This document shows, in pieces, positions 1 to 64,000 of a DNA stretch of 64,000 nt. Every line of letters begins with the position of its first letter. The first letter of the stretch is position 1. Position numbers and translations under genes: made by a program. Under the pieces are notes generated by a model. It searched no databases and was not told where the DNA came from. It saw only the letters and a program-made list of their open reading frames with translations. The stretch spans positions 195,287 through 259,286 of the forward strand of contig CAZKIH010000001.1 in NCBI GenBank assembly GCA_964552775.1. The letters are read 5' to 3'. The stretch is from an uncultured Ignavibacteria bacterium. GTDB taxonomy: Bacteria > Zixibacteria > MSB-5A5 > CAIYYT01.

Positions 1-297
1 TGTGGAAATGTCAAGTTCGGTAGCGGGTCCCTGCCCTGATTCCTTGATCAGAGAAATGGCGTAATGCAGGTATTGCTCTGATATTTCCCCTTTGCGCTGA
101 AGACGTTCAAAAAGGTCGAAGAAAAGTGTCTCAGCCTTTGCTGCTTCTGGACCAGAGATGGCGATGGCATCGCCGCGGGCGACAATCTGGACATCAAAAT
201 TCGCCTCGATGGTCTTGACCAGACTATTATTGCCTGCAAATAGGGTGCGGGGATCGACGTTCTTTAGTTCGATCTTTATTCCGTTGGGCTCACTCAA
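1..297 (-). CDS. PhoH-like protein, N-terminal part; gene runs off the window start, probable TTG start at 297
   Basis: Reverse-strand translation from 297 gives LSEPNGIKIELKNVDPRTLFAGNNSLVKTIEANFDVQIVARGDAIAISGPEAAKAETLFFDLFERLQRKGEISEQYL..., open to coordinate 1. It resembles the N-terminal domain that precedes the ATPase in PhoH/YbeZ proteins. It is missing from the ORF track because there is no stop inside the window. The listed 48..239 ORF is in another frame and looks spurious. Confidence 0.45.
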   Translation of the reverse strand, partial: MSEPNGIKIELKNVDPRTLFAGNNSLVKTIEANFDVQIVARGDAIAISGPEAAKAETLFFDLFERLQRKGEISEQYLHYAISLIKESGQGPATELDIST

Positions 298-429
298 TCA
301 GTTCTTCTGTACCTCATAATTAGAACAAACAGTCATAAACACGTTGTCACGTCCCAAAGGAACGTGACGCACGAGTTCTCTGAATCCCAGATCGCCGTTT
401 TGTGAACCGGGTCAACAAAATGTACTTGA

Positions 430-2256
430 TTACTTCTTCTTGTCAATACTAATCGACAGTGACAATTCGGCCAATTGAGCACTCTCGATCTCCGTTGGTG
501 ACCCATCCATAAGCGATTGGGCTGCAGTCGTTTTTGGAAACGCGATTACATCCCGCAACGAGTCTGAGTCGGTCATAATACCAACTATCCTGTCCAGGCC
601 GAGTCCCATTCCGCCATGCGGGGGTGCGCCAAACTTCAGCGCAGTGAGCAGGAAACCGAACATGCGATCGGCTCGGGCGTCGTCCATGCCCAGAATGTTG
701 AGGATCTTCTTCTGCATGTCGGAGCGATGGTTGCGGATCCCGCCTGAGGCAAGTTCGAATCCATTACAAACTAAATCGTACTGATTTGCTCGCACTTTTG
801 CCCAAGGATGCTTGGGATCACTCAGAGCTGTGGTGCTTGTGAAACCCTCCTCCAGAAGTGGTAGGTCAACCTCTCTTGGCGAGGTCACGATGTTGTGCAT
901 GGCATCAAATCGCCCAAGATCAGGATGGTATTCGAACAACGGGAATTCGGTAACCCAGAGGAACGAATACTTCGATTTGTCGACGAGGTTGAACTTCTTG
1001 CCGCAGTAACTCCGTACGCGGCCAAGAATGCCCTCGGTCGCCAGCTTCTTCCCGGCACCGAGCATCAGCAGGTCGCCATCTTTGATATTGCCGATCTCTC
1101 GCAGCTTTTTGACAACGTCCTCGGTGAGGAATTTCTTGATCGGTGATTTCACCTCTTCGGCAAAAGCGACCCACGCGAGCCCTTTCGCCCCGGCAAGCTT
1201 GGCTTCGTCCTCAATCTCCTCAAGTTGCTTGCGCGAGAGTCCTGCCTGTTCCGACGCAATGACGCCTTTGACAACGCCGCCACTCGCGAGGGCCTCAGAG
1301 AATACCTTGAAATCGCTGCCAATGAACGCTGCAGAGAAATCAATCAACCTCATCTCGAACCGACGGTCGGGCTTGTCCGATCCGTACTCGCTCATGATTT
1401 GATCATACGGATACCGAGGAAATGGCGTGGTGATATCAACACCAAGAGTCTCCTTGAAGGAGTATTTCATCATACCTTCGACCAGCGTGAAGATGTCGTC
1501 TTGAGTGACAAATGACATTTCCAAGTCGATTTGCGTGTGTTCCGGCTGGCGATCGGCGCGAAGGTCCTCATCGCGCAGACATTTTGCGAGTTGAAAATAC
1601 CGGTCAAACCCAGATATCATCAGGATTTGCTTGAACAATTGCGGCGACTGTGGCAGCGCATAGAATTTGCCGGGATGGACGCGTGAGGGCACTACATAGT
1701 CACGTGCGCCTTCCGGAGTCGAGCGCATCAATAGAGGCGTCTCGATCTCAAGAAATTTCTGTGAATGCAAGTATTGACGTACCGCAAAGGCAAAGCGATG
1801 ACGTAACTCGATTTTATCGGCAAGGAAACGCCGGCGCAGATCGAGGTAACGATAGGTCAGGCGCAGGTCCTCGTTGGCAGTAGTGTCTTCCTCGATCTCG
1901 AAGGGTGGAGTCTCAGACTCAGCAAGGAGTTCAAATTCGCGGGCGTCAACTTCGATATCACCGGTGGGAAGATTTGCGTTGATCATACCTTCGGGACGCA
2001 CGACCACGTTGCCGGTCACGCTGATCACAAATTCGCCGCGTAAATGCGACGCGGCATTCATTTTCTCTTCCGAGAAGTTGTCTGGATGAAAGACAACTTG
2101 AGTAATGCCGTAACGATCGCGCAGATCGACGAACAGGATGCCGCCGTGATTGCGATACTTCTTGACCCAGCCATTGAGCGTGATGCTCTGACCGGCGTGC
2201 TCTCTGCGAAGTTCACCACAGGTGTGGGTGCGTCGTAATTGCGAAAACGGTCTCAA
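430..2256 (-). CDS. aspS: aspartate--tRNA ligase
   Basis: 608 aa with a class II aaRS anticodon-binding N-terminus (GWVKKYRNHGGILFVDLRDRYG) and a C-terminal catalytic core (GGMGLGLDRIVGIM, QSPQLFKQILM). TAA stop. Confidence 0.95.
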   Translation of the reverse strand: MRPFSQLRRTHTCGELRREHAGQSITLNGWVKKYRNHGGILFVDLRDRYGITQVVFHPDNFSEEKMNAASHLRGEFVISVTGNVVVRPEGMINANLPTGDIEVDAREFELLAESETPPFEIEEDTTANEDLRLTYRYLDLRRRFLADKIELRHRFAFAVRQYLHSQKFLEIETPLLMRSTPEGARDYVVPSRVHPGKFYALPQSPQLFKQILMISGFDRYFQLAKCLRDEDLRADRQPEHTQIDLEMSFVTQDDIFTLVEGMMKYSFKETLGVDITTPFPRYPYDQIMSEYGSDKPDRRFEMRLIDFSAAFIGSDFKVFSEALASGGVVKGVIASEQAGLSRKQLEEIEDEAKLAGAKGLAWVAFAEEVKSPIKKFLTEDVVKKLREIGNIKDGDLLMLGAGKKLATEGILGRVRSYCGKKFNLVDKSKYSFLWVTEFPLFEYHPDLGRFDAMHNIVTSPREVDLPLLEEGFTSTTALSDPKHPWAKVRANQYDLVCNGFELASGGIRNHRSDMQKKILNILGMDDARADRMFGFLLTALKFGAPPHGGMGLGLDRIVGIMTDSDSLRDVIAFPKTTAAQSLMDGSPTEIESAQLAELSLSISIDKKK

Positions 2257-2447
2257 AGTTACTCCCTGTCAACCTACTTGGAGGCGTCAAAATACACACC
2301 CCATCTCATCGCTTACAGCGATGAGACACCCCTCTTAAGAGGGAATCAACAAAAACGTCTTTTCGCTCTGGTTTTGCGGGAATTTCCGCAACAACCGGAA
2401 GACGTCACATTTGAGCGGCAAATATACGCAAAGGCGGCGAATTCTCA

Positions 2448-2487
2448 AGGGAAAATGAGAGACGGCAGGATGGTAGTTCCTGCCGCC
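2448..2487 (-). terminator. hairpin followed by a U-run on the minus strand, downstream of the 2526..4643 gene
   Basis: gacggcagg/cctgccgcc stem at 2461..2487; on the minus strand it is followed by ctctcattttcc. Confidence 0.4.
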
Positions 2488-2525
2488 ATGAAAGTTATCA
2501 ATCAGAAGTCAACTCTGGTGTTGGC

Positions 2526-4643
2526 TTAGCACGGCGCCGCACCACCGGCAAAGATGTAGTTAACTAAGTAGACTACGTCCGAAATGTTGACTATCCCATT
2601 GCAGTTGGCGTCTCCGGAAGCCAAAGGAAACGGAGCGGGACCCTCTGCCACAATATACTGGAGTACAAATACAGCATCTGAGATATTGACCAAGCCACTG
2701 CCATTGGCGTCGCCTCTGACATAAGGTCTGGTCGCAATATCGAAGCAGACTGCCGGTGCCGAGGGGTCAATTTCGCTGTTGTTGGCGATGCCGAAATATG
2801 AAGGGGGAAATGCGCCGGCGCCGTAATCGAAAAACCAGTGGTAGGCTGGCGGAAAAAAGATGTTGTCGACGCAGAAACCGGAAGTCGTCGGCGTCGCGCC
2901 CTGTAGGCGGAATTTAACGCTGTAGCACTTGGCGTGAGAAGGATGAGATGGCAGATTGTATGCGGCGGCATTGGAAGCACCGCCAAGATAGAGGGTGTCC
3001 GGCAAATGACTAGTCTGAGGACGGATTCCAATGCCGGGGAGATTGAAGCGGTCGACTGCATCACCTTCTTCTTTGACCAAGCCAGCCCATTCACCGGTCT
3101 CTGGTGCAGTACCATAACCTGTAATCCACTGGATGGGGAATGATGTGGCCAACTCAAATCCAAGGGCAAGAACCCAAATCGGATCACCATTAGCAATCCA
3201 GACTTCAAGGATGTTGTCTTCACCAGTCCAGACCACGTTGTCGCCTCGATTCAACACGATCCTGACATCGCCTTGGCTGGAGGCGGAGTAGTCACAGACA
3301 TCGCCGATTCCGTCGAAATCGGCATCCTCTTGACCGGTGTTAGGGACGATCAAGCAATTATCAAGGAGATCACAGACTAAGTCTCCATCTCGATCTGTAT
3401 GATGCGCGCACTCTGCACAACCACCGCCCGGCAAATTAGTGCAAGCATCACAGGCATTGCCCGTTCCATCGCCATCGGTGTCACTCTGGTTTGCGTTGCT
3501 GACGATTGGACAGTTGTCGACGACACGAGTGTTCGCTGCGTATCCGGGATCACCAAAACCGTCGCCATCAGTATCTGTGCAGGGATCGCAGGCATCACCA
3601 ATACCGTCACTGTCGCTGTCGGTCTGCCCAGAGTTGGCGATGGACGGACAGTTGTCGGTCCCACATTCGTTCTCGGGATGTCCGGGATCTCCAAACCCGT
3701 CTCCATCGGAGTCGAAGCAGATCCCGCTGCAGGCAATCACACCTGCACCGATCAAAGTAGCACACGCGTTATTACTTGGGGCACACGGAGAGACGTTTTT
3801 GATCGGGTAAGTTGGATACGCTGTCGGGCAGAACCTAGGATCAAATGAGAAATTGCCTGGAGTTGATACGAGGGAAGCGAATGCGCCAACCCAGTCTCCC
3901 GATTGATTGCCGTAAATGTCCGTGCAAGTGATGTCAAATTCAGCGGGGCTGACGCCAGAATATGAGATAGAAGCTCCTGGCGCATTGAAGGCAATGATGC
4001 AGTTGCTGATGTCGACCGGTGACCCGGACGACAGCAAACCTCCCCCCTGGTTGTAAACGATCGTGCAATTTATGAGTCTGGGAGTACTGGGGAGATTTCT
4101 TTCATACTGATAGACGCCTCCTCCTGCACCGCTAAGGCTTCGGTTGTTTGCAATCACGCAGTTCCGAATCGTCGGGTTAGCATTGTCATCGCAGCTTATG
4201 CCCCCACCTTCATTCGAAGATGTATTGTTGATCAAGCGGCAGTTCTGAATGAGCGGAGAGGCTTGGTTCACGGCAATGCCTCCTCCTTCTGTCCATACAT
4301 AGCCATTCGTGATCGTAAAGCCGTCCAGCCTCGACGTCGTGTCCTCACCGGCAACGAACAGGATGCCCCGATGATTATCTCCTGAAGTCCCTTGACAGTC
4401 AATAATAGTAACGTCTGGCCCGCCCGCTGACTTGACAGTTATGGCCTTGCCGCTGAAGTCGACATCGCGATTACCGGCGCCTGTATATGTTCCCGCCGCA
4501 ACCAGCACCGTGTCGCCAGCGACAGCGGCATTGATGCCGGCCTGAATTGTCGGCTGATCCGTTGGAACGTTAATAGTTGAACCTACACTTACGCCCCACC
4601 AACACCCAATAATCATCATAGTGAGACAGATTACCCTACGCAC
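2526..4643 (-). CDS. secreted right-handed beta-helix protein with thrombospondin type-3-like Ca-binding repeats and a C-terminal dockerin-like pair
   Basis: Signal peptide, then repeated NxxSxxGGGI/GGGL parallel beta-helix motifs. Multiple DSDGDGFGDPG / DTDGDGTGNACD aspartate-rich TSP3-like repeats follow. The C-terminus is CGDANGSGLVNISDAVFVLQYIVAEGPAP...GDANCNGIVNISDVVYLVNYIFAGGAAPC. Confidence 0.8.
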   Translation of the reverse strand: MRRVICLTMMIIGCWWGVSVGSTINVPTDQPTIQAGINAAVAGDTVLVAAGTYTGAGNRDVDFSGKAITVKSAGGPDVTIIDCQGTSGDNHRGILFVAGEDTTSRLDGFTITNGYVWTEGGGIAVNQASPLIQNCRLINNTSSNEGGGISCDDNANPTIRNCVIANNRSLSGAGGGVYQYERNLPSTPRLINCTIVYNQGGGLLSSGSPVDISNCIIAFNAPGASISYSGVSPAEFDITCTDIYGNQSGDWVGAFASLVSTPGNFSFDPRFCPTAYPTYPIKNVSPCAPSNNACATLIGAGVIACSGICFDSDGDGFGDPGHPENECGTDNCPSIANSGQTDSDSDGIGDACDPCTDTDGDGFGDPGYAANTRVVDNCPIVSNANQSDTDGDGTGNACDACTNLPGGGCAECAHHTDRDGDLVCDLLDNCLIVPNTGQEDADFDGIGDVCDYSASSQGDVRIVLNRGDNVVWTGEDNILEVWIANGDPIWVLALGFELATSFPIQWITGYGTAPETGEWAGLVKEEGDAVDRFNLPGIGIRPQTSHLPDTLYLGGASNAAAYNLPSHPSHAKCYSVKFRLQGATPTTSGFCVDNIFFPPAYHWFFDYGAGAFPPSYFGIANNSEIDPSAPAVCFDIATRPYVRGDANGSGLVNISDAVFVLQYIVAEGPAPFPLASGDANCNGIVNISDVVYLVNYIFAGGAAPC

Positions 4644-4855
4644 GGCAAACTCCTTTGCGTCCTAATCCGATTGAAATTCGTTTCAGATTCTGATTACTTT
4701 GATGATACGCTGTAGACCCTTTACAATAGTAACTCTCAGACGTCGATTTGTCAAGTTCACAATAGAAGGTAGAATTGTGGTACAAATATTCCGCAAAGAT
4801 TACTATCATAGTAGTTTATGACAATCGACCGTATTAGCAGCGACCGGAACAAGCC

Positions 4856-5419
4856 TTGAGTCTACCGACTATCATTGGAATCGCCATAGGTTTGGCGATG
4901 GATGCCTTCGCTGTTGCGATCGCCGTCGGTTGCACAATACCGCACCTTACCTTTCGGCACTACTTCCGACTCTCATTTCATTTCGGCCTGTTCCAGGCTT
5001 TGATGCCTCTTCTCGGCTGGTACTTGGGCACCAAGGTCGAACACCTAATCGGTGGAGTAGATCACTGGGTGGCATTCGGACTGCTGACTATTATCGGAGC
5101 GCGCATGATCCAGGAGTCGCGTTCGGAAAAAAAGGACTTGAACATGGCCCTCAGGGACCCTACGCGCAAGTGGTCATTGATGATTCTCTCTGTCGCTACG
5201 AGTATCGACGCCTTCGCGGTCGGTCTGAGCATTGCTCTGCTTCGCGTCGAAATCCTGACGCCGATCGTGATCATCGGCATCGTGGCGCTCGCATTTACCA
5301 TCGGTGGAATGTTGTGTGGCAGTCGACTGGGTGGGTACCTGGGCAAACGCGCGGAGCTATGGGGCGGGATTCTGTTGATCGCGATCGGCTGTCGAATCCT
5401 CATCGAGCATCTTCTCTGA
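4856..5419 (+). CDS. mntP: manganese efflux pump MntP (DUF204 family)
   Basis: 187 aa, two repeated hydrophobic halves each with the conserved AMDAFAV / SIDAFAVG motifs. TGA stop. Confidence 0.85.
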   Translation: MSLPTIIGIAIGLAMDAFAVAIAVGCTIPHLTFRHYFRLSFHFGLFQALMPLLGWYLGTKVEHLIGGVDHWVAFGLLTIIGARMIQESRSEKKDLNMALRDPTRKWSLMILSVATSIDAFAVGLSIALLRVEILTPIVIIGIVALAFTIGGMLCGSRLGGYLGKRAELWGGILLIAIGCRILIEHLL

Positions 5420-5497
5420 AGATTGGCAATATTTTCCAGCCACCTGTAACACTGGCTCAGGTATCCCCGTACTCTAATTATCACGACAGGAGCAGTA

Positions 5498-5833
5498 ATG
5501 GACTATTACCAGATTTGGTGTAATCTCAAAGAATCACACAAGGACCTCGAGTTTTGCGTGCATGTAAGAGCTTATTTGGGCTATCTTCAGGGACAGGGGA
5601 AATTGCGCGGATTCACGATCACACGCCGAAAGTTGGGTTGGGGACCTGAGGAACTTGGCGAATTCAATATTGCGATCATGACCGACAATCTGGCTCAACT
5701 CGAGGAGGCATTTCAGCATGTGGCAACGCGAGACGGCGAGGTTGAACGGTTGCATCGCAATGTGTTCAAGGCAGTGACCGATTTCAAATCGGCACTTTAT
5801 CGCGATTTCCCGGACGCTGCCAGGGTTAAGTAG
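5498..5833 (+). CDS. hypothetical protein
   Basis: 111-aa ORF with protein-like composition; no family recognised by eye. Confidence 0.4.
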   Translation: MDYYQIWCNLKESHKDLEFCVHVRAYLGYLQGQGKLRGFTITRRKLGWGPEELGEFNIAIMTDNLAQLEEAFQHVATRDGEVERLHRNVFKAVTDFKSALYRDFPDAARVK

Positions 5834-5899
5834 ATTGCGGGAGGGGCTGATTTCTGGCCATTTCTCTGGGCTTGATACGAAAAACGTCCAGCGCGGCGC

Positions 5900-5928
5900 T
5901 TGATTCCGAGAGCACTGATGGTTATAAT
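5900..5928 (+). promoter_or_regulatory. sigma70-like promoter TTGATT-17 nt-TATAAT upstream of the M32 carboxypeptidase gene
   Basis: ttgatt (5900..5905), a 17-nt spacer, then tataat (5923..5928), about 55 nt upstream of the ATG at 5982. Confidence 0.45.
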
Positions 5929-5981
5929 AACTGCAGGTATTTCTGACACAGTACAAACGTGATTCACGAGGAGATATATCG

Positions 5982-7493
5982 ATGTCGAAGCAAGCCATGA
6001 CTGAACTCAAACAGATCATGAATGAAGTGTCATTGATCGGCTCGACGGCTGCGCTCCTGGGTTGGGACGAGCGAGTCAACATGCCTAAAAACGGCTCCGC
6101 GCACCGGGCCAATCAGCTCGCGTACATGGCGGGACTTTTGCATGAGAAGTTTACTGCGCCTAACGTCGGTGAGTTGCTGAAAGCTGCCGAGGGCAGCCCA
6201 ACAACCAAAGATCCGCTGGCGGTTGATGCGGTGATTGTGCGCGAGTTGCGCCGTGCGTACGACAAGAGGACTAAAGTACCCAACAAACTCGTACAGGCGA
6301 TCGCGCATGCCGAAACGACTGGACAAAGCGTCTGGGTCAATGCCCGTCGCGACAACGATTTCAAGTCGTTTTTCCCCCATCTGGAAAAGATGATCGATCT
6401 CAAGCGCCAATATGCCGAGGCGGTTGGCTACAAAGAAATGGCCTACGACGCCCTACTCGACGATTACGAGCCGGGGGCTTCGACGAAATCGATTACTGCT
6501 GTATTCACAGATTTCCGCAAAGAACTGGTCGAACTCGTTGCCAAGATTCTTAATGCTCCGAAGAAACCGGATGTTTCGATAGTCGAACGTGAATTTCCGG
6601 TCGACCGTCAACGCATCTTTGGCGAAACGGTGGCGGCTGCTATCGGATTTCCTTTCTCAGAAGGACGCTTGGATGTAACGGCGCATCCGTTCTGTTCGGG
6701 AATCGGACCCGGCGACTGCCGAATTACGACCCGTTACAATCCGAATCATCTTGGGCAGGCGTTGTTCGGAACGATGCACGAATCGGGTCATGCACTGTAT
6801 GAACTGGGCTTGCCGCGCGAACACTTTGGGACGCCGATGGGTGAGGCCGTCAGTCTCGGCATTCATGAGTCGCAGTCGCGGATGTGGGAAAACATGGTCG
6901 GACGTTCCAAACCGTTCTGGAAGTTCTTCTTCCCCTTGGCCCAGCAGACCTTCTACGAGGCGCTTGGCGACGTCAAGTTTGACGACTTCTATTTTGCGAT
7001 CAACGACGTGCGCGCTTCGTTTGTCCGTGTTGAGGCGGATGAAGTGACCTACAATCTGCATATCCTATTGCGCTTCGAAATTGAGCAGGGAATTTTCGAC
7101 GGCACAATCAAGGCCAAGGATTTGCCGGCGGTCTGGAATGAGAAATTCACCAAATACTTTGGAATCACTCCCAAGAGCGATTCACAGGGTTGTTTGCAGG
7201 ATATTCACTGGGCAGCCGGATTGTTTGGTTATTTCCCGACTTATGCGCTCGGCAACCTCTACGCTGCGCAATTCTTCGCGAAGGCCAAGAAAGATATTCC
7301 TGATCTTGATGATCAATTTGCCGCTGGCAAGTACGGCGCCTTGCTTGACTGGCTGCGAAAGAATATTCACAGTCAGGGCCAGCGTTATCATGCTGAGGAT
7401 CTCGTCAAAGTCGTCACCGGTAAGAAGCTTGACCACAAGCCGTTGATGAGCTATCTCGACAAGAAGTTCAGGCCGTTGTACGGTGTCAAGTAG
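5982..7493 (+). CDS. M32 family carboxypeptidase (carboxypeptidase Taq-like)
   Basis: 503 aa with the HESGHALYE zincin motif, plus the IRVEADEVTYNLHI and DIHWAAGLFGYFPTY signatures typical of M32. Confidence 0.9.
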   Translation: MSKQAMTELKQIMNEVSLIGSTAALLGWDERVNMPKNGSAHRANQLAYMAGLLHEKFTAPNVGELLKAAEGSPTTKDPLAVDAVIVRELRRAYDKRTKVPNKLVQAIAHAETTGQSVWVNARRDNDFKSFFPHLEKMIDLKRQYAEAVGYKEMAYDALLDDYEPGASTKSITAVFTDFRKELVELVAKILNAPKKPDVSIVEREFPVDRQRIFGETVAAAIGFPFSEGRLDVTAHPFCSGIGPGDCRITTRYNPNHLGQALFGTMHESGHALYELGLPREHFGTPMGEAVSLGIHESQSRMWENMVGRSKPFWKFFFPLAQQTFYEALGDVKFDDFYFAINDVRASFVRVEADEVTYNLHILLRFEIEQGIFDGTIKAKDLPAVWNEKFTKYFGITPKSDSQGCLQDIHWAAGLFGYFPTYALGNLYAAQFFAKAKKDIPDLDDQFAAGKYGALLDWLRKNIHSQGQRYHAEDLVKVVTGKKLDHKPLMSYLDKKFRPLYGVK

Positions 7494-7530
7494 GAGTCGT
7501 TGAGTAAGCGCTGACAAAGATTATACTGAG

Positions 7531-7587
7531 GCGGCAGGAACCCATTCCTGCCGCGTGTTTAGCCGTCAGGAGAGGACTCCTGACGGC
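7531..7587 (+). terminator. two consecutive GC-rich hairpins after the M32 gene
   Basis: gcggcagg-aacccatt-cctgccgc followed by gtgttt, then gccgtcagga-gagga-ctcctgacggc. Confidence 0.5.
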
Positions 7588-7714
7588 GCAAGGCAATAGC
7601 TGAGCACTTCTTCAACATTTCCTTTGGGTCGGGTATGTTCCTCAACCCCCTCACTTTTTTCTTGACCTTTCCGCGCAGGCGACCTATCGTTTTTCGACAC
7701 TACGTGGGAGGGTC

Positions 7715-8302
7715 ATGGATTATTCTGCCCAGCAGTCGGATAAGCTTATATCCGGGGGCGAGGGATCGACTGGGAGCACCACCGCTCCGACCTATGGCTT
7801 TGCGCGCCAAGCCGAGCTCATGATCGCCGAGAATCGACTCGATGAAGCCTATGACCTGCTTCAGGCCGGGATTACTGCATTCGCCGACTACCCGTCCGGA
7901 TACCAGGTTCTTGGAGACCTGTACATGAAGCGCGGGAATTTTGTGGCGGCCGCATTCGCACTTTTTGAGGCGCTGCGGCGGGAACCCGATAACCCGCTCA
8001 CCCTGCTCATGCTGGGTGATGTCTCGAAATCGACAGGAGATATCCTGGAAGCCAGAAAGTACTATCTGCAGGCGGCCCAGTTGGAGTCAGATTCGCAGAC
8101 CATCGCGGACCGTATGAAAGAGATCGGCTTTTTCGAAATAGAAACACCCGAGTTGGAGCATGATTTTCTCGCTACCGAGAGTGCTGCCGATTTGTTTCGA
8201 ATGCAGGGATACGTCGACAAAGCAAAGACGATCTACTTGATGCTGCTCAAGGGCGCTCCGGGTGATCAACATCTTCACGACAAACTCAAACTTTGTAGAT
8301 AA
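7715..8302 (+). CDS. TPR repeat protein
   Basis: 195 aa with helical TPR-like repeats (AYDLLQAGITAFADYPSGYQVLGDLYMKRGNFVAAAFALFEALRREPDNP). Confidence 0.65.
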   Translation: MDYSAQQSDKLISGGEGSTGSTTAPTYGFARQAELMIAENRLDEAYDLLQAGITAFADYPSGYQVLGDLYMKRGNFVAAAFALFEALRREPDNPLTLLMLGDVSKSTGDILEARKYYLQAAQLESDSQTIADRMKEIGFFEIETPELEHDFLATESAADLFRMQGYVDKAKTIYLMLLKGAPGDQHLHDKLKLCR

Positions 8303-8309
8303 GGAAACT

Positions 8310-9380
8310 ATGCAAGTTCGCATTAAGAAACTTCAGGGACTAATCAAAGGACTCAATCTCGACTGCCTGTTGGTTAATGAGCTGTCACAAATACGCTATC
8401 TCTGCGGTTACACCGGCTCGAATGGCATACTTGTGGTGTTCGCCAACGAAGCATATTTCGTGACTGATTTCCGCTACAAGGCGCAGGTCGGCAAAGAGGT
8501 CAAGGGTGCGAAAATCACGATTGCGCAACGCGAACTTTACACCGAATTGCCCACGATCAAGCGGCTCAATGCCAAGAACCTTCGAGTCGGTTTTCTTGAA
8601 GCTTACATGACGGTGAAGAATCTTCAGATGCTGAAAAAGCTCCTGCCGGGAGCATTGTTTGCGCCGACAAATTTCATGGTCGAGACGCTGGCATCGGTAA
8701 AAGACAACGACGAACTCAAGCACATCCAGAAGGCCGTTGACATTGCCGATGTTGCGTTTGCGCGTATCCTGCAAATCATCAAGCCGGGAATCCGCGAATC
8801 GGAGGTTGCCGCAGAACTGGAGTATCAAATGAAGATGCTCGGCTCGGAGGATCCGTCATTTGAGACGATCATCGCCTCCGGATTTCGCTCTGCGTTGCCG
8901 CATGGACGGGCTTCACACAAATTCATAAAGAAGGGGGAATTCGTTACTCTCGATTTTGGGGCGATTTCAGGAGGCTATCATTCTGACATCACTCGAACAG
9001 TAGTGGTTGGCAGAGCATCGGCCCAACAGAAGAAGATCTACAATCTCGTTCTCAAAGCCCAGATTGCGGGAACTCGCAAGGCCAAGGCGGGTTTAAAAGG
9101 CTCTGACGTGGATAAGCACGTTCGCGACATTATCTCGAAGGCCGGTTACGGCAAGAACTTTGGACACGGGTTGGGGCATGGCATTGGACTACTGATCCAC
9201 GAAGAACCACGCCTTAGTCCGTTATCTGACACTGTGTTACAACCAAACATGGTCGTTACCGTCGAGCCTGGGGTGTATATTGACGGATGGGGCGGCGTCC
9301 GCGTTGAAGATGATGTGGTCATTTCCAGAAACGGCTGTCGCGTAATGAATAAAGCCGATAAGTCGTTGCTGGAGCTATAG
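8310..9380 (+). CDS. Xaa-Pro aminopeptidase (M24 family, PepP-like)
   Basis: Creatinase-N-like N-terminus and a pita-bread domain with HGLGHGIGLLIHEEP and VEPGVYI. The ATG at 8310 with an AAGGA RBS is preferred over the track start at 8262. Confidence 0.85.
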   Translation: MQVRIKKLQGLIKGLNLDCLLVNELSQIRYLCGYTGSNGILVVFANEAYFVTDFRYKAQVGKEVKGAKITIAQRELYTELPTIKRLNAKNLRVGFLEAYMTVKNLQMLKKLLPGALFAPTNFMVETLASVKDNDELKHIQKAVDIADVAFARILQIIKPGIRESEVAAELEYQMKMLGSEDPSFETIIASGFRSALPHGRASHKFIKKGEFVTLDFGAISGGYHSDITRTVVVGRASAQQKKIYNLVLKAQIAGTRKAKAGLKGSDVDKHVRDIISKAGYGKNFGHGLGHGIGLLIHEEPRLSPLSDTVLQPNMVVTVEPGVYIDGWGGVRVEDDVVISRNGCRVMNKADKSLLEL

Positions 9381-9440
9381 TTTTTGGGAAAACATTCGAT
9401 AATCAGGAGTAGGGTTGATTCAACCCGGTCATAGAAACTA

Positions 9441-9962
9441 ATGAACGAAGAAACTATCCGGAAACTGGTGAAGTTGGTGGAATCGTCGGACATTGAGTCG
9501 CTAACCGTCAAGAACTGGTTTAGCAACGTCATGATCATCAAGCGCAGCCCCGAGGCCAGCAATGGCTCAAATGGCGGATCGCATGGTCATGTCACAGTTG
9601 CCAAATCACAGGTCGTTTCGACCTTGCCGACGATTGAGGTGGCTGCCCCTGCTCCTGCTCCGCAGCCGGTCCAGGTCATGCCACAACCACAGCCCGTTGC
9701 GCCGCAGCCGGCGGCTGCAAAGGGCAAGGAGATCAAGTCTCCAATGGTGGGAACATTTTACACCTCGCCCGAACCGGGTGCGCCGCCATTTGTTGAAGTT
9801 GGTGCGCGCATCACGAAGGGTCAGACGATCTGTATCATCGAAGCGATGAAGCTGATGAACGAGATCGAAGCAGAGTTTGACGGCGTTGTCGTCAGACGCG
9901 CGGTGGAAAATGCCCAACCGGTGGAATTTGGTCAGGCGCTGTTCATCGTCGAACCGACCTAA
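9441..9962 (+). CDS. accB: acetyl-CoA carboxylase biotin carboxyl carrier protein
   Basis: Pro/Ala-rich linker followed by the biotinyl domain [18 protein letters not shown] with the EAMK biotinylation motif. Confidence 0.85.
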
Positions 9963-10018
9963 TTCCTGATCTGCTAACTCATCGGTCTGGTTTCCGGACA
10001 AACCTTGAGGAGAGACCG

Positions 10019-11131
10019 ATGAACCTGCGTGACATGCTGGTGGAGATGCAGCACCTGGCAGCATCCGACCTGCACTTGCGTGTTGGCATCAAGCCTACCC
10101 TGAGAGTGCACGGCAAACTGGTCCCGATCAACGCGGATCCGATTTCGAAAGAGGCGATGACGGAAATTGTCTCGCAGATACTATCCCCCGAACAGCAGAA
10201 GCGTTTCGCCGCACGCAATGAAATGGATCTGGCGCTCTCCGTCACCAAGCTTGGTCGATTCCGTATCAATCTCTATCGCCAGCGCGGAACTCCCGGTATT
10301 GCCATCCGTGCCGTCAATACCCTGGTTCCCTCTTTTGAAGATTTGAATCTCCCTGAAGTAATCGCGGAATTGTGCGATGCCAGACGTGGATTGGTGATTG
10401 TCACCGGCACTACCGGTTCTGGCAAGTCTACGACATTGGCTGCAATCATCGAGTATCTCAATTCGAACCGCGCCGAGAATATTGTCACGATCGAAGACCC
10501 CATCGAATATATCTACAAAGATAAGAAGTCGATCATCTGCCAGCGCGAGGTCGGCGCCGATTCCGAAAATTTTGCGGCGGCGCTGCGGCATGCCTTTCGA
10601 CAGGACCCAGACGTTATCCTGATCGGTGAAATCCGTGACGCCGAAACGATGGGTATCGCTTTGGCGGCTGCAGATACTGGCCATTTGGTCCTGACTACGC
10701 TGCACACGATGAACGTCGTCGAAACGATCACGCGCGTGATCTCGTTTTTCCCGCCTCATCAGCATCAGCAAATTCGTTTGCTGATGGCCGGTACGCTCAA
10801 GGCGATTGTCTGTCAGCGTCTCCTGCCGCGCGCCGACATGCCGGGGCGAGTGCCTGCGGTGGAAGTTGCTGTCTCGACGGGCGCTATTCGCGACTGCATC
10901 ATCGACCCGATGAAAACGTCGTCGATCATCGAGTTTATCGAGGGCGGCAACGTGCAGTACGGTATGCAATCATTTGATCAATCGATCATGAAATTGTACC
11001 GCGCCGGACAGATCACTTACGAAGATGCCATGCGCAACGCCAGCAACCCGGATGACTTTGATCTGCGCATCAAGGGCATAACGGGATCGTCAGAGACGGC
11101 ATGGACGGCGTTCTCCGCAGGACAGCATTAG
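10019..11131 (+). CDS. pilT: type IV pilus retraction ATPase PilT
   Basis: 370 aa with Walker A GTTGSGKSTTLAAII, Walker B VILIGEIRD and the PilT-family AIRDCIIDP motif. Confidence 0.9.
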   Translation: MNLRDMLVEMQHLAASDLHLRVGIKPTLRVHGKLVPINADPISKEAMTEIVSQILSPEQQKRFAARNEMDLALSVTKLGRFRINLYRQRGTPGIAIRAVNTLVPSFEDLNLPEVIAELCDARRGLVIVTGTTGSGKSTTLAAIIEYLNSNRAENIVTIEDPIEYIYKDKKSIICQREVGADSENFAAALRHAFRQDPDVILIGEIRDAETMGIALAAADTGHLVLTTLHTMNVVETITRVISFFPPHQHQQIRLLMAGTLKAIVCQRLLPRADMPGRVPAVEVAVSTGAIRDCIIDPMKTSSIIEFIEGGNVQYGMQSFDQSIMKLYRAGQITYEDAMRNASNPDDFDLRIKGITGSSETAWTAFSAGQH

Positions 11132-11161
11132 CATAGCCCCCAACACCCTTTTTCTATAAGG

Positions 11162-11190
11162 AGTCCGAGCCGCAAGGCTCGGACTTTTTT
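11162..11190 (+). terminator. rho-independent terminator after pilT
   Basis: agtccgagcc-gcaa-ggctcggact 10-bp stem followed by ttttt. Confidence 0.6.
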
Positions 11191-11201
11191 GTGGGCTTAT
11201 C

Positions 11202-11888
11202 TTACCTCGAAATCACCCAGCCAATCGACAGCGAGAATTCGGTGGTGGTGAGATTGTCCGGCTTGCTGCTTCCGAAGTACGACCCGTAGCCTGAGGCGAC
11301 TGCTCTGTACTGCGCACCCTGCTTGCCCATGAACTTGTGTGTAAATCCGAACCGCCATGCCATTGGAAAACCGTCGCTGGTCAGAATCAAGACGTCCATT
11401 TCGAGCACAAGACCGAGGTAGTGCTTCGTGCCGATGTCATACTTCCCGCCACCGTTGTTCAGTTGCCAGTCTTCACCGAATCCGGCAAACACGAGACCCC
11501 CGCCGAGATTGAAGAAACCGTAATGCGCGTACGACACTGTGCGCAGCAGTGCAATCTCGACTGACCAAAGTTCGCGATCTTCGTCGAACCATTCATCGAT
11601 TGGAGTGTGGTCGGGGAAGTCTGTGTAGCGCCTTTCCATCACAGCGGCCTGTTTGGTGAAGCGATCAAATTCGAGTTTGAGTGTGGCTTTGGTGGCAATA
11701 CGTTTCGACAGAGTGAACCCATATCCCCGCGGATCGCCGATGAGTTTGTTGTCAGTGAAGACTTGTGTACCATTCAAATCGAGTTGCAGATTCGGTAGGC
11801 GTTCCTGTGCGGATGCAGATGCAGCGAGCAACGCAATCACAATCCCGACCTTTAGCATATAGCCGACTCCTTTCATCGATCCATGCAA
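11202..11888 (-). CDS. small outer-membrane beta-barrel protein (porin-family fold, hypothetical)
   Basis: Signal peptide (VGIVIALLAASASAQE) followed by alternating amphipathic strands rich in aromatic residues. About 228 aa. Confidence 0.55.
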   Translation of the reverse strand: MHGSMKGVGYMLKVGIVIALLAASASAQERLPNLQLDLNGTQVFTDNKLIGDPRGYGFTLSKRIATKATLKLEFDRFTKQAAVMERRYTDFPDHTPIDEWFDEDRELWSVEIALLRTVSYAHYGFFNLGGGLVFAGFGEDWQLNNGGGKYDIGTKHYLGLVLEMDVLILTSDGFPMAWRFGFTHKFMGKQGAQYRAVASGYGSYFGSSKPDNLTTTEFSLSIGWVISR

Positions 11889-12080
11889 TGATGACGAAGA
11901 CGTCGCTGTTTCGTGCAGGAATCAAATCGTACCTGGGTGCGAACTGAGCTCGAGGCCGTGAACTTGTGATCGGATTTGTGTCAATTCAAGTTGCCAAAAC
12001 AGCGAGTATTTTGTATTCTTTAGACATAACTACATATCAATTGGGCCGAACGGTTGTCAGCCGGTCTAATGGAGTTGATC

Positions 12081-13532
12081 ATGCGAATCAGTAAGCACTT
12101 GTTGATTCCGGTGTTGCTCACCGTGGCAATGATTGGACCCAGATTAGACGCGCAAGACCCTGGAATAGCCGACACACTGAGACTTGGAACCGATAGCTGC
12201 AGCGTCAAGTCCACGAATCCGTCGGCCACAGTGCCGGTGTTCTTGTTCAATGACGAAGGCGTTTCCTCTGTTACTCTCCCGCTTCTGATCAATGGCTTTT
12301 CCGGCTGGGCGACTCTCGATTCAATTTCCTACAGCGGTAGCCGCCTGGAGGACCCAGCAATACTTGACACTCGACAATTTCAACTTGTCGTAAACGACAC
12401 GATTGCGGTGGCAAAGTGGTTAATTACGTTCACAACCGGAGGCGGAACGAATCTGCCTGCAGGCGGCGGTAAACTGTGCGAACTATGGTTTCGACCGCGA
12501 TTCGGTGGGACTGTCGTTTTGGATACGTGCGATATTGCAGTATTGATCTTGGCTGATGAGACAGCAAATGTGTTCGCTCCGCAGTTCGAGTCAGGAGAAA
12601 TTGAGATTGCCTGCGATTACTTAGCTGGTGATACCGATTACGGCTCCGGGATAAACTCCCTAGACGTCCTCCGCATCCACAAATGCCTTCTTGGGCACTT
12701 TTGGGGAGCTGCTGGGTGGTTGCAGTCATTCGACCTGAATTGCGACCGTCGGATGGATTTGAGAGATGTCAATGACCTGGTTGAGTACGTATTCTATGCC
12801 GGACCTCCACCCTGCGCATGTGGCGGCTATTCTCCAGGTATCTACAATGACCCTGGATTGCGCGATACACTGTCCTTCAATTCCGACACTCTCTATGTCG
12901 GGATATCGAAATACGTCGATTTTAATCTTTTCAATGATGAGATAATTCAGGGTTTCAGCTTTGCGTGGGAATGGGACGGTACTGCCAGCGTAACTCCTCC
13001 AACGAGAAAAAGCGAGTATTCGGCTCTACCGAGAATCAATCCCGAATATAGATATACCCTTACCAACTATATGGGCCTCGCGCCACCTGGCACAGATCCC
13101 GGTGGATTCACGTTGAGCAGTTGGACTTTTGAGATAGACACACTCATTACTCCCGGTTCAGGCCCGATTTTCACCCTGCTCTTCACTCCTCTTGCTCCGG
13201 GCACGCTCACGTTCAGGTTGGTACATTATGAACCACCCGGTAACTCGGAGTCAATGCTTACCGGGATGGAGAATACTGCTATCGTGCCGGTCTTTGTTAG
13301 CGGAACGATCACAGTCTTGCCTTACTTGTGTGGTGACGCCGACAAGAACGGACTGGTGAATATCAGCGACGTTGTCTTCTTGATTAACTACATCTTCTCC
13401 GGTGGCGCCGCGCCGAATCCGATAGCAGCTGGCGACGCCAATTGCAGTGGCATCATCAATATCTCTGACGCAGTTTACTTAATCAACTATGTCTTTGGCG
13501 GCGGTCCCGCGCCGTGCGCGGCATGTCCTTGA
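12081..13532 (+). CDS. secreted protein with internal and C-terminal dockerin-like Ca-binding pairs
   Basis: Signal peptide at MRISKHLLIPVLLTVAMIGP (ATG at 12081 preferred over 12054). An internal segment reads GDTDYGSGINSLDVLRIHKCLLG...LNCDRRMDLRDVNDLVEYVFYAG. The C-terminus is CGDADKNGLVNISDVVFLINYIFSGGAAP...GDANCSGIINISDAVYLINYVFGGGPAPCAACP. Confidence 0.7.
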   Translation: MRISKHLLIPVLLTVAMIGPRLDAQDPGIADTLRLGTDSCSVKSTNPSATVPVFLFNDEGVSSVTLPLLINGFSGWATLDSISYSGSRLEDPAILDTRQFQLVVNDTIAVAKWLITFTTGGGTNLPAGGGKLCELWFRPRFGGTVVLDTCDIAVLILADETANVFAPQFESGEIEIACDYLAGDTDYGSGINSLDVLRIHKCLLGHFWGAAGWLQSFDLNCDRRMDLRDVNDLVEYVFYAGPPPCACGGYSPGIYNDPGLRDTLSFNSDTLYVGISKYVDFNLFNDEIIQGFSFAWEWDGTASVTPPTRKSEYSALPRINPEYRYTLTNYMGLAPPGTDPGGFTLSSWTFEIDTLITPGSGPIFTLLFTPLAPGTLTFRLVHYEPPGNSESMLTGMENTAIVPVFVSGTITVLPYLCGDADKNGLVNISDVVFLINYIFSGGAAPNPIAAGDANCSGIINISDAVYLINYVFGGGPAPCAACP

Positions 13533-13657
13533 TTGGCAGGGCAGTTCAATAGAAGCGGAGTACGGTTGGCGCAAGACTGATTCACGATAACAACGCCGAA
13601 ATCCCACATTCTCATGCGACGTCGATACGGTTTCGTGTTACTATAGTTTCTCCTCAA

Positions 13658-15364
13658 CTACAGGCCAGAGATCGCCATCCCGCCCGGAAATTCGACCTCA
13701 TAGTCAATTGACACTGTAGCCTTTTCGCCCGGAGCGAGCTTGATCGTCCACTGCGCGTGTTTTTGTGCGTCGGTAGAGACTGGAGAAGGCGAAGTCGACT
13801 TGATTTCGACCTTAATACGACTGTCGTTGCTGACTGGCAGTGCTTCTTCCAACTTGATAATGCGTTCAGAGTTTGAATTGTTCGTGAGGTTGATGCTGAT
13901 AGTCTCAGCCAGCAAGCGCTTCTCGCCATTCACTTTCTGTCTGCGATTCAATATTTCGCGCTTGATTGCGATCGCGTCCTCTATTCCAAATGCCATTTCG
14001 AATTCCTGCTCAGCGAGTATCAATCCCGGCGAGTTAAGCACACCAACATAATCACCGCCAACGAAGAGATTGAACCGACCCGGCAGGAGTGGAATACCAG
14101 TCTTGTTGATTAGCTTAAGTGAGCGAAACGCGTGCTGTTGATTCTGAGTTCTCGCGATCAGGGTCTCCTCGCCGTCAAGGGTCCACTGCGCAATCGGGAT
14201 TCGCGCAACCTTGTCGGCAGACTTGATAGTCTCTTTGCGCGTCACAACGAATTGCGTGGAGTACGCAGAGGCATCACTGGAGACACCGACGAGCCCGGAA
14301 TATGAAACAGCATCTTCAGCGCTCGCCCCTCCCATCGAGTCCTGAACCTGAACACCATCGACAACATACGTTTCATCACTGCTCCTCCCGCCACGGAAGT
14401 GGATCTGCCCAAATGGTTCTACTGACTGCGGTGAGATCAGGTTTCGCTCAGAAGTCACGATATTAACTTTCTGTTCGACCAGACCTATAGTGCGAGTTTG
14501 GAGGTCTCCCGGAGTGGCGGTGCGATTTGGCTGTGCCGTCGAAAGGACGAGTTGGACATCCGTCCAGTCTTCGCCGGTGGTTTGAGCCACCTGGCCAAAA
14601 TAGCTGACCTCAACTTTGCCGCCATCAAGGAGTCGTGCATTGTAGAGTGGTGACCATGTCGCCCTCGGCACCATGTATTCGAGCGAAACTTCGAAACTCG
14701 CAGAGCGTACCATTTCGACATCAATCACAACTTCATGGTGTCTCAATTTGCTGCTGGACCTGATCTTCTCTAACTGTGCTGCCAGCTCCAGCCGATGGGA
14801 ATTTGGCACTTCCCTATTCAGTTTGACAACGCGAATCGAGTCGATCACACGACTGAGAGACTTGCTGATGAACAAGTAGGCTGATTCCCAGCTTTGTGCA
14901 TCGAAAGTGGACTTCGAAAGATCGCCGCTGAGCGCTTGAGTTCCGCCGGCAACAAATTGCTCCAGCATCTCCTTCTGCTTGGCCAAGACCGCAAGTCTGT
15001 CATCGAAGGCTGAAAGGACAATATTGTTGAGGCTGTCGATTGAGCGTACCAGTCTTCGTTCCTCGCTCCCATCAATACTACCCTGGATTATCTGATGACT
15101 GAGCCCAAGAATCTCAGCGGCAGAGCTTGTTGTGGATGCCCGCAGCGATGCTTCCTCAGCGTCGAGTGGTACCTTGCCAAATGTGAGCCTGTGACTGCCG
15201 GTTTCCAGGCTCAAAGTTGCACTGCGAGTGACAATCGCCCGATCTCGATATACGGTAACGGCCGTGATTTTAGAGTCCACGGGCGGTTCAGCAGCCACGA
15301 GCGTCGTTGCGAGGGCTGCAAGGGCGATTGCGACGCTGCCAATCTGGTTCTTACAAAATTTCAT
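13658..15364 (-). CDS. DUF4139/DUF4140 family protein (mucoidy-inhibitor MuiA-like)
   Basis: Signal peptide, then the characteristic N-terminal ITAVTVYRDRAIVTRSATL motif of this family. 568 aa. Confidence 0.65.
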   Translation of the reverse strand: MKFCKNQIGSVAIALAALATTLVAAEPPVDSKITAVTVYRDRAIVTRSATLSLETGSHRLTFGKVPLDAEEASLRASTTSSAAEILGLSHQIIQGSIDGSEERRLVRSIDSLNNIVLSAFDDRLAVLAKQKEMLEQFVAGGTQALSGDLSKSTFDAQSWESAYLFISKSLSRVIDSIRVVKLNREVPNSHRLELAAQLEKIRSSSKLRHHEVVIDVEMVRSASFEVSLEYMVPRATWSPLYNARLLDGGKVEVSYFGQVAQTTGEDWTDVQLVLSTAQPNRTATPGDLQTRTIGLVEQKVNIVTSERNLISPQSVEPFGQIHFRGGRSSDETYVVDGVQVQDSMGGASAEDAVSYSGLVGVSSDASAYSTQFVVTRKETIKSADKVARIPIAQWTLDGEETLIARTQNQQHAFRSLKLINKTGIPLLPGRFNLFVGGDYVGVLNSPGLILAEQEFEMAFGIEDAIAIKREILNRRQKVNGEKRLLAETISINLTNNSNSERIIKLEEALPVSNDSRIKVEIKSTSPSPVSTDAQKHAQWTIKLAPGEKATVSIDYEVEFPGGMAISGL

Positions 15365-15567
15365 GCTCTCCTCCTTTAGAAAATGCAGGATGAATCAAAA
15401 AAGTCAGGGTGGCGGTGAATGAAGGGTATATCCGACAGGTGCAACATTGCGCGTTGCATTTCGTTTCTGCTCGGAATTATCATCAAAATCAGGCTATACT
15501 GTGGCATAGTTAAGACGTCCCGGGACTCTGGTTGTGTAATCACCAACCATACAGTGCACCGACTCCT

Positions 15568-15894
15568 TTATTCCCACGATTGTTTGAAACCTGAACGATA
15601 CCAAGTCGACCACTCGGCGGGAGTGCTAAAGTTCTCTTTTGTTTCAGCCACAAGCGCGCTCAAGGCGCTTTGCTTCTCTTCCGCGCTCCCGACCCAGAGC
15701 AGGTTAATCAGCATGCGCAGGACGATCCGATCCCGATTCGAACGAAGGTACTCGCGCAGTTGACCTGCCCGGTCGGCCCCGGTGGGCAGGCCGAAACGAC
15801 TATCAAATGCCGGTGCGCCTGGAAGAATGGACATGATCTCACGATCGTACTGCCCTGCAATATGGCTGGACACACTGGGTATGCTATCGATCAA
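15568..15894 (-). CDS. hypothetical ORF in the same frame as, and contiguous with, the upstream 15955..17139 gene across a single TGA
   Basis: The track start is TTG. Twenty stop-free codons connect it to the TGA at 15955..15957. See the finding on this site. Confidence 0.25.
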   Translation of the reverse strand: MIDSIPSVSSHIAGQYDREIMSILPGAPAFDSRFGLPTGADRAGQLREYLRSNRDRIVLRMLINLLWVGSAEEKQSALSALVAETKENFSTPAEWSTWYRSGFKQSWE

Positions 15895-15954
15895 TCGGGT
15901 CCAGAGTTGAAGCGAGAGAATATCCTTGACGACATCGTTCTGCGCATCGGACGA

Positions 15955-17139
15955 TCATTCTTGCCAGAATCGACAAGCTTCTTTCAGTTCAATTTCGTCA
16001 TGAATGTTGACGCGATGTGGGGTCAGACCTGAAACTGCGTCAAGGTATGTTATCAAGATAGGCCAAAACGCTTGGTGGTATTGGTTCGTAGTGTCGAGAA
16101 GAGACGGAAGTTTGGAGACAATGAGACGAGCAACATGCAGACTTGGCACAGAAAAGATGGGCAAGTGTACGTCACGCGCGGTCCCCTGTAGGATCAAAGC
16201 ATCGTATTGAATCATCCTCGGAGCTTCACCCTTGATGATCGTGTCTTTGATCTTGCGACAGGGGATTATGAAGTCGCATTCCGGTTGGCCGTCCCAAAAT
16301 GAAAATGGCCAGGCATCTCGATCCGCCTGGGCTACCGTGCAAACATTGGCATTCCCCAGCCAAAGGCTGTCGAGATAGGACACGACGTAATATGTAGAAT
16401 CACTCTGATTGTCCGCCTGTTTACGGACGCGACCGCGCCACAAGTGAGCCGCACCGTAATAGGCGAGCAATCTGGAATCGGGATGTATTTCATGATATCC
16501 GGCAATACGCAGTGAAATAGCAAGATCGCGTTCGTGCACAAAGTAGGCACCGCGCTTCTCAAAAGACCAGTCCGAGACGGCGATAGTTGGTTCGCCAGCA
16601 AATAGCGTTAAGCTCAGTGTTTCAGGACTCGAGAAATCCTGATTTCTTCTTGTGACACGGTGCAGAATGTTGCCGAGTCTCCAGTAGTATTCAATCTCCG
16701 CAGTCGTAAATGTTTCGGAACATATGTGACTGATATCAGCAAGATGCGCAAAGTCCCAGGACTCCATGTATGCTCGTGCGCGCCCCAATTGCAGAGAATC
16801 ACATTCCAGGACCAAAGTGATGTCCGTCAGTCCATTTAACTGTGTTACAAATCTATCGGCAGGCGCTTGAGACCAGTAATCGAGGAAATCAATTACGGCA
16901 TTCTTGTACTGCCATTGACCGTGCGCCATGTCACCGACAAAGAGAATCGTGCTCCCCCCAAGCAGCGCGGCGATAAATTCGCTGATATTGCAGGACGCAT
17001 CTCGTTCGAGGACTTCTCCTAATGCCGGATGACTGTGATTCGGATTGCTGGAGCATGAACATGTTATGATCAGGCTGACAATCAGCGCCGAAATCAATAA
17101 GCGGGGCCTGCTAACGATGCGGAGACATGCCTGGTCCAT
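15955..17139 (-). CDS. secreted hypothetical protein, possibly of the TIKI/TraB/ChaN/erythromycin-esterase superfamily
   Basis: Signal peptide, an N-terminal ILFVGDMAHGQ segment and a C-terminal YYGAAHLWRG (GxxH) segment reminiscent of that superfamily; a weak call. It terminates with TGA. Confidence 0.5.
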   Translation of the reverse strand: MDQACLRIVSRPRLLISALIVSLIITCSCSSNPNHSHPALGEVLERDASCNISEFIAALLGGSTILFVGDMAHGQWQYKNAVIDFLDYWSQAPADRFVTQLNGLTDITLVLECDSLQLGRARAYMESWDFAHLADISHICSETFTTAEIEYYWRLGNILHRVTRRNQDFSSPETLSLTLFAGEPTIAVSDWSFEKRGAYFVHERDLAISLRIAGYHEIHPDSRLLAYYGAAHLWRGRVRKQADNQSDSTYYVVSYLDSLWLGNANVCTVAQADRDAWPFSFWDGQPECDFIIPCRKIKDTIIKGEAPRMIQYDALILQGTARDVHLPIFSVPSLHVARLIVSKLPSLLDTTNQYHQAFWPILITYLDAVSGLTPHRVNIHDEIELKEACRFWQE

Positions 17140-17272
17140 TCGAATGGCTCGGAATCCTTTGTGGGCGATTGAATCTATGTTACATCAGGCATGATAGATG
17201 ATCCCAGACTTGGGATCAAGTGCAATTGGCGAGTCTTGAGCTGGGCAGATCTTTGTCGCTGAGTTGATGGAC

Positions 17273-18514
17273 TCAGCGGACTGATGCTGAAAGAGTGCGA
17301 AGATATGGTACTTGCGCACTCAGACCGATTTTGGAGAGATATTCAAGGTTTGCGTGAGTAAATTTGGGGTCGCGGTCTGGAACCTTGCTGTCATAATCAA
17401 ATGCGTTGGCAATGTGTACCGAGGCCAGAACATTTATCATTGGGCATGCGCTCAATTGGGGCGTGTTGTGCAGTGTGACAGCTTCGAGAATCAAGTCGGA
17501 CAAGCCCCAGAGCGATAGAAGATGTGCGCCAATCTCGCAGTGGCTTACGCCGAAAACTTGTCGTTCGGCTTCATGCAATGGAATGCTGTCCTGCTTGGCA
17601 ATCGCAAGTGCTTTCGAGAGCTCGTCGCGAAAGTTGGTGAGCATGACCAGTTTACCGATATCGTGGAGCATTCCCGCCATTAGTGCATCCTCTGCCTGCT
17701 TGCGCCCCAGTCCAAAGGCGTTAGCGATATGACGAGCAGAGGTTCCGACTGCCAGACTGTGGTCATAGATCTTTTCAATTGAAAAATCCGGCAAACCGGC
17801 GTCGTGAAACTGACTGAAGATCCCAGCGGTGAGTACGAGACTCTTGACAGTATCCATCCCCAGTAGGTTTGCGGCCTGGAGAGGGTTTTCGACTCGGGTC
17901 GGCAGCCCGAAAAACGCAGAATTCGTCATTTGGAGCAACTTTGCCGTAATGCTTACATCCTGCCTGATCAGATTGGCAACCCGCTGCATCGAGGCCGTTT
18001 CAGACTGCATTTCTGCGACAAGTTCATTGTAGATACCCGGTAAGGTCGGCAGTGAGTTGATTTGAGCAATTCGAGCATGCAGCTTACTGTCTGTGAGAAC
18101 AACGCGCATGGCCAGGGAATTGCTGATCTGCATGCGCAACGTTTCAGACTTCACCGGCTTGCTGATTAGCTGGTGGGCATGAGCCATAGCTTTCATTAGC
18201 TGTCCCCGATTTTCACCGGCCGTCAGGACAATTCGTACTATTCCGGGATGTGATTCGCGGACTTGTTCCAATAAGTGCGCCGCTTCCATGTCGGTAAGTT
18301 CGAGTTCTGAGATGATGACATCGTAATAGGCATTGCTGAGCGCTGCCAGCGCTTCTGCGCCATCTGGAACAAATCTTAGATTCCAGCCGGACTCCGGCCG
18401 GCACAGACCGAACTGGAGATCATCAGCAATATCATGTTGTCCTACGAGGAGTAAAGTCTGGGATGACATCACTTTCCTTTCGGTAGCAGAATTCTGGCTA
18501 TCTTGGCGGACCAA
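17273..18514 (-). CDS. response regulator with receiver domain fused to an HDOD domain
   Basis: N-terminal REC domain (LLVGQHDIADDL...DVIISELELTDMEAAHLL...IVLT). C-terminal HDOD (HSLAVGTSARHIA...LMAGMLHDIGKLVM). Confidence 0.8.
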   Translation of the reverse strand: MVRQDSQNSATERKVMSSQTLLLVGQHDIADDLQFGLCRPESGWNLRFVPDGAEALAALSNAYYDVIISELELTDMEAAHLLEQVRESHPGIVRIVLTAGENRGQLMKAMAHAHQLISKPVKSETLRMQISNSLAMRVVLTDSKLHARIAQINSLPTLPGIYNELVAEMQSETASMQRVANLIRQDVSITAKLLQMTNSAFFGLPTRVENPLQAANLLGMDTVKSLVLTAGIFSQFHDAGLPDFSIEKIYDHSLAVGTSARHIANAFGLGRKQAEDALMAGMLHDIGKLVMLTNFRDELSKALAIAKQDSIPLHEAERQVFGVSHCEIGAHLLSLWGLSDLILEAVTLHNTPQLSACPMINVLASVHIANAFDYDSKVPDRDPKFTHANLEYLSKIGLSAQVPYLRTLSASVR

Positions 18515-18699
18515 CGCGAAGCCGTTGGCGGCTAACGATCACGCTCAATTGGGTCTGTTTGCTCAGTAAATCAGTCAGGCGCAAGCCCCACCAGGCTGCA
18601 TAGGGGCAACCGAGGTCGCACCGGTCAGTAGATTTATCGGGAGACCTGTACGGCCGCTTAACCTCACTTTGCGAAAATTTCCCAAGTTGCTGACCGAAG

Positions 18700-20235
18700 T
18701 TAGTCGCAACGAGGGATCGCGCCGCCGAACATGAGGTACCGCACAATAAGGACCGCATCAGAAATCGTGATCACCCCACTGCTGTTGGAATCACCGTTGC
18801 TAAGTGTTAGCGGAGGTTGTCCGTCTGCAAATATGTACTCAATTAGGAAGATTGGATCGCCCAGCTCGATACTGCCGTTGCCGTCCGCATCGCCGCAGAC
18901 AATTTCTACCGTAGGTACGGAGAACGAATATGCGACAATCTCCAAGTTATTCTGATCTCGACCGCTCCATGACACGGTTATCGTTGAATCTCCGTCGTCA
19001 GCAACGAACATGAGCCCGAACTGCCCTCTTCCCGGAAAGGCACCGTGACTGTATGGGCCGCCCTTCAGACTTCCCGTTTGGTCCAATGCCGCGGCATGAA
19101 ACACTGGGAACGCAGCTCCTCCAGCGGTGGCATAGTCGCTATTGGTGCCGTCGTCGATCGCGATCATATGCGCGTCCCCGGAGAGCATGCAGAGTCCGCG
19201 GATATGGTTCTGCTCAATGAAATCCGCTAATTCACGACGCTCATTCGTGTAAAGATACCAGCCATCATCCCCAGTCGATCCGATCCAAGGCAGCGTATTT
19301 ATCCAGACAATTAGCGGAAAACGGCCATTTGCTCGAAGGAGTTGCTGCCGAAACCAGGCTTTCTGAGATTGTCCAAGCATGGTTTTGGCGGGCGTGTCGG
19401 CGGCGCCGGCAGGACTTCTGGCGGAACGAGAGTCGCAGACGATGAAGCGTACGCGACCAATTGTGAAAGCATAGTTGATCGACACGTTCCCGGACCCGGC
19501 TGCAAGCGGATAGTGAGGGAAGACTTCCTGATAAGTCACTCGAGCCGCCAATCTGCTCAGTGAGGTCGAATCAGAGTTATTGGGTCCGTAATCATGGTCA
19601 TCCCAGATATAAGCCGTGGTGACCTCGTGATAAAGAGCGGCCTGAACTGGAGAAGCCAGTATCGATTCGTATGCCTGTCGATACAAGTTCATGTCGTTGC
19701 TGGCGATATTTTGGTAATGCATGTCGCCCAAATGGAAGAATAGATCGGGGTGCAGTTCTCTGATTGTCTCAAAGACGGTATTGGTCGAACCGGTTTGAGC
19801 ACACGATCCAAATGCCAATGTGAATGACGAAGCACCCGACGGAAAGGTCTTGGCCATCCCGACCGAATTTGTGTCACCTAAACCGTTAATTTCAAATCCG
19901 TAGTAATATTGAGTTGCTGATAACAAGCCGGTGACCAGCAAAGTGACAATGCCGTTGTTTTGGTCGGTGATAGATGTAGCTGGCTCGGAGTATGTTGGGT
20001 ATGTGAGATCCGGAGACGTGCTGACGATCAGTCGCACGACAGAGCCATCAGAAAAGGCCTTGGCTTTCACCTGAAATGAAGAATCCGTTGTTGCTCCTGA
20101 CCAAAACCATTTGACCTGCACGGCATGACACCTACCTCCCATAAGTGCAAGCCCAATTACGACAACCCAAACGGCGTTTCGTACCGGAATTGAAGGCTGA
20201 AACAAATCCATGGAGAAAGCGGATATCATCGACAC
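18700..20235 (-). CDS. PhoD-like metallophosphatase with C-terminal dockerin-like pair
   Basis: Signal peptide; FAFGSCAQTG...LFFHLGDMHYQN and IWDDHDYGPNNSD motifs of PhoD-like phosphatases. The C-terminus is CGDADGNGSIELGDPIFLIEYIFADGQPP...NGDSNSSGVITISDAVLIVRYLMFGGAIPRCD. Confidence 0.8.
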   Translation of the reverse strand: MSMISAFSMDLFQPSIPVRNAVWVVVIGLALMGGRCHAVQVKWFWSGATTDSSFQVKAKAFSDGSVVRLIVSTSPDLTYPTYSEPATSITDQNNGIVTLLVTGLLSATQYYYGFEINGLGDTNSVGMAKTFPSGASSFTLAFGSCAQTGSTNTVFETIRELHPDLFFHLGDMHYQNIASNDMNLYRQAYESILASPVQAALYHEVTTAYIWDDHDYGPNNSDSTSLSRLAARVTYQEVFPHYPLAAGSGNVSINYAFTIGRVRFIVCDSRSARSPAGAADTPAKTMLGQSQKAWFRQQLLRANGRFPLIVWINTLPWIGSTGDDGWYLYTNERRELADFIEQNHIRGLCMLSGDAHMIAIDDGTNSDYATAGGAAFPVFHAAALDQTGSLKGGPYSHGAFPGRGQFGLMFVADDGDSTITVSWSGRDQNNLEIVAYSFSVPTVEIVCGDADGNGSIELGDPIFLIEYIFADGQPPLTLSNGDSNSSGVITISDAVLIVRYLMFGGAIPRCD

Positions 20236-20431
20236 CCTATGTTGAATGCGCTTACGTTAGTATTCGAAAATTCAGCTGAAATTGCAACTGCGAATGACAC
20301 GGGGAGTCACAGAAATCCTTCGTGTTGGCTGATTATAATTGCGTTAAATCACCTTGCTTCCCTTTTCAGAATCGCGTACTCTATCCCGCGTAAGTCGGCA
20401 CTTGGCTACGACTATTGGTCAGGAGAAGGAA

Positions 20432-21811
20432 TTGTTCAAGAAGATCCTCATCGCCAATCGCGGCGAAATTGCCCTGCGGATCATTCGCGCCTGTCGCGAG
20501 CTGGGCGTCTCTACTGTTGCCGTCTATTCAGAAGCTGACATTGATTCTTTGCATGTGCGTTTTGCCGACGAAGCGGTGTGCATAGGACCGGCTAAATCGG
20601 CTGAGAGTTATCTTGACCCAAAGAGAATCATTGCGGCAGCCGAGATAACTGGTGCCATCGCGATTCACCCCGGTTATGGATTCCTTTCCGAAAATGCAGC
20701 ATTTGCGCAAATTTGCAAAGAGTGCGGCATCACCTTCATTGGCCCGTCACCCGAGGTGATTCGCCTGATGGGCGACAAAGTCCAGGCGAAACAAACGATG
20801 ATCAAGGCGGGCGTTCCCGTGGTTCCAGGTAGCGATGGCGGTGTTCCGGATATCGAAGAAGCCTTGAAGGTCATTGGGCAGATTGGATATCCAGTAATTC
20901 TCAAGGCAGCGGCCGGGGGTGGCGGTCGCGGTATGCGAATTGTCAGACAAGCCTCAGAACTGGAGCCGGCATTTCGTACCGCCCAGATGGAGGCACAAGC
21001 TGCTTTCAATAATCCCGAAATATACATCGAGCGCTTTGTCGATCGACCCCGGCACGTCGAGTTCCAGATTCTCGCTGATAACCACGGAAATGTGATCCAC
21101 TTGGGTGAGCGCGACTGCACGGTCCAAAGGCGGCACCAGAAGCTGATTGAGGAGTCGCCATCTCCCGTAATGACTACCGAACTGAGGCAGCAGATGGGCT
21201 CAGCGGCAGTTAAAGGCGCCAAGTTTGCAGGCTATCAGAACGCCGGAACTATCGAGTTCCTGGTAGATGGCACTGGTAAATACTATTTCATGGAAATGAA
21301 CACGCGCGTCCAAGTCGAGCATCCAGTGACCGAAGAGGTAACGGATATCGACATCATCGTTGAGCAGCTTCGAATCGCGGGCGGGGAAAAACTCTCCTTC
21401 ACCCAAGAACAGGTGATATTCTCCGGATACGCTATTGAATGCCGCATAAATGCAGAAAATCCACTGAAGAATTTTGCACCGTCTCCGGGGTTGATTACGT
21501 CATTTCATGTACCTGGTGGACACGGAGTCAGGGTGGACACGCACGCCTATGCCAAGTATGTGGTACCGCCGCATTACGACTCTATGATTGCCAAGCTGAT
21601 CGTGAAAGATAAGAATCGCGCTGACGGACTGCGGAAGATGCTGCGGGCGCTCGACGAATTCGTCGTTGAGGGCATCTTCACTACCATCGATTTTCAGAAA
21701 AAGATCATAGCAGACCCGATATTTCAAGCGGGAGTATTTGACACAAGTTTCGTAGAAGATTATTTTAGGCGCACCAATGAAGGGGCGCAGAACAAAGATA
21801 AAGTTGTTTAG
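20432..21811 (+). CDS. accC: acetyl-CoA carboxylase biotin carboxylase subunit
   Basis: Begins [24 protein letters not shown], followed by ATP-grasp motifs and [14 protein letters not shown]. Probable TTG start at 20432 with an AGGAG RBS, rather than the 20354 track start. Confidence 0.9.
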
Positions 21812-21823
21812 TCTGGAGGAGCC

Positions 21824-22204
21824 ATGGTTGTCCCGGAAGGCCTGAAGTATACAAAAGAACATGAATGGATCAAGGTAGAGGGTGGTGTTGCGACGATCGG
21901 CATTACCGATTTCGCACAGGGCGAACTTGGCGACATCGTCTTCGTGGAATTGCCCAAAATCGGGCAGACTCTCAAGCAGATGCAGGCATTTGGCACTATT
22001 GAGGCTGTCAAGGCGGTCAGTGAACTCTACGCTCCGGTGTCAGGAATTGTAAAAGAAATAAACAAGAACCTGGAAGCGGATTCTTCTGTTATTAACAAGG
22101 ACCCCTACGGCGCCGGGTGGATGATAAAGGTTGAGAATTTTCCCGCCGCAGAAATCAATGCTTTGCTTGACCCGTCTGCGTATAAGAAATTGTTAGAGGA
22201 TTAA
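21824..22204 (+). CDS. gcvH: glycine cleavage system H protein
   Basis: 126 aa with YTKEHEWIKVEGGVATIGITDFAQ and the lipoyl-lysine motif IEAVKAVSELYAPVSG. Confidence 0.9.
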   Translation: MVVPEGLKYTKEHEWIKVEGGVATIGITDFAQGELGDIVFVELPKIGQTLKQMQAFGTIEAVKAVSELYAPVSGIVKEINKNLEADSSVINKDPYGAGWMIKVENFPAAEINALLDPSAYKKLLED

Positions 22205-22205
22205 T

Positions 22206-23561
22206 ATGACCTATGTTCCCCATTCCGATGACGAGCGACAGGAATTGCTGCGATCGATCGGAGTTAGCCGGTTTGAGGAATTGTTGAAGGGCGTCCCGGG
22301 GTCAGTGAGACTTACGGGCAGGTTAAATCTTCCGCGCGCTCTTTCCGAGTTTGAGACTCTCAAGATCCTCGATTCTCTGGCTGCCCGCAACCAAATCGGC
22401 CCGGAATACTCGAACTTCATGGGCTGTGGTGCTTATGATCACTATATCCCATCTGTAGTGGGTCACTTGGTCGATCGTTCCGAGTTCAAAACCGCCTACA
22501 CTCCATACCAGGCAGAAGTTGCCCAGGGAACGCTGCAGGTGATTTACGAGTTCCAATCGTTGATTTGTCGACTGACCGGGTTGGAAGCGGCGAATGCGTC
22601 CCTCTATGACGGCGGTTCCGCAACAGCTGAGGCGGTATTGCTTGCATTGGGTGCGACCAAACGTCGCAAGATCGTTATATCCAAGCTTGTGCATCCGCAT
22701 TACGTGGACTGTGTGAGAATCTATCTCGGCGGGAAAGATTTTGAAGTCGTCATGGTAGATCATGACAAAGGCAATGTCGATCTGGACGATTTGGGCCGCA
22801 AGATTCCTGATGCTGCCTGCTTTGTCTTTCAGAATCCAAACTTCTACGGTTATATCGAGCCTACGGAACAACTGCCCCAGATTGTCAAGGATGCCGGCGC
22901 ATTGTTGATTGCGGTGACATCGCCAATTTCATTGGCATATTTGAAAGCGCCATCGGAGTATGATGCTGACATAGCGGTAGGAGAGGGACAGTCGCTCGGC
23001 AATAGTCTCATGTTTGGCGGACCGTATTTTGGCTATTTCGCCACCAAGAAGCAGTATTTGCGTCAGATGCCTGGCCGTTTGGCCGCAATGACGAAGGACC
23101 GCCATGGGAGGCGCGGCTATTGCCTGACGCTGCAGACGCGCGAGCAGCATATACGTCGCGACAAGGCGACTTCAAACATTTGCACGAACCAGGCGCTGTG
23201 CGCGCTGGCTGGCACGATCTATATGGCGACGATGGGCAAGGAGGGATTGAAGGAAGTAGCTCGCTTGTGTGTAAACAAGGCGCACTATCTCAAAGATGCG
23301 CTGAATTCAATTGACGGGGTGTCAATCGCGTTTGATCGACCGTTTTTCATGGAATTCCCGCTGCGTACACAAGAGCGCTCGCGAGACGTCTTTGATCAAC
23401 TGGTGCGAAAGAAGATTTTTGCGGGTGTACCCACTTCCCGATTTCTCTGGGACGAGGATTTCCTGATTGTCTGCGCCACGGAAACACGCACGAAGACTGA
23501 GATGGATAGCTACCGACACGCGCTAAAAGAGGTGATGGTGAAAGATGCCGTTCTGCCCTAA
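22206..23561 (+). CDS. gcvPA: glycine dehydrogenase (decarboxylating) subunit 1
   Basis: 451 aa, typical N-terminal half of split P-protein (YIPSVVGHL, YTPYQAEVAQGTLQ). Confidence 0.9.
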   Translation: MTYVPHSDDERQELLRSIGVSRFEELLKGVPGSVRLTGRLNLPRALSEFETLKILDSLAARNQIGPEYSNFMGCGAYDHYIPSVVGHLVDRSEFKTAYTPYQAEVAQGTLQVIYEFQSLICRLTGLEAANASLYDGGSATAEAVLLALGATKRRKIVISKLVHPHYVDCVRIYLGGKDFEVVMVDHDKGNVDLDDLGRKIPDAACFVFQNPNFYGYIEPTEQLPQIVKDAGALLIAVTSPISLAYLKAPSEYDADIAVGEGQSLGNSLMFGGPYFGYFATKKQYLRQMPGRLAAMTKDRHGRRGYCLTLQTREQHIRRDKATSNICTNQALCALAGTIYMATMGKEGLKEVARLCVNKAHYLKDALNSIDGVSIAFDRPFFMEFPLRTQERSRDVFDQLVRKKIFAGVPTSRFLWDEDFLIVCATETRTKTEMDSYRHALKEVMVKDAVLP

Positions 23562-23919
23562 TTGTGAAACGGAATATAAAGGACACGTTTCGGTGTGTCC
23601 CGAGTGCGGTGAGCATTTGATCGAGATGACCGAAGATGAAGAACTGGAAGAAGAATTCGACGAGGAGGAAGGCGAGCAGATACTGCTTTACCGCTCCCCA
23701 AGCCCGGAATTGACCGATGAGCTGACCGATGCCTTGCGCGACGCGGGAATCACCTTTGATTTTCGCCCCGTCGAAAGCAAGGGCCGCACGGGCAGCGTTA
23801 AGTCGATGTACCGGGGGCAAAACATTGACGGCGAATTTTATGTAGGTGAAGATGATTACGATGCGGCCAAGGAAATTGCCGAATCAATCATCGGCGATAT
23901 TGAGGAAGATATCGCTTAG
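23545..23919 (+). CDS. small acidic protein with N-terminal zinc-ribbon (CPNC...CPEC) and DUF2007-like domain
   Basis: 124 aa; overlaps the end of gcvPA by 17 nt. Confidence 0.55.
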   Translation: MPFCPNCETEYKGHVSVCPECGEHLIEMTEDEELEEEFDEEEGEQILLYRSPSPELTDELTDALRDAGITFDFRPVESKGRTGSVKSMYRGQNIDGEFYVGEDDYDAAKEIAESIIGDIEEDIA

Positions 23920-23962
23920 GCTGTAATCCACTGTAGTACTCTCCATCAACAGAGGGTTTTGT

Positions 23963-24391
23963 ATGGCAAAATCTAAAGGCAAGCGAACTGATGAAGAGCG
24001 CTTGAGCAAGGCGCCCAGAACGAAGAAGGGCAATTCTGAGCCACGCACCAGTCAAGAACAGCAGGAGATGGACGACTCCGATTCAATTCTGCTCTTGAAG
24101 ACGGACAACTATTTGCAGGCGCAATTCCTGATTGGCGCACTCGAGGAAGAGGAGATTCCGTTCGTTGCGAAACGATTGAGCTCTTCGGATCCAATGCGCG
24201 GAGCAATTACGCACGTCGCTTACGATGCTCCCGGCGCGGCCGAGATCTATGTTAGTGCTGAAGACTATGATCGTGCCAAGGACCTGTTGGAATCGCTCGA
24301 AGGCGATGGTATCGCAAATTTCGATGAGGACGAGGACGAAGAGGAAGATGAGGCGGAGGATTTCTTCAATGAAGACGATGACGAAAGGTAA
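23963..24391 (+). CDS. DUF2007-like protein with acidic C-terminal tail
   Basis: LLLKTDNYLQAQFLIGALEEEEIPF...YVSAEDYDRAKDLLESLEG, followed by an Asp/Glu-rich tail. Confidence 0.55.
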   Translation: MAKSKGKRTDEERLSKAPRTKKGNSEPRTSQEQQEMDDSDSILLLKTDNYLQAQFLIGALEEEEIPFVAKRLSSSDPMRGAITHVAYDAPGAAEIYVSAEDYDRAKDLLESLEGDGIANFDEDEDEEEDEAEDFFNEDDDER

Positions 24392-24394
24392 ACG

Positions 24395-25231
24395 ATGAAG
24401 GGTCTGATGTCCATAGCCATTGCGTTGCTGCTGTGTGCCCCGGCACTGGCAACGCAGAAAATCGGCGATCTGGTGTTCCAGACCGATTTTGATTCTCTGA
24501 TGCAGACTGCTCATGAGCAGAAGCAGCCTGTCCTGATCAAATTTTACACCGATTGGTGAAAGTGGTGCAAGGTGATGGCGGACTCAACTCTGCCGGATGC
24601 CTATGTTCAGAAGTTTCTGAAGAATTTTGCACTGGCTAAGATAAACGCTGAGGTTGATACGATTACTGCTGCCCGTTTCGGCGTGAGGAGTTATCCGACT
24701 ACACTGCTTCTGAACCTCAAGGGGCAGGAGATCGATCGCATGGTAGGATACTTTCCACCCGAGGACTTCGTCGCAAGCATCACCAGCGCCCTGGCGGGAA
24801 TCGGTACGCTCGATGACCTGTTACTTCAGGCCGCAAGCGCACCTGGAGTTGATATCTATTATGAGATCGGGCAGAAGTATCGATGGCGCGGCGACTATGA
24901 TCAAGCAGCATACTATTTCGGCAAGATCATGGCAATGGACCCGGCCAATGAGAAAGGCAAGTCAGCTGAATGCGCGTACAATCTCGCGCACATGAAGTAC
25001 AAACTCAAGGACTACATCGGAGCTGTCAGTCTGTGGAAAAGAATGATCGAGACGTACCCTACTGATCCTATCAGTGTCGACGCAGAGTTAATGGCGGCAT
25101 TTTCCCATCAGAAGGCCGGTGATTTCATGAATGCCAGGAGAGAATACAACGCCTTTTTGCAAAAGTATCCTGATACAGAAGAAAAAGAGTGGATTGCAGA
25201 GCAATTCGCTGAGATGAACAAAAAGAAGTAG
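24395..25231 (+). CDS. periplasmic thioredoxin-like (DsbD-gamma/TlpA-like) + TPR protein with in-frame TGA at 24557..24559; putative selenoprotein with a UxxC redox motif
   Basis: ATG at 24395 and signal peptide MKGLMSIAIALLLCAPALA. The sequence reads ...VLIKFYTDW-TGA-KWCKVM..., continuing in frame into the track ORF 24572..25231 (TPR-like C-terminus). The TGA replaces the first Cys of the thioredoxin CxxC motif. Confidence 0.6.
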
Positions 25232-25236
25232 GACTT

Positions 25237-26694
25237 ATGAACTATAACGATGGCGCGACAATCTTTGAGACATCGAGACCGGGGCAGAAGGGATACACAC
25301 TTCCTGTGTGTGACGTTCCCGAACTGTCGCTGGAGGCGACTCTGGGCAAGGCGAACATGCGTTCGCATGATGCTGCTCTGCCTGAGGTTGCGGAGAACCA
25401 AGTCGTGCGACATTACATTCGCTTGTCAACTTTGAACCATCATATCGACAAGGCAATCTATCCGCTCGGTAGCTGTACCATGAAGTACAACCCAAAGGTT
25501 AACGAGAAAGCGGTCTCGAATCCGGGCTGGACACAGCTGCATCCGTTCCAGCCTGCGCGCACGGCCCAAGGCTCTCTGGAATTGATGTACAACTTAGGTC
25601 GTATGCTGGCCGAGATTTCGGGGATGCATGAGGTCTGCCTTCAGCCGACGTCCGGAGCTCAGGGTGAGTTCTGCGGCATACAGCTCGCAAAGGCCTATTT
25701 CAAGCACAAAGGTGAAAATCGCCACAAAGTGCTCCTCCCTGACTCCGCTCACGGTACTAATCCGGCCTCCGTGATGATGTCCGGTTGGCAACCGTTGGAA
25801 CTCAAGTCGAGCGAGGACGGTATTCTCGATCCGCAGACGCTGGAAGCTGCGCTTGACGATGAAGTGTCCATGATCATGCTTACCAACCCGAACACCGTTG
25901 GGTTGTTTGAGCGAGAGATTCTCCGGGTTGCCGAGCTGGCGCATGCCAAGGGTGCGCTGGTCTATATGGACGGTGCGAATCTGAATGCTCTCATGGGTAT
26001 AGTGCGTCCCGGCGATATGGGATTCGACATGTTGCACATCAATCTGCACAAGACATTTAGCACCCCGCACGGCGGCGGTGGACCGGGTGGTGGCGCGGTT
26101 GGAGTAAAGGACTTCCTATCACCGTATCTTCCGATTCCGGTCGTCAGCCGTGATGAAAAGCAGTACTACTTCGATTACGATCGGCCATTGACGATCGGCC
26201 GAATGCACTCATTCTATGGGAATTTCGGATCGATGGTCCGTGCCTATACGTACATTTTGATGAACGGCGCGGAAGGGCTGCGCAACATCTCGGAAACGGC
26301 AATCATCAATGCAAATTATCTCCTGAAGCTGTTACGTCCCAAATATAAAGTAGCCTACGATCACGTTTGTCAGCATGAGTTTGTCTTGTCAGGAGACTAC
26401 CAGAAGAAACTGGGAGTCAAGGTGACCGATATCGCCAAGCGAATGCTTGACTACGGAGTGCATGCACCGACAACTTACTTTCCGCTCATTGTCAGTGAGG
26501 CGCTGATGATCGAGCCGACAGAGACCGAGAGCAAAGAATCACTTGACTACCTTGCCAACGTAATGCTCAAGATCGCGGAAGAGATTGAAACCAATCCCGA
26601 AATCGTTAAGAACGCACCGCACACGACGCCGGTATCGCGTCTGGACGAGGTCGGGGCAGCAAGAGAACTCAATATCTGCTTCCCAATGGCATAA
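25237..26694 (+). CDS. gcvPB: glycine dehydrogenase (decarboxylating) subunit 2
   Basis: 485 aa with a PLP-dependent fold; HINLHKTFSTPHGGGGPG contains the PLP lysine region. Confidence 0.9.
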   Translation: MNYNDGATIFETSRPGQKGYTLPVCDVPELSLEATLGKANMRSHDAALPEVAENQVVRHYIRLSTLNHHIDKAIYPLGSCTMKYNPKVNEKAVSNPGWTQLHPFQPARTAQGSLELMYNLGRMLAEISGMHEVCLQPTSGAQGEFCGIQLAKAYFKHKGENRHKVLLPDSAHGTNPASVMMSGWQPLELKSSEDGILDPQTLEAALDDEVSMIMLTNPNTVGLFEREILRVAELAHAKGALVYMDGANLNALMGIVRPGDMGFDMLHINLHKTFSTPHGGGGPGGGAVGVKDFLSPYLPIPVVSRDEKQYYFDYDRPLTIGRMHSFYGNFGSMVRAYTYILMNGAEGLRNISETAIINANYLLKLLRPKYKVAYDHVCQHEFVLSGDYQKKLGVKVTDIAKRMLDYGVHAPTTYFPLIVSEALMIEPTETESKESLDYLANVMLKIAEEIETNPEIVKNAPHTTPVSRLDEVGAARELNICFPMA

Positions 26695-26716
26695 GCAGGC
26701 ACGCGATAGGTTGCGA

Positions 26717-26751
26717 TAGGGGCGGTCCAAAAGGATCGCCCCTATTTCTTT
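26717..26751 (+). terminator. hairpin plus T-run after gcvPB
   Basis: taggggcg...cgccccta followed by tttcttt. Confidence 0.4.
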
Positions 26752-26938
26752 AGGTTAAAGCCATCATACGCCTCTGGACGAGCCGGACGCACCCATGGAT
26801 TTCAAGTCACGAAGTCTCCATTGTCGAACCATCTAATCCACAAAATCAGTTGCGCGGTTCTTGTGGATAAGCTTAATTTCTGGCGACAAACTGCAGACTT
26901 CGTATGACACCGATCGATCGTCACGGCCGTCAGTGTAA

Positions 26939-28567
26939 TTGATAAGGAAAATGCCAATGAAAGTTACCTCACACGGAAGCAGTAAGACACTTGAAGAACT
27001 TGGACTGCACAATCTCGGAAATGTCTATTGGAATGCGACGACGCCACAGCTTTATGAAGAAGTCGTGCATCGTCACGAAGGATATATCGCCCATCATGGA
27101 GCGCTGGTGTGTCGTACCGGACAGCACACCGGGCGCTCACCTAATGACAAGTTCATCGTAAAGGATTCAATTTCGGCTGACAAAGTCTGGTGGGGCGAGG
27201 TCAACAAGAGTTTTGACGCCGAGCGCTTCCATACCTTGTTTCATCGCCTTCAGGCATACCTTCAAGGCAAGGACATTTTCGTTCAGGATTGTCATGCCGG
27301 CGCAGATATGAAATTCCGCGTGCCGATACGCGTAATCACGGAAGACGCCTGGCAGTCGATCTTTGCCCGCAATATGTTCCGCCAGATTCACGATCCGGGT
27401 GAACGCGGTGCACACGTTCCGGAATTCACGATTCTGGCGGTACCGCGTTTTCGCGCCATGCCCGAATTCGACGGAACACGCAGCGAGGCCTTCGTCATTC
27501 TTAACTTTGAGAAGAAGCTGGTGTTAATTGGCGGGACTGCCTATGCCGGAGAAATCAAGAAATCGGTGTTCACAATTCTGAACTATCTGCTTCCTCACAA
27601 CGGCGTGATGCCGATGCATTGCTCGGCTAATATCGGGAAGGGCGGTGATTCGGCCTTGTTTTTCGGACTATCAGGAACCGGCAAGACGACCCTGTCGGCT
27701 GATCCGGACCGGCTTTTGATCGGCGATGATGAGCACGGCTGGTCGGACACCGGCGTATTCAATTTCGAAGGCGGCTGTTATGCCAAAGTTGTGAAGCTTT
27801 CCGCAGAGAATGAGCCGGAGATTTACTCGGCTACTCGCAGGTTCGGAACGATCTTGGAGAATGTCGGATTCGACATCGACACTCGCCAAGTCGATCTGAA
27901 CGACGTCTCACTCACAGAAAACACCCGTGCAGCTTATCCGCTAAGTCATATCAGCAACTCCGTGGCGTCTGGCGTCGGTGGGCATCCGAAGACTATCGTC
28001 ATGCTGACTTGCGACGCATTTGGAGTCTTACCACCTGTGGCACGACTGACGCCGGAGCAGGCCAGTTACCAGTTCATTTCCGGCTATACGGCCAAGGTCG
28101 CCGGTACCGAGATGGGAATGGGTAACGAGCCGAAAGCAACATTCAGTACCTGCTTTGGTGCACCATTTATGGCGCTGCCGCCATCGGTGTATAGTTCGCT
28201 GCTAAGAGAGAAAATAGCCAAGCACAAGGTTTCCTGTTGGTTGGTCAATACCGGCTGGAGTGGCGGCGGGTTTGGCGTCGGCAAACGAATCAGTCTCCCT
28301 CACACGCGGGCAATTATCCATGCGGTATTGTCGGGGGAACTGGATAAAGCGCCGATGGTGCTCGATCCGATCTTCGGAATCAGCGTTCCGCAAAATTGTC
28401 CGGATGTACCGAAGGAGATTCTCAATCCACGCAATACCTGGCAGGACAAAGCGGGATTTGACAAGCAAGCTCAAGCGCTGGCTGTGATGTTTCACAAGAA
28501 TTTCACCAAGTTTATTGAAGGTGTTCCGGAAGAGATCAAGGCGGCTGGTCCAACCTACAAGGGTTAG
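26939..28567 (+). CDS. pckA: phosphoenolpyruvate carboxykinase (ATP)
   Basis: 542 aa with the kinase-1a motif GLSGTGKTTLS and PCK signatures. The start could also be the ATG at 26957. Confidence 0.9.
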   Translation: MIRKMPMKVTSHGSSKTLEELGLHNLGNVYWNATTPQLYEEVVHRHEGYIAHHGALVCRTGQHTGRSPNDKFIVKDSISADKVWWGEVNKSFDAERFHTLFHRLQAYLQGKDIFVQDCHAGADMKFRVPIRVITEDAWQSIFARNMFRQIHDPGERGAHVPEFTILAVPRFRAMPEFDGTRSEAFVILNFEKKLVLIGGTAYAGEIKKSVFTILNYLLPHNGVMPMHCSANIGKGGDSALFFGLSGTGKTTLSADPDRLLIGDDEHGWSDTGVFNFEGGCYAKVVKLSAENEPEIYSATRRFGTILENVGFDIDTRQVDLNDVSLTENTRAAYPLSHISNSVASGVGGHPKTIVMLTCDAFGVLPPVARLTPEQASYQFISGYTAKVAGTEMGMGNEPKATFSTCFGAPFMALPPSVYSSLLREKIAKHKVSCWLVNTGWSGGGFGVGKRISLPHTRAIIHAVLSGELDKAPMVLDPIFGISVPQNCPDVPKEILNPRNTWQDKAGFDKQAQALAVMFHKNFTKFIEGVPEEIKAAGPTYKG

Positions 28568-28591
28568 TGCCCAATATCAGCAAGATGATGC

Positions 28592-28620
28592 AAGGCGGGA
28601 CTTCACCCGCCTTCTTTGTC
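28592..28620 (+). terminator. hairpin plus T-rich tail after pckA
   Basis: aaggcggg-acttcac-cccgcctt followed by ctttgtc. Confidence 0.4.
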
Positions 28621-28652
28621 TACGGACACGAGACTGCGGAGCTCGAACTCAA

Positions 28653-30608
28653 CTACTGGCCGAGCCGCCGGGATGAGTAGAGTCGGTATGCCGTTTCGTA
28701 GTAGGCAACGGCGTCAAGGAACAGCGAAGAATCGGCCATCATTGGCAGTTGCGTGAACTCACCGCTGGTGGGGTTGCGATCCCACAATCCGTTTTCCATC
28801 AGAATTCCCAGGACGGCAAGTCGGTTGTTTCTCAGCAAGGCAACGTCCCGATTGTGCGACAATAGAGCAAAGTTCTGCCCTTGTTGAACCTTGAAGAGTG
28901 AGCGGCCGAAGAACTTGCTGGAGTAGCTCAGATTGAGCGTGTCGAGCAAGGTCGGCGCCAAGTCCATCTGCGAACCAAGCACTTCGACACGTTGCCCCGG
29001 CGGAATCAGCGCCGGGCAGTAGAAGAGAATCGGAATTTCGTAGGAGTCCATTGGTATTTGCTGCCAACCGTAGACACGTGCGCCGTGATCACCGAGGAAG
29101 ACAAAGATCGTGCTGTCAAAGAACTCGTGCGATTGTGCTTTACGCACGAATTCACCGATGGCAAAGTCAGCGTAGCGGACGGCGTGAATTCGATCCTGCT
29201 TCTTCGGATCATATGGAATCTTGCCCTCTGGATACAGGTACGGTTTATGATTGGATACCGTTATGATCGTCGCGAAGAATGGTCTGCCTTCGGAATGCAG
29301 AGAATCAAATGTATGCAAGCTATTGTCGAAGAGATCACCATCGCAAACGCCCCAGATGGTCTCAAAGGTCACATTTGAAAAATCGGTTTGATCGATGATC
29401 TGGTCAAAACTGTTGTGTGAGGCAAATTGCTGAAAGTTGTCGAAGTATGATCGCCCACCATAGAGAAACACCGTTTGATAGCCCATTGATTTGAGTACCG
29501 AAGGAAGGCTAAAGAGATTTTCGTTGAGAGGTCTCTTCACTATCGATTGGCCGGGAATTGGGGGAAAACTCAAAAGGCTGGCCTCAACGCCACGCACGGT
29601 GCGATTGCCGGTCGCATAGATTCGTGTGAAGAGGAGCCCTTCCGATACGAGCGAATCAAAATGCGGAGTACAAGCAGGTCCTTCCGGATGAAGGCTTCCA
29701 ACAAAGACTGAGCCAAAACTCTCCTCAAGAACAAGTACAATGTTGAGACTTCGCGGAGTTCCGCTGTCCGTGATTTGGCGGGTGATATTCATGCTGTCGA
29801 TCGGATCCGAAAAGACTGCGTCTGAAGTCATAATCTGGGAGCGGAGACGAGTCACTGCATCGCGATCGTCGATGCGCGAGTAATATATGTCGTAGTCGAG
29901 ATGATTGGTGACTGCCGCATAGAAGAATGAGTAGATGCCGTTTGAAGATATCTCGTTGAGGACTCGATTGTCGGAAATCCGGGAAAGATTGATGTTCAGC
30001 AAAAAATAACCGAGGGCAACGACAGCCACGTAGACGCCGAGCAGTCTAAGCCGTGATTTTACCGACTTGGTCGCGGACAATGCCCGGCGCAGACGCGGGG
30101 CAAGGAGCCACGTTGTAACAAACGACGCGACAAATACTGCAATCAAGACTTCCAGAACCGGATAGGAATCCCAGATATTCACGAAAACTTCATGAGGATA
30201 GAGCAGATAGTCGACAGCTATGTAATTGAAGCGTGAATTGAATTCATCGAAGAAGAACAACTCCACTATTCCAAGGTAGATACCTCCGTATGTGAACAAG
30301 AAGAATCCTCCGATTAGGAGCCACTGCATCGGGCGCCAGTTGAGTAAGCGCCACGGCGACAAAGTCAGAACAATCGCAAAGAGAAATGTTATGCAGAACG
30401 CTATGAAGATATCAAACGGTATACCCGCTACCCAAGAAACGGGCACCAGCCACCACACGGAAGAGATTTGCGACCAATAGATGACCGTCAACGCTGCTCG
30501 AGTCAGAAGGGACACAACCAGTATGAGCAAGATCGCGATCTTCAACTCGCTCCATGGTTCGGTCGTGTGCCATGATCGTATCTTGTGAATCACTTTCAAC
30601 CTCAACAT
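28653..30608 (-). CDS. LTA synthase / phosphoglycerol transferase family protein (sulfatase-like alkaline phosphatase superfamily, membrane-anchored)
   Basis: About 5 N-terminal TM helices, then an extracytoplasmic sulfatase-like domain with VFLGDHGARVYG and SNHKPY-type motifs. Confidence 0.8.
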   Translation of the reverse strand: MLRLKVIHKIRSWHTTEPWSELKIAILLILVVSLLTRAALTVIYWSQISSVWWLVPVSWVAGIPFDIFIAFCITFLFAIVLTLSPWRLLNWRPMQWLLIGGFFLFTYGGIYLGIVELFFFDEFNSRFNYIAVDYLLYPHEVFVNIWDSYPVLEVLIAVFVASFVTTWLLAPRLRRALSATKSVKSRLRLLGVYVAVVALGYFLLNINLSRISDNRVLNEISSNGIYSFFYAAVTNHLDYDIYYSRIDDRDAVTRLRSQIMTSDAVFSDPIDSMNITRQITDSGTPRSLNIVLVLEESFGSVFVGSLHPEGPACTPHFDSLVSEGLLFTRIYATGNRTVRGVEASLLSFPPIPGQSIVKRPLNENLFSLPSVLKSMGYQTVFLYGGRSYFDNFQQFASHNSFDQIIDQTDFSNVTFETIWGVCDGDLFDNSLHTFDSLHSEGRPFFATIITVSNHKPYLYPEGKIPYDPKKQDRIHAVRYADFAIGEFVRKAQSHEFFDSTIFVFLGDHGARVYGWQQIPMDSYEIPILFYCPALIPPGQRVEVLGSQMDLAPTLLDTLNLSYSSKFFGRSLFKVQQGQNFALLSHNRDVALLRNNRLAVLGILMENGLWDRNPTSGEFTQLPMMADSSLFLDAVAYYETAYRLYSSRRLGQ

Positions 30609-30835
30609 CTACGCCTCATCAACCAGAAAGGGGATTTCAGTATATAGCTAATCACAACAATTTCGAATACAAAAGGATTGTGGCCGGGGCTTGGGACCGA
30701 TATCGCCCATCAGACGAAGGGAACAAATCACACGGAAGCCCGTTATCAGTGATTAACTGAAGCCGGTCTATCGATCAGGTTCGATTAGATGTGAACAAGC
30801 AAGATTGACCCGTAGGTCTGACACGAGGAGAACTA

Positions 30836-31420
30836 ATGAACATCATTTTCGCATTCGTCGCTGTATTTGTATTCATGACTACGTCCATTTTCGCTGATAC
30901 CTGGGAAATCGACAAGGCCCACTCTAACGTTGGGTTTCAAGTAACGCATATGGTAATCAGCAAGGTCAAGGGCCAGTTCAATAGCTTCAGTGGGACATTC
31001 AATTTTGACGGCAAAGATTTCTCAACGGCTTCTGTGGACGTAGTGATTGACCCTAAGAGCATTGACACTGGGAATGAGCGTCGCGATGGTCATCTTAAGA
31101 GCCCCGACTTTTTCGCGGCCGATTCGCTTCCGGAAATGAGATTCAAATCGACAAAGATCACCTCCTTGGGAGAAAACAAGTTCCAGCTGATTGGCGACCT
31201 CACCATGCGCGGGGTAACCAAGCCAGTGACCATGACCGGTGAGTTTCGCGGAACGATCGCAGCCATGGGTGGAACGACGAAGGCCGGATTCTCAGCAAAC
31301 GGAAAAATCAATCGCCATGACTGGGGAGTGTCGTGGAGCAAGAGTCTCGACGCCGGCGGATTGGTCGTCAGCGATGATGTTGATATCTTGATAGAGGTTG
31401 AAGCAGACAAAAAGCCGTAA
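30836..31420 (+). CDS. YceI family periplasmic protein
   Basis: Signal peptide, then WEIDKAHSNVGFQVTHMVISKVKGQF..., typical of YceI-like domains. Confidence 0.85.
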   Translation: MNIIFAFVAVFVFMTTSIFADTWEIDKAHSNVGFQVTHMVISKVKGQFNSFSGTFNFDGKDFSTASVDVVIDPKSIDTGNERRDGHLKSPDFFAADSLPEMRFKSTKITSLGENKFQLIGDLTMRGVTKPVTMTGEFRGTIAAMGGTTKAGFSANGKINRHDWGVSWSKSLDAGGLVVSDDVDILIEVEADKKP

Positions 31421-31449
31421 TAGCGCATAGCGATGTCTATGGAAGCAGT

Positions 31450-31485
31450 AAGGCCGTTGGAACAAATCCATCGGCCTTTATTATT
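31450..31485 (+). terminator. hairpin plus T-rich tail between convergent yceI and dinB-family genes
   Basis: aaggccgttgga-acaaa-tccatcggcctt (12-bp stem, 1 mismatch) followed by tattatt. Confidence 0.4.
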
Positions 31486-31521
31486 GCTGATGCGTGCGGG
31501 AATGCGTTTAGGCGAAGTCCA

Positions 31522-32019
31522 CTACCAACCCTTAGCTTTGCGCAGCCCCATGATTTGGCCAACATGTTTCTCACCGTGATTGGCATAGATTTTCAAAATA
31601 TCGTCAAGTGTCATTACACCGTTTTCAGGGTGAAATGCGGTGCGACTCCAGGCGTTTTCCGGCAACGACTCGAGAAGGTTGCTCCAGCGCTCGTGGAGCC
31701 CGCTTATGATGTTCAGCGACGCCTGTACCGGATACTGGCTGGCCTCGCGCGTGCGTGCCCAATCGTCTTGCTCATAGGCTTTCAGCGTCGGATTCTCTTC
31801 CGTCAGAATCAGCTTCATGCGCACAAACGCGTTCATGTGCGAATCGGCCAGATGGTGGACTACCTGCAGAGGATTCCACTTCCCGGGGCCGTATGGCGTG
31901 TTTAGCTGATCTTCGTTGAGTCCCTTGACGGCATCCCGAATTTGCGCAGGCAACTGGCGTATCTTGTTGATCATTTGCTTTCTGTCCTGCGCACTGAGCA
32001 CTGTCTTCTCCATTCTCAC
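31522..32019 (-). CDS. DinB/YfiT-like metal-dependent hydrolase family protein
   Basis: 165 aa with the conserved His triad pattern (VHHLADSHMNAF...HGEKHVGQI) of the DinB_2 fold. Confidence 0.75.
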   Translation of the reverse strand: MRMEKTVLSAQDRKQMINKIRQLPAQIRDAVKGLNEDQLNTPYGPGKWNPLQVVHHLADSHMNAFVRMKLILTEENPTLKAYEQDDWARTREASQYPVQASLNIISGLHERWSNLLESLPENAWSRTAFHPENGVMTLDDILKIYANHGEKHVGQIMGLRKAKGW

Positions 32020-32354
32020 GGTCTCCTTGCTTTCTTCTTATTGGCAGCTGCGACGGCTTTTCGCATCCAGTCTCTCAACAACTCATCATCTTCAAGAACT
32101 CGTTCCGGCACCGAGTAGTATTTCATCGAATAGGAATCTTCTCCGAACGGGCGGAATGGTTGCATACCTTCTACTTCATAGTCGGGTCGATTCTTTTCGT
32201 TGACTTTAAAATATAGAGTGTCATTATCTATTAATCCAAAAAAAGTTGTCTCCAGATATAGCCCGACGCCGCCAAACATCTTGCGTGCGGTGACTGCGCC
32301 AATCCTGCCCAACCTTTCTAATACATACTCCAAATAACTGTTACCGACGGACAT
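32016..32354 (-). CDS. TfoX N-terminal domain protein
   Basis: 112 aa; LGRIGAVTARKMFGGVGLYLETTFFGLIDNDTLYFKV is the TfoX/Sxy N-domain signature. Confidence 0.75.
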   Translation of the reverse strand: MSVGNSYLEYVLERLGRIGAVTARKMFGGVGLYLETTFFGLIDNDTLYFKVNEKNRPDYEVEGMQPFRPFGEDSYSMKYYSVPERVLEDDELLRDWMRKAVAAANKKKARRP

Positions 32355-32524
32355 TTGTGCCTGCCCAAGAAAGTAAATCCACTCTTCTTACGTCACTACT
32401 TACCGTTCGTCAAATCACGGTGTCGTTCAAGTCGTGAGGGGCAATGTTGATCACCATTAGCAGAATTGGCTGAGATGCCAATTGATCCACCCGAAGCAAG
32501 GCACAAAAAAGTTAAGAAAAGTGC

Positions 32525-32565
32525 TTGACGCTCCGAAATAGTAATCGTATATTGACATGCGATTA
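32525..32565 (+). promoter_or_regulatory. sigma70-like promoter (TTGACG-17 nt-TATATT) overlapped by the 6-bp-arm inverted repeat TAATCG-N12-CGATTA, upstream of the Rrf2 regulator gene
   Basis: -35 at 32525..32530 and -10 at 32548..32553. The palindrome arms at 32542..32547 and 32560..32565 flank the -10. Confidence 0.4.
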
Positions 32566-32573
32566 GGATATAT

Positions 32574-32984
32574 ATGATATCGAAAACCGGAATACATGCG
32601 CTTGCGGCCGTAACTCGAATAGCAGCACTGCAGAACGGTGAGTTTGCAGGGGCTGCAGATATCGCGAAGGAGATTGGGGCTCCTCAGAATTACTTGGGCA
32701 AGCTCCTTAAAATACTTGCCGGTAACGGTTTACTTGTCTCGCAAAAGGGATTTAATGGTGGGTTCCGTCTTGCGCGGGCAGCCGACGAAATCTCATTGTT
32801 TGACGTTATTGAGCCAATCGACAAGGTCAGCCGATGGGGGAATTGCTTTATGAGTTCAGGAAGTTGTTCAGAGGTCGAGCCTTGTGCGGTACATGGGAAG
32901 TGGAAACAGATCAGAGAGGAATACCTCGGGTTTCTGCACGATACGAGTGTCGCAGACATAGTAAACAGAAAGGTAACTCTTTGA
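32574..32984 (+). CDS. nsrR: Rrf2 family transcriptional regulator, NsrR/IscR-like with Fe-S cluster cysteines
   Basis: N-terminal wHTH (ADIAKEIGAPQNYLGKLLKILAGNGLLVSQKGFNGGFRLA) and a three-Cys cluster-binding segment CFMSSGSCSEVEPC. Confidence 0.8.
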   Translation: MISKTGIHALAAVTRIAALQNGEFAGAADIAKEIGAPQNYLGKLLKILAGNGLLVSQKGFNGGFRLARAADEISLFDVIEPIDKVSRWGNCFMSSGSCSEVEPCAVHGKWKQIREEYLGFLHDTSVADIVNRKVTL

Positions 32985-33080
32985 TTCTTTTTGTTTTACA
33001 TATAATCAGATATTCGGATGTGATTTAGGGATTTTTAATAATCTGTACTGTCTGACTTTCAATTTCCCTGGGAGGGAGTT

Positions 33081-33719
33081 ATGAGGCCCACACAAGTCTT
33101 AAGTAGTGAACACCGGGTCATCGAGGTGGTTCTGGATTGCCTTGATCAACTATTGGTTCGCACGACCATGACTGACAAACTCGACAAGGATGCCGCTGAG
33201 CAGTTTGTCGATTTCATCAGAACGTTTGCGGACGGATGCCATCATGGCAAAGAAGAGAAGCACTTATTCGTCGCGCTTGAACAAAAGGGCGCATCGCGCG
33301 AAACCGGCCCGGTAGCGGTGATGCTTCACGAACATGAGCTTGGCCGCAGTTACGTACGGCAAATGGCAGAGAACATCGAAGGAGCATCCATTGGTGATAA
33401 AACGTCCCTGCATCTTTTCCAGGTAGCCGCGCATGGCTACGTCGACCTTCTAAGAGCACACATAATGAAGGAAGATCAGATACTCTTCCCCCTCGCCGAT
33501 CAGCTGTTTTCTGACAGCGACTATGCAGAAATGACAGCGCAGTTCGAGCATGTTGAATCGCATCATATGGGTGAAGGCACACATCAGAAATACCTGGATA
33601 TCGCGAGCGCTCTCGCGAGCAAGTTTGGTGTCAAGGCGGACGTCCTGAACGGCACTGGTTCGTGCGGTTGTGGGCATGGAATGAAGTCCGAAACGACGAT
33701 TGAAAGGCGTGCGGTTTAA
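33081..33719 (+). CDS. hemerythrin-like di-iron protein (RIC/NorA-type, nitrosative-stress associated)
   Basis: HHE cation-binding motifs (HHGKEEKHLF, MLHEHELGR, HIMKEDQILFP). Sits between the Rrf2 regulator and the NO reductase. Confidence 0.7.
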   Translation: MRPTQVLSSEHRVIEVVLDCLDQLLVRTTMTDKLDKDAAEQFVDFIRTFADGCHHGKEEKHLFVALEQKGASRETGPVAVMLHEHELGRSYVRQMAENIEGASIGDKTSLHLFQVAAHGYVDLLRAHIMKEDQILFPLADQLFSDSDYAEMTAQFEHVESHHMGEGTHQKYLDIASALASKFGVKADVLNGTGSCGCGHGMKSETTIERRAV

Positions 33720-33746
33720 TCAACTGCACGATGGAGGAGAGTTGAT

Positions 33747-36014
33747 ATGAGAAAACTGTGGATGGCCTTCTCGGTGGTGGTGCTTCTGTCGTTTGCAGTG
33801 CTGGGGTGGGCAGGATTCAAAATCTACCAGGAAAAACCGCCATTACCCGATCGCGTTGTCAGCAGCGACGGGACGGTGGTAATCGACAAAGGCGTTGTTA
33901 TGGAGGGGCAGAATGTCTGGCGAGCCATGGGTGGAATGGAGATCGGCTCGATCTGGGGGCATGGTAGTTATGTCGCCCCTGACTGGACAGCCGATTGGCT
34001 TCACAGAGAGGCGATCTTCATTCTCAATGACTGGTCGGCCAATGACTTCAACTCAAGTTTCGATAAGCTCAATGTCGAACAGCAGGCTTCTTTGCAGGCA
34101 CGACTCAAGAAGCTGATGCGCACGAATACCTACGATATTACGACCAACACGATTACTATCGACCTGGTGAGAGCACGAGCATTTGAGGCTAATGTTGCGC
34201 ACTATAGCGGCGTGTTTTCTGAGGGGAACAGTCAATATGCAATCCCGAAGGGTACGGTGACGGACCCTGCCAGACTGCGACAAATGTCGGCGTTCTTCTT
34301 CTGGACTTCGTGGGCGGCATCAACAAACCGGCCTGACGACGTTATGTCTTACACCAGCAACTGGCCTCATGAACCCCTGGTTGACAATGTTCCTACTAGT
34401 GATGCGATCATCTGGACGGGATTCAGCATCATCATGTTGTTGGCCGGAATCGGAATGATGGTGTGGTATCACGCATCACAGAAAAAGGAGCCAATCGCTG
34501 AGCGGCTTCCTGAACAAGATCCCCTCTTTTCGTTCAAGCCAACACCATCTCAGCTCGCGGTTGTGAAGTACTTCTGGGTAGTGGCGGCCCTGTTTCTTGT
34601 GCAAATGATCATGGGCGTCATATCGGCGCACTACGGTGTTGAGGGCGACGGATTCTATGGAATCCCACTTGCTAAGTGGTTGCCATACGTTATCACGCGT
34701 ACGTGGCACACACAACTGGGAATCTTCTGGATTGCCACAGCCTGGTTGGCTGCTGGGTTGTATATCGGACCCGCGGTGGCTGGCAAAGAACCTAAATACC
34801 AAAGGCTCGGTGTGAACATTTTGTTCGGAGCCCTGATTGTCGTTGTTGCCGGATCAATGGCCGGCGAGTGGTTTGGGGTTATGGGTAAAATGACCGGCGA
34901 CAATTGGTTCTATTTGGGACATCAGGGGTATGAGTACGTTGACCTTGGCCGAATCTGGCAAATCGGATTATTGATCGGCCTCTTTCTTTGGGTTTGGCTG
35001 GTCGGTCGCTGCATTGTCGAAGCGATGCGCAAGGGTGGCGACCAGAAACCGCTGATGACCATGTTCCTCATAGCCTCTGTGGCAATCGGAGCATTTTATG
35101 CGGCAGGACTGATGTGGGGCAAGACTACGCATCTTTCAATGGCAGAATATTGGCGCTGGTGGGTGATTCACCTCTGGGTCGAGGGCTTCTTTGAGGTCTT
35201 CGCAACCGTGGTAATTGCCTTCTTGTTTGCAAGGCTGCAGCTTATTCGACTGAAAACTGCCAACTCGAGTGTAATCTTTGCCACAACGATATTCCTAACC
35301 GGCGGCATTATCGGTACTTTGCATCACCTGTATTTCTCCGGAACACCTACGGTTGTGATGGCTCTGGGTGCGATATTTAGCGCACTGGAGGTCGTGCCGT
35401 TGACGATAATCGGGTTTGAAGCGTGGGATAATATTCGCCTTGCTCGAGCAACGCCTTGGGTGATGCGATATCGATGGCCGATCTACTTCTTTGTTGCCGT
35501 CGCGTTTTGGAATATGGTGGGGGCCGGCCTATTTGGATTTATGATCAATCCGCCAATCGCCTTGTATTATATGCAGGGACTGAACACGACACCGGTTCAC
35601 GGACACACCGCGTTATTTGGTGTCTATGGTATGCTGGGAATCGGGCTGATGCTCTTTTGTCTTCGAGTCCTTTATGTCCGCCGCGACTGGAAGGATAACG
35701 TCCTGAAGTTTGGCTTCTGGACAATCAACATTGGCCTCTTGGCGATGGTATTGCTTAGTCTGCTGCCCATCGGCTTCATGCAGACTTGGGCATCTGTTGA
35801 AACCGGGTACTGGTTTGCCCGATCAGCGGAGTTCCTGTATTCCCCGACAATTGAAGTACTTAAGTGGATGCGTGCCCCCGGGGATACGATTTTTGCCCTG
35901 GGAATCCTAACAATAGTGCTCTTCATATTTGGTCTAACAACGGGCCATTCTTTGAAGAAGGAGACTTTGGCAAAATCGACTTCGTCCCCTCACAAGTCGG
36001 AACCTCTGAAATGA
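33747..36014 (+). CDS. norZ: quinol-dependent nitric oxide reductase (qNOR, NorZ/NorB large form)
   Basis: 755 aa. An N-terminal hydrophilic extension with one TM is followed by a 12-TM heme-copper-oxidase subunit-I-like core with conserved His ligands (HLYFSGTP, WVIHLWVEGFFE, HGHTALFGVYG). Confidence 0.9.
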   Translation: MRKLWMAFSVVVLLSFAVLGWAGFKIYQEKPPLPDRVVSSDGTVVIDKGVVMEGQNVWRAMGGMEIGSIWGHGSYVAPDWTADWLHREAIFILNDWSANDFNSSFDKLNVEQQASLQARLKKLMRTNTYDITTNTITIDLVRARAFEANVAHYSGVFSEGNSQYAIPKGTVTDPARLRQMSAFFFWTSWAASTNRPDDVMSYTSNWPHEPLVDNVPTSDAIIWTGFSIIMLLAGIGMMVWYHASQKKEPIAERLPEQDPLFSFKPTPSQLAVVKYFWVVAALFLVQMIMGVISAHYGVEGDGFYGIPLAKWLPYVITRTWHTQLGIFWIATAWLAAGLYIGPAVAGKEPKYQRLGVNILFGALIVVVAGSMAGEWFGVMGKMTGDNWFYLGHQGYEYVDLGRIWQIGLLIGLFLWVWLVGRCIVEAMRKGGDQKPLMTMFLIASVAIGAFYAAGLMWGKTTHLSMAEYWRWWVIHLWVEGFFEVFATVVIAFLFARLQLIRLKTANSSVIFATTIFLTGGIIGTLHHLYFSGTPTVVMALGAIFSALEVVPLTIIGFEAWDNIRLARATPWVMRYRWPIYFFVAVAFWNMVGAGLFGFMINPPIALYYMQGLNTTPVHGHTALFGVYGMLGIGLMLFCLRVLYVRRDWKDNVLKFGFWTINIGLLAMVLLSLLPIGFMQTWASVETGYWFARSAEFLYSPTIEVLKWMRAPGDTIFALGILTIVLFIFGLTTGHSLKKETLAKSTSSPHKSEPLK

Positions 36015-36042
36015 TCGGCAAGAGGGCGATTTACTGATTGAC

Positions 36043-36080
36043 GAAGGCGGCAGGCTGCAACGGCCTGCCGCCTTCATTTT
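36043..36080 (+). terminator. rho-independent terminator after norZ
   Basis: gaaggcggcaggc-tgcaacg-gcctgccgccttc 13-bp stem followed by atttt. Confidence 0.6.
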
Positions 36081-36309
36081 GGAGCTAAGGCAGGAGTCCA
36101 ATATTCCCCGCCAACCCTTAATTTAGCCTTGACGTATATTGAACAGAGCTTATCTTAATAGCTGTAGACAACAGCCAAACATTCGATCCGAGCTACTGTA
36201 TTGATGACACGGTCCTTTCCGCTAACAGCGGGAGGCTCAAGTTTTCTTGAGCCGAATCGAAACTAATAATAGCGGACGCTGTTTGACTGTAGTGAGAGGA
36301 GGAAAGGCT

Positions 36310-36828
36310 ATGATAGCGAAGACTACCGGCGCAATAGCCTTCTGGGTAATCGCAGTATTGTTGGCCGTGGCATTACTCGCAGTGCCAACTTGGGCGGGGC
36401 AGAATGACAAGGATGACCTCTATGCTACCGGCATCTCCGGCGGTAAGACGAAGCCGATCCTTGACATCGAGAACCGAATCTCGCCGCCGACAAATGACCG
36501 GCCAATCAAAAAGGCGGAACCCACTCGCCGAGTAACGACTTCCGACACAGCCAAGACCATTGAGGACGCTTCACGCTACCAGCTCTACATCGAGCCGGTC
36601 TATCCGCGTCAAGCACGCTTGGTGAACAAAGAAGCTGTGGTAGAAGTGAACATCACCTTCGACAAGAAGGGAAAGATGAAGGATGCGCGCGTCGTAAACT
36701 GCACGACCCCAGGTTGGGGATTCGAGCAGGCAGTTTTGGCAGCATCGCTGGAATCGAAACTTTCAGGACACGGTGAGCGAGAAATCACGGTCAAGGCTAC
36801 GTTGAAGTTCAAACTTCAGAATAGGTAG
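36310..36828 (+). CDS. small secreted protein with TonB C-terminal-like domain
   Basis: ATG at 36310 with a GAGGAGGAAAGG RBS and a signal/TM segment. The C-terminal YQLYIEPVYPRQARLVNKEAVVEVNITFDKKGKMKDARVV resembles the TonB_C fold motif. Confidence 0.5.
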   Translation: MIAKTTGAIAFWVIAVLLAVALLAVPTWAGQNDKDDLYATGISGGKTKPILDIENRISPPTNDRPIKKAEPTRRVTTSDTAKTIEDASRYQLYIEPVYPRQARLVNKEAVVEVNITFDKKGKMKDARVVNCTTPGWGFEQAVLAASLESKLSGHGEREITVKATLKFKLQNR

Positions 36829-36850
36829 CCCATCCACATTTTGAGTTTGT

Positions 36851-36916
36851 AGCCCGATCCTGTTAAGGCAGTTGAGTGGAAACACCAAGTGCTAATAGGG
36901 ATCGGGCTATTTTTAT
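36851..36916 (+). terminator. long-loop hairpin plus T-run between convergent genes
   Basis: agcccgatcc ... ggatcgggct perfect 10-bp arms (38-nt loop) followed by atttttat. Confidence 0.35.
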
Positions 36917-37036
36917 GCGGAGTCCCCAACGACATTACCAGCAGTGGCGAGAGTCTCATTCCAGATAATCCGAGACACAAATGAAAAGTGGGCCACGCTC
37001 ACGCGCGACCCACTCTGAACCAAATCCAATTGCCGA

Positions 37037-39679
37037 TTACTTGCAGGCGGCACAGGGCGCTGGCCCACCCGAAAATATGTAGTTGATCAAATAGACGACG
37101 TCGGAAATTGAAGTGCCTCCGCTGCAGTTGGCGTCGCCATGAAGCAAGGTCTCAGGTGCTGGCCCACCGGAGAAGATGTATGTAACCAGAAACACGGCGT
37201 CTGAGATTGAGATGGCGTTGCTGCCGTTCGCATCACCACACTGAATGACTCGAATTGAGAAAGCTTTGTCATTTGTCGACGGAGCTTGATCCTGAACGCG
37301 AGCGGTAAACGTGATTTGCCCGGCCGATATCGGTGTTCCGGAAACGAGTCCGGCGCTGGACATTGTCAGGCCAGTGCCAGACAAATCATCACCCAGGTCA
37401 AACCAGGTCTTGGTGCCCGTACCGCCTTCGCAGGTCAGTTGTTCAGAATAGATCTTGCTGACCTGGCCATTCGGCAACGAACTCGTTGTGATAACCAACG
37501 GCGTCGACTGCGGCGGGAAAACAATGAAGTCAATCCACGCCTTGTCGCTTCCGCCAATTTGCGATCCGTCTTTCTCGTACTTCCACATAAAAGTCCGTGA
37601 ACCAGGCGATACCGCATAGCTGGCTTGCGCCCAGCCAGCACTCCCGGACCAAGAACCCTTCTCCACGCCATCGATGTAGAATCTGAGCCAATCCCAATTC
37701 GTTTCTGACGAAACTTTGTAATAGAACGAGATATTTCCAGCTGTAGTCACTTGTTGAGTAAGCGAAAGGGTGGAGGACTGACTGTTACCGATGGTTCCTG
37801 AGGCGGCGGAGTATCCGCCTTCGTACTGACCGCTGTTCACTACAATCCAGGGAGCATTGCCACCCACTATCCAATTGTAGGCAGTAAAGTTTCCGGTCTC
37901 AAAATCTTCGACCGACTGTCCGATCGTCAGCGAGAAGAAGGCCGAATCGACATAGCCACCATTCGCTGTGATGTTCACACGGAAATTGACCACGTGATTC
38001 TGCGGGCATGAAGGCGAAACCGAGAACGAGTAATTGGAAATCGATTGGGCTGTTCCACCCAATTCGGGAATAAGCGGGTAGGCTGAAGTATTCTGGGTGA
38101 TTGTAACATAGGAGTCGGCAGTCGCAAGGACACCCTGCGTGTTGACCGCGTCACCACCACCTTCGTTCTTCAGGGTAATGCGCATTGAGACATTATCACC
38201 AGCACTGATGGCAGCCGGTGCGGTATCGTCTACATACGTGAGAACCGGGATCTGTGGAACTGGCTGAAGTTGAACGTCAACAGTGACCACGCCGTTATTG
38301 GTGACCACAATGTTGCTGACCGTTTGGGAAACGTACCCGGGAGCGCTAAACCGAAGCGACCAGGTTCCGGCAGCGATCATGCGATGATAGTTACCGTTTG
38401 TCGGATCACAACGCACTTCCGTAGAGTCCTGATCGTGTCCGATTATCGAGACAATTGCACCAAGTGGACCGGAGGTCTGCGCATCAGTGACGATTCCCTT
38501 GATGCCATACATCGCCTGTTCGAGGAAGTGCAAAAGTGACAGTCGATTATACGTCCAGTGCGCCGGCAACAACGAGGCACTCAGCAGTTTCGTGTCAGAA
38601 ATCTCAATGGTAACCTCGCGGCAACCGTACCAGTAGTTCATATAATCCTGGCGTCCACCGTCGACCTCGTACCATGCATAACCATTGGTAATACCGTCAT
38701 TGAACTCGTTGAAGTACGTACTTGGAGAATTCGCCTGAGCGGTATCGCAGTACTGATGCCCGATGTATTGCCACCAACTATCGTCAGGGTGAAGTTGCGC
38801 CTTGGTGTCCCAGGGATAGTTGAATACTTCGGTTCCACCGTGGAAGTTGGCAGAAATAACAAGATTGCGAGTCTGGGACCATGCCATAAATGCACTAGTC
38901 TCCATCTGGTAGGCCTCGCCATCGGGATGAGGACCATCCATGAAGTCGGGATAGTTGCGGTTCAGGTCCACTCCGTTGGCATTGTAGCGCGTGGCCCCTG
39001 ACACGGACGCGTTACCACCATGATAAGTGCCGTCCGGGTTGGCCAAGGGGTTGATGAATATTTCCATGTTGTTGACCATCGTCTGTATGCGAACGTTCCC
39101 TGCGGTGTATCCTACCAACAAGGAGTCAATCAGGCGCAGCATCAACACATACCCGGTGGTCTCGTCGCCGTGCATCGAAGATGTATAGAACACCTCCGGC
39201 TCGGCCTCTTCCGTGGCGACATTGTCGGAGATCTTTACTGCCAGCAACAGTCTTCCCTGCCCTGTCGTACCGATCGCAACGAGTTGGCAGAGTGACGGAT
39301 AGTTGGTGACAAAGGCGTTCATCATCTGTTCATATGCCGTGTAAGTCGGATATGCATCCCACGCCATCGCATCCTTTGCGTTGTCTGTCATTGCGACATA
39401 ACCAACATCACCGGGATTGGGAAGTAACTCGTACTTGTAGCCCAATGTGCGGAAGTGTTCGAACTGGCGGTCATTGGCATAGGCATAGACCAACTTACCG
39501 TCAAATTTCGAACATTCGTCTATGGATATAAGCTTGGTGAGGGTTGACAGCTCTTTGCGATCCTGAATTTCAAAACGAAAGTAATACTGATTGACGTCCG
39601 CAGCCATTAAGCTGGAGACAAACAGCAACACGTAGAGCGTGCTGAGTCTTAACGCTTTAACCATGGATTCTCCCATCAT
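37037..39679 (-). CDS. secreted M14 zinc carboxypeptidase with C-terminal dockerin-like pair
   Basis: Signal peptide, then the M14 Zn-binding motifs FYTSSMHGDETTG and ANFHGG. Downstream are a propeptide-like N-domain and beta-sandwich/Ig-like domains. The C-terminus is CGDANGSNAISISDAVFLVTYIFSGGPAP...GDANCSGGTSISDVVYLINYIFSGGPAPCAACK. Confidence 0.85.
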   Translation of the reverse strand: MMGESMVKALRLSTLYVLLFVSSLMAADVNQYYFRFEIQDRKELSTLTKLISIDECSKFDGKLVYAYANDRQFEHFRTLGYKYELLPNPGDVGYVAMTDNAKDAMAWDAYPTYTAYEQMMNAFVTNYPSLCQLVAIGTTGQGRLLLAVKISDNVATEEAEPEVFYTSSMHGDETTGYVLMLRLIDSLLVGYTAGNVRIQTMVNNMEIFINPLANPDGTYHGGNASVSGATRYNANGVDLNRNYPDFMDGPHPDGEAYQMETSAFMAWSQTRNLVISANFHGGTEVFNYPWDTKAQLHPDDSWWQYIGHQYCDTAQANSPSTYFNEFNDGITNGYAWYEVDGGRQDYMNYWYGCREVTIEISDTKLLSASLLPAHWTYNRLSLLHFLEQAMYGIKGIVTDAQTSGPLGAIVSIIGHDQDSTEVRCDPTNGNYHRMIAAGTWSLRFSAPGYVSQTVSNIVVTNNGVVTVDVQLQPVPQIPVLTYVDDTAPAAISAGDNVSMRITLKNEGGGDAVNTQGVLATADSYVTITQNTSAYPLIPELGGTAQSISNYSFSVSPSCPQNHVVNFRVNITANGGYVDSAFFSLTIGQSVEDFETGNFTAYNWIVGGNAPWIVVNSGQYEGGYSAASGTIGNSQSSTLSLTQQVTTAGNISFYYKVSSETNWDWLRFYIDGVEKGSWSGSAGWAQASYAVSPGSRTFMWKYEKDGSQIGGSDKAWIDFIVFPPQSTPLVITTSSLPNGQVSKIYSEQLTCEGGTGTKTWFDLGDDLSGTGLTMSSAGLVSGTPISAGQITFTARVQDQAPSTNDKAFSIRVIQCGDANGSNAISISDAVFLVTYIFSGGPAPETLLHGDANCSGGTSISDVVYLINYIFSGGPAPCAACK

Positions 39680-39848
39680 CGGTGCAACGTGGTCCCAAAC
39701 TTGCGAAGACGCAAAGTGGTGGTACTGGCTCGAATGTTAAAATAGCCAAATTCAACGATTTAGCAAGCAAAAAAGCCTTTGTATCGGCATTGCGAGCCAT
39801 CCGACATTCCGATTAGTGCAAGTTGCGCAAGTGCTTCGCCGTCGGCTG

Positions 39849-39897
39849 CGAAGGTTGCGAAAAATTTCACGAACCCTTCAGATTTTCGCAACCTTCG
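39849..39897. promoter_or_regulatory. perfect 15-bp inverted repeat (cgaaggttgcgaaaa N19 ttttcgcaaccttcg) in the divergent intergenic region between the M14 peptidase and the efflux operon
   Basis: The arms at 39849..39863 and 39883..39897 are exact reverse complements. A related direct half-site gcaagttgcgcaa lies about 25 nt upstream. Confidence 0.4.
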
Positions 39898-39995
39898 ACC
39901 TGTATGTCAGTTTATATTAGGACATTAGTGCCCTCGTGCGTATTTAAGAAAGTGATTGACGGCGGGCTCTTCATCACTAAAATGATAGGCTAATT

Positions 39996-41192
39996 ATGAG
40001 CGATTTCAAGACAGATAATGTCGATCTTTCCGGACTTAAGATAGACAAAACGAAGAAGAGTGGCGCGCCCAGCCGTGGTCGTAAGTGGCTGCATTTGCTC
40101 TGGTTACTTGTGCCGGTCATTCTGTTCTTTGGATACCGACTGACGATTGACAAAATTACGCCCGCAGCCAAGGTGAAGATTGCCACTGCGCAGATGTTAA
40201 CCGGCACTGACGCTGCCGCCGAACTCGTTGCAACAGGATATGTGGTTGCGCAGGTCAAAGCTGCCGTTGCATCGAAGGCGACGGGCCGACTCGAAGTGTT
40301 GAATGTCGAGGAGGGTGATATTGTCTCAGCCAATCAGATTCTGGCAATACTCGACAACGCCGATGTCAAGGCCGACCTTGAACGGGCTAAGGCAAATCTC
40401 GCAATGGCTCGGGCCGACTCAACAGACGCAATCATCAGGCTGAATCGAGCCAATGAATTGATTAAATCAGGATCTACTACGCAGGACATAGTGGACGCCG
40501 CCAAGGCGAACTATGACCGAGCGAAAGCGTCCGTCGAAGTAGCTCTCGCAGGCGTTCGTTATTCCGAAGTGGCCGTCGAAAACACAATTATTCGTGCTCC
40601 ATTCGACGGTACTGTGTTGTCCAAGGACGCTGATGTGGGCGAGATGGTGGCACCATTTTCATCTGCGGGATCGTCGCGTGGCGCGGTCGTGACCTTGGCA
40701 GACATGAAATCACTCGAGGTCGAGGCCGACGTCTCTGAATCCAATATTTATAAGGTGAGAGTCGGGGCTCCGTGTGAGATCGTGCTTGACGCGTACCCGA
40801 ATGAGAAATACCCGGGAATGGTAAAGAAGATTGTTCCGACGGCTGATCGTTCACGCGCCACGGTAATGACCAAGATCGCGTTTTCCCGGATTGACGAGAA
40901 GGTCTTGCCGGAAATGTCCGCACGCGTTAATTTTCTCTCGGAGAAAGACACTGTTTATAAGGCGGCCATGCCGGCAGTGATCGCCGTGCCCAAATCTGCC
41001 GTTACGAACCGCGATGATCGTCGAGTGGTTTACAGGATTGTTGGCGAAAGTGTCTCGGAAGTGGCAGTACAGGTTGGTCGCGAGCTGGGCACATTCACAG
41101 AAATCGTGTCCGGGATTGCCGTGGGCGATCAAGTTGTATTATCGCCGGCTGGTGCCATGAAATCGGGCGACAAGATAGAAATTTCAAAATAA
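39996..41192 (+). CDS. efflux transporter periplasmic adaptor subunit (HlyD/MacA family)
   Basis: N-terminal TM, coiled-coil hairpin (ADLERAKANLAMARAD...YDRAKASVEVALAG), and beta-barrel/MP domains. Confidence 0.85.
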   Translation: MSDFKTDNVDLSGLKIDKTKKSGAPSRGRKWLHLLWLLVPVILFFGYRLTIDKITPAAKVKIATAQMLTGTDAAAELVATGYVVAQVKAAVASKATGRLEVLNVEEGDIVSANQILAILDNADVKADLERAKANLAMARADSTDAIIRLNRANELIKSGSTTQDIVDAAKANYDRAKASVEVALAGVRYSEVAVENTIIRAPFDGTVLSKDADVGEMVAPFSSAGSSRGAVVTLADMKSLEVEADVSESNIYKVRVGAPCEIVLDAYPNEKYPGMVKKIVPTADRSRATVMTKIAFSRIDEKVLPEMSARVNFLSEKDTVYKAAMPAVIAVPKSAVTNRDDRRVVYRIVGESVSEVAVQVGRELGTFTEIVSGIAVGDQVVLSPAGAMKSGDKIEISK

Positions 41193-41211
41193 TTGATATA
41201 GAAGGAATCCC

Positions 41212-41886
41212 ATGGCAGAACCTTTGGTGCAGGTGCGCGGAGTCTCGAAGTCGTATTATCGCGATTCACTGGAAATACCGGTATTGCGCAACATTAGTTT
41301 TGACATCCCCGCTGGGGAGTTTCTCGCTTTGATGGGCCCATCGGGCTCCGGCAAGACGACATTACTCAATTTGATTTCAGGAATTGACCAGCCGAGTGGC
41401 GGTGATCTCGTTGTTGCCGGTGAAAACATTGCGCGGCTTAGTGAAGGTCAGTTGGCGAAGTGGCGCTCTCAGCACATCGGCCTGGTCTTCCAGTTCTACA
41501 ACTTGCTTCCGGTACTAACGGCCTACGAAAATGTCGAGCTGCCGCTGTTGCTTTATAAGCTGTCGAAGTCCGACCGCAGGAAACGAGTGGAGACGGCTCT
41601 GACGATTGTGGGCCTTGGCGATCGCATGGATCATTTTCCGCGCCAGCTTTCCGGCGGGCAGGAACAACGAGTGGCGATTGCGCGCGCAATTGTCACGGAT
41701 CCAACCCTGCTCCTGGCAGACGAACCGACCGGCGATCTGGATAAACACTCCGCGGAAGAGATCATGACTCTGCTCACGCGCCTTAACAAGGAGTTCAACA
41801 AGACAATTATCATGGTAACCCACGATCCGCGCGCCGCCGAGAAAGCGAAAGTGATTCGCAATCTCGACAAGGGCGAGTTGGCTTAG
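41212..41886 (+). CDS. ABC transporter ATP-binding protein (MacB/LolD-type)
   Basis: Walker [13 protein letters not shown], signature [14 protein letters not shown], Walker [13 protein letters not shown]. Confidence 0.9.
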
Positions 41887-41894
41887 GTGCGACG

Positions 41895-43049
41895 ATGTTG
41901 ACCAAACTGATCCTCCGGAACTCGTTTAGGCACAAGTTGCGAACGGCGCTAACAATCGTCGGTCTTGCGGTGGCAGTCATGGCTTTTGGTTTGATCCGCA
42001 CCGTTGTCGATGCCTGGTATGCAGGCGTGGAGGCTTCCGCTCCCGATCGACTGGTCACTCGCAGTTCGGTATCGATAATCTTTACTCTGCCACTTGCTTA
42101 CCGTGACCAAATAGCCAAAGTGGACGGGGTCAAGCAAGTGACTTACGCCAACTGGTTTGGCGGGATCTATGTTGACCCCAAGGACTTCTTCGCTCAGTTT
42201 GCAGTCGAGCGAGACAATTACTTCTCGATGTTTCCTGAGTTCATCATCTCTCCAGACGTACTCGATGCTTTCAACTCCAACATCAAAGGTGTGATCATCG
42301 GCCAGAAGTTGGCAGATCGATTCAAGTGGAAGGTAGGCGAGCGCGTGACTCTGATCGGCACAATCTACCCCGGCAACTGGGACTTTGATATTGTCGGTAT
42401 CTACAAGGGCAAGGATCAGACTATTGACGAATCCACCTGGTTTATGCGCTGGGACTACATTGATGAGACGATGAAACAGCAAATGCCGGGAAGGGCCGGT
42501 GAAGTTGGCTGGTACGGTCTCAAGCTCGAGGACCCCAACAAAGCAGCCGAAGTCTCGGCCGCGGTTGATGCACGATTCAAGAATTCATCGGCTGAGACAT
42601 TGACTGAAACTGAGAAAGCGTTTCAGATGAGCTTTGTCTCGATGTCCGGCGCAATCCTGGTTCTCCTGACGGTGATGTCCTGGCTGATCATCGGGGTCAT
42701 ATTGATGGTTCTGATCAACACAATGGCGATGACGGCGAGAGAACGCACCTCCGAGTACGCCTTCATGAAGTCGATGGGATTTCAAGGTTATCATCTCTGG
42801 GGAATGATCTCAGGTGAGGCAATCCTGATTTCGATATCCGGTGGAGCGTTAGGGCTGGGTCTACTGGCTGCCGTAGTCAATGTCCTCAAAGCAGGACTCA
42901 GCGCGTGGTTTCCCGTATTCAAAATACAGCCGCTGACCTGGGTCATGGTTGTTTCACTGGCGATCGCGATCGGATTGGTTGCATCGGCGTTTCCCGTACT
43001 GAAGGCAATGCGCACACGCATCGTCGACGGGCTGCGGATTGTGGATTGA
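41895..43049 (+). CDS. ABC transporter permease, FtsX-like (MacB/LolC-type periplasmic domain)
   Basis: 384 aa with 4 TM helices and a large periplasmic loop between TM1 and TM2. Confidence 0.8.
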   Translation: MLTKLILRNSFRHKLRTALTIVGLAVAVMAFGLIRTVVDAWYAGVEASAPDRLVTRSSVSIIFTLPLAYRDQIAKVDGVKQVTYANWFGGIYVDPKDFFAQFAVERDNYFSMFPEFIISPDVLDAFNSNIKGVIIGQKLADRFKWKVGERVTLIGTIYPGNWDFDIVGIYKGKDQTIDESTWFMRWDYIDETMKQQMPGRAGEVGWYGLKLEDPNKAAEVSAAVDARFKNSSAETLTETEKAFQMSFVSMSGAILVLLTVMSWLIIGVILMVLINTMAMTARERTSEYAFMKSMGFQGYHLWGMISGEAILISISGGALGLGLLAAVVNVLKAGLSAWFPVFKIQPLTWVMVVSLAIAIGLVASAFPVLKAMRTRIVDGLRIVD

Positions 43050-43057
43050 TGAGGTAA

Positions 43058-44224
43058 ATGATGATTCCTGCAAGTTACACCATTAGAAATATAACCAAAC
43101 ACAAGGTGACGTCGGGACTGACCATTCTCGGCGTCAGTTTAGTGGTCTTTGTATTTTCGGCAGTTTTGATGCTTGCTCACGGCCTGTTCGCCACAATGGT
43201 GGCGACTGGAAGCGATGACAATGTTGTGATTATTCGCAAAGCCTCACAATCGGAGGTGACATCGATTATCATGCGCGATCAGGCTGACATTGTTTCAACT
43301 TTCCCCGAAATCAAACCCGGCACGGACGGTAAGCCGCTGTTCACCAATGAAATCTATGTCTTGATTAGCCTCGACAAGCGGGATGGCGAGGGCAGTTCCA
43401 ACGTCACGGTTCGCGGCGTCACAGAGAAATCACTCGAGATGAGACCTGACATCAAGATGATTGAAGGTCGCATGTACAAGCCGGGTACGGCGGAGATCAT
43501 CGCGGGCAAATCGATCGCTCGTCGTTTCAAGGGTTGTCAGGTCGGTGAGCAGGTCAGATTCGGCTCGCGCGAATGGACGGTCGTGGGCATCTTTGATGCT
43601 TCCGGCTCAGCCTTTGACTCGGAGGTTTGGGGCGACATTGAGCAAATGATGGATGCTTTTCGACGTCCGGTGTATTCCTCCCTGACAATGAAACTGAGCG
43701 ATCCTTCGAGTCTCACCGCAGTCCAGTCGCGTATTGAAAGCGATGTTCGCTTACAACTCGAGGTCAAACCGGAGAAGGAATACTATGCAGCTCAGTCAGA
43801 AGCGACCACAAGCTTCATCATGATAATCGGGGTAGCCATCTGCATAATCTTTAGTTTCGGCGCTGTCGTCGGCGCTATGATCACCATGTACGCCGCCGTC
43901 GCTAATCGAACCAAAGAGATCGGCACTTTGCGGTCACTCGGTTTCAATCGCCTGAGCATTCTGATGGCATTTCTCTTCGAGGCATTTGTGATTTCGCTGG
44001 TCGGTGGGACAGTTGGTCTTGTCGCTGCAAGCTTCCTTCGATTTGTCCAGGTATCGACGGTGAATTTCAACACCTTTTCCGAACTCGCATTTAACTTCAC
44101 GCTGAATGGCCCAACAGTGGTCGCCGCGATTCTTTTCGCAGTGGTGATGGGATTCCTGGGAGGATTCCTGCCTGCAGTGCGGGCGTCGCGTTTGAAGATT
44201 GTCGATTCGCTGCGCGCAACTTAG
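43058..44224 (+). CDS. ABC transporter permease, FtsX-like (second copy)
   Basis: 388 aa with the same topology as the upstream permease. Confidence 0.8.
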   Translation: MMIPASYTIRNITKHKVTSGLTILGVSLVVFVFSAVLMLAHGLFATMVATGSDDNVVIIRKASQSEVTSIIMRDQADIVSTFPEIKPGTDGKPLFTNEIYVLISLDKRDGEGSSNVTVRGVTEKSLEMRPDIKMIEGRMYKPGTAEIIAGKSIARRFKGCQVGEQVRFGSREWTVVGIFDASGSAFDSEVWGDIEQMMDAFRRPVYSSLTMKLSDPSSLTAVQSRIESDVRLQLEVKPEKEYYAAQSEATTSFIMIIGVAICIIFSFGAVVGAMITMYAAVANRTKEIGTLRSLGFNRLSILMAFLFEAFVISLVGGTVGLVAASFLRFVQVSTVNFNTFSELAFNFTLNGPTVVAAILFAVVMGFLGGFLPAVRASRLKIVDSLRAT

Positions 44225-44295
44225 GTCACATTCTTGCCGATATTAATCATGTTGACAGGCTTTTCGCTTGTTGATATATTCGAGTTAGATTTCAC

Positions 44296-44369
44296 TGGGA
44301 CATGGTGAAATGGTATCACAACTGACTCTGGATCAGTTTTTCGGGGTTCGAATCCCTGTGTCCCAGCCA
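44296..44369 (+). tRNA. tRNA-Gln (anticodon CUG)
   Basis: A 74-nt cloverleaf folded by eye. Acceptor TGGGACA/TGTCCCA; D-arm GTGA-AATGGTA-TCAC; anticodon arm ACTGA-CTCTGGA-TCAGT (CTG at 34-36); T-arm CGGGG-TTCGAAT-CCCTG; discriminator G and an encoded CCA. Confidence 0.75.
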
Positions 44370-44454
44370 TTTTTTCCCCCCGTACAGCTTAGTTAAATAG
44401 CCGCTCGCGTTTGCCCAGCCGAGCTTTGAAACGCAGTGCAATTTGCCGGCTTGT

Positions 44455-45807
44455 TCACCTTGCGTGTGGCGTCGTTCCCTTAAGCTGTGCACTCTCCTTT
44501 TTTTCACCTCCAAACTGAATTCCGATTCCCTTGAGGAATTCGTATGGCGGCTCTCCACCCGCAAAGACGAAGACATAGTCGTTGACAAGAACAAGTTCAC
44601 CCGATTTCGCGGCGAGGACGACGTTTTCGGTACCTATTCGTTTTACCTGTGAATCAAACACGGCTTTGATCTTGCCGTTTTGTATTAGTTTGTAGACCGC
44701 GTTCTCATTCTTTTTCTTGATCCGATAGAACGCGTCGCGGCGGTACGAAATTGTGACACGATTATTGGGTTGCCGCGCTAACCCGACCGCCGCTTCGATG
44801 GCAGAATCGCCGCCGCCGACAACCAGCAAGTCGCGCCCGTTGTAAGATTGTGCGTCAACCAATTGATACATGACCTTGGGAAGTTCTTCACCGGCTACGT
44901 TGAGCTGCCGCGGCGTTCCCCGGCGTCCGATCGCAATCAAGACGTTTGCGCACGCGTACGTTGCGCGATTGGTCGCGACAGTGAAACCTTGTGGGGCCGG
45001 CATGACACCGATTAGCTTCTCGCTACCGTGGAAACTGCCGGCAATCTTGGTTCGCAGTTGATCCCACAGTTCGATCAAGAACTCCTTGCTGTACTCGTCC
45101 TTCTTGAGTTGACCGTACAATGGCAAATCCAGAGGCTGCGTCATTACAAGTTTGTTGCGCGGGTAATGACGAATGGCGCCGCCAAGATCATCCTGGTCAA
45201 TCAGCAGATAGCGAATTCCCAATTCCTGTGCCCTCAATGCCGCGGTAATTCCGGCTGGTCCGGCGCCGACAATAATGACGGCGTACTCGTAACTCATTCT
45301 TGTTTCTCTAATCCTGTCGGCAATCGTATCAATCACCAATTTGCCGTGGCTCACCGCGTTGCGAATGAGCGAGATGCCGCTCAACTCCCCGGCGATGAAG
45401 ATTCCAGGAACTGTGGTCTCCATAGTTTTGCTCAATACTGGAATGTCAGGGCGATCGCGGACATCGCCGAGCCCAACCTTTATTGCCCCAACTGGACACT
45501 CTTTTTCACAGGCGCCGTGTCCGACGCATCGTTCTCCGTTGATGATAGTGGCAACTCCATGAACGATACCAATCACATCACCTTCGGGACAGACCATCGT
45601 GCAAGTTCCACAGCCGATACAGAGACTCGAATTAATGAACGGAAACTGCGAACGCGGGCGGTCGATTCCCAGGGCGCGTGCTTCCGCCTTGCGTTCGATT
45701 GCAAGCTTGCGCTCGATCAGGAATTTGCGGACGTAAATCCCGAGGATGATCGAGGAAACCACAATCGTCACAATCCACGTATAGACTGACTCCATGCAAC
45801 GCCTCAA
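44455..45807 (-). CDS. membrane-anchored 4Fe-4S dicluster ferredoxin domain fused to FAD/NAD(P)-binding (thioredoxin-reductase-like) oxidoreductase
   Basis: N-terminal TM helix; two Cys clusters CIGCGTCTMVCP and CVGHGACEKECP; Rossmann motifs AVIIVGAGPAG and DLLVVGGGDSAIE. Last gene of the tightly packed cytochrome operon. Confidence 0.75.
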   Translation of the reverse strand: MRRCMESVYTWIVTIVVSSIILGIYVRKFLIERKLAIERKAEARALGIDRPRSQFPFINSSLCIGCGTCTMVCPEGDVIGIVHGVATIINGERCVGHGACEKECPVGAIKVGLGDVRDRPDIPVLSKTMETTVPGIFIAGELSGISLIRNAVSHGKLVIDTIADRIRETRMSYEYAVIIVGAGPAGITAALRAQELGIRYLLIDQDDLGGAIRHYPRNKLVMTQPLDLPLYGQLKKDEYSKEFLIELWDQLRTKIAGSFHGSEKLIGVMPAPQGFTVATNRATYACANVLIAIGRRGTPRQLNVAGEELPKVMYQLVDAQSYNGRDLLVVGGGDSAIEAAVGLARQPNNRVTISYRRDAFYRIKKKNENAVYKLIQNGKIKAVFDSQVKRIGTENVVLAAKSGELVLVNDYVFVFAGGEPPYEFLKGIGIQFGGEKKESAQLKGTTPHAR

Positions 45808-45818
45808 TCACTTCCAAA

Positions 45819-47465
45819 TCAAAAACGCCGGCCGATCTCGGCGCGAAAAGTGTATCCGTCTGTGTCGTCGCCTGAATTTCGCTGATACAAGAGATCTGCA
45901 TACCAGTTTCGAATGGCCTCGATGCGCAGCACTCCCTCCCACCACCGATTGCGGCGAGAATCATTGCTCAGGACCAAGTTATATCGATACAATCCATTAG
46001 CAACTTCAGCCGATAACTTGTCCCCGAATCGTTGCGTTACCCGGACATTGTAGTTGTAGCCATCGTTGGTCGGTCCATCGAACTTTGAGTAGCGAGCGCT
46101 GATCCGGGTCTGCGATGTTGGTATTCCTGACTTGCTTGCATAGAAAACCAGTGATATCGTCGGATCGGCTTCATCAGCGGCTTTGCGGTATCCAATCTGC
46201 GAATTCAAATCGAAGTGGAACGGCAGATTGAGATAGAGATCTGCCCTTGCGCCACGGCGTAATTGATCGTCAAACAGGCTGTCGGCCAGCGACTGTTGGA
46301 TGTACGTCCAGTAATTGCGACGCGTATCGTACGACGAACCGACTGTCACCTGCTTGTTTATGCGCCAGCGGGCATTCAGGTAGACACTGGACAAATCGAA
46401 ACTTGCACTGGTTCTTTCCTTGCGCCACCCGCGATTGAAGTCGATTTCAAATTGATTGCTAAACCATAAGCCGCTGCCAACCTTCAGCGAACCTTGCAGA
46501 TTTATCAGTTCGCGGCTGATGCTGCTGCCGTGATATTCGCCGGCAAAAGCCGCGTACTGCTCAAAATGTGTATTGCCATGATTGATACTCTCGTAGCCAA
46601 CATAGCCGCCATACTTCTGAAGCGTCATGTCGTCGGAGGTATACTGCCATCTTGGCTTGATTCCGCCTGAGAGTCCAACGTGCCACCCTGATCCTACATG
46701 ACGATCAATGGCGGCGCCATCGACATAACCAACCCGGGTTAGATGACGCGGCAGAATCCTCCCCATTTGGAAGGTGGTCGCGTTGTCACTCCCGCCATAT
46801 GACAATGATAGTTCATAAATACGATTATCCCATTCGCTGTTCGAAGCTCCGGAAGAGTACTTTCTCGAGCGGTCATCATATTGTCCCCGGGTGCGGACAA
46901 CAAGCGTCATCGGCAGTGCCCATAGATTGCTGGCGCGCAGATTGAATCGCATAGTCGATTGGCTGAAATCAAGGCCACCACCCGACTTGTCGTGCTGTTT
47001 CATCCATTGCAGTGCCACTGAACCATTCAGTCGAGTTGATTTGTTGTCGCGTCTGGCTCGTGGTGTCTTTGCCGCGGGATTGGAACTGCCTGCATTCGCG
47101 GTTTCTGAATCAACGGTATCTTGAGGAGCAGGTTCCACTCGACCAATCCTACTAATCACGGTCAGTAGCTGTCCCGTTTTGAGCTCAGCGCTGCCGTTGA
47201 CGATTCTGCATGATGCTGAGTGGTCAGAAGCATACGCCACCTCCAAAGTCACGACAAGACTGTCACCGAGATACAATCCTAACCGGTCGCCTTGCATCAG
47301 ACCATCGGCCTTGCCACCTTCAAGGTAAACCCGATCGATGGAGCGGTACTTGATTCGATAACTCGCAGGGTGTTGCATCTCTTGCGAGAAGCATCGCGCA
47401 GAATTCAGTAATGTCCCGGTGACAAGCGCAATTAGTGCGAGGAGCAGAAGTGGCCGACGGATCAT
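45819..47465 (-). CDS. outer-membrane beta-barrel protein, candidate porin partner of the adjacent multiheme cytochromes
   Basis: Signal peptide MIRRPLLLLALIALVTGTLLNSARCFSQE and a long alternating-strand C-terminal region ending ...GYTFRAEIGRRF (terminal Phe, the OMP insertion signature). Its start codon abuts the stop of the 58-heme cytochrome gene. Confidence 0.6.
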   Translation of the reverse strand: MIRRPLLLLALIALVTGTLLNSARCFSQEMQHPASYRIKYRSIDRVYLEGGKADGLMQGDRLGLYLGDSLVVTLEVAYASDHSASCRIVNGSAELKTGQLLTVISRIGRVEPAPQDTVDSETANAGSSNPAAKTPRARRDNKSTRLNGSVALQWMKQHDKSGGGLDFSQSTMRFNLRASNLWALPMTLVVRTRGQYDDRSRKYSSGASNSEWDNRIYELSLSYGGSDNATTFQMGRILPRHLTRVGYVDGAAIDRHVGSGWHVGLSGGIKPRWQYTSDDMTLQKYGGYVGYESINHGNTHFEQYAAFAGEYHGSSISRELINLQGSLKVGSGLWFSNQFEIDFNRGWRKERTSASFDLSSVYLNARWRINKQVTVGSSYDTRRNYWTYIQQSLADSLFDDQLRRGARADLYLNLPFHFDLNSQIGYRKAADEADPTISLVFYASKSGIPTSQTRISARYSKFDGPTNDGYNYNVRVTQRFGDKLSAEVANGLYRYNLVLSNDSRRNRWWEGVLRIEAIRNWYADLLYQRNSGDDTDGYTFRAEIGRRF

Positions 47466-50400
47466 TTAATCGTTTCCATCCGGATGACAATTCAGGCATG
47501 CCGCACTCTGCCAAGAATAGCCATTCTCGTCCTGGTGTTTGTCATCCATCGTTGCCTGACTGTGCTCATGGCAGAAAATACACTCGAAAACAGCATAGTT
47601 GGACGTGTTGACATGGCAATCATTGCAATTATCCCATGCTTCTCGATGCTTGCCCGAGTAGATCGGAAAGTACTGCGTGTCATGATTCCAATTAGCCGGA
47701 GTCCATGCCGTTGTTGAGTGACAGGTCTGGCAATCGGTCGGGAAGTTCGCTGCAGCATGACTTGGCGCAGTAGTGCCACTGTAGGCATCTTGATGGCACG
47801 AGAAACACAACGTCGGTGTAGCGACGTATCCACCAGAATGGCAGGCGATGCACATCAATCCGACATGCGCGCCCGTTAACGGGAAGTTGGTCGTACTATG
47901 GTTAAATGATGCCGGCTCCCAGGCAGTGGTCGTGTGGCATTCAGTACATTGGTGCGAGAATCCATTCGTCACATGATTGGGATCGGTCACGGCTGCAAAA
48001 TCGCCTTGGTGGCAGCTATAACAGTCTGCTGGTGTATTGGTGTATCCCGCAGAGTGACAAGCGACACACTGCAGCCCGGTGTGACCGCCGGTGAGAGCGA
48101 AGCCCGTAGTGCTATGATTAAACGTCGACGGAGTCCAGACGGAAGTCGTGTGACAGGTCACGCAATTGTGATCAAAATTGTTAGCAACGTGATTCGGATC
48201 GGCAACGCCTGCAAAGTCTCCTTGGTGGCATGAATAACAAGCCGTTGACGTATTGGTATATCCTGACGAATGACAAGCGAGACATTGCAGTCCGGAATGT
48301 CCACCCGTAAGTGGGAATTGTGTCAGGCTGTGATCAAATGTCGCTGGCGTCCAAGCCGTGGTCCCGTGACAATTGGTGCAGAGTTGATCAAAATTGTTCG
48401 TCACATGATTAGGGTCAGACACCGCTGTGAAGTCGCCGGAGTGACATCCAAAACAAGTCTGGCTCGTGCCCGCATACGTTTGCGAATGACAAGAAATGCA
48501 CTGGAGCGAAGTATGTGCTCCCACTAACACAAATCCCGTGGTAGTGTGGTCCCAGTTGGTCGACTCCCAGTTCAAAGTGCCGTGACAAGTGGCACAGTTG
48601 TTGTCGAATCCGGCACTTGTATGATTCGGATTTGTGGCTTCAGTTACATCTGCTTGATGACATGATATGCAGGTGTTCGGGGTGTTTGTGTAGCCCGAAG
48701 TATGACAGCTTACGCAGGTCGCAGTTGAATGGGCTCCAGTTAACGTAAATCCAGTCTGGCTGTGATCAAAATTGCTCGGTTCCCAGGCTGTTGTGGAGTG
48801 ACAAGTGCTGCAGTCGTGGTCAAAGTTATTCTGCACATGATTGGGATTAGACGTTGAAGTGAAGTCACCGCTATGACAGTCAAAACAGAGGTTTGGCGTA
48901 TTCGTATAGCCGGTTGCATGGCATGAGATACAAGCCAGCGACGTGTGCGCCCCGGTTAACGCGAATCCTGTTGAGCTGTGGTTGAAATTGCTCGGTTCCC
49001 ATGCTGTTGTCGAGTGGCAAGTGCCGCAGTTATGGTCAAAGTTGTTCTGCACATGATTGGGGTCAGTCGTCCCCGCAAAGTCACCGCTATGGCAGTCGAA
49101 ACAGAGGTTCGGCGTATTCGTATAGCCGGTTGCATGACACGATATACACGCCAACGAAGTGTGGGCGCCGGTTAAATTGAACCCAGTTTGACTATGGTCA
49201 AAATCAGCAGGTTCCCACGCCGTTGTCGAGTGGCAAGTGCCGCAATTATGGTCAAAGTTGTTCTGCACATGATTGGGGTCAGTCGTCCCCGCAAAGTCAC
49301 CGCTATGACAGTCAAAACAAAGCGTCGGCGTATTCGTGTAACCCGTCGAATGGCATGAAATGCAGTTCGCCGATGTGTGCGCTCCAGTTAACACGAATCC
49401 GGTAGCAGAGTGGTCAAAAGATGACGGTTCCCACGCCGTTGTCGAGTGACAACTCGTACAGTCGTGATCAAAGTTGTTTTGCTCATGGTCAGGATCGGTC
49501 GTTCCCGCAAAGTCACCGCTATGACAGTCAAAACAAAGCGTCGGCGTATTCGTGTAACCCGTCGAATGGCATGAAATGCAGTTCGCCGATGTGTGCGCTC
49601 CAGTTAACACGAATCCGGTAGCAGAGTGGTCAAAAGATGACGGTTCCCACGCCGTTGTCGAGTGACAACTCGTACAGTCGTGATCAAAGTTGTTTTGCTC
49701 ATGGTCAGGATCAGTCGTTCCCGCAAAATCACCGCTATGACAGTCAAAACAAAGCGTCGGCGTATTGGTGTAACCCGTCGAATGGCATGAAATGCAGTTC
49801 GCCGATGTGTGGGCTCCAGTTAATACGAATCCGGTGGCAGAGTGGTCAAAAGATGACGGCTCCCACGCCATTGTCGAGTGACAACTCGTACAGTTGTGAT
49901 CAAAGTTGTTTGTCACGTGATTCGGATCGGTAGCTGATGCAAAGGCTTCGCTGTGACAGTCGAAGCATTGAGTGGCCGTCCCAACATAGCCCCCGCTATG
50001 GCAAGAGATACAAGCTAAGGTCTGATGTGCACCAGTCAGGGCAAACTGCGTCTGATTGTGATCGAACGTCGCCGGCGTCCAGGCAGAATTGGAGTGACAG
50101 GAAAGGCAGTTGTGATCAAAGTTCCCGCCTTCGTGGTCCGGATCATTCGCTTGAGCGAAGTCGCCTGAATGACAGGAAAAGCACTGTGGTGAGGTGTTCG
50201 CGTATCCACCCGAGTGACACGACTGGCAATCAAGTCCGACGTGTCCGCCTTCGAGGGGAAACCCCGTGAGTGCATGATCGTAACCGCGCGGATCAACTGG
50301 CAGCCATCCTGCGGTCGTATGACAGCCGGCACAATCATGGCCCAGTCCATTCGTTACATGGTTCGGATCAGTTGCGGCGGCAAATGCCATTTGATGGCAT

Positions 50401-51743
50401 GAATAACAGTCGTTGGCTGTATTAGCATATCCAGCACTGTGGCACGATTGACATTCCAGCTCCAAATGTGCTCCATTGATAGCAAATCCAGTCTGATCGT
50501 GATCAAATTCCGCCGGCTCCCAGGCGGTTGTGGTATGGCATTGCTGGCAGTCATGACTGAAATTCGCGGCCTCGTGGTCGGGGCTATCGGTAGCGGCAAA
50601 TCCGCTACTGTGGCACGAAAAGCAGTCTGAAGCAGTGTTGGTGTACCCTTCGCCGTGGCAATTCTGACATGCTAAAGCCGTGTGCGCGCCGGTCAGGGCG
50701 AAACTCGTCGCACTGTGATCGAAGTCCGCTGGCTCCCACGCGTTCATATTGTGGCAAGTCGTGCAGTCATGATCAAAATTGCCGGCCGTGTGGTCCGGCT
50801 CGTCTGCGTCGGCAAAGGCGGAGCTATGACAACTGAAGCAGTCAGTAGCTGTGTTCGTGTAGGAACTGCTGTGGCAATCCTGGCACTCAACCTTGGTGTG
50901 CGCACCTTCAAGCGCAAAACTAGTCACATTATGATCAAAGGTCGCCGGTGTCCAGGCCGTCATCGTATGACAAGTTGAGCAGTCCTGTGAGAAGTTTGCA
51001 GCTTCGTGGTCTGGATCTGGTGCTTCAAGGTAATCGGCGTTGTGGCAAGAATAACAGTCAGTCGGCGTTCCGGCAAATTGGGTAGCGTGACAAGAGGCGC
51101 AGTCAAGGCCCTGATGTCCACCTTCAAGGATCGGAGTAGGTGGATGGTCGAATTTCGCCCCTTCCCACGTGACCGCCGACGAGCGATGACACTGTACGCA
51201 ATCGCTGTCGAATCCCGCCAATACATGATTGGGATCAGTGGTTGTGTTGAAGTCGCTTTCGTGACAAAACTGACAATCAGCAGGAGTGCCGGCATATTGT
51301 TCGCTCAGTTGTCCCTTATGACATGACTGGCAATCCACAATCGCGTGAGTACCTGCCAGCGGAAAACCGCGTGAAGCGTGAACTTCAAAAACTTCCTGTT
51401 CGTTCTGCCACCCGCGAGTTGTATGGCAATTCTGACAGGTTGAACCTAACTGACCATTGTGTTGATCGGCATGGCAATCGGCGCAATTATCAGGGGTTTT
51501 CGCAAACGTAAGGTCATTGTGACAAGCGATACACTTAATCTGTTTATGTTTACCGGATAAAGGAAATCCTGTTTCGTCGTGGCGAAACTTGGTTTCTGTC
51601 GGAATCTCTTTCCAGTTCCCGGTCGAGTGGCAGGTCGCACAATCGAACTTGATGTCGCCGTGGGGATTATCACCCTGGGCGATGGCAAGAATTGTGAGGC
51701 CGGCTGCGAAAGCAGTTGTCAGGCAGACTCTTACAAGAGTCAT
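47466..51743 (-). CDS. giant multiheme c-type cytochrome (about 58 CxxCH motifs; tandem c7-like triheme domains)
   Basis: Signal peptide; 1425 aa; about 58 CxxCH counted by eye. The repeating unit is ~72 aa with 3 CxxCH and conserved His (..FDH..TGAH..C.SCHS.GY.NT...CF.CHSGDFAG.TDP(N/D)H..NNFDH.C..CHST.AW.P), resembling polymerised cytochrome c7 (PpcA-like) domains. Confidence 0.9.
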   Translation of the reverse strand: MTLVRVCLTTAFAAGLTILAIAQGDNPHGDIKFDCATCHSTGNWKEIPTETKFRHDETGFPLSGKHKQIKCIACHNDLTFAKTPDNCADCHADQHNGQLGSTCQNCHTTRGWQNEQEVFEVHASRGFPLAGTHAIVDCQSCHKGQLSEQYAGTPADCQFCHESDFNTTTDPNHVLAGFDSDCVQCHRSSAVTWEGAKFDHPPTPILEGGHQGLDCASCHATQFAGTPTDCYSCHNADYLEAPDPDHEAANFSQDCSTCHTMTAWTPATFDHNVTSFALEGAHTKVECQDCHSSSYTNTATDCFSCHSSAFADADEPDHTAGNFDHDCTTCHNMNAWEPADFDHSATSFALTGAHTALACQNCHGEGYTNTASDCFSCHSSGFAATDSPDHEAANFSHDCQQCHTTTAWEPAEFDHDQTGFAINGAHLELECQSCHSAGYANTANDCYSCHQMAFAAATDPNHVTNGLGHDCAGCHTTAGWLPVDPRGYDHALTGFPLEGGHVGLDCQSCHSGGYANTSPQCFSCHSGDFAQANDPDHEGGNFDHNCLSCHSNSAWTPATFDHNQTQFALTGAHQTLACISCHSGGYVGTATQCFDCHSEAFASATDPNHVTNNFDHNCTSCHSTMAWEPSSFDHSATGFVLTGAHTSANCISCHSTGYTNTPTLCFDCHSGDFAGTTDPDHEQNNFDHDCTSCHSTTAWEPSSFDHSATGFVLTGAHTSANCISCHSTGYTNTPTLCFDCHSGDFAGTTDPDHEQNNFDHDCTSCHSTTAWEPSSFDHSATGFVLTGAHTSANCISCHSTGYTNTPTLCFDCHSGDFAGTTDPNHVQNNFDHNCGTCHSTTAWEPADFDHSQTGFNLTGAHTSLACISCHATGYTNTPNLCFDCHSGDFAGTTDPNHVQNNFDHNCGTCHSTTAWEPSNFNHSSTGFALTGAHTSLACISCHATGYTNTPNLCFDCHSGDFTSTSNPNHVQNNFDHDCSTCHSTTAWEPSNFDHSQTGFTLTGAHSTATCVSCHTSGYTNTPNTCISCHQADVTEATNPNHTSAGFDNNCATCHGTLNWESTNWDHTTTGFVLVGAHTSLQCISCHSQTYAGTSQTCFGCHSGDFTAVSDPNHVTNNFDQLCTNCHGTTAWTPATFDHSLTQFPLTGGHSGLQCLACHSSGYTNTSTACYSCHQGDFAGVADPNHVANNFDHNCVTCHTTSVWTPSTFNHSTTGFALTGGHTGLQCVACHSAGYTNTPADCYSCHQGDFAAVTDPNHVTNGFSHQCTECHTTTAWEPASFNHSTTNFPLTGAHVGLMCIACHSGGYVATPTLCFSCHQDAYSGTTAPSHAAANFPTDCQTCHSTTAWTPANWNHDTQYFPIYSGKHREAWDNCNDCHVNTSNYAVFECIFCHEHSQATMDDKHQDENGYSWQSAACLNCHPDGND
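49190..49840. repeat. three near-identical tandem 216-bp repeats inside the giant cytochrome gene (more diverged copies span roughly 48100..51000)
   Basis: Plus-strand shadow ORFs at 49223, 49421 and 49637 give nearly identical translations with a 216-nt offset. The minus-strand protein repeats TAWEPSSFDHSATGFVLTGAHTSANCISCHSTGYTNTPTLCFDCHSGDFAGTTDPDHEQNNFDHDCTSCHST three times identically. Confidence 0.75.
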
Positions 51744-51760
51744 CTTGACACCATCCAGAA

Positions 51761-53422
51761 TTAGAGTTTGCCGGTCTTTGAATCGTGGCAGTCTTTACAT
51801 TCAGTACCTAATGGCTTGTATCGGACTAAAACAGTCGATTCTTGAATGATATTGCCATGACATTCACTACAAGGCACCTTTGAGTGCGCTCCATCGAGAC
51901 GATACCGCGAGTCACGGTTATGGTCAAACTTCGAGGCCTTCCAATTGTCAGTTTGGTGACAACGGTCGCAGGCAGTCTGTCCGTCAATGACAAACTGCCC
52001 TCGATGAATATCTTTATGACATTCGTTGCAGTTTCTTGGCAGTAGCTCGAAAGTCAGAAGTGATACGTTAGTTTTATCATTTTTGTTCCCATGACAGTCA
52101 AGGCATTCGACACTTGCGTGCTTTCCAGTCAGTGGGAATCTGGTTGAATCGTGTGCAAAGAATGATTCTTTCCAACCCTCGACACCATGACAGCTCTCGC
52201 AGCCGCCACTGTTGATCAACTTGTCTGCCCTTCCACTATGCGGATCCTTGTGGCAGATTTTACAGGCAGTCTCTTGGTACGCAAATCTGTATTGGCGCTG
52301 TGACCTGCCAGACGGAGAGGTTACGTGACAGCCATCGCAGGGTACCGCAAGGTGTGCTCCTCGCAGTGGATAGTCACAGCTATCGTGCTGCTCAACCGTG
52401 AAGATTCCAGGACGAAATCCATCCACATTGTGGCAGCGTTCGCATTTCGCACCACCGGAGCTTCCAACAAAAGCGCCCTGGTGATAATCAGAGTGGCAAT
52501 CGCCGCAACTGGAGAACGCCAGCAACTTGCGGGGGCCCTCCTGCTTGTGACACTTTTCGCACTGCAGCGGTATATGCAGTCCCAAGAGCGGGAAGCGAGT
52601 CTTGCTGTGATCGAAGCTGTTGTTGTTAACTGCTCGCCATCCTCCTGTGTTGTGACACCCCGAGCAGTTCTGCCCGAGGCGATTGGCATGCGGGTCTTTG
52701 TGACACGCGCTGCACTCAGCGTAGCTGAGGCCGGTAAACTTCTGGTATGAAGTGTCAGCTACTGCCGACTTGTCGACGAGAACAGGATGACACTTGGTGC
52801 ACTCAGCCTTTTGATGTTGACCAGTCAGAGGATACTTTGCCTTTTGATGGTCGAACGAAACTGCCGGCTTCCACGCTGTGTTGGAATGGCAAGATTCACA
52901 CTTGTTGGAAACCTGACCACGATGTTCGTCAAAATGGCAGCTACTGCACTTAGTCGACAATCCCAGAAGTGTCCGGTTTGGATCTTTGCGCGTATCTCCC
53001 TCCTTCAGGTCCGGCACAACATTCTTAGCCGTATGACACTGCCGGCACTGCAGTGGCTTGTGCGCTCCACTAAGATCGTATCCAGTTAGCGAATGGTCGA
53101 AGGCTGCTTCACCGTCTTTCCAATATACCAAAGCGAAATCGCGACCATGGTGCTCGACATGACACTCTTCGCACACCTTGTATTGATTGCTTCCGTGAAG
53201 CCCGTCGAGTTCATTTAGTTGTTTCTGGATCAATGTGTGGCAGACCAGGCAATTGGGGCCAATCTGCTTTCGATCGGAACCATGACATGAACGGCAATTG
53301 TCGAGACCCTCCAAGTGGCTGTGTGCCTTCGAAAGGTCTCCCGGGGACAATTGTGCAAAGGCCGAGGCTGATATCAAGGCAGCGACGGCTGCGACAAATC
53401 GCCAATAATTGCTCGGTCTCAT
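51761..53422 (-). CDS. multiheme c-type cytochrome (about 20 CxxCH motifs)
   Basis: Signal peptide MRPSNYWRFVAAVAALISASAFAQ. 20 CxxCH counted by eye (CRSCHG, CLVCHT, CEECHV ... CKDCHD) and little else but heme-binding spacing. Confidence 0.85.
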   Translation of the reverse strand: MRPSNYWRFVAAVAALISASAFAQLSPGDLSKAHSHLEGLDNCRSCHGSDRKQIGPNCLVCHTLIQKQLNELDGLHGSNQYKVCEECHVEHHGRDFALVYWKDGEAAFDHSLTGYDLSGAHKPLQCRQCHTAKNVVPDLKEGDTRKDPNRTLLGLSTKCSSCHFDEHRGQVSNKCESCHSNTAWKPAVSFDHQKAKYPLTGQHQKAECTKCHPVLVDKSAVADTSYQKFTGLSYAECSACHKDPHANRLGQNCSGCHNTGGWRAVNNNSFDHSKTRFPLLGLHIPLQCEKCHKQEGPRKLLAFSSCGDCHSDYHQGAFVGSSGGAKCERCHNVDGFRPGIFTVEQHDSCDYPLRGAHLAVPCDGCHVTSPSGRSQRQYRFAYQETACKICHKDPHSGRADKLINSGGCESCHGVEGWKESFFAHDSTRFPLTGKHASVECLDCHGNKNDKTNVSLLTFELLPRNCNECHKDIHRGQFVIDGQTACDRCHQTDNWKASKFDHNRDSRYRLDGAHSKVPCSECHGNIIQESTVLVRYKPLGTECKDCHDSKTGKL

Positions 53423-53425
53423 GCT

Positions 53426-54289
53426 TTAAGACAAACCCGCGAATCCAGTCCATATCGCAATTCCGATATGAACACCCATTATCAGGTACATAATAATGGC
53501 AAAGGGCTTGTGGATAACGTGCCAATAGTGAAATACTTCGCGCGTTCTATCCAGCATTTCGATACGTCGCGCAAGCGCGGCGCGCTCGAGGGCGAGCCGC
53601 GCCAGTTGCTTCAACCCGCGATCAACTGATGCAAATGATCGTTTCATATCCTTCATGAGGCGGCGAGTCAGCATCGGCCGGGCGAAGTCCGCCATGATGG
53701 CCCCAACCAGCAGCCTAAGAAATGAGCCCTCAGTCGAGATCATCCGTTTCGACAAAATCTCAAGCTGAGCCAATTGTTCCGGCGCCAGCCCATATTTGTC
53801 CCTCAAAATCTCCGTCGTCAATTGCACCTGTTTATCGACCTCAGTCATTGTCAGCTCATCGCCTTCCTGGTTGCGGGGTATTAGCTGATAGAGATAGCGC
53901 CCCAAGTATCCGCTTAGTGCCACCGCAATCATTGACCAGAATGCGACTGCTATCAGTCCCTGTACCTTAAATGACGAATGGAGAACAATGAAAAGCGGTC
54001 CGCACACACCAAGATAGATGTGTAGCTTCAACCAATTACGCAACGTGATTCTCTTGCCGAGCAGTTTGGTGCGTTTTCGAAGAGAATAGGACAACATCAA
54101 AACCATCATTGCCGAACCAATGTATCCGAATACAATTCCCAGACTCCCTGCCGGTCGCAGCGCACGATAGTCCTCGTGGTGCGGGCGCTCAATATAGGAT
54201 GTGCCGTAGTACTGGAGTCCAGCGACCAGGTAATAAACGATGATTATCAGGGTTAAAGTGTACAGAATGATCAAGAATTTTCTCATCAA
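53426..54289 (-). CDS. integral membrane protein with conserved His in TM helices; candidate b-heme/quinol-interacting anchor of the cytochrome operon
   Basis: 287 aa: 4 N-terminal TM helices, a ~110-aa cytoplasmic basic helical segment and a C-terminal TM. His residues in the TMs (HIYLGVCGPLFIVLHSS; HYWHVIHKPFAIIMYLIMGVHIGI). First gene of the operon; overlaps the next gene's start by 4 nt. Confidence 0.55.
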   Translation of the reverse strand: MMRKFLIILYTLTLIIIVYYLVAGLQYYGTSYIERPHHEDYRALRPAGSLGIVFGYIGSAMMVLMLSYSLRKRTKLLGKRITLRNWLKLHIYLGVCGPLFIVLHSSFKVQGLIAVAFWSMIAVALSGYLGRYLYQLIPRNQEGDELTMTEVDKQVQLTTEILRDKYGLAPEQLAQLEILSKRMISTEGSFLRLLVGAIMADFARPMLTRRLMKDMKRSFASVDRGLKQLARLALERAALARRIEMLDRTREVFHYWHVIHKPFAIIMYLIMGVHIGIAIWTGFAGLS

Positions 54290-54755
54290 CTCTAAACTCG
54301 CGTAAACATTCTACGTTGACGACATTGTGATGCGTTTTACACGTTTATCGGCTAATTGGTTTATAAAAATGAATCTAACCTCCCATTTCGCATCTTAGAT
54401 AGAGGAATTTGACGAGCAGCGAAATACTTGAATTGGATGAGCAAAGAATAGAACATCTTACAGTCGAATGTGCTTAGGCTATTTTCGAAGGTCCCGCATT
54501 AATCGAAGAACCTGAAAACGGCCAGTAGTGATTACAGTGGGACCAAAATGCGAAGCTCCAACCCCTGTTTTGATTTACCGTGATGAGTTAATCAGCGCCG
54601 GGTTTGTCACTTGGTTGAAGCTGCATGATGTTAGTGGATTCGACTTGGCAGTTCGAAGATAGTCTGCGACACTCAGAACATTTATGCTCAATTGCAGGTC
54701 AGTCGAATCACAAATGCGCCACACCGAATCTTAACCGGCTGAAGTTTGTCGGAAA

Positions 54756-55445
54756 TCAGTCTATCGCTCTGAGCCGGTAGCCGATTCCTGGCTCGGTCGC
54801 GATTAGGTCTTCTCGCAATGATTTGGAATTCAACTTCTTCCTCAACTGCCCGAAGTAAACCCGCAAGTATTGGCGTTGCTCGACAGCAGGAGGGCCCCAG
54901 ACTTCTCGCAGTATCTGTGTGTGCGTAACGACTCTGCCCACATGACGAGCAAGCAGCCGTAACAAATTATACTCAGTTGCAGTTAGATGCACGATGTTGT
55001 CGTCAACCGACACGATCCGTCCCACAAAGTCAATCTTGAGTGGCCCGGAGACAAAGACTGCCGATTCCTCCCCGGGGTGCGCGTGACGGAGAGCAACTCG
55101 TACTCGCGCGAGCAATTCAACAGCACTGAACGGCTTGGTCAGATAGTCATCAGCCCCCGCATCGAGAACCTTGACCTTGTCGGCGTCTGTATCCCTGACT
55201 GTGAGAACGATGATTGGCACTGTCGACCACTCGCGTATTCGACGGATGAAGTCATCGCCGCTCATGTCCGGCAGGCCGAGATCGAGAATGATAACTTCGG
55301 GCTTGAATGAAATTGCCTCGCGAAGACCATCGTTTGCCGTCGCGGCATCGCCGACTTGATAGCCATCGGTCTCCAGGCAGACTCTCAGAAGCTTGCGAAT
55401 TGCCGATTCATCATCAATGACCAAGACTCTCGTCGACTTGTTCAC
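54756..55445 (-). CDS. kdpE: two-component response regulator KdpE (OmpR family)
   Basis: REC domain (VLVIDDESAIRKLL...IILDLGLPDMSG) plus a winged-helix C-terminus. Overlaps kdpD by 4 nt. Confidence 0.85.
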   Translation of the reverse strand: MNKSTRVLVIDDESAIRKLLRVCLETDGYQVGDAATANDGLREAISFKPEVIILDLGLPDMSGDDFIRRIREWSTVPIIVLTVRDTDADKVKVLDAGADDYLTKPFSAVELLARVRVALRHAHPGEESAVFVSGPLKIDFVGRIVSVDDNIVHLTATEYNLLRLLARHVGRVVTHTQILREVWGPPAVEQRQYLRVYFGQLRKKLNSKSLREDLIATEPGIGYRLRAID

Positions 55446-58147
55446 AGGGACCCTTCCTCAGTCAGTGCTTTTGGCCGGCTGGCGATAGGTAATTCGATCT
55501 TAAATTCCGCGCCCCCTCCACTTCGATTGGCAACACGAACGCGTCCCTTGTGCAGCTCGACTATGCTCTTTGCCAATGAGAGCCCCAAGCCGATGCCCCC
55601 GGCAGGACTTCCGGGAAGTCGTCTGAACCTCTCGAAAACATGGCCGATTTCTGATGACGGAATTCCCGGCCCCTGGTCCAGGACTGAAATTGACAGATAG
55701 TCTGCCGATATTGCTGAGGAAATCTCGATACTGGAATTCGCAGGAGAGTACATCGCTGCATTTCTCAGGAGATTGGAAAGTGCATGCAGCAGCAACCCAA
55801 AGTCGCCGCTCAGCAGCAACGATTGTTCTCCGTAAATGACGTTTACCTGTCTCTCTCGCAGGAGACTTCGGCATTGCTCCACTGTCTCCCTGATCAATTC
55901 CTGGACATCAAACCACTCCAGATTAAGACGCAGAGTTCCGGATTGCAATCTCGACATATCGAGAAGGTTTTCTATCACATGATTGAGGCGGTCGGCCGAA
56001 ACAATAATTTCATCAGCGAGAGTCTCACGACCTGCGTCGCTGGACTTTAGCTTCGAGTCTCGTAACGCCGCAGCAAAACCGATTATTGCCGTCAGTGGCG
56101 TGCGCAATTCGTGTGAAATCGAGTTGAGTAGAGTCTGGTGAAGTTTTTCCGATTCCTCCAAGAGCGCCAAATCGCGATTTTGAATCTGCAATGCCTCGCG
56201 TTGCACCACAACAGCAGTCTGGTGGCAGAGCGCATAAAGCAAATCGTTTTGCTCACGCGAAAATTCCATGGGCTCGATTGGCCGGAACAAAAGGACTCCC
56301 AACTGCTCGTCTGCGACTCGCAGCGGGAGACACAGTGACCGCACCTGTGAGAGCGTTTCTGTCGACCATCCTGCCGGCTTGCCGTTTTCGTGCACCCAGG
56401 CTGCTACAGCCCAGTCGTTTGTATCCATGTCAATCGCACTCGTGCGAGCAATCCTCCCCAATTTTTGGGTTTTCTTGTCAGGTATCAGCAGACAAGAGCG
56501 GGCTTGAAACAACCGCTGAACTCGGCGATCAACTTCCTTTTCAAGTTGGTCCATTCCCTCAAGCTCTACCAAGGCGCGGACGAAGTCAAATAGCACCTGC
56601 GTTCGCAGCTCGCGCTGGCGCAGTAATCTCTCTTGCTTGATACTGCGCGCAGTCAGGATACCGGTGATTGTGGCTACCACAAAGTACGCCGCGAACATCA
56701 TGAAGTCTTCCGGTGCTGAAATGGAAAACGTAAACCTCGGTGGAATGAAGAAAAAATTCCAGACTATGGCACTGAGTGTTGCTGCAGTAAGCATCGCCGC
56801 AAACGAGCTCCGAAAAGCCAACAACATGATCGCCAAAAGATAGACAAATCCGACTGCGCGATAGCCGATCAGCGGCGCAAGCAACCAATTCAGTACCGAA
56901 ATTCCGGCTACCATTGCCAGAGCAGTGAGAACCGAAACTCTATCCACTTTCGGTGCCTGGATGATTGGCTTTCGCAGCGAATCACCGATCTCCATGTGGG
57001 GACGAATGACATGGATATCAATGTCCAGCCGCAGACGCACGAGTCGATCAAGAATCGTCCCGCCCCCGAGCAAGTCTCGCCAGAAGCGACGGTCTGGTCG
57101 GCCAACAATAATCTGTGTGATGTCGCGCTCCCGTGCAATTCGGGCAATGGCTGCAACAACGTCGGAATCGGCAGTCGTTACCACTTCTGCTCCGAGCTCC
57201 TGCGCCAAACGAAGATTCTCACGCAAGCACTCTTCGTCAACGGCCGAGAGAGGTGTTGCAGTATCCACATTGAGGGCGATCCAGGGCACGCGCATGGCAC
57301 CGGCATGGCGGCGCGTCGCTCTGATCAGGTCTTCGGAGGAGGGGCTGTGACTGACTGCCACCAATAGTCTCTCGGCTGTATTCCAACGCCCGGAAATGAG
57401 CAAACTCTGCCTGAGATCCTGCAATTCATGTTCTACCTGTTCAGCGGTCGCGCGTAATGACAGCTCGCGCAGGGCAGTGAGCGATTCCTCCTTAAAAAAA
57501 TTCTCGGCGGCCGCTTGCTTCCGATCCCCCAGGTAGACTTTGCCCTCGTGCAGACGCTTCAACAGTTCGGTTGGCGAAATATCAATCAGGGAAATCTCAT
57601 CGGCCATCCGAATTATGGAGTCCGGCACGGTTTCACGCACGGTCACGCCGGTGATACGTCTCACGACATCGTTTAGGCTCTCAAGATGCTGCACGTTAAG
57701 GGTCGAGTAAACGTTGATGCCTTGGTCGAGAAGTTCCTGAACATCGTGATAGCGTTTGGGATGTCTCGACCCCGGAGCATTTGAATGTGCGAGCTCGTCA
57801 ATAAGCACGAGAGCCGGTTTTCGCGCGATGATCGCGTCAAGGTCAAGTTCCTCAAGGTGAGTCCCTTTATACTCGATTACTCGCCGTGGGATGACCGTGA
57901 GCCCTTCTAACAGCGCCTGTGTCTCGGCTCGGCCATGAGTCTCTACGATTCCGACAACAATATCGACACCCCCGCCAAGCAACTCCTGAGCGGTCTTCAG
58001 CATGGCATACGTCTTGCCGACTCCGGCGGACATGCCAAAGAAGAGGCGCAGCTTTCCTGAGCGCGCCTTGGCTTCGTCACTCTTCAGCGCCTGTAAGAGT
58101 CGCTGGGGATCAGGTCGATCGGAGTTCGTCATTCTGGTTAGATTCAA
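55442..58147 (-). CDS. kdpD: sensor histidine kinase KdpD
   Basis: 901 aa: N-terminal KdpD domain with P-loop GMSAGVGKTYAML, a Usp-like domain, 4 TM helices, GAF, HisKA (SHELRTPLTAI) and HATPase. Confidence 0.9.
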   Translation of the reverse strand: MNLTRMTNSDRPDPQRLLQALKSDEAKARSGKLRLFFGMSAGVGKTYAMLKTAQELLGGGVDIVVGIVETHGRAETQALLEGLTVIPRRVIEYKGTHLEELDLDAIIARKPALVLIDELAHSNAPGSRHPKRYHDVQELLDQGINVYSTLNVQHLESLNDVVRRITGVTVRETVPDSIIRMADEISLIDISPTELLKRLHEGKVYLGDRKQAAAENFFKEESLTALRELSLRATAEQVEHELQDLRQSLLISGRWNTAERLLVAVSHSPSSEDLIRATRRHAGAMRVPWIALNVDTATPLSAVDEECLRENLRLAQELGAEVVTTADSDVVAAIARIARERDITQIIVGRPDRRFWRDLLGGGTILDRLVRLRLDIDIHVIRPHMEIGDSLRKPIIQAPKVDRVSVLTALAMVAGISVLNWLLAPLIGYRAVGFVYLLAIMLLAFRSSFAAMLTAATLSAIVWNFFFIPPRFTFSISAPEDFMMFAAYFVVATITGILTARSIKQERLLRQRELRTQVLFDFVRALVELEGMDQLEKEVDRRVQRLFQARSCLLIPDKKTQKLGRIARTSAIDMDTNDWAVAAWVHENGKPAGWSTETLSQVRSLCLPLRVADEQLGVLLFRPIEPMEFSREQNDLLYALCHQTAVVVQREALQIQNRDLALLEESEKLHQTLLNSISHELRTPLTAIIGFAAALRDSKLKSSDAGRETLADEIIVSADRLNHVIENLLDMSRLQSGTLRLNLEWFDVQELIRETVEQCRSLLRERQVNVIYGEQSLLLSGDFGLLLHALSNLLRNAAMYSPANSSIEISSAISADYLSISVLDQGPGIPSSEIGHVFERFRRLPGSPAGGIGLGLSLAKSIVELHKGRVRVANRSGGGAEFKIELPIASRPKALTEEGSL

Positions 58148-58707
58148 AATAACGAATCTAGGGCAATATTCAACCTCAATACGTTCACCCGCGGTTGCCC
58201 AATAAACCCGAGACTGAACGGCTCGACATTACTTTCGACCAATCGGCGTAACGGAACCAGTTGATCTTCACTTAGCCCACGCGCTTTAGCGACTCGTTCT
58301 ATCTGGTAGAAGGCTGCTTCCGGCGAAATGTGCGGATCAAGCCCGCTACCCGAAGCAAGCAGCAGCTCATCGGGTGGCTGTTTGCCGCCATTCGCCCCAG
58401 CCAATGACGCCTGTCGCGTCGTGATCTGCTCCAGCAATGCCTTGCTTGTCGGGCCGAGATTTGTGCCGCTCGATGGTTGCGCATTATAGCCGATCCCGGA
58501 GGGGCGCGGCCAAAAATAACTTGAATCGGTGAATTCCTGGGCGATGAGTTCTGATCCAATCAATCTTCCATTGGAATGGATAAGGCTACCGTTAGCCTGA
58601 TGCGGAAATAGCACCTGGGCAGCACCAAGCATTATCAATGGATAGATCACTCCGGTCACAATTGTCATTGCGCCGATGAGCTTTGCTGCTATCAAAAAAG
58701 TCTTCAT
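58144..58707 (-). CDS. kdpC: potassium-transporting ATPase subunit C
   Basis: 187 aa with an N-terminal TM and the KdpC family motif GVIYPLIMLGAAQVLFPHQANGSL. Confidence 0.9.
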   Translation of the reverse strand: MKTFLIAAKLIGAMTIVTGVIYPLIMLGAAQVLFPHQANGSLIHSNGRLIGSELIAQEFTDSSYFWPRPSGIGYNAQPSSGTNLGPTSKALLEQITTRQASLAGANGGKQPPDELLLASGSGLDPHISPEAAFYQIERVAKARGLSEDQLVPLRRLVESNVEPFSLGFIGQPRVNVLRLNIALDSLF

Positions 58708-58730
58708 TGAAGTTCCAGTCTCCCGACGAG

Positions 58731-60830
58731 TTACGAGATTAATCCCAATTGGGTGACAATAATGTCGATTATCTTAATTCCGACAAAAGGCACAATCAAA
58801 CCACCCAAGCCGTAAATCAACAGATTCCGACGCAAAATGGCTTCCGCGCCCAAAGGCCGATACTTGATCCCTCTCAAGGCCAACGGAATTAGAGCAACAA
58901 TTATGAGGGCATTGAATATCACTGCACTGAGAATCGCGCTCTGCGGAGACACGAGTTGCATGACATTGAGCTTTGCCAATGGACCTACCGAGCCTGACGT
59001 GGCATAAAGCACGCTGAACATCGCTGGCACGATGGCAAAGTACTTTGCTACATCATTGGCCACACTGAATGTCGTCAACGCGCCCCGTGTCATGAGAAGC
59101 TGCTTGCCGGTTTCCACCACCTCAATCAGTTTGGTCGGATTGGAGTCGAGATCAACCATGTTCCCAGCTTCGCGTGCGGCTTGCGTTCCCGTATTCATCG
59201 CCACGCCAACATCAGCCTGTGCCAAAGCGGGAGCATCGTTGGTGCCATCGCCGGTCATGGCAACCAAGTGCCCATTGGCCTGTTCCTCGCGAATGCGATT
59301 AAGTTTGGCCTCGGGATTGGCTTGAGCCATAAAGTCGTCTACTCCGGCCTCGGCCGCTATTGAGGCGGCTGTCAGCGGATTGTCTCCGGTTACCATAATC
59401 GTCCGAATGCCCATCGAACGCAGTTGCGAGAATCTCTCTTTGATTCCGCCCTTAACGACGTCCTTGAGATGCACTACGCCAAGAACAAAGTGTTCCTCGG
59501 AAACCACCAACGGCGTGCCGCCAGACTTTGAAATGCGGTTCACAATGGGATCGACATCCGCCGGCCAGGTGCCGCCGCTGTTCTCAATATGTTTCCTGAT
59601 TGCATCGCCGGAACCCTTGCGCAGAGTGCGTACCGGTTCGCCGCTCTCCAGGACATCGACGCCGCTCATCCGCGTTTGTGCGCTGAAGGGAACAAATCGA
59701 GCCAGGTGTGGCGGCAGTGTCTCGGCGCGCAATCCAAATCTATCTTTCGCCAACACCACAATTGATCTGCCCTCCGGAGTCTCATCACTCAACGAAGCCA
59801 ACTGCGCGGTCTCCGCAAGCGTCTGCGCCGGTACTCCCGGTACCGGTATGAACTCGGTCGCCATCCGATTGCCGAACGTGATCGTTCCTGTCTTATCCAG
59901 TAACAAGACATCAACGTCTCCTGCGGCTTCCACCGCGCGGCCGCTCGTGGCAATAACATTCTTTCGGATCATGCGATCCATACCGCTGATACCAATCGCG
60001 CTCAATAATCCGCCGATTGTTGTGGGAATGAGACACACTAACAGCGAGATGAGAATCGGCAGAGTTACGACTGCGGACAGGTCCTGCGCCGCTTCGTTGC
60101 CGCTGTAGTCAGCAAAAAGTTTGAGAGTGGCAACGGCAAGCAGAAATATGATCGTCAGGGCCAAGAGCACGAGACTCAGTGCGATTTCGTTCGGCGTCTT
60201 CTGGCGCTTGGCTCCTTCGACAAGGTTGATCATTCGGTCAAGAAACGAGTGCCCCTGTTCTGCCGTGATCGCGATGACAATACGGTCGCTGATCACTCGA
60301 GTTCCTCCCGTAACCGCGCTGCGGTCTCCGCCGCTTTCACGTATTACCGGCGCCGACTCTCCCGTAATCGCCGACTCGTCAACGGAGGCAATGCCTTCGG
60401 TGACTTCACCGTCACCGGGAATAATATCGTTAGCCTCACAGACAACAAAGTCTCCGGGTCGCAAATCCGCCGCGTTGACTTTGACTTCCTGGTTCTTGGG
60501 AAGTAACTTCCGGGCTATTGTCGAAGTCCGCATGCGTTTCAGGCTCTCTGCCTGCGCCTTGCCCCGGCCTTCAGCAACTGCTTCGGCGAAGTTGGCGAAC
60601 AACACTGTAAAGAACAGCCACAGGCAAATCTGCAGGTCGAATCCCGAAAAGTCGCCGCGAATGATATTCGTAAAAAAGGCTATCGCTGTGAGTATTGTCC
60701 CGATCAAGACCACGAACATCACGGGGTTTTTGATTTGCGCTTTGGGATTCAGTTTGCGAAAAGCATCGAAAGACGCTTGTCGCAGCAACGCTCCATCAAA
60801 TAGCGTAGTTGATTTCTTGGTATTCGTCAA
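58731..60830 (-). CDS. kdpB: potassium-transporting ATPase subunit B (P-type ATPase)
   Basis: 699 aa with DKTGTIT phosphorylation motif, TGDN and [10 protein letters not shown]. Confidence 0.95.
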
Positions 60831-60842
60831 TTTCCACCCTGC

Positions 60843-62531
60843 CTAAAAAGTAGTGCCTGTCAGCATCAGTAGATGTTCAAGTATTGGTCCGAGCGCCAGA
60901 ACTGGGAAAAATGTCAATGCGCCGACGATCAGAATTGTCGCGGTCAAAATCAGACCGAATGTCATGCCCTCGGTCGAAAAACTCCCCGCCGTCATTGGCG
61001 TCGACTTCTTGCGAACCAGGCTTCCCGAAATCAACAGCACAGGCAAAATTACGCCGAATCGCGCCAGCAACATACAGAGTCCGAGTGCGATATTATAGAA
61101 GGGAGTATTGGCATTCAGCCCTGCGAACGCGCTTCCGTTATTGCCGCTTGCGGAGGTAGTCGCATACAGTATTTCACTCAGTCCGTGAGGGCCGTGATTG
61201 GCCAGACTGCTCAGTCCAGCCGTCGTTGAACAGGCAATTGCGGACGTGATCAATATGAGCGCACACGGCAGAATGATCGCAATCGTTGTCCAGCGCATCT
61301 CCAGTGCTTCAATCTTCTTGCCAAAGTACTCGGGTGTTCTTCCGACCATTAGTCCGGAAAGGAATACTGTCAGCAGCACGAACAAGATCATTCCATACAT
61401 ACCGGCACCAACGCCGCCAAAAATGATCTCACCAAGCATGATGTTGAACATTGCTATACCACCGGCTATCGGAGACATACTCGAGTGCATTGCATTCACC
61501 GAGCCGTTGGACGCAACAGTTGTGAAGTTGGACCAGATGATGCTATTCACAACTCCAAATCGCGTCTCTTTTCCCTCGAGGTTAGAAACTCCGAGCGCGC
61601 TGTTGTTCGAAAATTCGGCGTAGGCTGAGATACCGATAAACGCGATCAGCATAATCATCATAACACCGTAGAGCACCCAGGCGTGTTTGCGCGAGCCGAC
61701 CATCAATCCGAATGTGTATACGAGCGCGGCAGGCAACATCAAGATTGCCAGCACCTCGAACCAGTTCGAAAGTGGTGTCGGGTTTTCATACGGGTGCGCG
61801 CTGTTGGTATTGAAGAACCCTCCGCCATTGGTGCCAAGCTGTTTGATCGCTATCTGCGAAGCCGCCGGGCCCATCGGCAGTATCTGCTCTTTCCCTTCTA
61901 GTGTCGTCGCAGATTGGTAGGCATCGACATTCTGCACTACGCCTTGGCCGACCAGTACCAGCGTCCAGACAATGGAGAGTGGCAATAGGATATGTATGGT
62001 CGATCGCGTCATATCCGTCCAGAAATTACCCAAAGTCCCGGAGGTCTTTCTCGAAATACCGCGCGCCAGCGCCGCCATTACCGCTATACCCGTCGCAGCA
62101 CTGACAAAATTCTGTACAGTGAGTCCAACCATCTGCGTCAAATAACTTAGGGTTACCTCACCTGCATAGGATTGCCAGTTGGTATTTGTCATGAAGCTGA
62201 CAGCCGTATTTAACGCCAGATGCCACGACGGCGCCGGCAGGTTCTGTGGATTGAGCGGCAACAACTGCTGCAGAATTTGGAGAAGAAACACTACGGCAAA
62301 CCCGCCCAGATTGAAGAGCAACAACGCCGAGGCGTATTGCTTCCAATCCATCTCGGCATCAGCATCGATACCGCACATTCTATAGATCAACCGCTCGACA
62401 CTCTTAAACGGGCGGAGGATGTTTGAGCCCTGACCAGTCAGCATGTTGTAACAGAACCGCCCCAAAACGGGCGTCAGAACGATCAAGGCAACAATCAATG
62501 CGGCAATTTGCAGAAAGTCGTTAGCAATCAT
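60843..62531 (-). CDS. kdpA: potassium-transporting ATPase subunit A
   Basis: 562 aa, KdpA channel-like subunit with multiple TM helices and selectivity-filter-like GG motifs. Confidence 0.95.
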   Translation of the reverse strand: MIANDFLQIAALIVALIVLTPVLGRFCYNMLTGQGSNILRPFKSVERLIYRMCGIDADAEMDWKQYASALLLFNLGGFAVVFLLQILQQLLPLNPQNLPAPSWHLALNTAVSFMTNTNWQSYAGEVTLSYLTQMVGLTVQNFVSAATGIAVMAALARGISRKTSGTLGNFWTDMTRSTIHILLPLSIVWTLVLVGQGVVQNVDAYQSATTLEGKEQILPMGPAASQIAIKQLGTNGGGFFNTNSAHPYENPTPLSNWFEVLAILMLPAALVYTFGLMVGSRKHAWVLYGVMMIMLIAFIGISAYAEFSNNSALGVSNLEGKETRFGVVNSIIWSNFTTVASNGSVNAMHSSMSPIAGGIAMFNIMLGEIIFGGVGAGMYGMILFVLLTVFLSGLMVGRTPEYFGKKIEALEMRWTTIAIILPCALILITSAIACSTTAGLSSLANHGPHGLSEILYATTSASGNNGSAFAGLNANTPFYNIALGLCMLLARFGVILPVLLISGSLVRKKSTPMTAGSFSTEGMTFGLILTATILIVGALTFFPVLALGPILEHLLMLTGTTF

Positions 62532-62535
62532 GTTT

Positions 62536-62619
62536 CTACATCTCCTCGGCCTTGAACAGGCAATACACCAGGTAGACCAGCAGTAACAGCGCTACGATAC
62601 CACCTAACCAGAATTCCAT
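62536..62619 (-). CDS. kdpF: potassium-transporting ATPase subunit F (27-aa hydrophobic peptide)
   Basis: Reverse-strand ATG at 62619 gives MEFWLGGIVALLLLVYLVYCLFKAEEM with a stop at 62536, 4 nt upstream of kdpA. Too small for the ORF track. Confidence 0.5.
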   Translation of the reverse strand: MEFWLGGIVALLLLVYLVYCLFKAEEM

Positions 62620-63279
62620 ATGCTTACTCAAATCGTTTAGAAATACACCAGATAGCTTTCGAGACCTTCCCGAAAACACTCTGCTAATAACGACACTGAG
62701 CTGTAGTCGGATAGTAAAGAGGTGGGACGGAGTAGTAAAGAAATGGTAAAGAAGCTGACCACTGCGAGGTGATCAAAGTGATTACATGGCCAGCACTTCA
62801 GGCGACTTCACCCGGCACTTTCCAGACAATTCTTGACTACCAACCGACCTTGTGATTCCCCAATCAGTCTATCGAGCGAATGATCCGCAAAATCGGGTTC
62901 GAGGCGCGGATTACCGACTCTTGAAGCCAGCTCGACGAACCATCGTGACTCAAGCAGTCCCAGGCTCGGAATTGACTTACGGGGGGAGCGGGTTTTTGAT
63001 CTAAATTCTTGACAACTTGCACCATGTTCACTAAACTTAATTGAAGTAAGTTCAGGGCGGGCTTCGAAAAGTTCTGTTCATCACCTCAGTCGTAAGCTTG
63101 CGTGCTGATCGCCAGCAATTGAGATACTCCTGTTACACACAAGCAGCTACTGACGCCTGAGCCGGCGGCAATTTCAAAATCCAGAAAGACGTCCTGTCTG
63201 ACTGCCTCAACTCCAATCGTTGCGCGTGCAGACTCGAATCAATAGAGGTGGCAGAGAGGGATCGTAAGAGAGGTGCAAA

Positions 63280-64000
63280 ATGCCATTGCGTATTCAGGGG
63301 TTCTTCCTAATCCTGTTCGCCACCATACTCGCACTTATCGCTGCATCGATGATCTTGATTGAACCTGCAGTAGCGAACCCAGACATGAGCCAAAGCCAGG
63401 TAGAGATGCCCACTTTGTGCGGCGATGTCGATGGCAGTGGAAATATCAATATCGCTGATTTAACGCGTCTTTGGGTTTTTCTCTTTCAAAATGGCCCGCC
63501 CCCGCCATTCCCCGAGGACGCCGATGTTGATGGTTGTGGAAGCATAAACGCCTCCGATCTCGTTCATTTATGGAATTATTTGTTCGAGGCAGGTCCTGTT
63601 CCCTGTGCCGGCAATTGCAACATTGATCACGGTATTAATTGGGTACGAACGGTGTGTGGTCAGACGTTCACAACTGGCGTTGATTCAGTAGGTCTAGATG
63701 TCTTTGTAGCAAACGACACCCCCTTGCGGGCAATGTCTCTCGGATTTGGTTACAACGCGGATGACATCTACGAAATCACCAGTGTTAGTAAAGCAGTTGC
63801 TCTCAGTGACGGTCTGTTTTCGGTGACGTTCAAGCCCTCAATCAATCAGGTCCTCATCGGCTGGATGAATAGTTCGACTGGAGGTTCATTTCCAATTCAT
63901 TCAGTTGCAGTGCGAATTGCCACCATCTGGGTGAAGAGAAGCGGTCCCGAACAGAATGGTTGTGTGAACATTCGCCGGTCATTTGTTGGTCCGGCCGGTC
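63280..64000 (+). CDS. secreted protein with N-terminal dockerin-like pair (partial; runs off the window end)
   Basis: ATG at 63280 and signal/TM MPLRIQGFFLILFATILALIAASMIL, then CGDVDGSGNINIADLTRLWVFLFQNGPPP...DADVDGCGSINASDLVHLWNYLFEAGPVPCAGNCN. No stop before 64000. Confidence 0.55.
   Translation, partial: MPLRIQGFFLILFATILALIAASMILIEPAVANPDMSQSQVEMPTLCGDVDGSGNINIADLTRLWVFLFQNGPPPPFPEDADVDGCGSINASDLVHLWNYLFEAGPVPCAGNCNIDHGINWVRTVCGQTFTTGVDSVGLDVFVANDTPLRAMSLGFGYNADDIYEITSVSKAVALSDGLFSVTFKPSINQVLIGWMNSSTGGSFPIHSVAVRIATIWVKRSGPEQNGCVNIRRSFVGPAG

Follow-up and report, generated by a model that had tools for sequence, protein, structure and literature searches.

A 58-heme c-type cytochrome, encoded in a 64,000-nucleotide stretch of DNA (the window) from a Candidatus Zixiibacteriota genome, is proposed to be the outer "wire", and the part of variable length, in a conserved, five-gene, PCC3-type trans-envelope electron conduit, with a probability put at roughly 60%. 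In its parts, motifs and order the cluster matches the "PCC3" porin-cytochrome cluster of Proteobacteria, to which an oxidoreductase has been added, and its most probable role, as judged from sequence, is to conduct electrons across the whole cell envelope. PCC3 is itself a bioinformatic definition (He et al., 2017, PMC5566968) and has been surveyed in the Gallionellaceae (PMC10734462). The 1425-aa open reading frame is a genuine gene of this genome, and its product has an exact database copy (P0001, 323,733-bp NCBI contig).

The 58-heme protein and its repeats

Exact counting gives 58 CxxCH motifs, or one heme per 24.6 residues (Table 1). The sequence-only reading had estimated about 58 by eye, at about one heme per 24 residues; both figures hold, and enumeration keeps the total clear of the range well below about 50 that it had named as damaging. 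The same exact count found no CxxxCH, CxxxxCH or CxxCK variants in the protein. The 117 cysteines correspond to 2 × 58 plus one in the signal peptide, all others lying within CxxCH, and shuffling the residues of the same protein (n=2000) produced 0.82 ± 0.90 CxxCH motifs, with a maximum of 6. There are 71 non-proximal histidines for the 58 hemes, sufficient for bis-His ligation, and the mature protein contains only 6 methionines. Inspection of the translation revealed no lipobox at the signal-peptide cleavage site. The best reading is a Sec-exported c-type cytochrome with 58 putatively bis-His-ligated hemes, with a mass of ~150 kDa as apoprotein and ~186 kDa with its hemes.

Table 1. Features of the 58-heme gene and its operon (window positions).
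Feature	Position	Strand	Basis or description
Gene 1, inner-membrane protein (IMP), 286 aa from ATG	53426..54286	-	five TM segments, di-heme-b-like
Gene 2, 20-heme c-type cytochrome, 553 aa	51761..53422	-	20 CxxCH; Sec signal peptide (AFA/QL)
Gene 3, 58-heme c-type cytochrome, 1425 aa	47466..51743	-	ATG start; ORF list and motif count
Signal peptide, aa 1-23 (MTLVRVCLTTAFAAGLTILAIAQ)	51675..51743	-	AIA/QG cleavage site read from translation
N-terminal region, aa 24-192	51168..51674	-	lone heme (CxxCH at 35) and two divergent triheme units
Canonical triheme units 3-18 (n=16), aa 193-1350	47694..51167	-	segmentation; TRF period 216 bp
Units 9-11, recently duplicated copies	49215..49862	-	89-97% DNA identity
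C-terminal divergent triheme module, aa 1351-1425 (NWNHDTQYFPIYSGKH...CLNCHPDGND)	47469..47693	-	C-terminal, kept family-wide
Gene 4, outer-membrane beta-barrel ("porin"), 548 aa	45819..47465	-	AlphaFold2 model
Gene 5, membrane-anchored ferredoxin-like and FAD/NAD(P)H oxidoreductase	44455..45807	-	Pfam, motifs; 450 aa from TTG

The spacing of the CxxCH motifs cycles strictly through 32, 15 and 25 residues, a period of 72 aa, and at this offset the protein is 52% identical to itself. Segmentation yields one N-terminal heme and 19 triheme segments, as anticipated from an initial estimate of ~19 tandem units of ~72 aa: 16 are canonical (14 of 72 aa and two of 75 aa), two N-terminal units and one C-terminal unit are divergent, and unit 1 is of the CxxCHxDxHxG type, which also occurs in the 20-heme protein. 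The canonical consensus is EPAxFDHSxTGFxLTGAHTxLxCxSCHSxGYTNTPxxCFSCHSGDFAxxTDPNHVxNNFDHxCxTCHxTTAW. Three further histidines per unit had been described as conserved (FDH, GAH and DP(N/D)H), and these positions (H7, H18 and H54), together with all three CxxCH, are indeed invariant across 15 aligned units.

Such a repetitive gene could owe its length to repeats expanded or collapsed during assembly, or might not be a real gene, but both are extremely unlikely. The suspicion attaches to units 9-11, which alone reach 89-97% identity in DNA and contain the longest exact repeat (209 bp), and to close variants that are shorter and longer by whole units: P0133 (61 hemes) has one additional unit near aa 835, while P0122 (46 hemes) lacks aa 593-736 and 823-966, units 9-11 being the region where close relatives gain or lose units. 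Most units, however, are only 45-65% identical in DNA, and the confinement of all non-signal cysteines to CxxCH also speaks against an artefact. The search for orthologues of similar length that the sequence-only reading had suggested found 58-heme proteins at 51-91% identity. The same 58 hemes occur in independent assemblies at 88-89%, 77%, 61%, 54% and 51% protein identity, with gap-free alignment for those aligned (the 88-89% and 77% orthologues), and some orthologues with 58 (or 61) hemes, at 51-91% identity, sit on contigs of 1.3-2.8 Mb. Because orthologues across this range share the architecture, the length is not an assembly artefact; unit divergence and the same-length orthologues confine any assembly error to about one or two units in region 9-11.

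Placement within the c3/c7 superfamily

Pfam places the triheme units in the c3/c7 superfamily, but their layout differs from the triheme cytochrome c7 layout that had been attributed to them. A polymerised cytochrome c7, that is, a longer homologue of Geobacter GSU1996 and GSU2210, is suggested by the match to PF14522, "Cytochrome c7 and related" (182 bits in 10 stretches), and by the three hemes held in ~72 aa. Like PpcA and GSU1996, the protein carries three bis-His-type hemes per ~70 residues, falls into the same Pfam family or clan and is concatenated in tandem into a wire. However, the order of histidines and CxxCH motifs in the unit is H,H,C,C,H,C, against H,H,C,H,C,C in PpcA (reference sequence verified as PDB 1OS6), the CxxCH spacings are 15/25/32 against 24/14, and no cyclic rotation reconciles them. 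Aligned with PpcA by hhalign, the unit profile obtains a probability of 1%, the local match covering the F..AH..CxxCH..CxxCH half of the unit. A PDB search with the same profile returned nine-heme cytochrome c and cytochrome c3 (E ~0.02-0.05), with c7 and GSU1996 absent among the matches, and the NCBIfam c7-polymer model TIGR04257 did not match the protein. GSU1996 domains include a His-Met heme; with only 6 methionines in the mature protein, such a heme is not a feature of the repeat here. Descent as a c7 polymer is therefore very unlikely.

The expectation that the protein would rank among the most heme-rich polypeptides did not survive comparison. More than 58 hemes are present in 103 of its 120 best homologues (median 76, maximum 100), so that it occupies the lower part of its family's size range; 101 of the 120 fit a rule of 3n+1 hemes (p = 2e-30). 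Giant cytochromes of this kind are already known from genome surveys, with 61 predicted hemes in one protein (PMC13013709), 63 and 85 in large PCC3 cytochromes, for which the median is 34 (PMC5566968), and 112 heme motifs in another (PMC11495043).

The operon and the proposed electron route

The five genes lie on one strand in the order IMP, 20-heme cytochrome, 58-heme cytochrome, barrel and oxidoreductase, separated by 3, 17, 0 and 11 nt. The IMP (100% identical to P0182; alternative TTG start one codon upstream, at 54289) has five hydrophobic segments; its Wx3Hx13H motif occurs twice, at residues 86 and 256, and SGYLG stands at 126. Its four histidines and SGxxG are invariant in 24 homologues, and the positive-inside rule predicts a cytoplasmic N-terminus, an outside C-terminus and one histidine pair close to each membrane face. 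Although its Pfam match is only a weak one to DUF4405, by sequence it looks like a di-heme-b protein. The 20-heme cytochrome matches Pfam Cytochrome_C7 and c3_2 and has 22 non-proximal histidines, a mature part free of methionine and balanced charge. The start codon of the barrel gene directly adjoins the stop codon of the 58-heme gene. Its AlphaFold2 model (mean pLDDT 82) comprises a signal helix, a small N-terminal beta domain (35-105), a disordered linker (110-139) and 22 strands (145-547), and the protein has a C-terminal Phe. Foldseek against the PDB returned outer-membrane barrels only, PapC/FimD ushers first, followed by porins and AlgE; none of the barrel protein's 43 homologues has a Pfam domain. 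The oxidoreductase, which probably begins at the ATG of codon 5 (446 aa, as in orthologues), matches Pyr_redox_3 (4e-45), Pyr_redox_2 and Fer4 families. It contains an N-terminal TM helix, an anchor followed by positive residues, then CxxCxxCxxxCP and Cx5Cx3CP (7 Cys) and GxGxxG/A at 181 and 331.

This gene order could be tested at 58 loci, which come from Zixibacteria, Ignavibacteria, Calditrichota, Abyssobacteria, Acidobacteriota and Eisenbacteria, and 50 of them keep it; in five of the eight exceptions the available sequence simply ends too soon. The oxidoreductase is the last gene in 50 of the 58. Among 63 intact loci, 58 encode a first cytochrome of exactly 20 hemes. The second follows 3n+1; its heme number runs from 19 to 85 in the 63 loci and reaches 100 among the homologues, and family-wide its gene and the barrel gene remain tightly coupled. 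The fixed length of the former fits a fixed gap, the periplasm, and the free length of the latter fits a part unconfined by two membranes.

On domain content and gene neighbourhood, cytoplasmic NAD(P)H would be the electron donor to the membrane-anchored Fe-S/FAD oxidoreductase, which would pass electrons to the 5-TM protein with two b-hemes stacked across the inner membrane, the two proteins forming a split version of the NOX/ferric-reductase design; for the PCC3 IMP, He et al. proposed a quinol-active cytochrome b (PMC5566968). The constant 20-heme cytochrome would then cross the periplasm, the 22-strand barrel would provide passage through the outer membrane, and the (3n+1)-heme cytochrome would lead to insoluble or distant acceptors. 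The direction of flow and the location of each cytochrome in this scheme are those we infer. By analogy with mtrA-mtrB, the 58-heme protein, whose gene abuts the porin gene, might take the place inside the barrel instead of the 20-heme protein. If extended, it would measure roughly 45-60 nm. The AlphaFold models published for PCC3 cytochromes are described as elongated and largely linear (PMC10734462). The multi-domain model proposed by the sequence-only reading, made here for four units, was of low confidence (pLDDT 67, pTM 0.30) and had no structural matches. The heme wire from periplasm to exterior envisaged by that reading is likely, given a 22-strand outer-membrane barrel and a second cytochrome in the operon.

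The same machine could also work in reverse, taking up electrons from Fe(II) minerals, cathodes or partner cells and delivering them inwards, which is unlikely but not negligible. PCC3 was defined in genomes of Fe(II) oxidisers, and the published model has it taking up electrons (PMC5566968); reversibility is ascribed to multiheme conduits such as Mtr/Mto (PMC10734462), and the sequence carries nothing that fixes direction. However, reduction of NAD(P)+ from donors at the level of Fe(II) would be uphill through a non-pumping chain of b-hemes and Fe-S clusters. The phyla carrying the cluster are mostly organoheterotrophs. In Sideroxydans, moreover, Fe(II) does not induce PCC3, and its expression does not track Fe(II) oxidation (PMC8788666, PMC12442390). 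About equally improbable is a 58-heme protein that never leaves the periplasm and there stores electrons (a capacitor) or conducts them laterally. Its signal is of the Sec type only, no type-9 or other export signal being recognisable in the protein, so that it could reside wholly or in part in that compartment, and GSU1996-type and other large cytochromes have been suggested to act as capacitors (PMC7399161, PMC11495043). The outer wire is favoured over such a store by the family-wide coupling to the barrel gene and by a five-fold variation in length beside a neighbour fixed at 20 hemes; a rod of tens of nanometres is also too long to stand across the periplasm, although an orientation parallel to the membranes would accommodate it.

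Comparison with known systems

The cluster shares with PCC3 four parts in the same listed order: a porin, a repetitive heme-rich cytochrome of variable size, a cytochrome of ~21 hemes and a ~300-aa 5-TM protein. All the IMP diagnostics of He et al. (SGxxG and two Wx3Hx13H; PMC5566968) are present. Both systems have 22-39 aa per heme and a composition rich in Thr, Ser, Ala and Gly; the L. cholodnii PCC3 porin is likewise predicted to have 22 strands, and the Sideroxydans ES-1 cytochromes of 17 and 21 hemes have adjacent locus tags (Slit_0868/0869). By contrast, the fifth conserved gene here encodes an Fe-S/FAD/NAD(P)H oxidoreductase, the first cytochrome has 20 hemes instead of 21-27, and the large one is built strictly as 3n+1 triheme. 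PCC3 has been described only in Alpha-, Beta- and Gammaproteobacteria, whereas the present cluster occurs in Zixibacteria as well as in at least five further phyla outside the Proteobacteria. The "gigantic porin-multiheme cytochrome cluster" of a Lentimicrobium (Bacteroidota) MAG, in which two neighbouring cytochromes of 61 and 20 predicted hemes adjoin a porin (Nat Commun 2026, PMC13013709), almost certainly represents this system, judging from its published description (the numbers here are 58 and 20; 61 = 3x20+1); that paper does not describe the IMP, oxidoreductase, repeat structure or distribution.

Like MtrCAB/MtoAB of Shewanella and iron oxidisers, the cluster combines a cytochrome wire with an outer-membrane barrel, their genes abutting. 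Unlike them, it has 20 + 58 hemes instead of 10 + 10, no lipoprotein outer cytochrome and another inner-membrane entry module, and there is no family-level match to TIGR03508 (DmsE/MtrA; 39 bits against a cut-off of 192). The MtrB barrel has 26 strands, against 22 here, and is missing from the top 50 PDB fold matches of the barrel model.

The IMP resembles the ferric-reductase TM domain of NOX/FRE/STEAP in its two histidine pairs, 13 residues apart on TM3 and TM5, which in those proteins hold two stacked b-hemes (cited in PMC5566968), and in having an NAD(P)H flavoprotein partner encoded alongside. It differs in having five TM helices rather than six, a dehydrogenase that is a separate polypeptide with Fe-S clusters, and a multiheme cytochrome chain as acceptor; Pfam Ferric_reduct does not match it. 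In the cultured strain Emticicia oligotrophica DSM 17448 the system is located on a plasmid, with the oxidoreductase gene immediately 3' of the IMP gene. Plasmids of Bradyrhizobium and Methylophaga encode the same IMP family (E 1e-16 to 3e-19), with both Hx13H retained, where its partners are an unrelated NAD(P)H flavoprotein (FAD_binding_6 + NAD_binding_1 + Fer2) and a 7-heme cytochrome. The proteobacterial IMP homologues are labelled "iron reductase" by NCBI.

Heme content and repeat unit of the 58-heme protein

The 58-heme cytochrome is encoded by an uninterrupted ORF of 1425 codons' worth of protein sequence (1425 aa, ATG start), in which exact counting finds 58 CxxCH motifs and no variant motifs, in agreement with the earlier estimate of about 58. 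Its 117 cysteines are accounted for by the pair in each motif and a single one in the signal peptide (aa 1-23), and the heme density is 24.6 residues per heme; shuffling the residues of the same protein yields only 0.8 ± 0.9 CxxCH (maximum 6). Successive motifs lie 32, 15 and 25 residues apart in a repeating cycle, so that the period is 72 aa; shifted by 72 residues, the protein is 52% identical to itself. Behind the signal peptide, a lone heme is followed by two divergent triheme units, 16 canonical ones and, at the C-terminus, a further divergent one, for a total of 1 + 19 x 3 = 58 hemes. The sequence-only reading had proposed about 19 tandem triheme units of about 72 aa with three conserved histidines each, and both features are present: H7, H18 and H54, together with all three CxxCH, are invariant across 15 aligned units. 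As the mature protein has 71 histidines to spare for its 58 hemes and contains just six methionines, bis-His ligation of all hemes is probable. The observation made from the sequence is therefore confirmed, and its interpretation, as described below, is supported in part.

The repeat analysis, based on DNA identity among units and on TRF, leaves little room for the explanation that the length of the gene is an assembly artefact. Such an artefact could be sought in units 9-11, the recently duplicated central copies, which are the only ones at 89-97% DNA identity and contain the longest exact repeat (209 bp). Elsewhere, unit-versus-unit DNA identity is mostly only 45-65%. Orthologues from independent assemblies with 88-89% (P0002, P0132, P0135) and 77% identity (P0123) have 58 hemes and align without gaps, and the more distant orthologues P0010 (61%), P0027 (54%) and P0075 (51%) likewise have 58 hemes in 1419-1426 aa. 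Among close variants the differences comprise entire units, as in P0133 (61 hemes, 2.8-Mb contig) and P0122 (46 hemes, 8-kb contig). Because most units have diverged, independent assemblies keep 58 hemes and close variants differ by whole units, these comparisons indicate that the repeat architecture is biological; an artefact is rejected as highly improbable. Copy number appears to remain uncertain by about one or two units, in the recently duplicated region of units 9-11, which is also the site of unit gain and loss among relatives.

The relation of the unit to cytochrome c7 holds at the broadest level. As in PpcA-type c7, there are three CxxCH in about 70 residues (72 aa here), and the Pfam family PF14522 (Cytochrome c7 and related cytochrome c) matches the protein in 10 stretches with 182 bits (cut-off 24.8); PF14522 is a broad family, and the protein also matches PF14537 and PF02085 (c3). 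Every more specific sequence test speaks against the description as c7-like. The ligand order of the unit is H,H,C,C,H,C and that of PpcA (sequence verified as 1OS6) is H,H,C,H,C,C, none of the six rotations being equal, and the CxxCH spacing is 15/25/32 versus approximately 24 and 14. Alignment of a four-unit profile with PpcA by hhalign gives a probability of 1.1% (E 0.049, 34 columns). The whole protein has no match among PDB sequences at E <= 0.01 (phmmer); the best PDB matches of the unit profile are Desulfovibrio nine-heme cytochrome c and tetraheme c3 (E 0.02-0.05), and its 22 matches at E <= 10 include no c7 or GSU1996 entry. TIGR04257 (nanowire_3heme), the NCBIfam model of the c7-polymer repeat, does not match the 58-heme protein and reaches the 20-heme neighbour only below threshold (22.7 bits against a cut-off of 40). 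GSU1996 has one His-Met coordinated heme per domain, a pattern that is not seen in this sequence, where the unit has no conserved Met and the whole mature protein contains six. A GSU1996-type polymer is rejected on account of the absent TIGR04257 and c7 PDB matches, the hhalign probability and the differing ligand order and spacing, and a true cytochrome c7 polymer is very unlikely. The description that fits the sequence of the unit best is that of a separate triheme module within the c3/c7 superfamily.

The five-gene operon and its likeness to PCC3

Five genes run in the same direction with gaps of 3, 17, 0 and 11 nt between them, and the 58-heme gene is the third (Table). In the AlphaFold2 model of the gene 4 protein (38-sequence alignment, pLDDT 82), a signal helix precedes a small β domain, which a disordered linker joins to 22 β-strands ending at the C-terminal Phe. 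Its fold matches in Foldseek are outer-membrane barrels only, led by the usher pores PapC and FimD, and the protein is predicted on this basis to be an outer-membrane β-barrel. The barrel of the MtrCAB and MtoAB systems is different, since MtrB has 26 strands, and the MtrA/DmsE-family cytochrome is a decaheme. MtrB is absent from the top 50 Foldseek matches of the model, and membership of the Mtr/DmsE family was rejected for both cytochromes (TIGR03508, 39 bits versus a cut-off of 192). The N-terminal β domain of the gene 4 protein (residues 35-105), tethered to the barrel by a disordered 30-residue linker, has an invariant Cys86 within a conserved DHSASC motif (alignment A1); judging from the model, it could be a plug or a cytochrome docking domain. 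Scans for promoters and terminators gave no enrichment over shuffles and no clear operon boundaries. A complete potassium-transport operon lies directly upstream, across a 466-bp gap, with no evident functional link to the cytochrome cluster.

Features in and around the cytochrome cluster of the window
Feature	Position	Strand	Description
Gene 1 (IMP)			286-aa membrane protein
Gene 2			553-aa cytochrome, 20 hemes
Gene 3	47466-51743	-	58-heme cytochrome
Gene 4	45819-47465	-	548 aa, without Pfam match; predicted barrel
Gene 5			TM anchor, ferredoxin-like domain and Pyr_redox_3 FAD/NAD(P)H domain
Units 9-11 of gene 3	49215-49862		recently duplicated central copies
C-terminal module of gene 3	47469-47693		single copy
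kdpABC-kdpD-kdpE	54756-62531	-	potassium-transport operon
Dockerin_1-like carrier	2526-4643	-	
Dockerin_1-like carrier	12054-13532	+	
Dockerin_1-like carrier	37037-39679	-	

This arrangement resembles PCC3, a porin-cytochrome gene cluster defined in Alpha-, Beta- and Gammaproteobacteria (He et al., 2017, PMC5566968). Its members are a porin, two cytochromes and an inner-membrane protein, the IMP; one cytochrome has ~21 hemes, and the other is very heme-rich, repetitive, rich in T/S/A/G and variable in size. The porin of L. cholodnii PCC3 has 22 predicted strands (PMC5566968 supplement), the number found in the 548-aa protein. The PCC3 multiheme cytochromes have 22-39 aa per heme (PMC5566968), and those of the window have 27.6 (20 hemes) and 24.6 (58 hemes), the six commonest residues of the latter being T, A, H, S, C and G. 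The proteobacterial ~21-heme cytochromes contain seven or eight repeats of ~66 aa, equivalent to three hemes per repeat (PMC5566968 supplement). The PCC3 IMP measures ~300 aa and has five TM helices, SGxxG on TM4 and Wx3Hx13H on TM3 and TM5, for which two b-hemes have been proposed (PMC5566968). The IMP of the window, with 286 aa and five hydrophobic segments, carries W86x3Hx13H, S126GYLG and W256x3Hx13H, and these motifs are invariant in 24 diverse homologues; the same motifs also occur in unrelated PCC4 IMPs (PMC5566968). The PCC3 order porin, large multiheme cytochrome (MHC), ~21-heme MHC and IMP is matched here and in 50 of 58 related loci, as far as it can be taken from the published component listing and the heme assignments of Slit_0867-0870, whose locus-tag positions are a reading of the text. 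By published description, motifs and order, the cluster represents a variant form of the PCC3 design found in new phyla, distinguished by an added dehydrogenase gene and clear length rules.

Distribution and length rules

A profile search with the IMP recovered 3526 clusters (50% identity, E <= 1e-3) among 1.84 billion representatives, and in one scan with one genome per species a relative was encoded in 272 of 185,579 species-representative genomes. The 80 best loci, of which 79 are labelled non-proteobacterial or unclassified, belong to Zixibacteria, Ignavibacteria, Calditrichota, Abyssobacteria, Acidobacteriota/Thermoanaerobaculia, Eisenbacteria and others. When the ORFs of these loci were searched with the five window proteins, the order IMP, 20-heme cytochrome, variable cytochrome, barrel, oxidoreductase was found in 50 of the 58 testable loci, and five of the eight exceptions run off the sequence end. 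Of 63 intact ORFs for the first cytochrome, 58 encode exactly 20 hemes. The counts of the variable cytochrome across loci are 19, 22, 25, 28, 31, 37, 46, 52, 55, 58, 67, 70, 73 and 85, and 101 of 120 homologues obey a 3n+1 rule (binomial p = 2e-30), the exceptions being mostly shortened proteins or proteins with CxxxxCH variants. The family therefore consists of one heme followed by n triheme modules, the 58-heme protein being the n = 19 case.

Some related loci (L040, L050, L052, L061, L074, L066, L033 and L062) contain an extra ~10-heme cytochrome (265-287 aa) between the variable cytochrome and barrel genes, which is absent from the window. The loci L002 and L003 share the 20/58-heme architecture of the window. 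Genomes with IMPs 69-83% identical (L002, L003 and L008 versus L005) are labelled 'uncultured Ignavibacteria' in some records and 'Zixibacteria' in others, so the public taxonomic labels for this lineage are inconsistent. Named members of the 90% cluster of the 58-heme protein point to a Candidatus Zixiibacteriota MAG as the source of the window.

The plasmid search with the 20-heme protein had a sole match, pEMTOL02 of the cultured Bacteroidota strain Emticicia oligotrophica DSM 17448. This plasmid encodes the same five proteins (genes EMTOL_RS21085-21110) next to ccsA, with the oxidoreductase gene directly after the IMP gene. The E-values to the window proteins are 1e-50 (IMP), 2e-112 (oxidoreductase), 8e-18 (barrel), 2e-129 (23-heme cytochrome) and 1e-244 (40-heme cytochrome). 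Since the plasmid belongs to a cultured type strain, the system is experimentally approachable. The mature 58-heme protein is very acidic (145 Asp+Glu versus 18 Lys+Arg) and its 20-heme neighbour (gene 2, 51761-53422, minus strand) is charge-balanced (62 versus 65). The acidity does not look like a family trait because the Emticicia homologue is, by eye, Lys-rich; it may be specific to the lineage or habitat, and was dropped as evidence of surface exposure.

The heme count itself is not exceptional. At least 2522 relatives were found at E <= 1e-10 among 8000 candidates scored, and 103 of the 120 best homologues have more than 58 hemes (median 76), the highest count being 100 in a protein of 2484 aa. 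Giant multiheme cytochromes also recur in genome surveys of PCC3 (2017, PMC5566968), Saprospiraceae (2024, PMC11495043) and Lentimicrobium (2026, PMC13013709). Those on record include PCC3 cytochromes with 63 and 85 hemes (PMC5566968), a Desulfuromonadia cytochrome with 69 (PMC11492766), one with 61 from a Lentimicrobium MAG (PMC13013709) and one with 112 from a Paludibaculum MAG, in a top 50 dominated by uncharacterised Saprospiraceae (PMC11495043). The suggestion that the protein ranks among the most heme-rich polypeptides thus fails, and by these comparisons it is a lower-range member of a large, already noticed class. The C-terminal module (YFPIYSGxH...CxxCH...CxxCHPxG), which Zixibacteria-type proteins carry only once, recurs internally in 56 of the 120 homologues (P0020, P0024, P0033, P0038 and 52 others) with regular super-repeat periods of 222 or 370 aa (three or five units). 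Because of this regular recurrence, the largest homologues, with up to 100 hemes, look like concatenated multi-unit cassettes.

A putative trans-envelope electron conduit

The oxidoreductase combines an N-terminal TM helix, a basic stretch, a seven-Cys ferredoxin domain and two dinucleotide-binding motifs, and the position of the basic stretch directly after the helix places its catalytic part in the cytoplasm. In the IMP, the positive-inside rule assigns a 126-aa basic loop to the cytoplasm and one His pair to the vicinity of each membrane face. The proteobacterial matches of the plasmid search were small IMP modules only. In Bradyrhizobium sp. BTAi1 and Methylophaga pinxianii, plasmid-borne IMP homologues carrying the annotation 'iron reductase' or 'hypothetical protein' have retained the two Hx13H motifs, and are located between a seven-heme cytochrome and an unrelated NAD(P)H flavoprotein (FAD_binding_6, NAD_binding_1 and Fer2). 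Since two non-homologous NAD(P)H-type Fe-S flavoproteins partner one IMP family, the gene neighbourhood argues that the IMP would be fed by a cytoplasmic dehydrogenase, as in NOX/ferric reductases, and not by quinol. With regard to the NOX/FRE ferric-reductase TM domain, the IMP has the two invariant Hx13H pairs, predicted to bind two b-hemes, and the operon encodes a dehydrogenase; however, the IMP has five TM helices rather than six, and the ferric-reductase TM domain PF01794 does not match it. The Bradyrhizobium module (locus L083, pBBta01, 7254-15900) is flanked by gnd, zwf, tal and a petA-like Rieske gene. The first three are pentose-phosphate genes, generating NAD(P)H, and may fit NAD(P)H as electron source, although coincidence is possible.

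The best-supported reading of the cluster, taken from its genes, is a trans-envelope electron conduit, in which electrons would pass from the NAD(P)H dehydrogenase to the di-heme-b IMP, then to the 20-heme periplasmic cytochrome, and through the barrel to the (3n+1)-heme wire. One cytochrome is constant in length and the other varies five-fold, which fits a periplasm-spanning role for the fixed protein and an unconfined one for the variable protein. At the ~0.8-1 nm per heme of MtrA and GSU1996, the 58-heme protein would be ~45-60 nm long if extended. AlphaFold models of PCC3 cytochromes have been described as long and mostly linear (PMC10734462). The notion of a heme wire from periplasm to cell exterior, raised by the sequence-only reading, has gained a predicted trans-envelope system, a modelled 22-strand barrel and a second cytochrome, with the extended shape as an assumption. 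Against the external placement stands the protein itself, a Sec-exported 186-kDa holo-protein without a lipobox, whose route across the outer membrane has to be explained. This would suit a periplasmic capacitor, a reading that is nevertheless improbable and against which the five-fold variation in length speaks. Operation of the cluster in reverse, for electron uptake, would use the same components and is considered equally improbable; expression of PCC3, whose function is putative, does not track Fe(II) oxidation in Sideroxydans (PMC8788666, PMC12442390).

A more far-reaching form of the conduit reading, held tentatively (probability roughly 0.3), is that the five genes constitute a hitherto undescribed route of extracellular electron transfer, independent of quinones and widespread outside Proteobacteria. 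The NAD(P)H/FAD/Fe-S dehydrogenase and the di-heme-b membrane protein, together a split NOX-like module, would feed a fixed 20-heme ruler in the periplasm and the barrel, from which a single-polypeptide heme nanowire would extend outward. Its length would be genetically determined in increments of three hemes, from 19 to about 100 (roughly 15-90 nm). Fermentative or facultative heterotrophs could then dispose of electrons from NAD(P)H on distant solids, with no need for multi-subunit filaments.

What is new here is the comparative genomics of the cluster, namely its distribution, its synteny and the 20-heme and 3n+1 length rules. Its importance lies in the well-defined, widespread system around the cytochrome, not in the heme count, as the window places one giant cytochrome in a sharply defined five-gene system of conserved order. 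Three testable ideas follow: that the fixed 20-heme cytochrome measures the periplasm, that the variable cytochrome is an external wire, and that electrons enter via a cytoplasmic NAD(P)H flavoprotein and not quinol. If they hold, Zixibacteria, Ignavibacteria, Calditrichota, Acidobacteriota and Bacteroidota, all little-studied phyla that are common inhabitants of sediments, aquifers and sludge, would possess a separate route of electron exchange with minerals or partner cells, and natural single-chain wires of defined, programmable length would exist.

Elsewhere in the window, a Dockerin_1-like C-terminal domain, not present on the 58-heme cytochrome, is found on three otherwise unrelated secreted-type proteins: a β-helix/TSP3 protein (2526-4643), an unannotated protein (12054-13532) and an M14 carboxypeptidase (37037-39679). 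It may represent a lineage-specific sorting or anchoring domain of the source Zixibacteria genome.

Follow-up and report, generated by a model that had tools for sequence, protein, structure and literature searches.

Among described systems, the closest to the locus studied here are the PCC3 and PCC4 porin-cytochrome clusters, in which He, Barco, Emerson, and Roden recognized a conserved inner-membrane protein, or IMP (He et al. 2017, Front Microbiol 8:1584; PMC5566968). This protein has ∼300 amino acids (aa) and five transmembrane (TM) helices, carries an SGXXG motif on TM4 and a WX3HX13H motif on both TM3 and TM5, and was predicted to bind two haems b; the clusters around it encode a periplasmic cytochrome with a median of 21 haems, a large extracellular cytochrome, and a porin (PMC5566968). 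As of 2025, none of the PCC3/PCC4 IMPs had been characterised experimentally. Since the description of PCC3-type conduits in 2017, their link to the metabolism of the cell has been assumed to run from the quinone pool to the IMP. To our knowledge, the known pathways of extracellular electron transfer (EET) begin at quinol, as with CymA, ImcH, and CbcL. A further point of comparison is the MsrQ/Fre pair of Escherichia coli, a two-component, NOX-like system in which the flavin reductase is a separate polypeptide and the acceptor is periplasmic (PMC5676040).

Here, we studied an operon within a 64,000-nt stretch of DNA (the window) that resembles a PCC3/PCC4 cluster in encoding a 20-haem cytochrome, a 58-haem cytochrome, and a presumed outer-membrane protein (Table 1). 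Its IMP has the size, the five TM helices, the SGXXG motif, and both WX3HX13H motifs of the published class, a likeness that for the proteobacterial PCC3 IMPs is one of description only. The gene order differs from that of PCC3/PCC4, and clusters of the window's type occur in FCB-group phyla and Acidobacteriota, whereas PCC3/PCC4 clusters occur mostly in Proteobacteria. A further difference is an invariable fifth gene, whose product is an Fe-S flavoprotein of the NAD(P)H type (FLAV); this gene goes beyond the four genes of the PCC3 description and is new here; the part of the literature that we covered on Caldithrix, Chocolate Pots, peat EET clusters, Gallionellaceae, and Sideroxydans holds no description of the FLAV link. 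On balance, and with considerable reserve, we favour a reading in which IMP is the transmembrane electron wire of a PCC3-like conduit and is fed by FLAV rather than by quinol.

Table 1. Coordinates of the operon and of the conserved IMP segments within the window
Feature	Position	Strand	Basis or remark
IMP (inner-membrane protein) ORF	53426-54289	minus	287 aa as listed, TTG start
IMP TM3: W86-x3-H90-x13-H104	53975..54031	minus	invariant in both alignments
IMP H90 codon; H104 codon	54020-54022; 53978-53980	minus	computed
IMP TM4: S126-G127-x-x-G130, then R131	53897..53959	minus	alignments
IMP cytoplasmic helical insert, 121 aa	53534..53896	minus	AF2 + charge count
IMP TM5: H254, W256-x3-H260-x13-H274, H257	53447..53533	minus	alignments
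IMP H260 codon; H274 codon	53510-53512; 53468-53470	minus	computed
Periplasmic 20-haem c-type cytochrome, 553 aa, signal peptide	51761..53422	minus	20 CxxCH; Pfam Cytochrome_C7, c3
58-haem c-type cytochrome, 1425 aa, signal peptide	47466..51743	minus	58 CxxCH; Pfam
Outer-membrane beta-barrel candidate, 548 aa, signal peptide, C-terminal ...GRRF	45819..47465	minus	conserved position
FLAV, N-terminal TM anchor + 2x[4Fe-4S] + FAD/NAD(P)H domain	44455..45807	minus	Pfam, PDB, NCBIfam

The open reading frame (ORF) of IMP is real and widely conserved, and the ORF layout confirms that IMP leads its operon, as the initial annotation had stated; the operon has five genes, tightly packed on the minus strand. 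Database orthologs and an independent gene call both give a length of 286 aa; therefore, the ATG at 54286-54284 is the probable start. The genes for IMP and the 20-haem cytochrome share a reading frame and do not overlap by 4 nt as had been claimed: Between the IMP stop codon (TAA, 53428-53426) and the ATG that opens the cytochrome gene at 53422 lies a spacer of 3 nt, AGC. The 20 haems given earlier for this cytochrome agree with our count of its motifs, and with the larger cytochrome they bring the whole conduit to 78 haems. A 216-nt tandem repeat (48777-49911) lies inside the gene for the larger cytochrome, orthologs of which have 10 to 73 haems; the protein is presumed to be extracellular or threaded through the porin. 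The 548-aa product, which was matched by no Pfam or NCBIfam model, is presumed to be an outer-membrane beta-barrel or porin, and its place between the large cytochrome and FLAV is conserved across loci. A scan of the operon for promoters and terminators gave counts at the level of shuffled sequence and was uninformative.

Hydropathy places the TM helices of IMP at approximately residues 5-23, 48-66, 87-105, 111-131, and 253-281, exactly the arrangement of four N-terminal helices and one C-terminal helix described previously, and the helices of the AlphaFold2 (AF2) model (mean pLDDT 84) agree. The TM2-TM3 loop (residues 69-86) has seven Lys or Arg and no Asp or Glu, and the N terminus is therefore placed in the cytoplasm. 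Between TM4 and TM5, the initial annotation had described a basic, cytoplasmic, helical segment of ∼110 aa. The segment is indeed cytoplasmic and is all-helical in the AF2 model (model helices at 148-166, 170-183, 190-202, 204-218, and 226-286), but it comprises 121 aa (residues 132-252) and is only mildly basic, with 21 Lys or Arg and 17 Asp or Glu.

The intramembrane His residues that had drawn attention to this protein proved to be invariant. In an alignment of 32 homologs with 46%-83% identity, H90, H104, H254, H257, H260, and H274 do not vary, nor do S126, G127, G130, and R131; in relatives with only 24%-33% identity, H90, H104, H260, H274, W256, G127, G130, and R131 are still invariant. 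The motifs themselves read W86-LKL-H90, W256-HVI-H260, and S126-G127-Y-L-G130. Judged from these alignments, the conservation of His in the family is far beyond chance. Given the N-in topology, H90 and H260 would lie close to the cytoplasmic side of the membrane, with H104 and H274 close to its periplasmic side, and the matching depths of these pairs under a positive-inside topology appear to fit two haems. One haem b would thus be ligated by H90 and H260 on the cytoplasmic side and the other by H104 and H274 on the periplasmic side, and IMP is very probably a di-haem b transmembrane protein.

Database searches recovered at least 626 IMP homologs, and at E ≤ 1e-3 the family comprises 3427 representative clusters (50% identity). 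The earlier view that IMP belongs to no named family and may be of a new type is half right: No Pfam or NCBIfam model matches it above threshold, but its architecture is the one that He et al. (2017; PMC5566968) described. Comparison with DUF4405 and the cytochrome b561 family, both of which had been suggested for comparison, gave sub-threshold matches confined to TM5 (DUF4405, PF14358, 20.0 bits against a cutoff of 26.7; Ni_hydr_CYTB, PF01292, 16.7 against 30.1), and Ferric_reduct (PF01794) matched residues 55-111 only (15.7 bits against 28). Sub-threshold matches recur among the 32 homologs (Ferric_reduct in 23, DUF4405 in 20, and Ni_hydr_CYTB in 17), the best E-values of any member being 5e-6 for DUF4405 and 9e-4 for Ferric_reduct, for which all matches fall below threshold; two close homologs (P0010 and P0011) have precomputed PF14358 matches. 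These similarities to three families of di-haem cytochromes b are weak but consistent. With the PF01292 proteins (Ni-hydrogenase and formate dehydrogenase cytochromes b and cytochrome b561) and with DUF4405, IMP would share a bis-His, di-haem site within the membrane, but TM5 alone matches their C-terminal helices, and it does so below the gathering thresholds. PF01292 proteins exchange electrons with quinones; DUF4405 is without an assigned function.

A sequence search of the PDB with the IMP family profile returned nothing meaningful (E 1.8 or worse). Foldseek comparison of the whole AF2 model with the PDB brought up nothing beyond artefacts of long helices, among them F-BAR domains and ABC exporters (E ≥ 0.38); the 60-residue helix formed by TM5 and its cytoplasmic extension probably dominates this comparison. 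The family profile showed no similarity to E. coli MsrQ in hhalign (probability 0.14). IMP contains no CxxCH, CxxxCH, or CxxxxCH motif, and it has no Pfam or NCBIfam match to the CymA/NapC-NirT, ImcH, or CbcL families. It would occupy the same position in a pathway as CymA/NapC-NirT, ImcH, CbcL, and CbcBA, but those proteins carry c-type haems, no sequence relationship to them was detected, and their electrons come from quinol; the context of IMP points to NAD(P)H. A 418-aa database protein (P0246) that could be taken for an IMP-flavoprotein fusion was rejected as a collapsed chimera of an IMP N terminus, a cytochrome fragment, and a flavoprotein C terminus, without TM5.

The fifth gene encodes a protein whose probable start is the ATG at 45795. 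Pfam identifies Pyr_redox_3 (4e-45) plus Fer4, and the FAD domain is closest to YpdA/Bdr (PDB 7a7b, 1e-28) and thioredoxin reductases. Hydropathy gives one TM helix (residues 8-26), an anchor that leaves FLAV facing the cytoplasm. The cluster motifs are C63xxCxxCxxxCP and C94xxH97xxCxxxCP; all eight Cys/His ligands, including those of the CxxHxxCxxxCP form, are conserved in 48 orthologs. The FAD and NAD(P)H motifs are conserved as well, and FLAV has no redox-active CxxC. The logic of FLAV, from NAD(P)H through flavin and Fe-S to one-electron delivery, is that of proteins of the GltD/NfnB/DsrL type and of the FAD-[2Fe-2S] reductases of oxygenases, but FLAV differs from these in its N-terminal membrane anchor, in its YpdA/Bdr-like FAD domain, and in its proposed dedication to a membrane cytochrome b. 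We propose that it is the cytoplasmic electron-input module of the conduit.

The canonical gene order, in which IMP is followed by the 20-haem cytochrome, the large cytochrome, the outer-membrane protein, and FLAV, was found in Zixibacteria, Calditrichota, Eisenbacteria, KSB1, Latescibacterota, Neomarinimicrobiota, and classes of Acidobacteriota. Among 80 genome loci, an ortholog of the 20-haem cytochrome comes next after IMP in most; FLAV is present in 49 of 49 informative genome loci. Rather than turning up in unrelated contexts, IMP homologs are accompanied by multihaem cytochromes and porins in every locus with enough DNA. With the invariant His residues, this context makes the role first suggested for IMP, that of a b-haem inner-membrane module of the conduit, very probable, and we have high confidence that IMP belongs to the cytochrome conduit. 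The reciprocal analysis started from relatives of FLAV: Of 80 metagenome loci seeded with these, 63 carry an IMP homolog, and in the other 17 the contig is always short. An IMP match is present in all 20 of the FLAV-seeded loci that have at least 9 kb upstream, although in one of these (L103) it is only a 51-aa fragment on the opposite strand. IMP and FLAV are directly adjacent in 42 of the 63 loci, in the order IMP then FLAV in 34 of these pairs (gaps of -17 to +143 nt), and most divergent lineages show the adjacency.

Further evidence on the partner of IMP comes from distant relatives. The IMP of the window has detectable homology to the short IMPs listed under the type “MHC-IMP-redox protein” in Table S6 of He et al. 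(tblastn 7e-4 to 2e-12; for instance, a 235-aa protein of Bradyrhizobium). On proteobacterial plasmids, relatives of 228-252 aa bear the PGAP name “iron reductase,” a group for which NCBIfam has no family. These short proteins have a 7-haem cytochrome c3 on one side and, on the other, a protein with a single-pass anchor and FAD_binding_6, NAD_binding_1, and [2Fe-2S] domains, and the 7-haem cytochrome is the fixed third partner in this minimal module. The flavoprotein neighbour is of the oxygenase-reductase class, members of which reduce protein partners. That an NAD(P)H-FAD-[2Fe-2S] reductase unrelated to FLAV occupies this place suggests a non-orthologous replacement of the partner of IMP. 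The TM4-TM5 insert is 30-50 aa shorter in these relatives, which are paired with the other reductase.

The co-encoding of FLAV in every informative genome locus, its adjacency to IMP, and the unrelated NAD(P)H reductase beside the distant relatives thus point to a donor other than quinol. The suggestion in the initial annotation that IMP oxidises quinol and feeds the cytochrome from the quinone pool gained no direct support, and the conserved context points elsewhere. It is somewhat more likely than not that FLAV is the direct donor to IMP, with the contact between the two proteins deduced from their genes. In the chain that we envisage, electrons would pass from NAD(P)H to FAD and on to the two [4Fe-4S] clusters of FLAV, one of them His-ligated, then to the cytoplasmic-side haem b and the periplasmic-side haem b of IMP. 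The 20-haem periplasmic cytochrome would accept them and pass them to the outer-membrane barrel with its 58-haem cytochrome and from there to an extracellular acceptor. The 121-aa insert of IMP may serve as the docking platform for FLAV. Such an arrangement would follow the logic of a split NADPH oxidase, as in MsrQ plus Fre, with a multihaem cytochrome as the acceptor.

In the NOX/FRE/MsrQ group, two bis-His pairs (H-x12-14-H) on the third and fifth of six helices ligate two haems b that span the membrane; the His pairs of IMP and the helices that carry them match these, and two such sites are predicted for it. The loop between TM2 and TM3 is polybasic and cytoplasmic in both. As in that group, the donor proposed for IMP works with NAD(P)H and flavin on the cytoplasmic side, and the acceptor would be a protein of the periplasm. 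However, IMP has five TM helices, not six, it has the large insert between TM4 and TM5, and its Ferric_reduct match stays below threshold. Further, its donor would be a TrxR/YpdA-like Fe-S flavoprotein instead of an FNR-fold domain, and its acceptor a multihaem cytochrome instead of O2 or MsrP.

Flow through the conduit is probably outward, a direction that we deduce with moderate confidence. Export of electrons from the cytoplasm would consume membrane potential and not build it, and the pathway would accordingly regenerate NAD(P)+ as an electron sink of low potential. It speaks against this reading that no energy is conserved in the step that exports electrons from NAD(P)H, since respiratory pathways seldom work in this way.

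It is less likely, though a serious alternative, that IMP is a quinol dehydrogenase, with electrons passing from menaquinol through IMP to the 20-haem cytochrome, as the earlier annotation and He et al. (2017) had it. A quinone-active cytochrome b was what the latter authors proposed for the IMP class (PMC5566968). TM5 weakly resembles Ni_hydr_CYTB and DUF4405, among whose members are quinone-reactive di-haem cytochromes b. Pathways started by quinol have precedents in CymA, ImcH, and CbcL. The PCC3 clusters of Proteobacteria have been described with four genes, none of them for a flavoprotein, so the IMP class can apparently work with no such gene nearby. FLAV would then be an unrelated accessory or else an NAD(P)H:quinone reductase dedicated to charging a local pool of quinone. 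Such local charging is done by Ndh2 in the flavin-based EET of Listeria. Co-occurrence of IMP and FLAV in operons does not by itself tell a direct partner from a dedicated NDH-2-like NAD(P)H:quinone reductase serving a quinol-oxidising IMP. The sequence of IMP leaves room for a quinone site, but no quinone-site motif was identified in it. Against a quinol donor, the last carriers in both partner flavoproteins, themselves unrelated, are one-electron Fe-S clusters, which are typical of protein-to-protein transfer, whereas quinone reductases of the NDH-2 type need no Fe-S clusters. The direct adjacency of IMP to the flavoprotein gene in 42 of the 63 reciprocal loci also argues against it, and a pair of haems spanning the membrane would be superfluous if quinol were oxidised at the periplasmic face.

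Transfer in the opposite direction, in which extracellular Fe(II), minerals, or cathodes would feed electrons through the conduit to IMP and FLAV and so reduce NAD(P)+ to make reductant, is improbable. PCC3 was first proposed as a conduit for Fe(II) oxidation in iron oxidisers, and all of the cofactors in the chain are reversible in principle. However, electrons from Fe(II) would have to go energetically uphill to NAD(P)+ (about -320 mV) and, as we see it, electron import would oppose an inside-negative potential, while the operon has no energy-coupling component. PCC3 of S. lithotrophicus ES-1 was not induced by Fe(II), and the lineages that carry the locus here are known mainly as anaerobic heterotrophs.

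Still less credible is a role in maturation, in which IMP and FLAV would keep haem iron or apocytochrome thiols reduced in the periplasm while the 78 haems are attached and would not be the operating input. The operon does have an exceptional load of CxxCH motifs, and the Emticicia cluster begins with a cytochrome c biogenesis gene, ccsA (fused CcsBA-type, 1028 aa), directly before IMP. In the window, however, no ccs gene adjoins the operon. A thiol relay of the DsbD/CcdA kind is ruled out, since a conserved Cys pair is absent from the homolog alignment of IMP and from FLAV, which also lacks a CxxC. Further, the fixed 7-haem cytochrome of the minimal proteobacterial module suits a redox partner better than a client.

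A non-redox IMP (one that acts as a structural anchor, sensor, or transporter and binds metal, not haem, through its conserved His) can be put aside almost entirely, for although no family model matches above threshold and three further His outside the proposed ligand pairs (H37, H254, and H257) are conserved in the long subfamily only, paired H-x13-H motifs on two helices at matching depths across 24%-83% identity are the signature of a bis-His di-haem protein, and the surrounding genes encode redox proteins exclusively.

If IMP is indeed a wire fed by FLAV, then Zixibacteria, Calditrichota, Acidobacteriota, and other uncultured lineages of sediment and soil could dump electrons from NAD(P)H directly on extracellular acceptors. 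Acceptors of low potential, beyond the reach of menaquinol, could then be reduced, and the pathway would be a redox-balancing sink as opposed to a proton-pumping respiration. Whether many bacteria of the FCB group and Acidobacteriota have such a quinone-independent form of EET, in which FLAV docks on IMP, IMP is the wire to a mineral or other extracellular oxidant, and electrons leave at the potential of NAD(P)H, we regard as an even call. The principle of transmembrane electron export known from NOX and MsrQ would thereby extend to mineral respiration, and IMP, the flavoprotein, and the 20-haem cytochrome would form a compact marker set for metagenome surveys. Experiments are feasible in a cultured carrier, Emticicia oligotrophica DSM 17448, which has the cluster at 81299-89995 of its plasmid pEMTOL02. 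Emticicia was also the only match when plasmids were searched with the 20-haem cytochrome by tblastn, with no proteobacterial PCC3 cluster among those plasmids. The proteobacterial modules of IMP and reductase often lie among copper-resistance genes.

The first gene of the five-gene, minus-strand conduit operon encodes an inner-membrane protein (IMP) for which Pfam (DUF4405 included) and NCBIfam hold no model that matches at threshold. Sub-threshold matches among 32 homologs (46-83% identity) were to Ferric_reduct (23/32), DUF4405 (20/32; best 5e-6) and Ni_hydr_CYTB (17/32), and these weak matches are, as far as sequence profiles go, mutually consistent: each of the three families consists of di-haem cytochromes b of the membrane. 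A PDB sequence search gave nothing meaningful, Foldseek gave nothing, and hhalign against E. coli MsrQ detected no similarity. None of the 626 relatives returned by a word-indexed search is named; when 1.84 billion representatives were scanned in full with the HMM, 3427 clusters scored E<=1e-3, 470 of them E<=1e-30. The initial annotation had recognized no named family and suggested a new type of module. It is true that no database names IMP, but the claim of an unrecognized type is mistaken: a 2017 paper had already described the architecture (PMC5566968).

That publication defined a “conserved inner membrane protein” of the porin-cytochrome cluster types PCC3 and PCC4, with ~300 aa and five transmembrane (TM) helices, of which TM4 bears SGXXG and TM3 and TM5 each bear WX3HX13H. 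Its authors proposed a quinone-active cytochrome b that, like the ferric reductase domain, binds two haems b (He et al. 2017; PMC5566968); in later papers the role of the PCC3 protein is still a proposal. Compared by description, IMP has every published feature (W86-x3-H90-x13-H104, S126-G-x-x-G130, W256-x3-H260-x13-H274). Its neighbors fit the PCC3 recipe as well: a periplasmic cytochrome with 20 haems (the PCC3 median is 21), another cytochrome with 58 and a 548-aa protein with a signal peptide and a C-terminal ...RRF, a putative outer-membrane barrel.

Hydropathy places the five TM helices at residues 5-23, 48-66, 87-105, 111-131 and 253-281. The likely start is the ATG at 54286, because 286 aa is the length both of database orthologs and of the product called independently on an identical contig. 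An AlphaFold2 model built from the 32 homologs (mean pLDDT 84, pTM 0.65) folds the 121 residues between TM4 and TM5 (K+R 21, D+E 17) into a helical bundle and prolongs TM5 into a 60-residue helix. The earlier description of five TM helices with a helical segment between the last two was thus borne out, save for a 4-nt overlap with the 20-haem cytochrome gene: the stop TAA (53428-53426) is followed by AGC and then, in the same frame, by the cytochrome ATG (53422), leaving a 3-nt spacer. The charge of the TM2-TM3 loop, SLRKRTKLLGKRITLRNW (K+R 7, D+E 0), fixes the topology as N-in; in this orientation H90 and H260 are close to the cytoplasm, H104 and H274 to the periplasm.

Conservation of the intramembrane histidines had been named as a check on haem binding, and it is extensive. 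H90, H104, H254, H257, H260 and H274 are invariant in the 32 homologs, as are W86, S126, G127, G130, R131 and W256; at 24-33% identity, in Bacteroidota and Proteobacteria, H90, H104, W256, H260, H274, G127, G130 and R131 are still invariant, and H254 and H257 are not kept. The pattern indicates that the gene is real and its conserved histidines are not chance. Three extra histidines have no explanation in a two-haem model: H254 and H257, which lie where TM5 meets the cytoplasm (motif FHYWHVIHKPF), and H37 in the periplasmic loop. The long subfamily keeps all three with few or no exceptions, and the short proteobacterial relatives lack them.

The most constant companion of IMP is FLAV, the flavoprotein encoded by the fifth operon gene (Pfam Pyr_redox_3, 4e-45; PDB 7a7b, 1e-28). 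Its bulk is cytoplasmic, given the K/R-rich stretch after the N-terminal TM helix. Among 48 orthologs the eight cluster ligands (C63xxCxxCxxxCP and C94xxH97xxCxxxCP) are kept, the second motif therefore pointing to one cluster with a His ligand; GxGxxG, GGGDSA and SYR motifs are also conserved, and a redox-active CxxC is absent. The His at the usual second Cys position of the CxxHxxCxxxCP motif (residues 94-104) is kept in 47/48 orthologs, and Emticicia has it too. In other enzymes, a His ligand is typical of [4Fe-4S] clusters that lie exposed at the surface, where electrons enter or leave.

Scanning genomes with the IMP profile yielded 80 loci, from Zixibacteria, Calditrichota (including Caldithrix abyssi), Eisenbacteria, KSB1, Latescibacterota, Neomarinimicrobiota, Thermoanaerobaculia, Vicinamibacteria and Holophagae, and from bins labeled Ignavibacteria. 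Across them the order IMP, 20-haem cytochrome, large cytochrome (10-73 haems), outer-membrane protein, FLAV recurs, which shows co-occurrence with multihaem cytochromes. Forty-nine loci were informative, in that the outer-membrane gene is complete and is followed by 600 nt or more, and none of them lacked FLAV: it directly followed the outer-membrane gene in 48 (median gap ~20 nt) and lay between IMP and that gene in the other. Rearranged loci keep a trio together, ordered IMP, FLAV, 20-haem cytochrome in Neomarinimicrobiota and IMP, 20-haem cytochrome, FLAV in one Thermoanaerobaculia locus. In the reverse direction, a metagenome scan with 12 FLAV seeds gave 80 loci (41-87% identity), 63 of them with an IMP homolog; the remaining 17 are all short contigs with <9 kb upstream, and each of the 20 loci whose upstream sequence reaches 9 kb has an IMP match, which at one locus (L103) is a 51-aa opposite-strand fragment only. 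The two genes are directly adjacent on the same strand in 42 of the 63 loci, IMP first in 34 (gaps -17 to +143 nt) and FLAV first in eight. This two-way co-occurrence marks the pair as the conserved core around which cytochromes and outer-membrane protein shift. We found no description of the link in the searchable literature.

A gap of ~530 nt separates the two genes in L126 (5504-6043) and seven other metagenome loci; in this soil-type subgroup a ~179-aa lipoprotein-like gene (lipobox ...LTDGC) lies between them. A 418-aa library protein, P0246, was considered as an IMP-FLAV fusion and rejected on inspection as a collapsed chimera, in which IMP residues to ~232 are joined to a short piece of a cytochrome and to the C-terminus of the flavoprotein, probably as an artifact of assembly or deletion in one such cluster.

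Searching plasmids with tblastn recovered two kinds of distant relatives. The first is a complete five-gene cluster on pEMTOL02 of the cultured Bacteroidota Emticicia oligotrophica DSM 17448, ordered ccsA, IMP, FLAV, 23-haem cytochrome, 40-haem cytochrome, 538-aa protein; its presence on a plasmid hints at horizontal mobility, and it offers a possible experimental model. The plasmid is 100 kb and the host aerobic; the cluster record (78197-89995) has a 1028-aa ccsA (cytochrome c biogenesis) before the cluster, and a sigma-70 factor and a Rieske/cytochrome c cluster upstream.

The second kind comprises short proteins of 228-252 aa, to some of which PGAP gives the name “iron reductase,” in Bradyrhizobium, Methylophaga, Methylocystis, Legionella, Variovorax and Alteromonas. 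In five of the six plasmids the gene table shows the short IMP between a reductase (610-690 aa) and a 7-haem cytochrome c3-family protein; that of Methylocystis shows the reductase and short IMP only. The same triad, “MHC, IMP, other redox protein,” is given without interpretation in Table S6 of He et al. (PMC5566968). The three reductases inspected (Bradyrhizobium, Methylophaga, Legionella) start with a signal peptide and a periplasmic region rich in Met and His, cross the membrane in one TM helix and continue with FAD_binding_6, NAD_binding_1 and [2Fe-2S] ferredoxin domains, an architecture common to oxygenase reductase components that reduce partner proteins (GbcB, PaaE, BenC). The triad may be an NAD(P)H-driven periplasmic metal (Cu/Fe) reductase. 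Membrane proteins of one kind, each accompanied by a periplasmic multihaem cytochrome, thus have one or the other of two unrelated NAD(P)H-flavin-Fe-S modules as neighbor, and this non-orthologous replacement is the strongest argument that an NAD(P)H-dependent reductase in the cytoplasm supplies IMP with electrons.

Copper-resistance genes (multicopper oxidase, CopB, DUF411, P-type ATPase) surround the module in three of the six plasmids (Methylophaga, Legionella fallonii, Variovorax); in Bradyrhizobium BTAi1 it lies between zwf/gnd and tal.

Electrons would then pass from NAD(P)H through FAD and the two [4Fe-4S] clusters of FLAV to the IMP haem b at H90/H260, across to that at H104/H274, and on through the 20-haem cytochrome and the putative barrel with its 58-haem cytochrome to an extracellular acceptor, following the overall logic of NADPH oxidases. 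The closest precedent is MsrQ/Fre, in which a separate flavin reductase serves a membrane haem protein and this in turn reduces a periplasmic partner (PMC5676040), a bacterial two-component arrangement like that proposed for FLAV and IMP. We infer haem binding, IMP-FLAV contact and the direction of flow, and on balance lean toward FLAV as the NAD(P)H-dependent electron donor to IMP. The insert between TM4 and TM5, 30-50 aa shorter in the subfamily paired with FNR-like reductases than in that paired with FLAV, is a candidate docking surface, and periplasmic loop 25-49 (Y28, R35, Y41, R45, P46 and G48 invariant in the 32 homologs) a candidate contact for the 20-haem cytochrome. Four-gene proteobacterial PCC3 clusters that lack a flavoprotein would suit a quinol dehydrogenase fed by FLAV as a dedicated NAD(P)H:quinone reductase, but the Fe-S clusters of FLAV and the oxygenase-reductase-type replacement in Proteobacteria argue against this reading, which is the less likely of the two. 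Of the initial annotation, the b-haem conduit module is supported and the quinol oxidase role is not. Inward flow to NAD(P)+ is unlikely, since export from NAD(P)H is the direction favored by the inside-negative membrane potential. Outward transfer from FLAV through IMP would dissipate that potential and so provide an electron sink regenerating NAD(P)+, with no energy-conserving step. Judged by its genes, the system is a PCC3-like conduit of the FCB group and Acidobacteriota in which the inner-membrane cytochrome b has an NAD(P)H Fe-S flavoprotein as its obligatory partner.

Coordinates of the operon genes discussed and of neighboring features in the window
Feature	Position	Strand	Remarks
IMP ORF	53426-54289	minus	287 aa from TTG start (ORF listing)
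FLAV	44455-45807	minus	TM anchor, 2x[4Fe-4S], YpdA/thioredoxin-reductase-like FAD domain, NAD(P)H domain, in that order
Tandem repeat	48777-49911		216-nt unit; inside 58-haem cytochrome gene 47466-51743 (minus)
kdp potassium-uptake locus	54756-62531	minus	complete (kdpA, kdpB, kdpC, kdpD, kdpE); directly upstream of conduit operon
M14 carboxypeptidase	37037-39679	minus	large, secreted; CarboxypepD_reg, CARDB, He_PIG, dockerin domains
MacAB-like efflux set	39996-44224	plus	HlyD, ABC ATPase, two FtsX permeases; convergent to conduit operon end

No sigma-70-like promoter was detected in the 466-nt intergenic region between kdp and the conduit operon. Orthologs of the 58-haem cytochrome carry 10 to 73 CxxCH motifs, so expansion and contraction of the repeat probably set wire length. 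The repeat unit in the window encodes 72 aa with three haems and is present in 5.3 copies at 87% identity, three of the protein units being identical.
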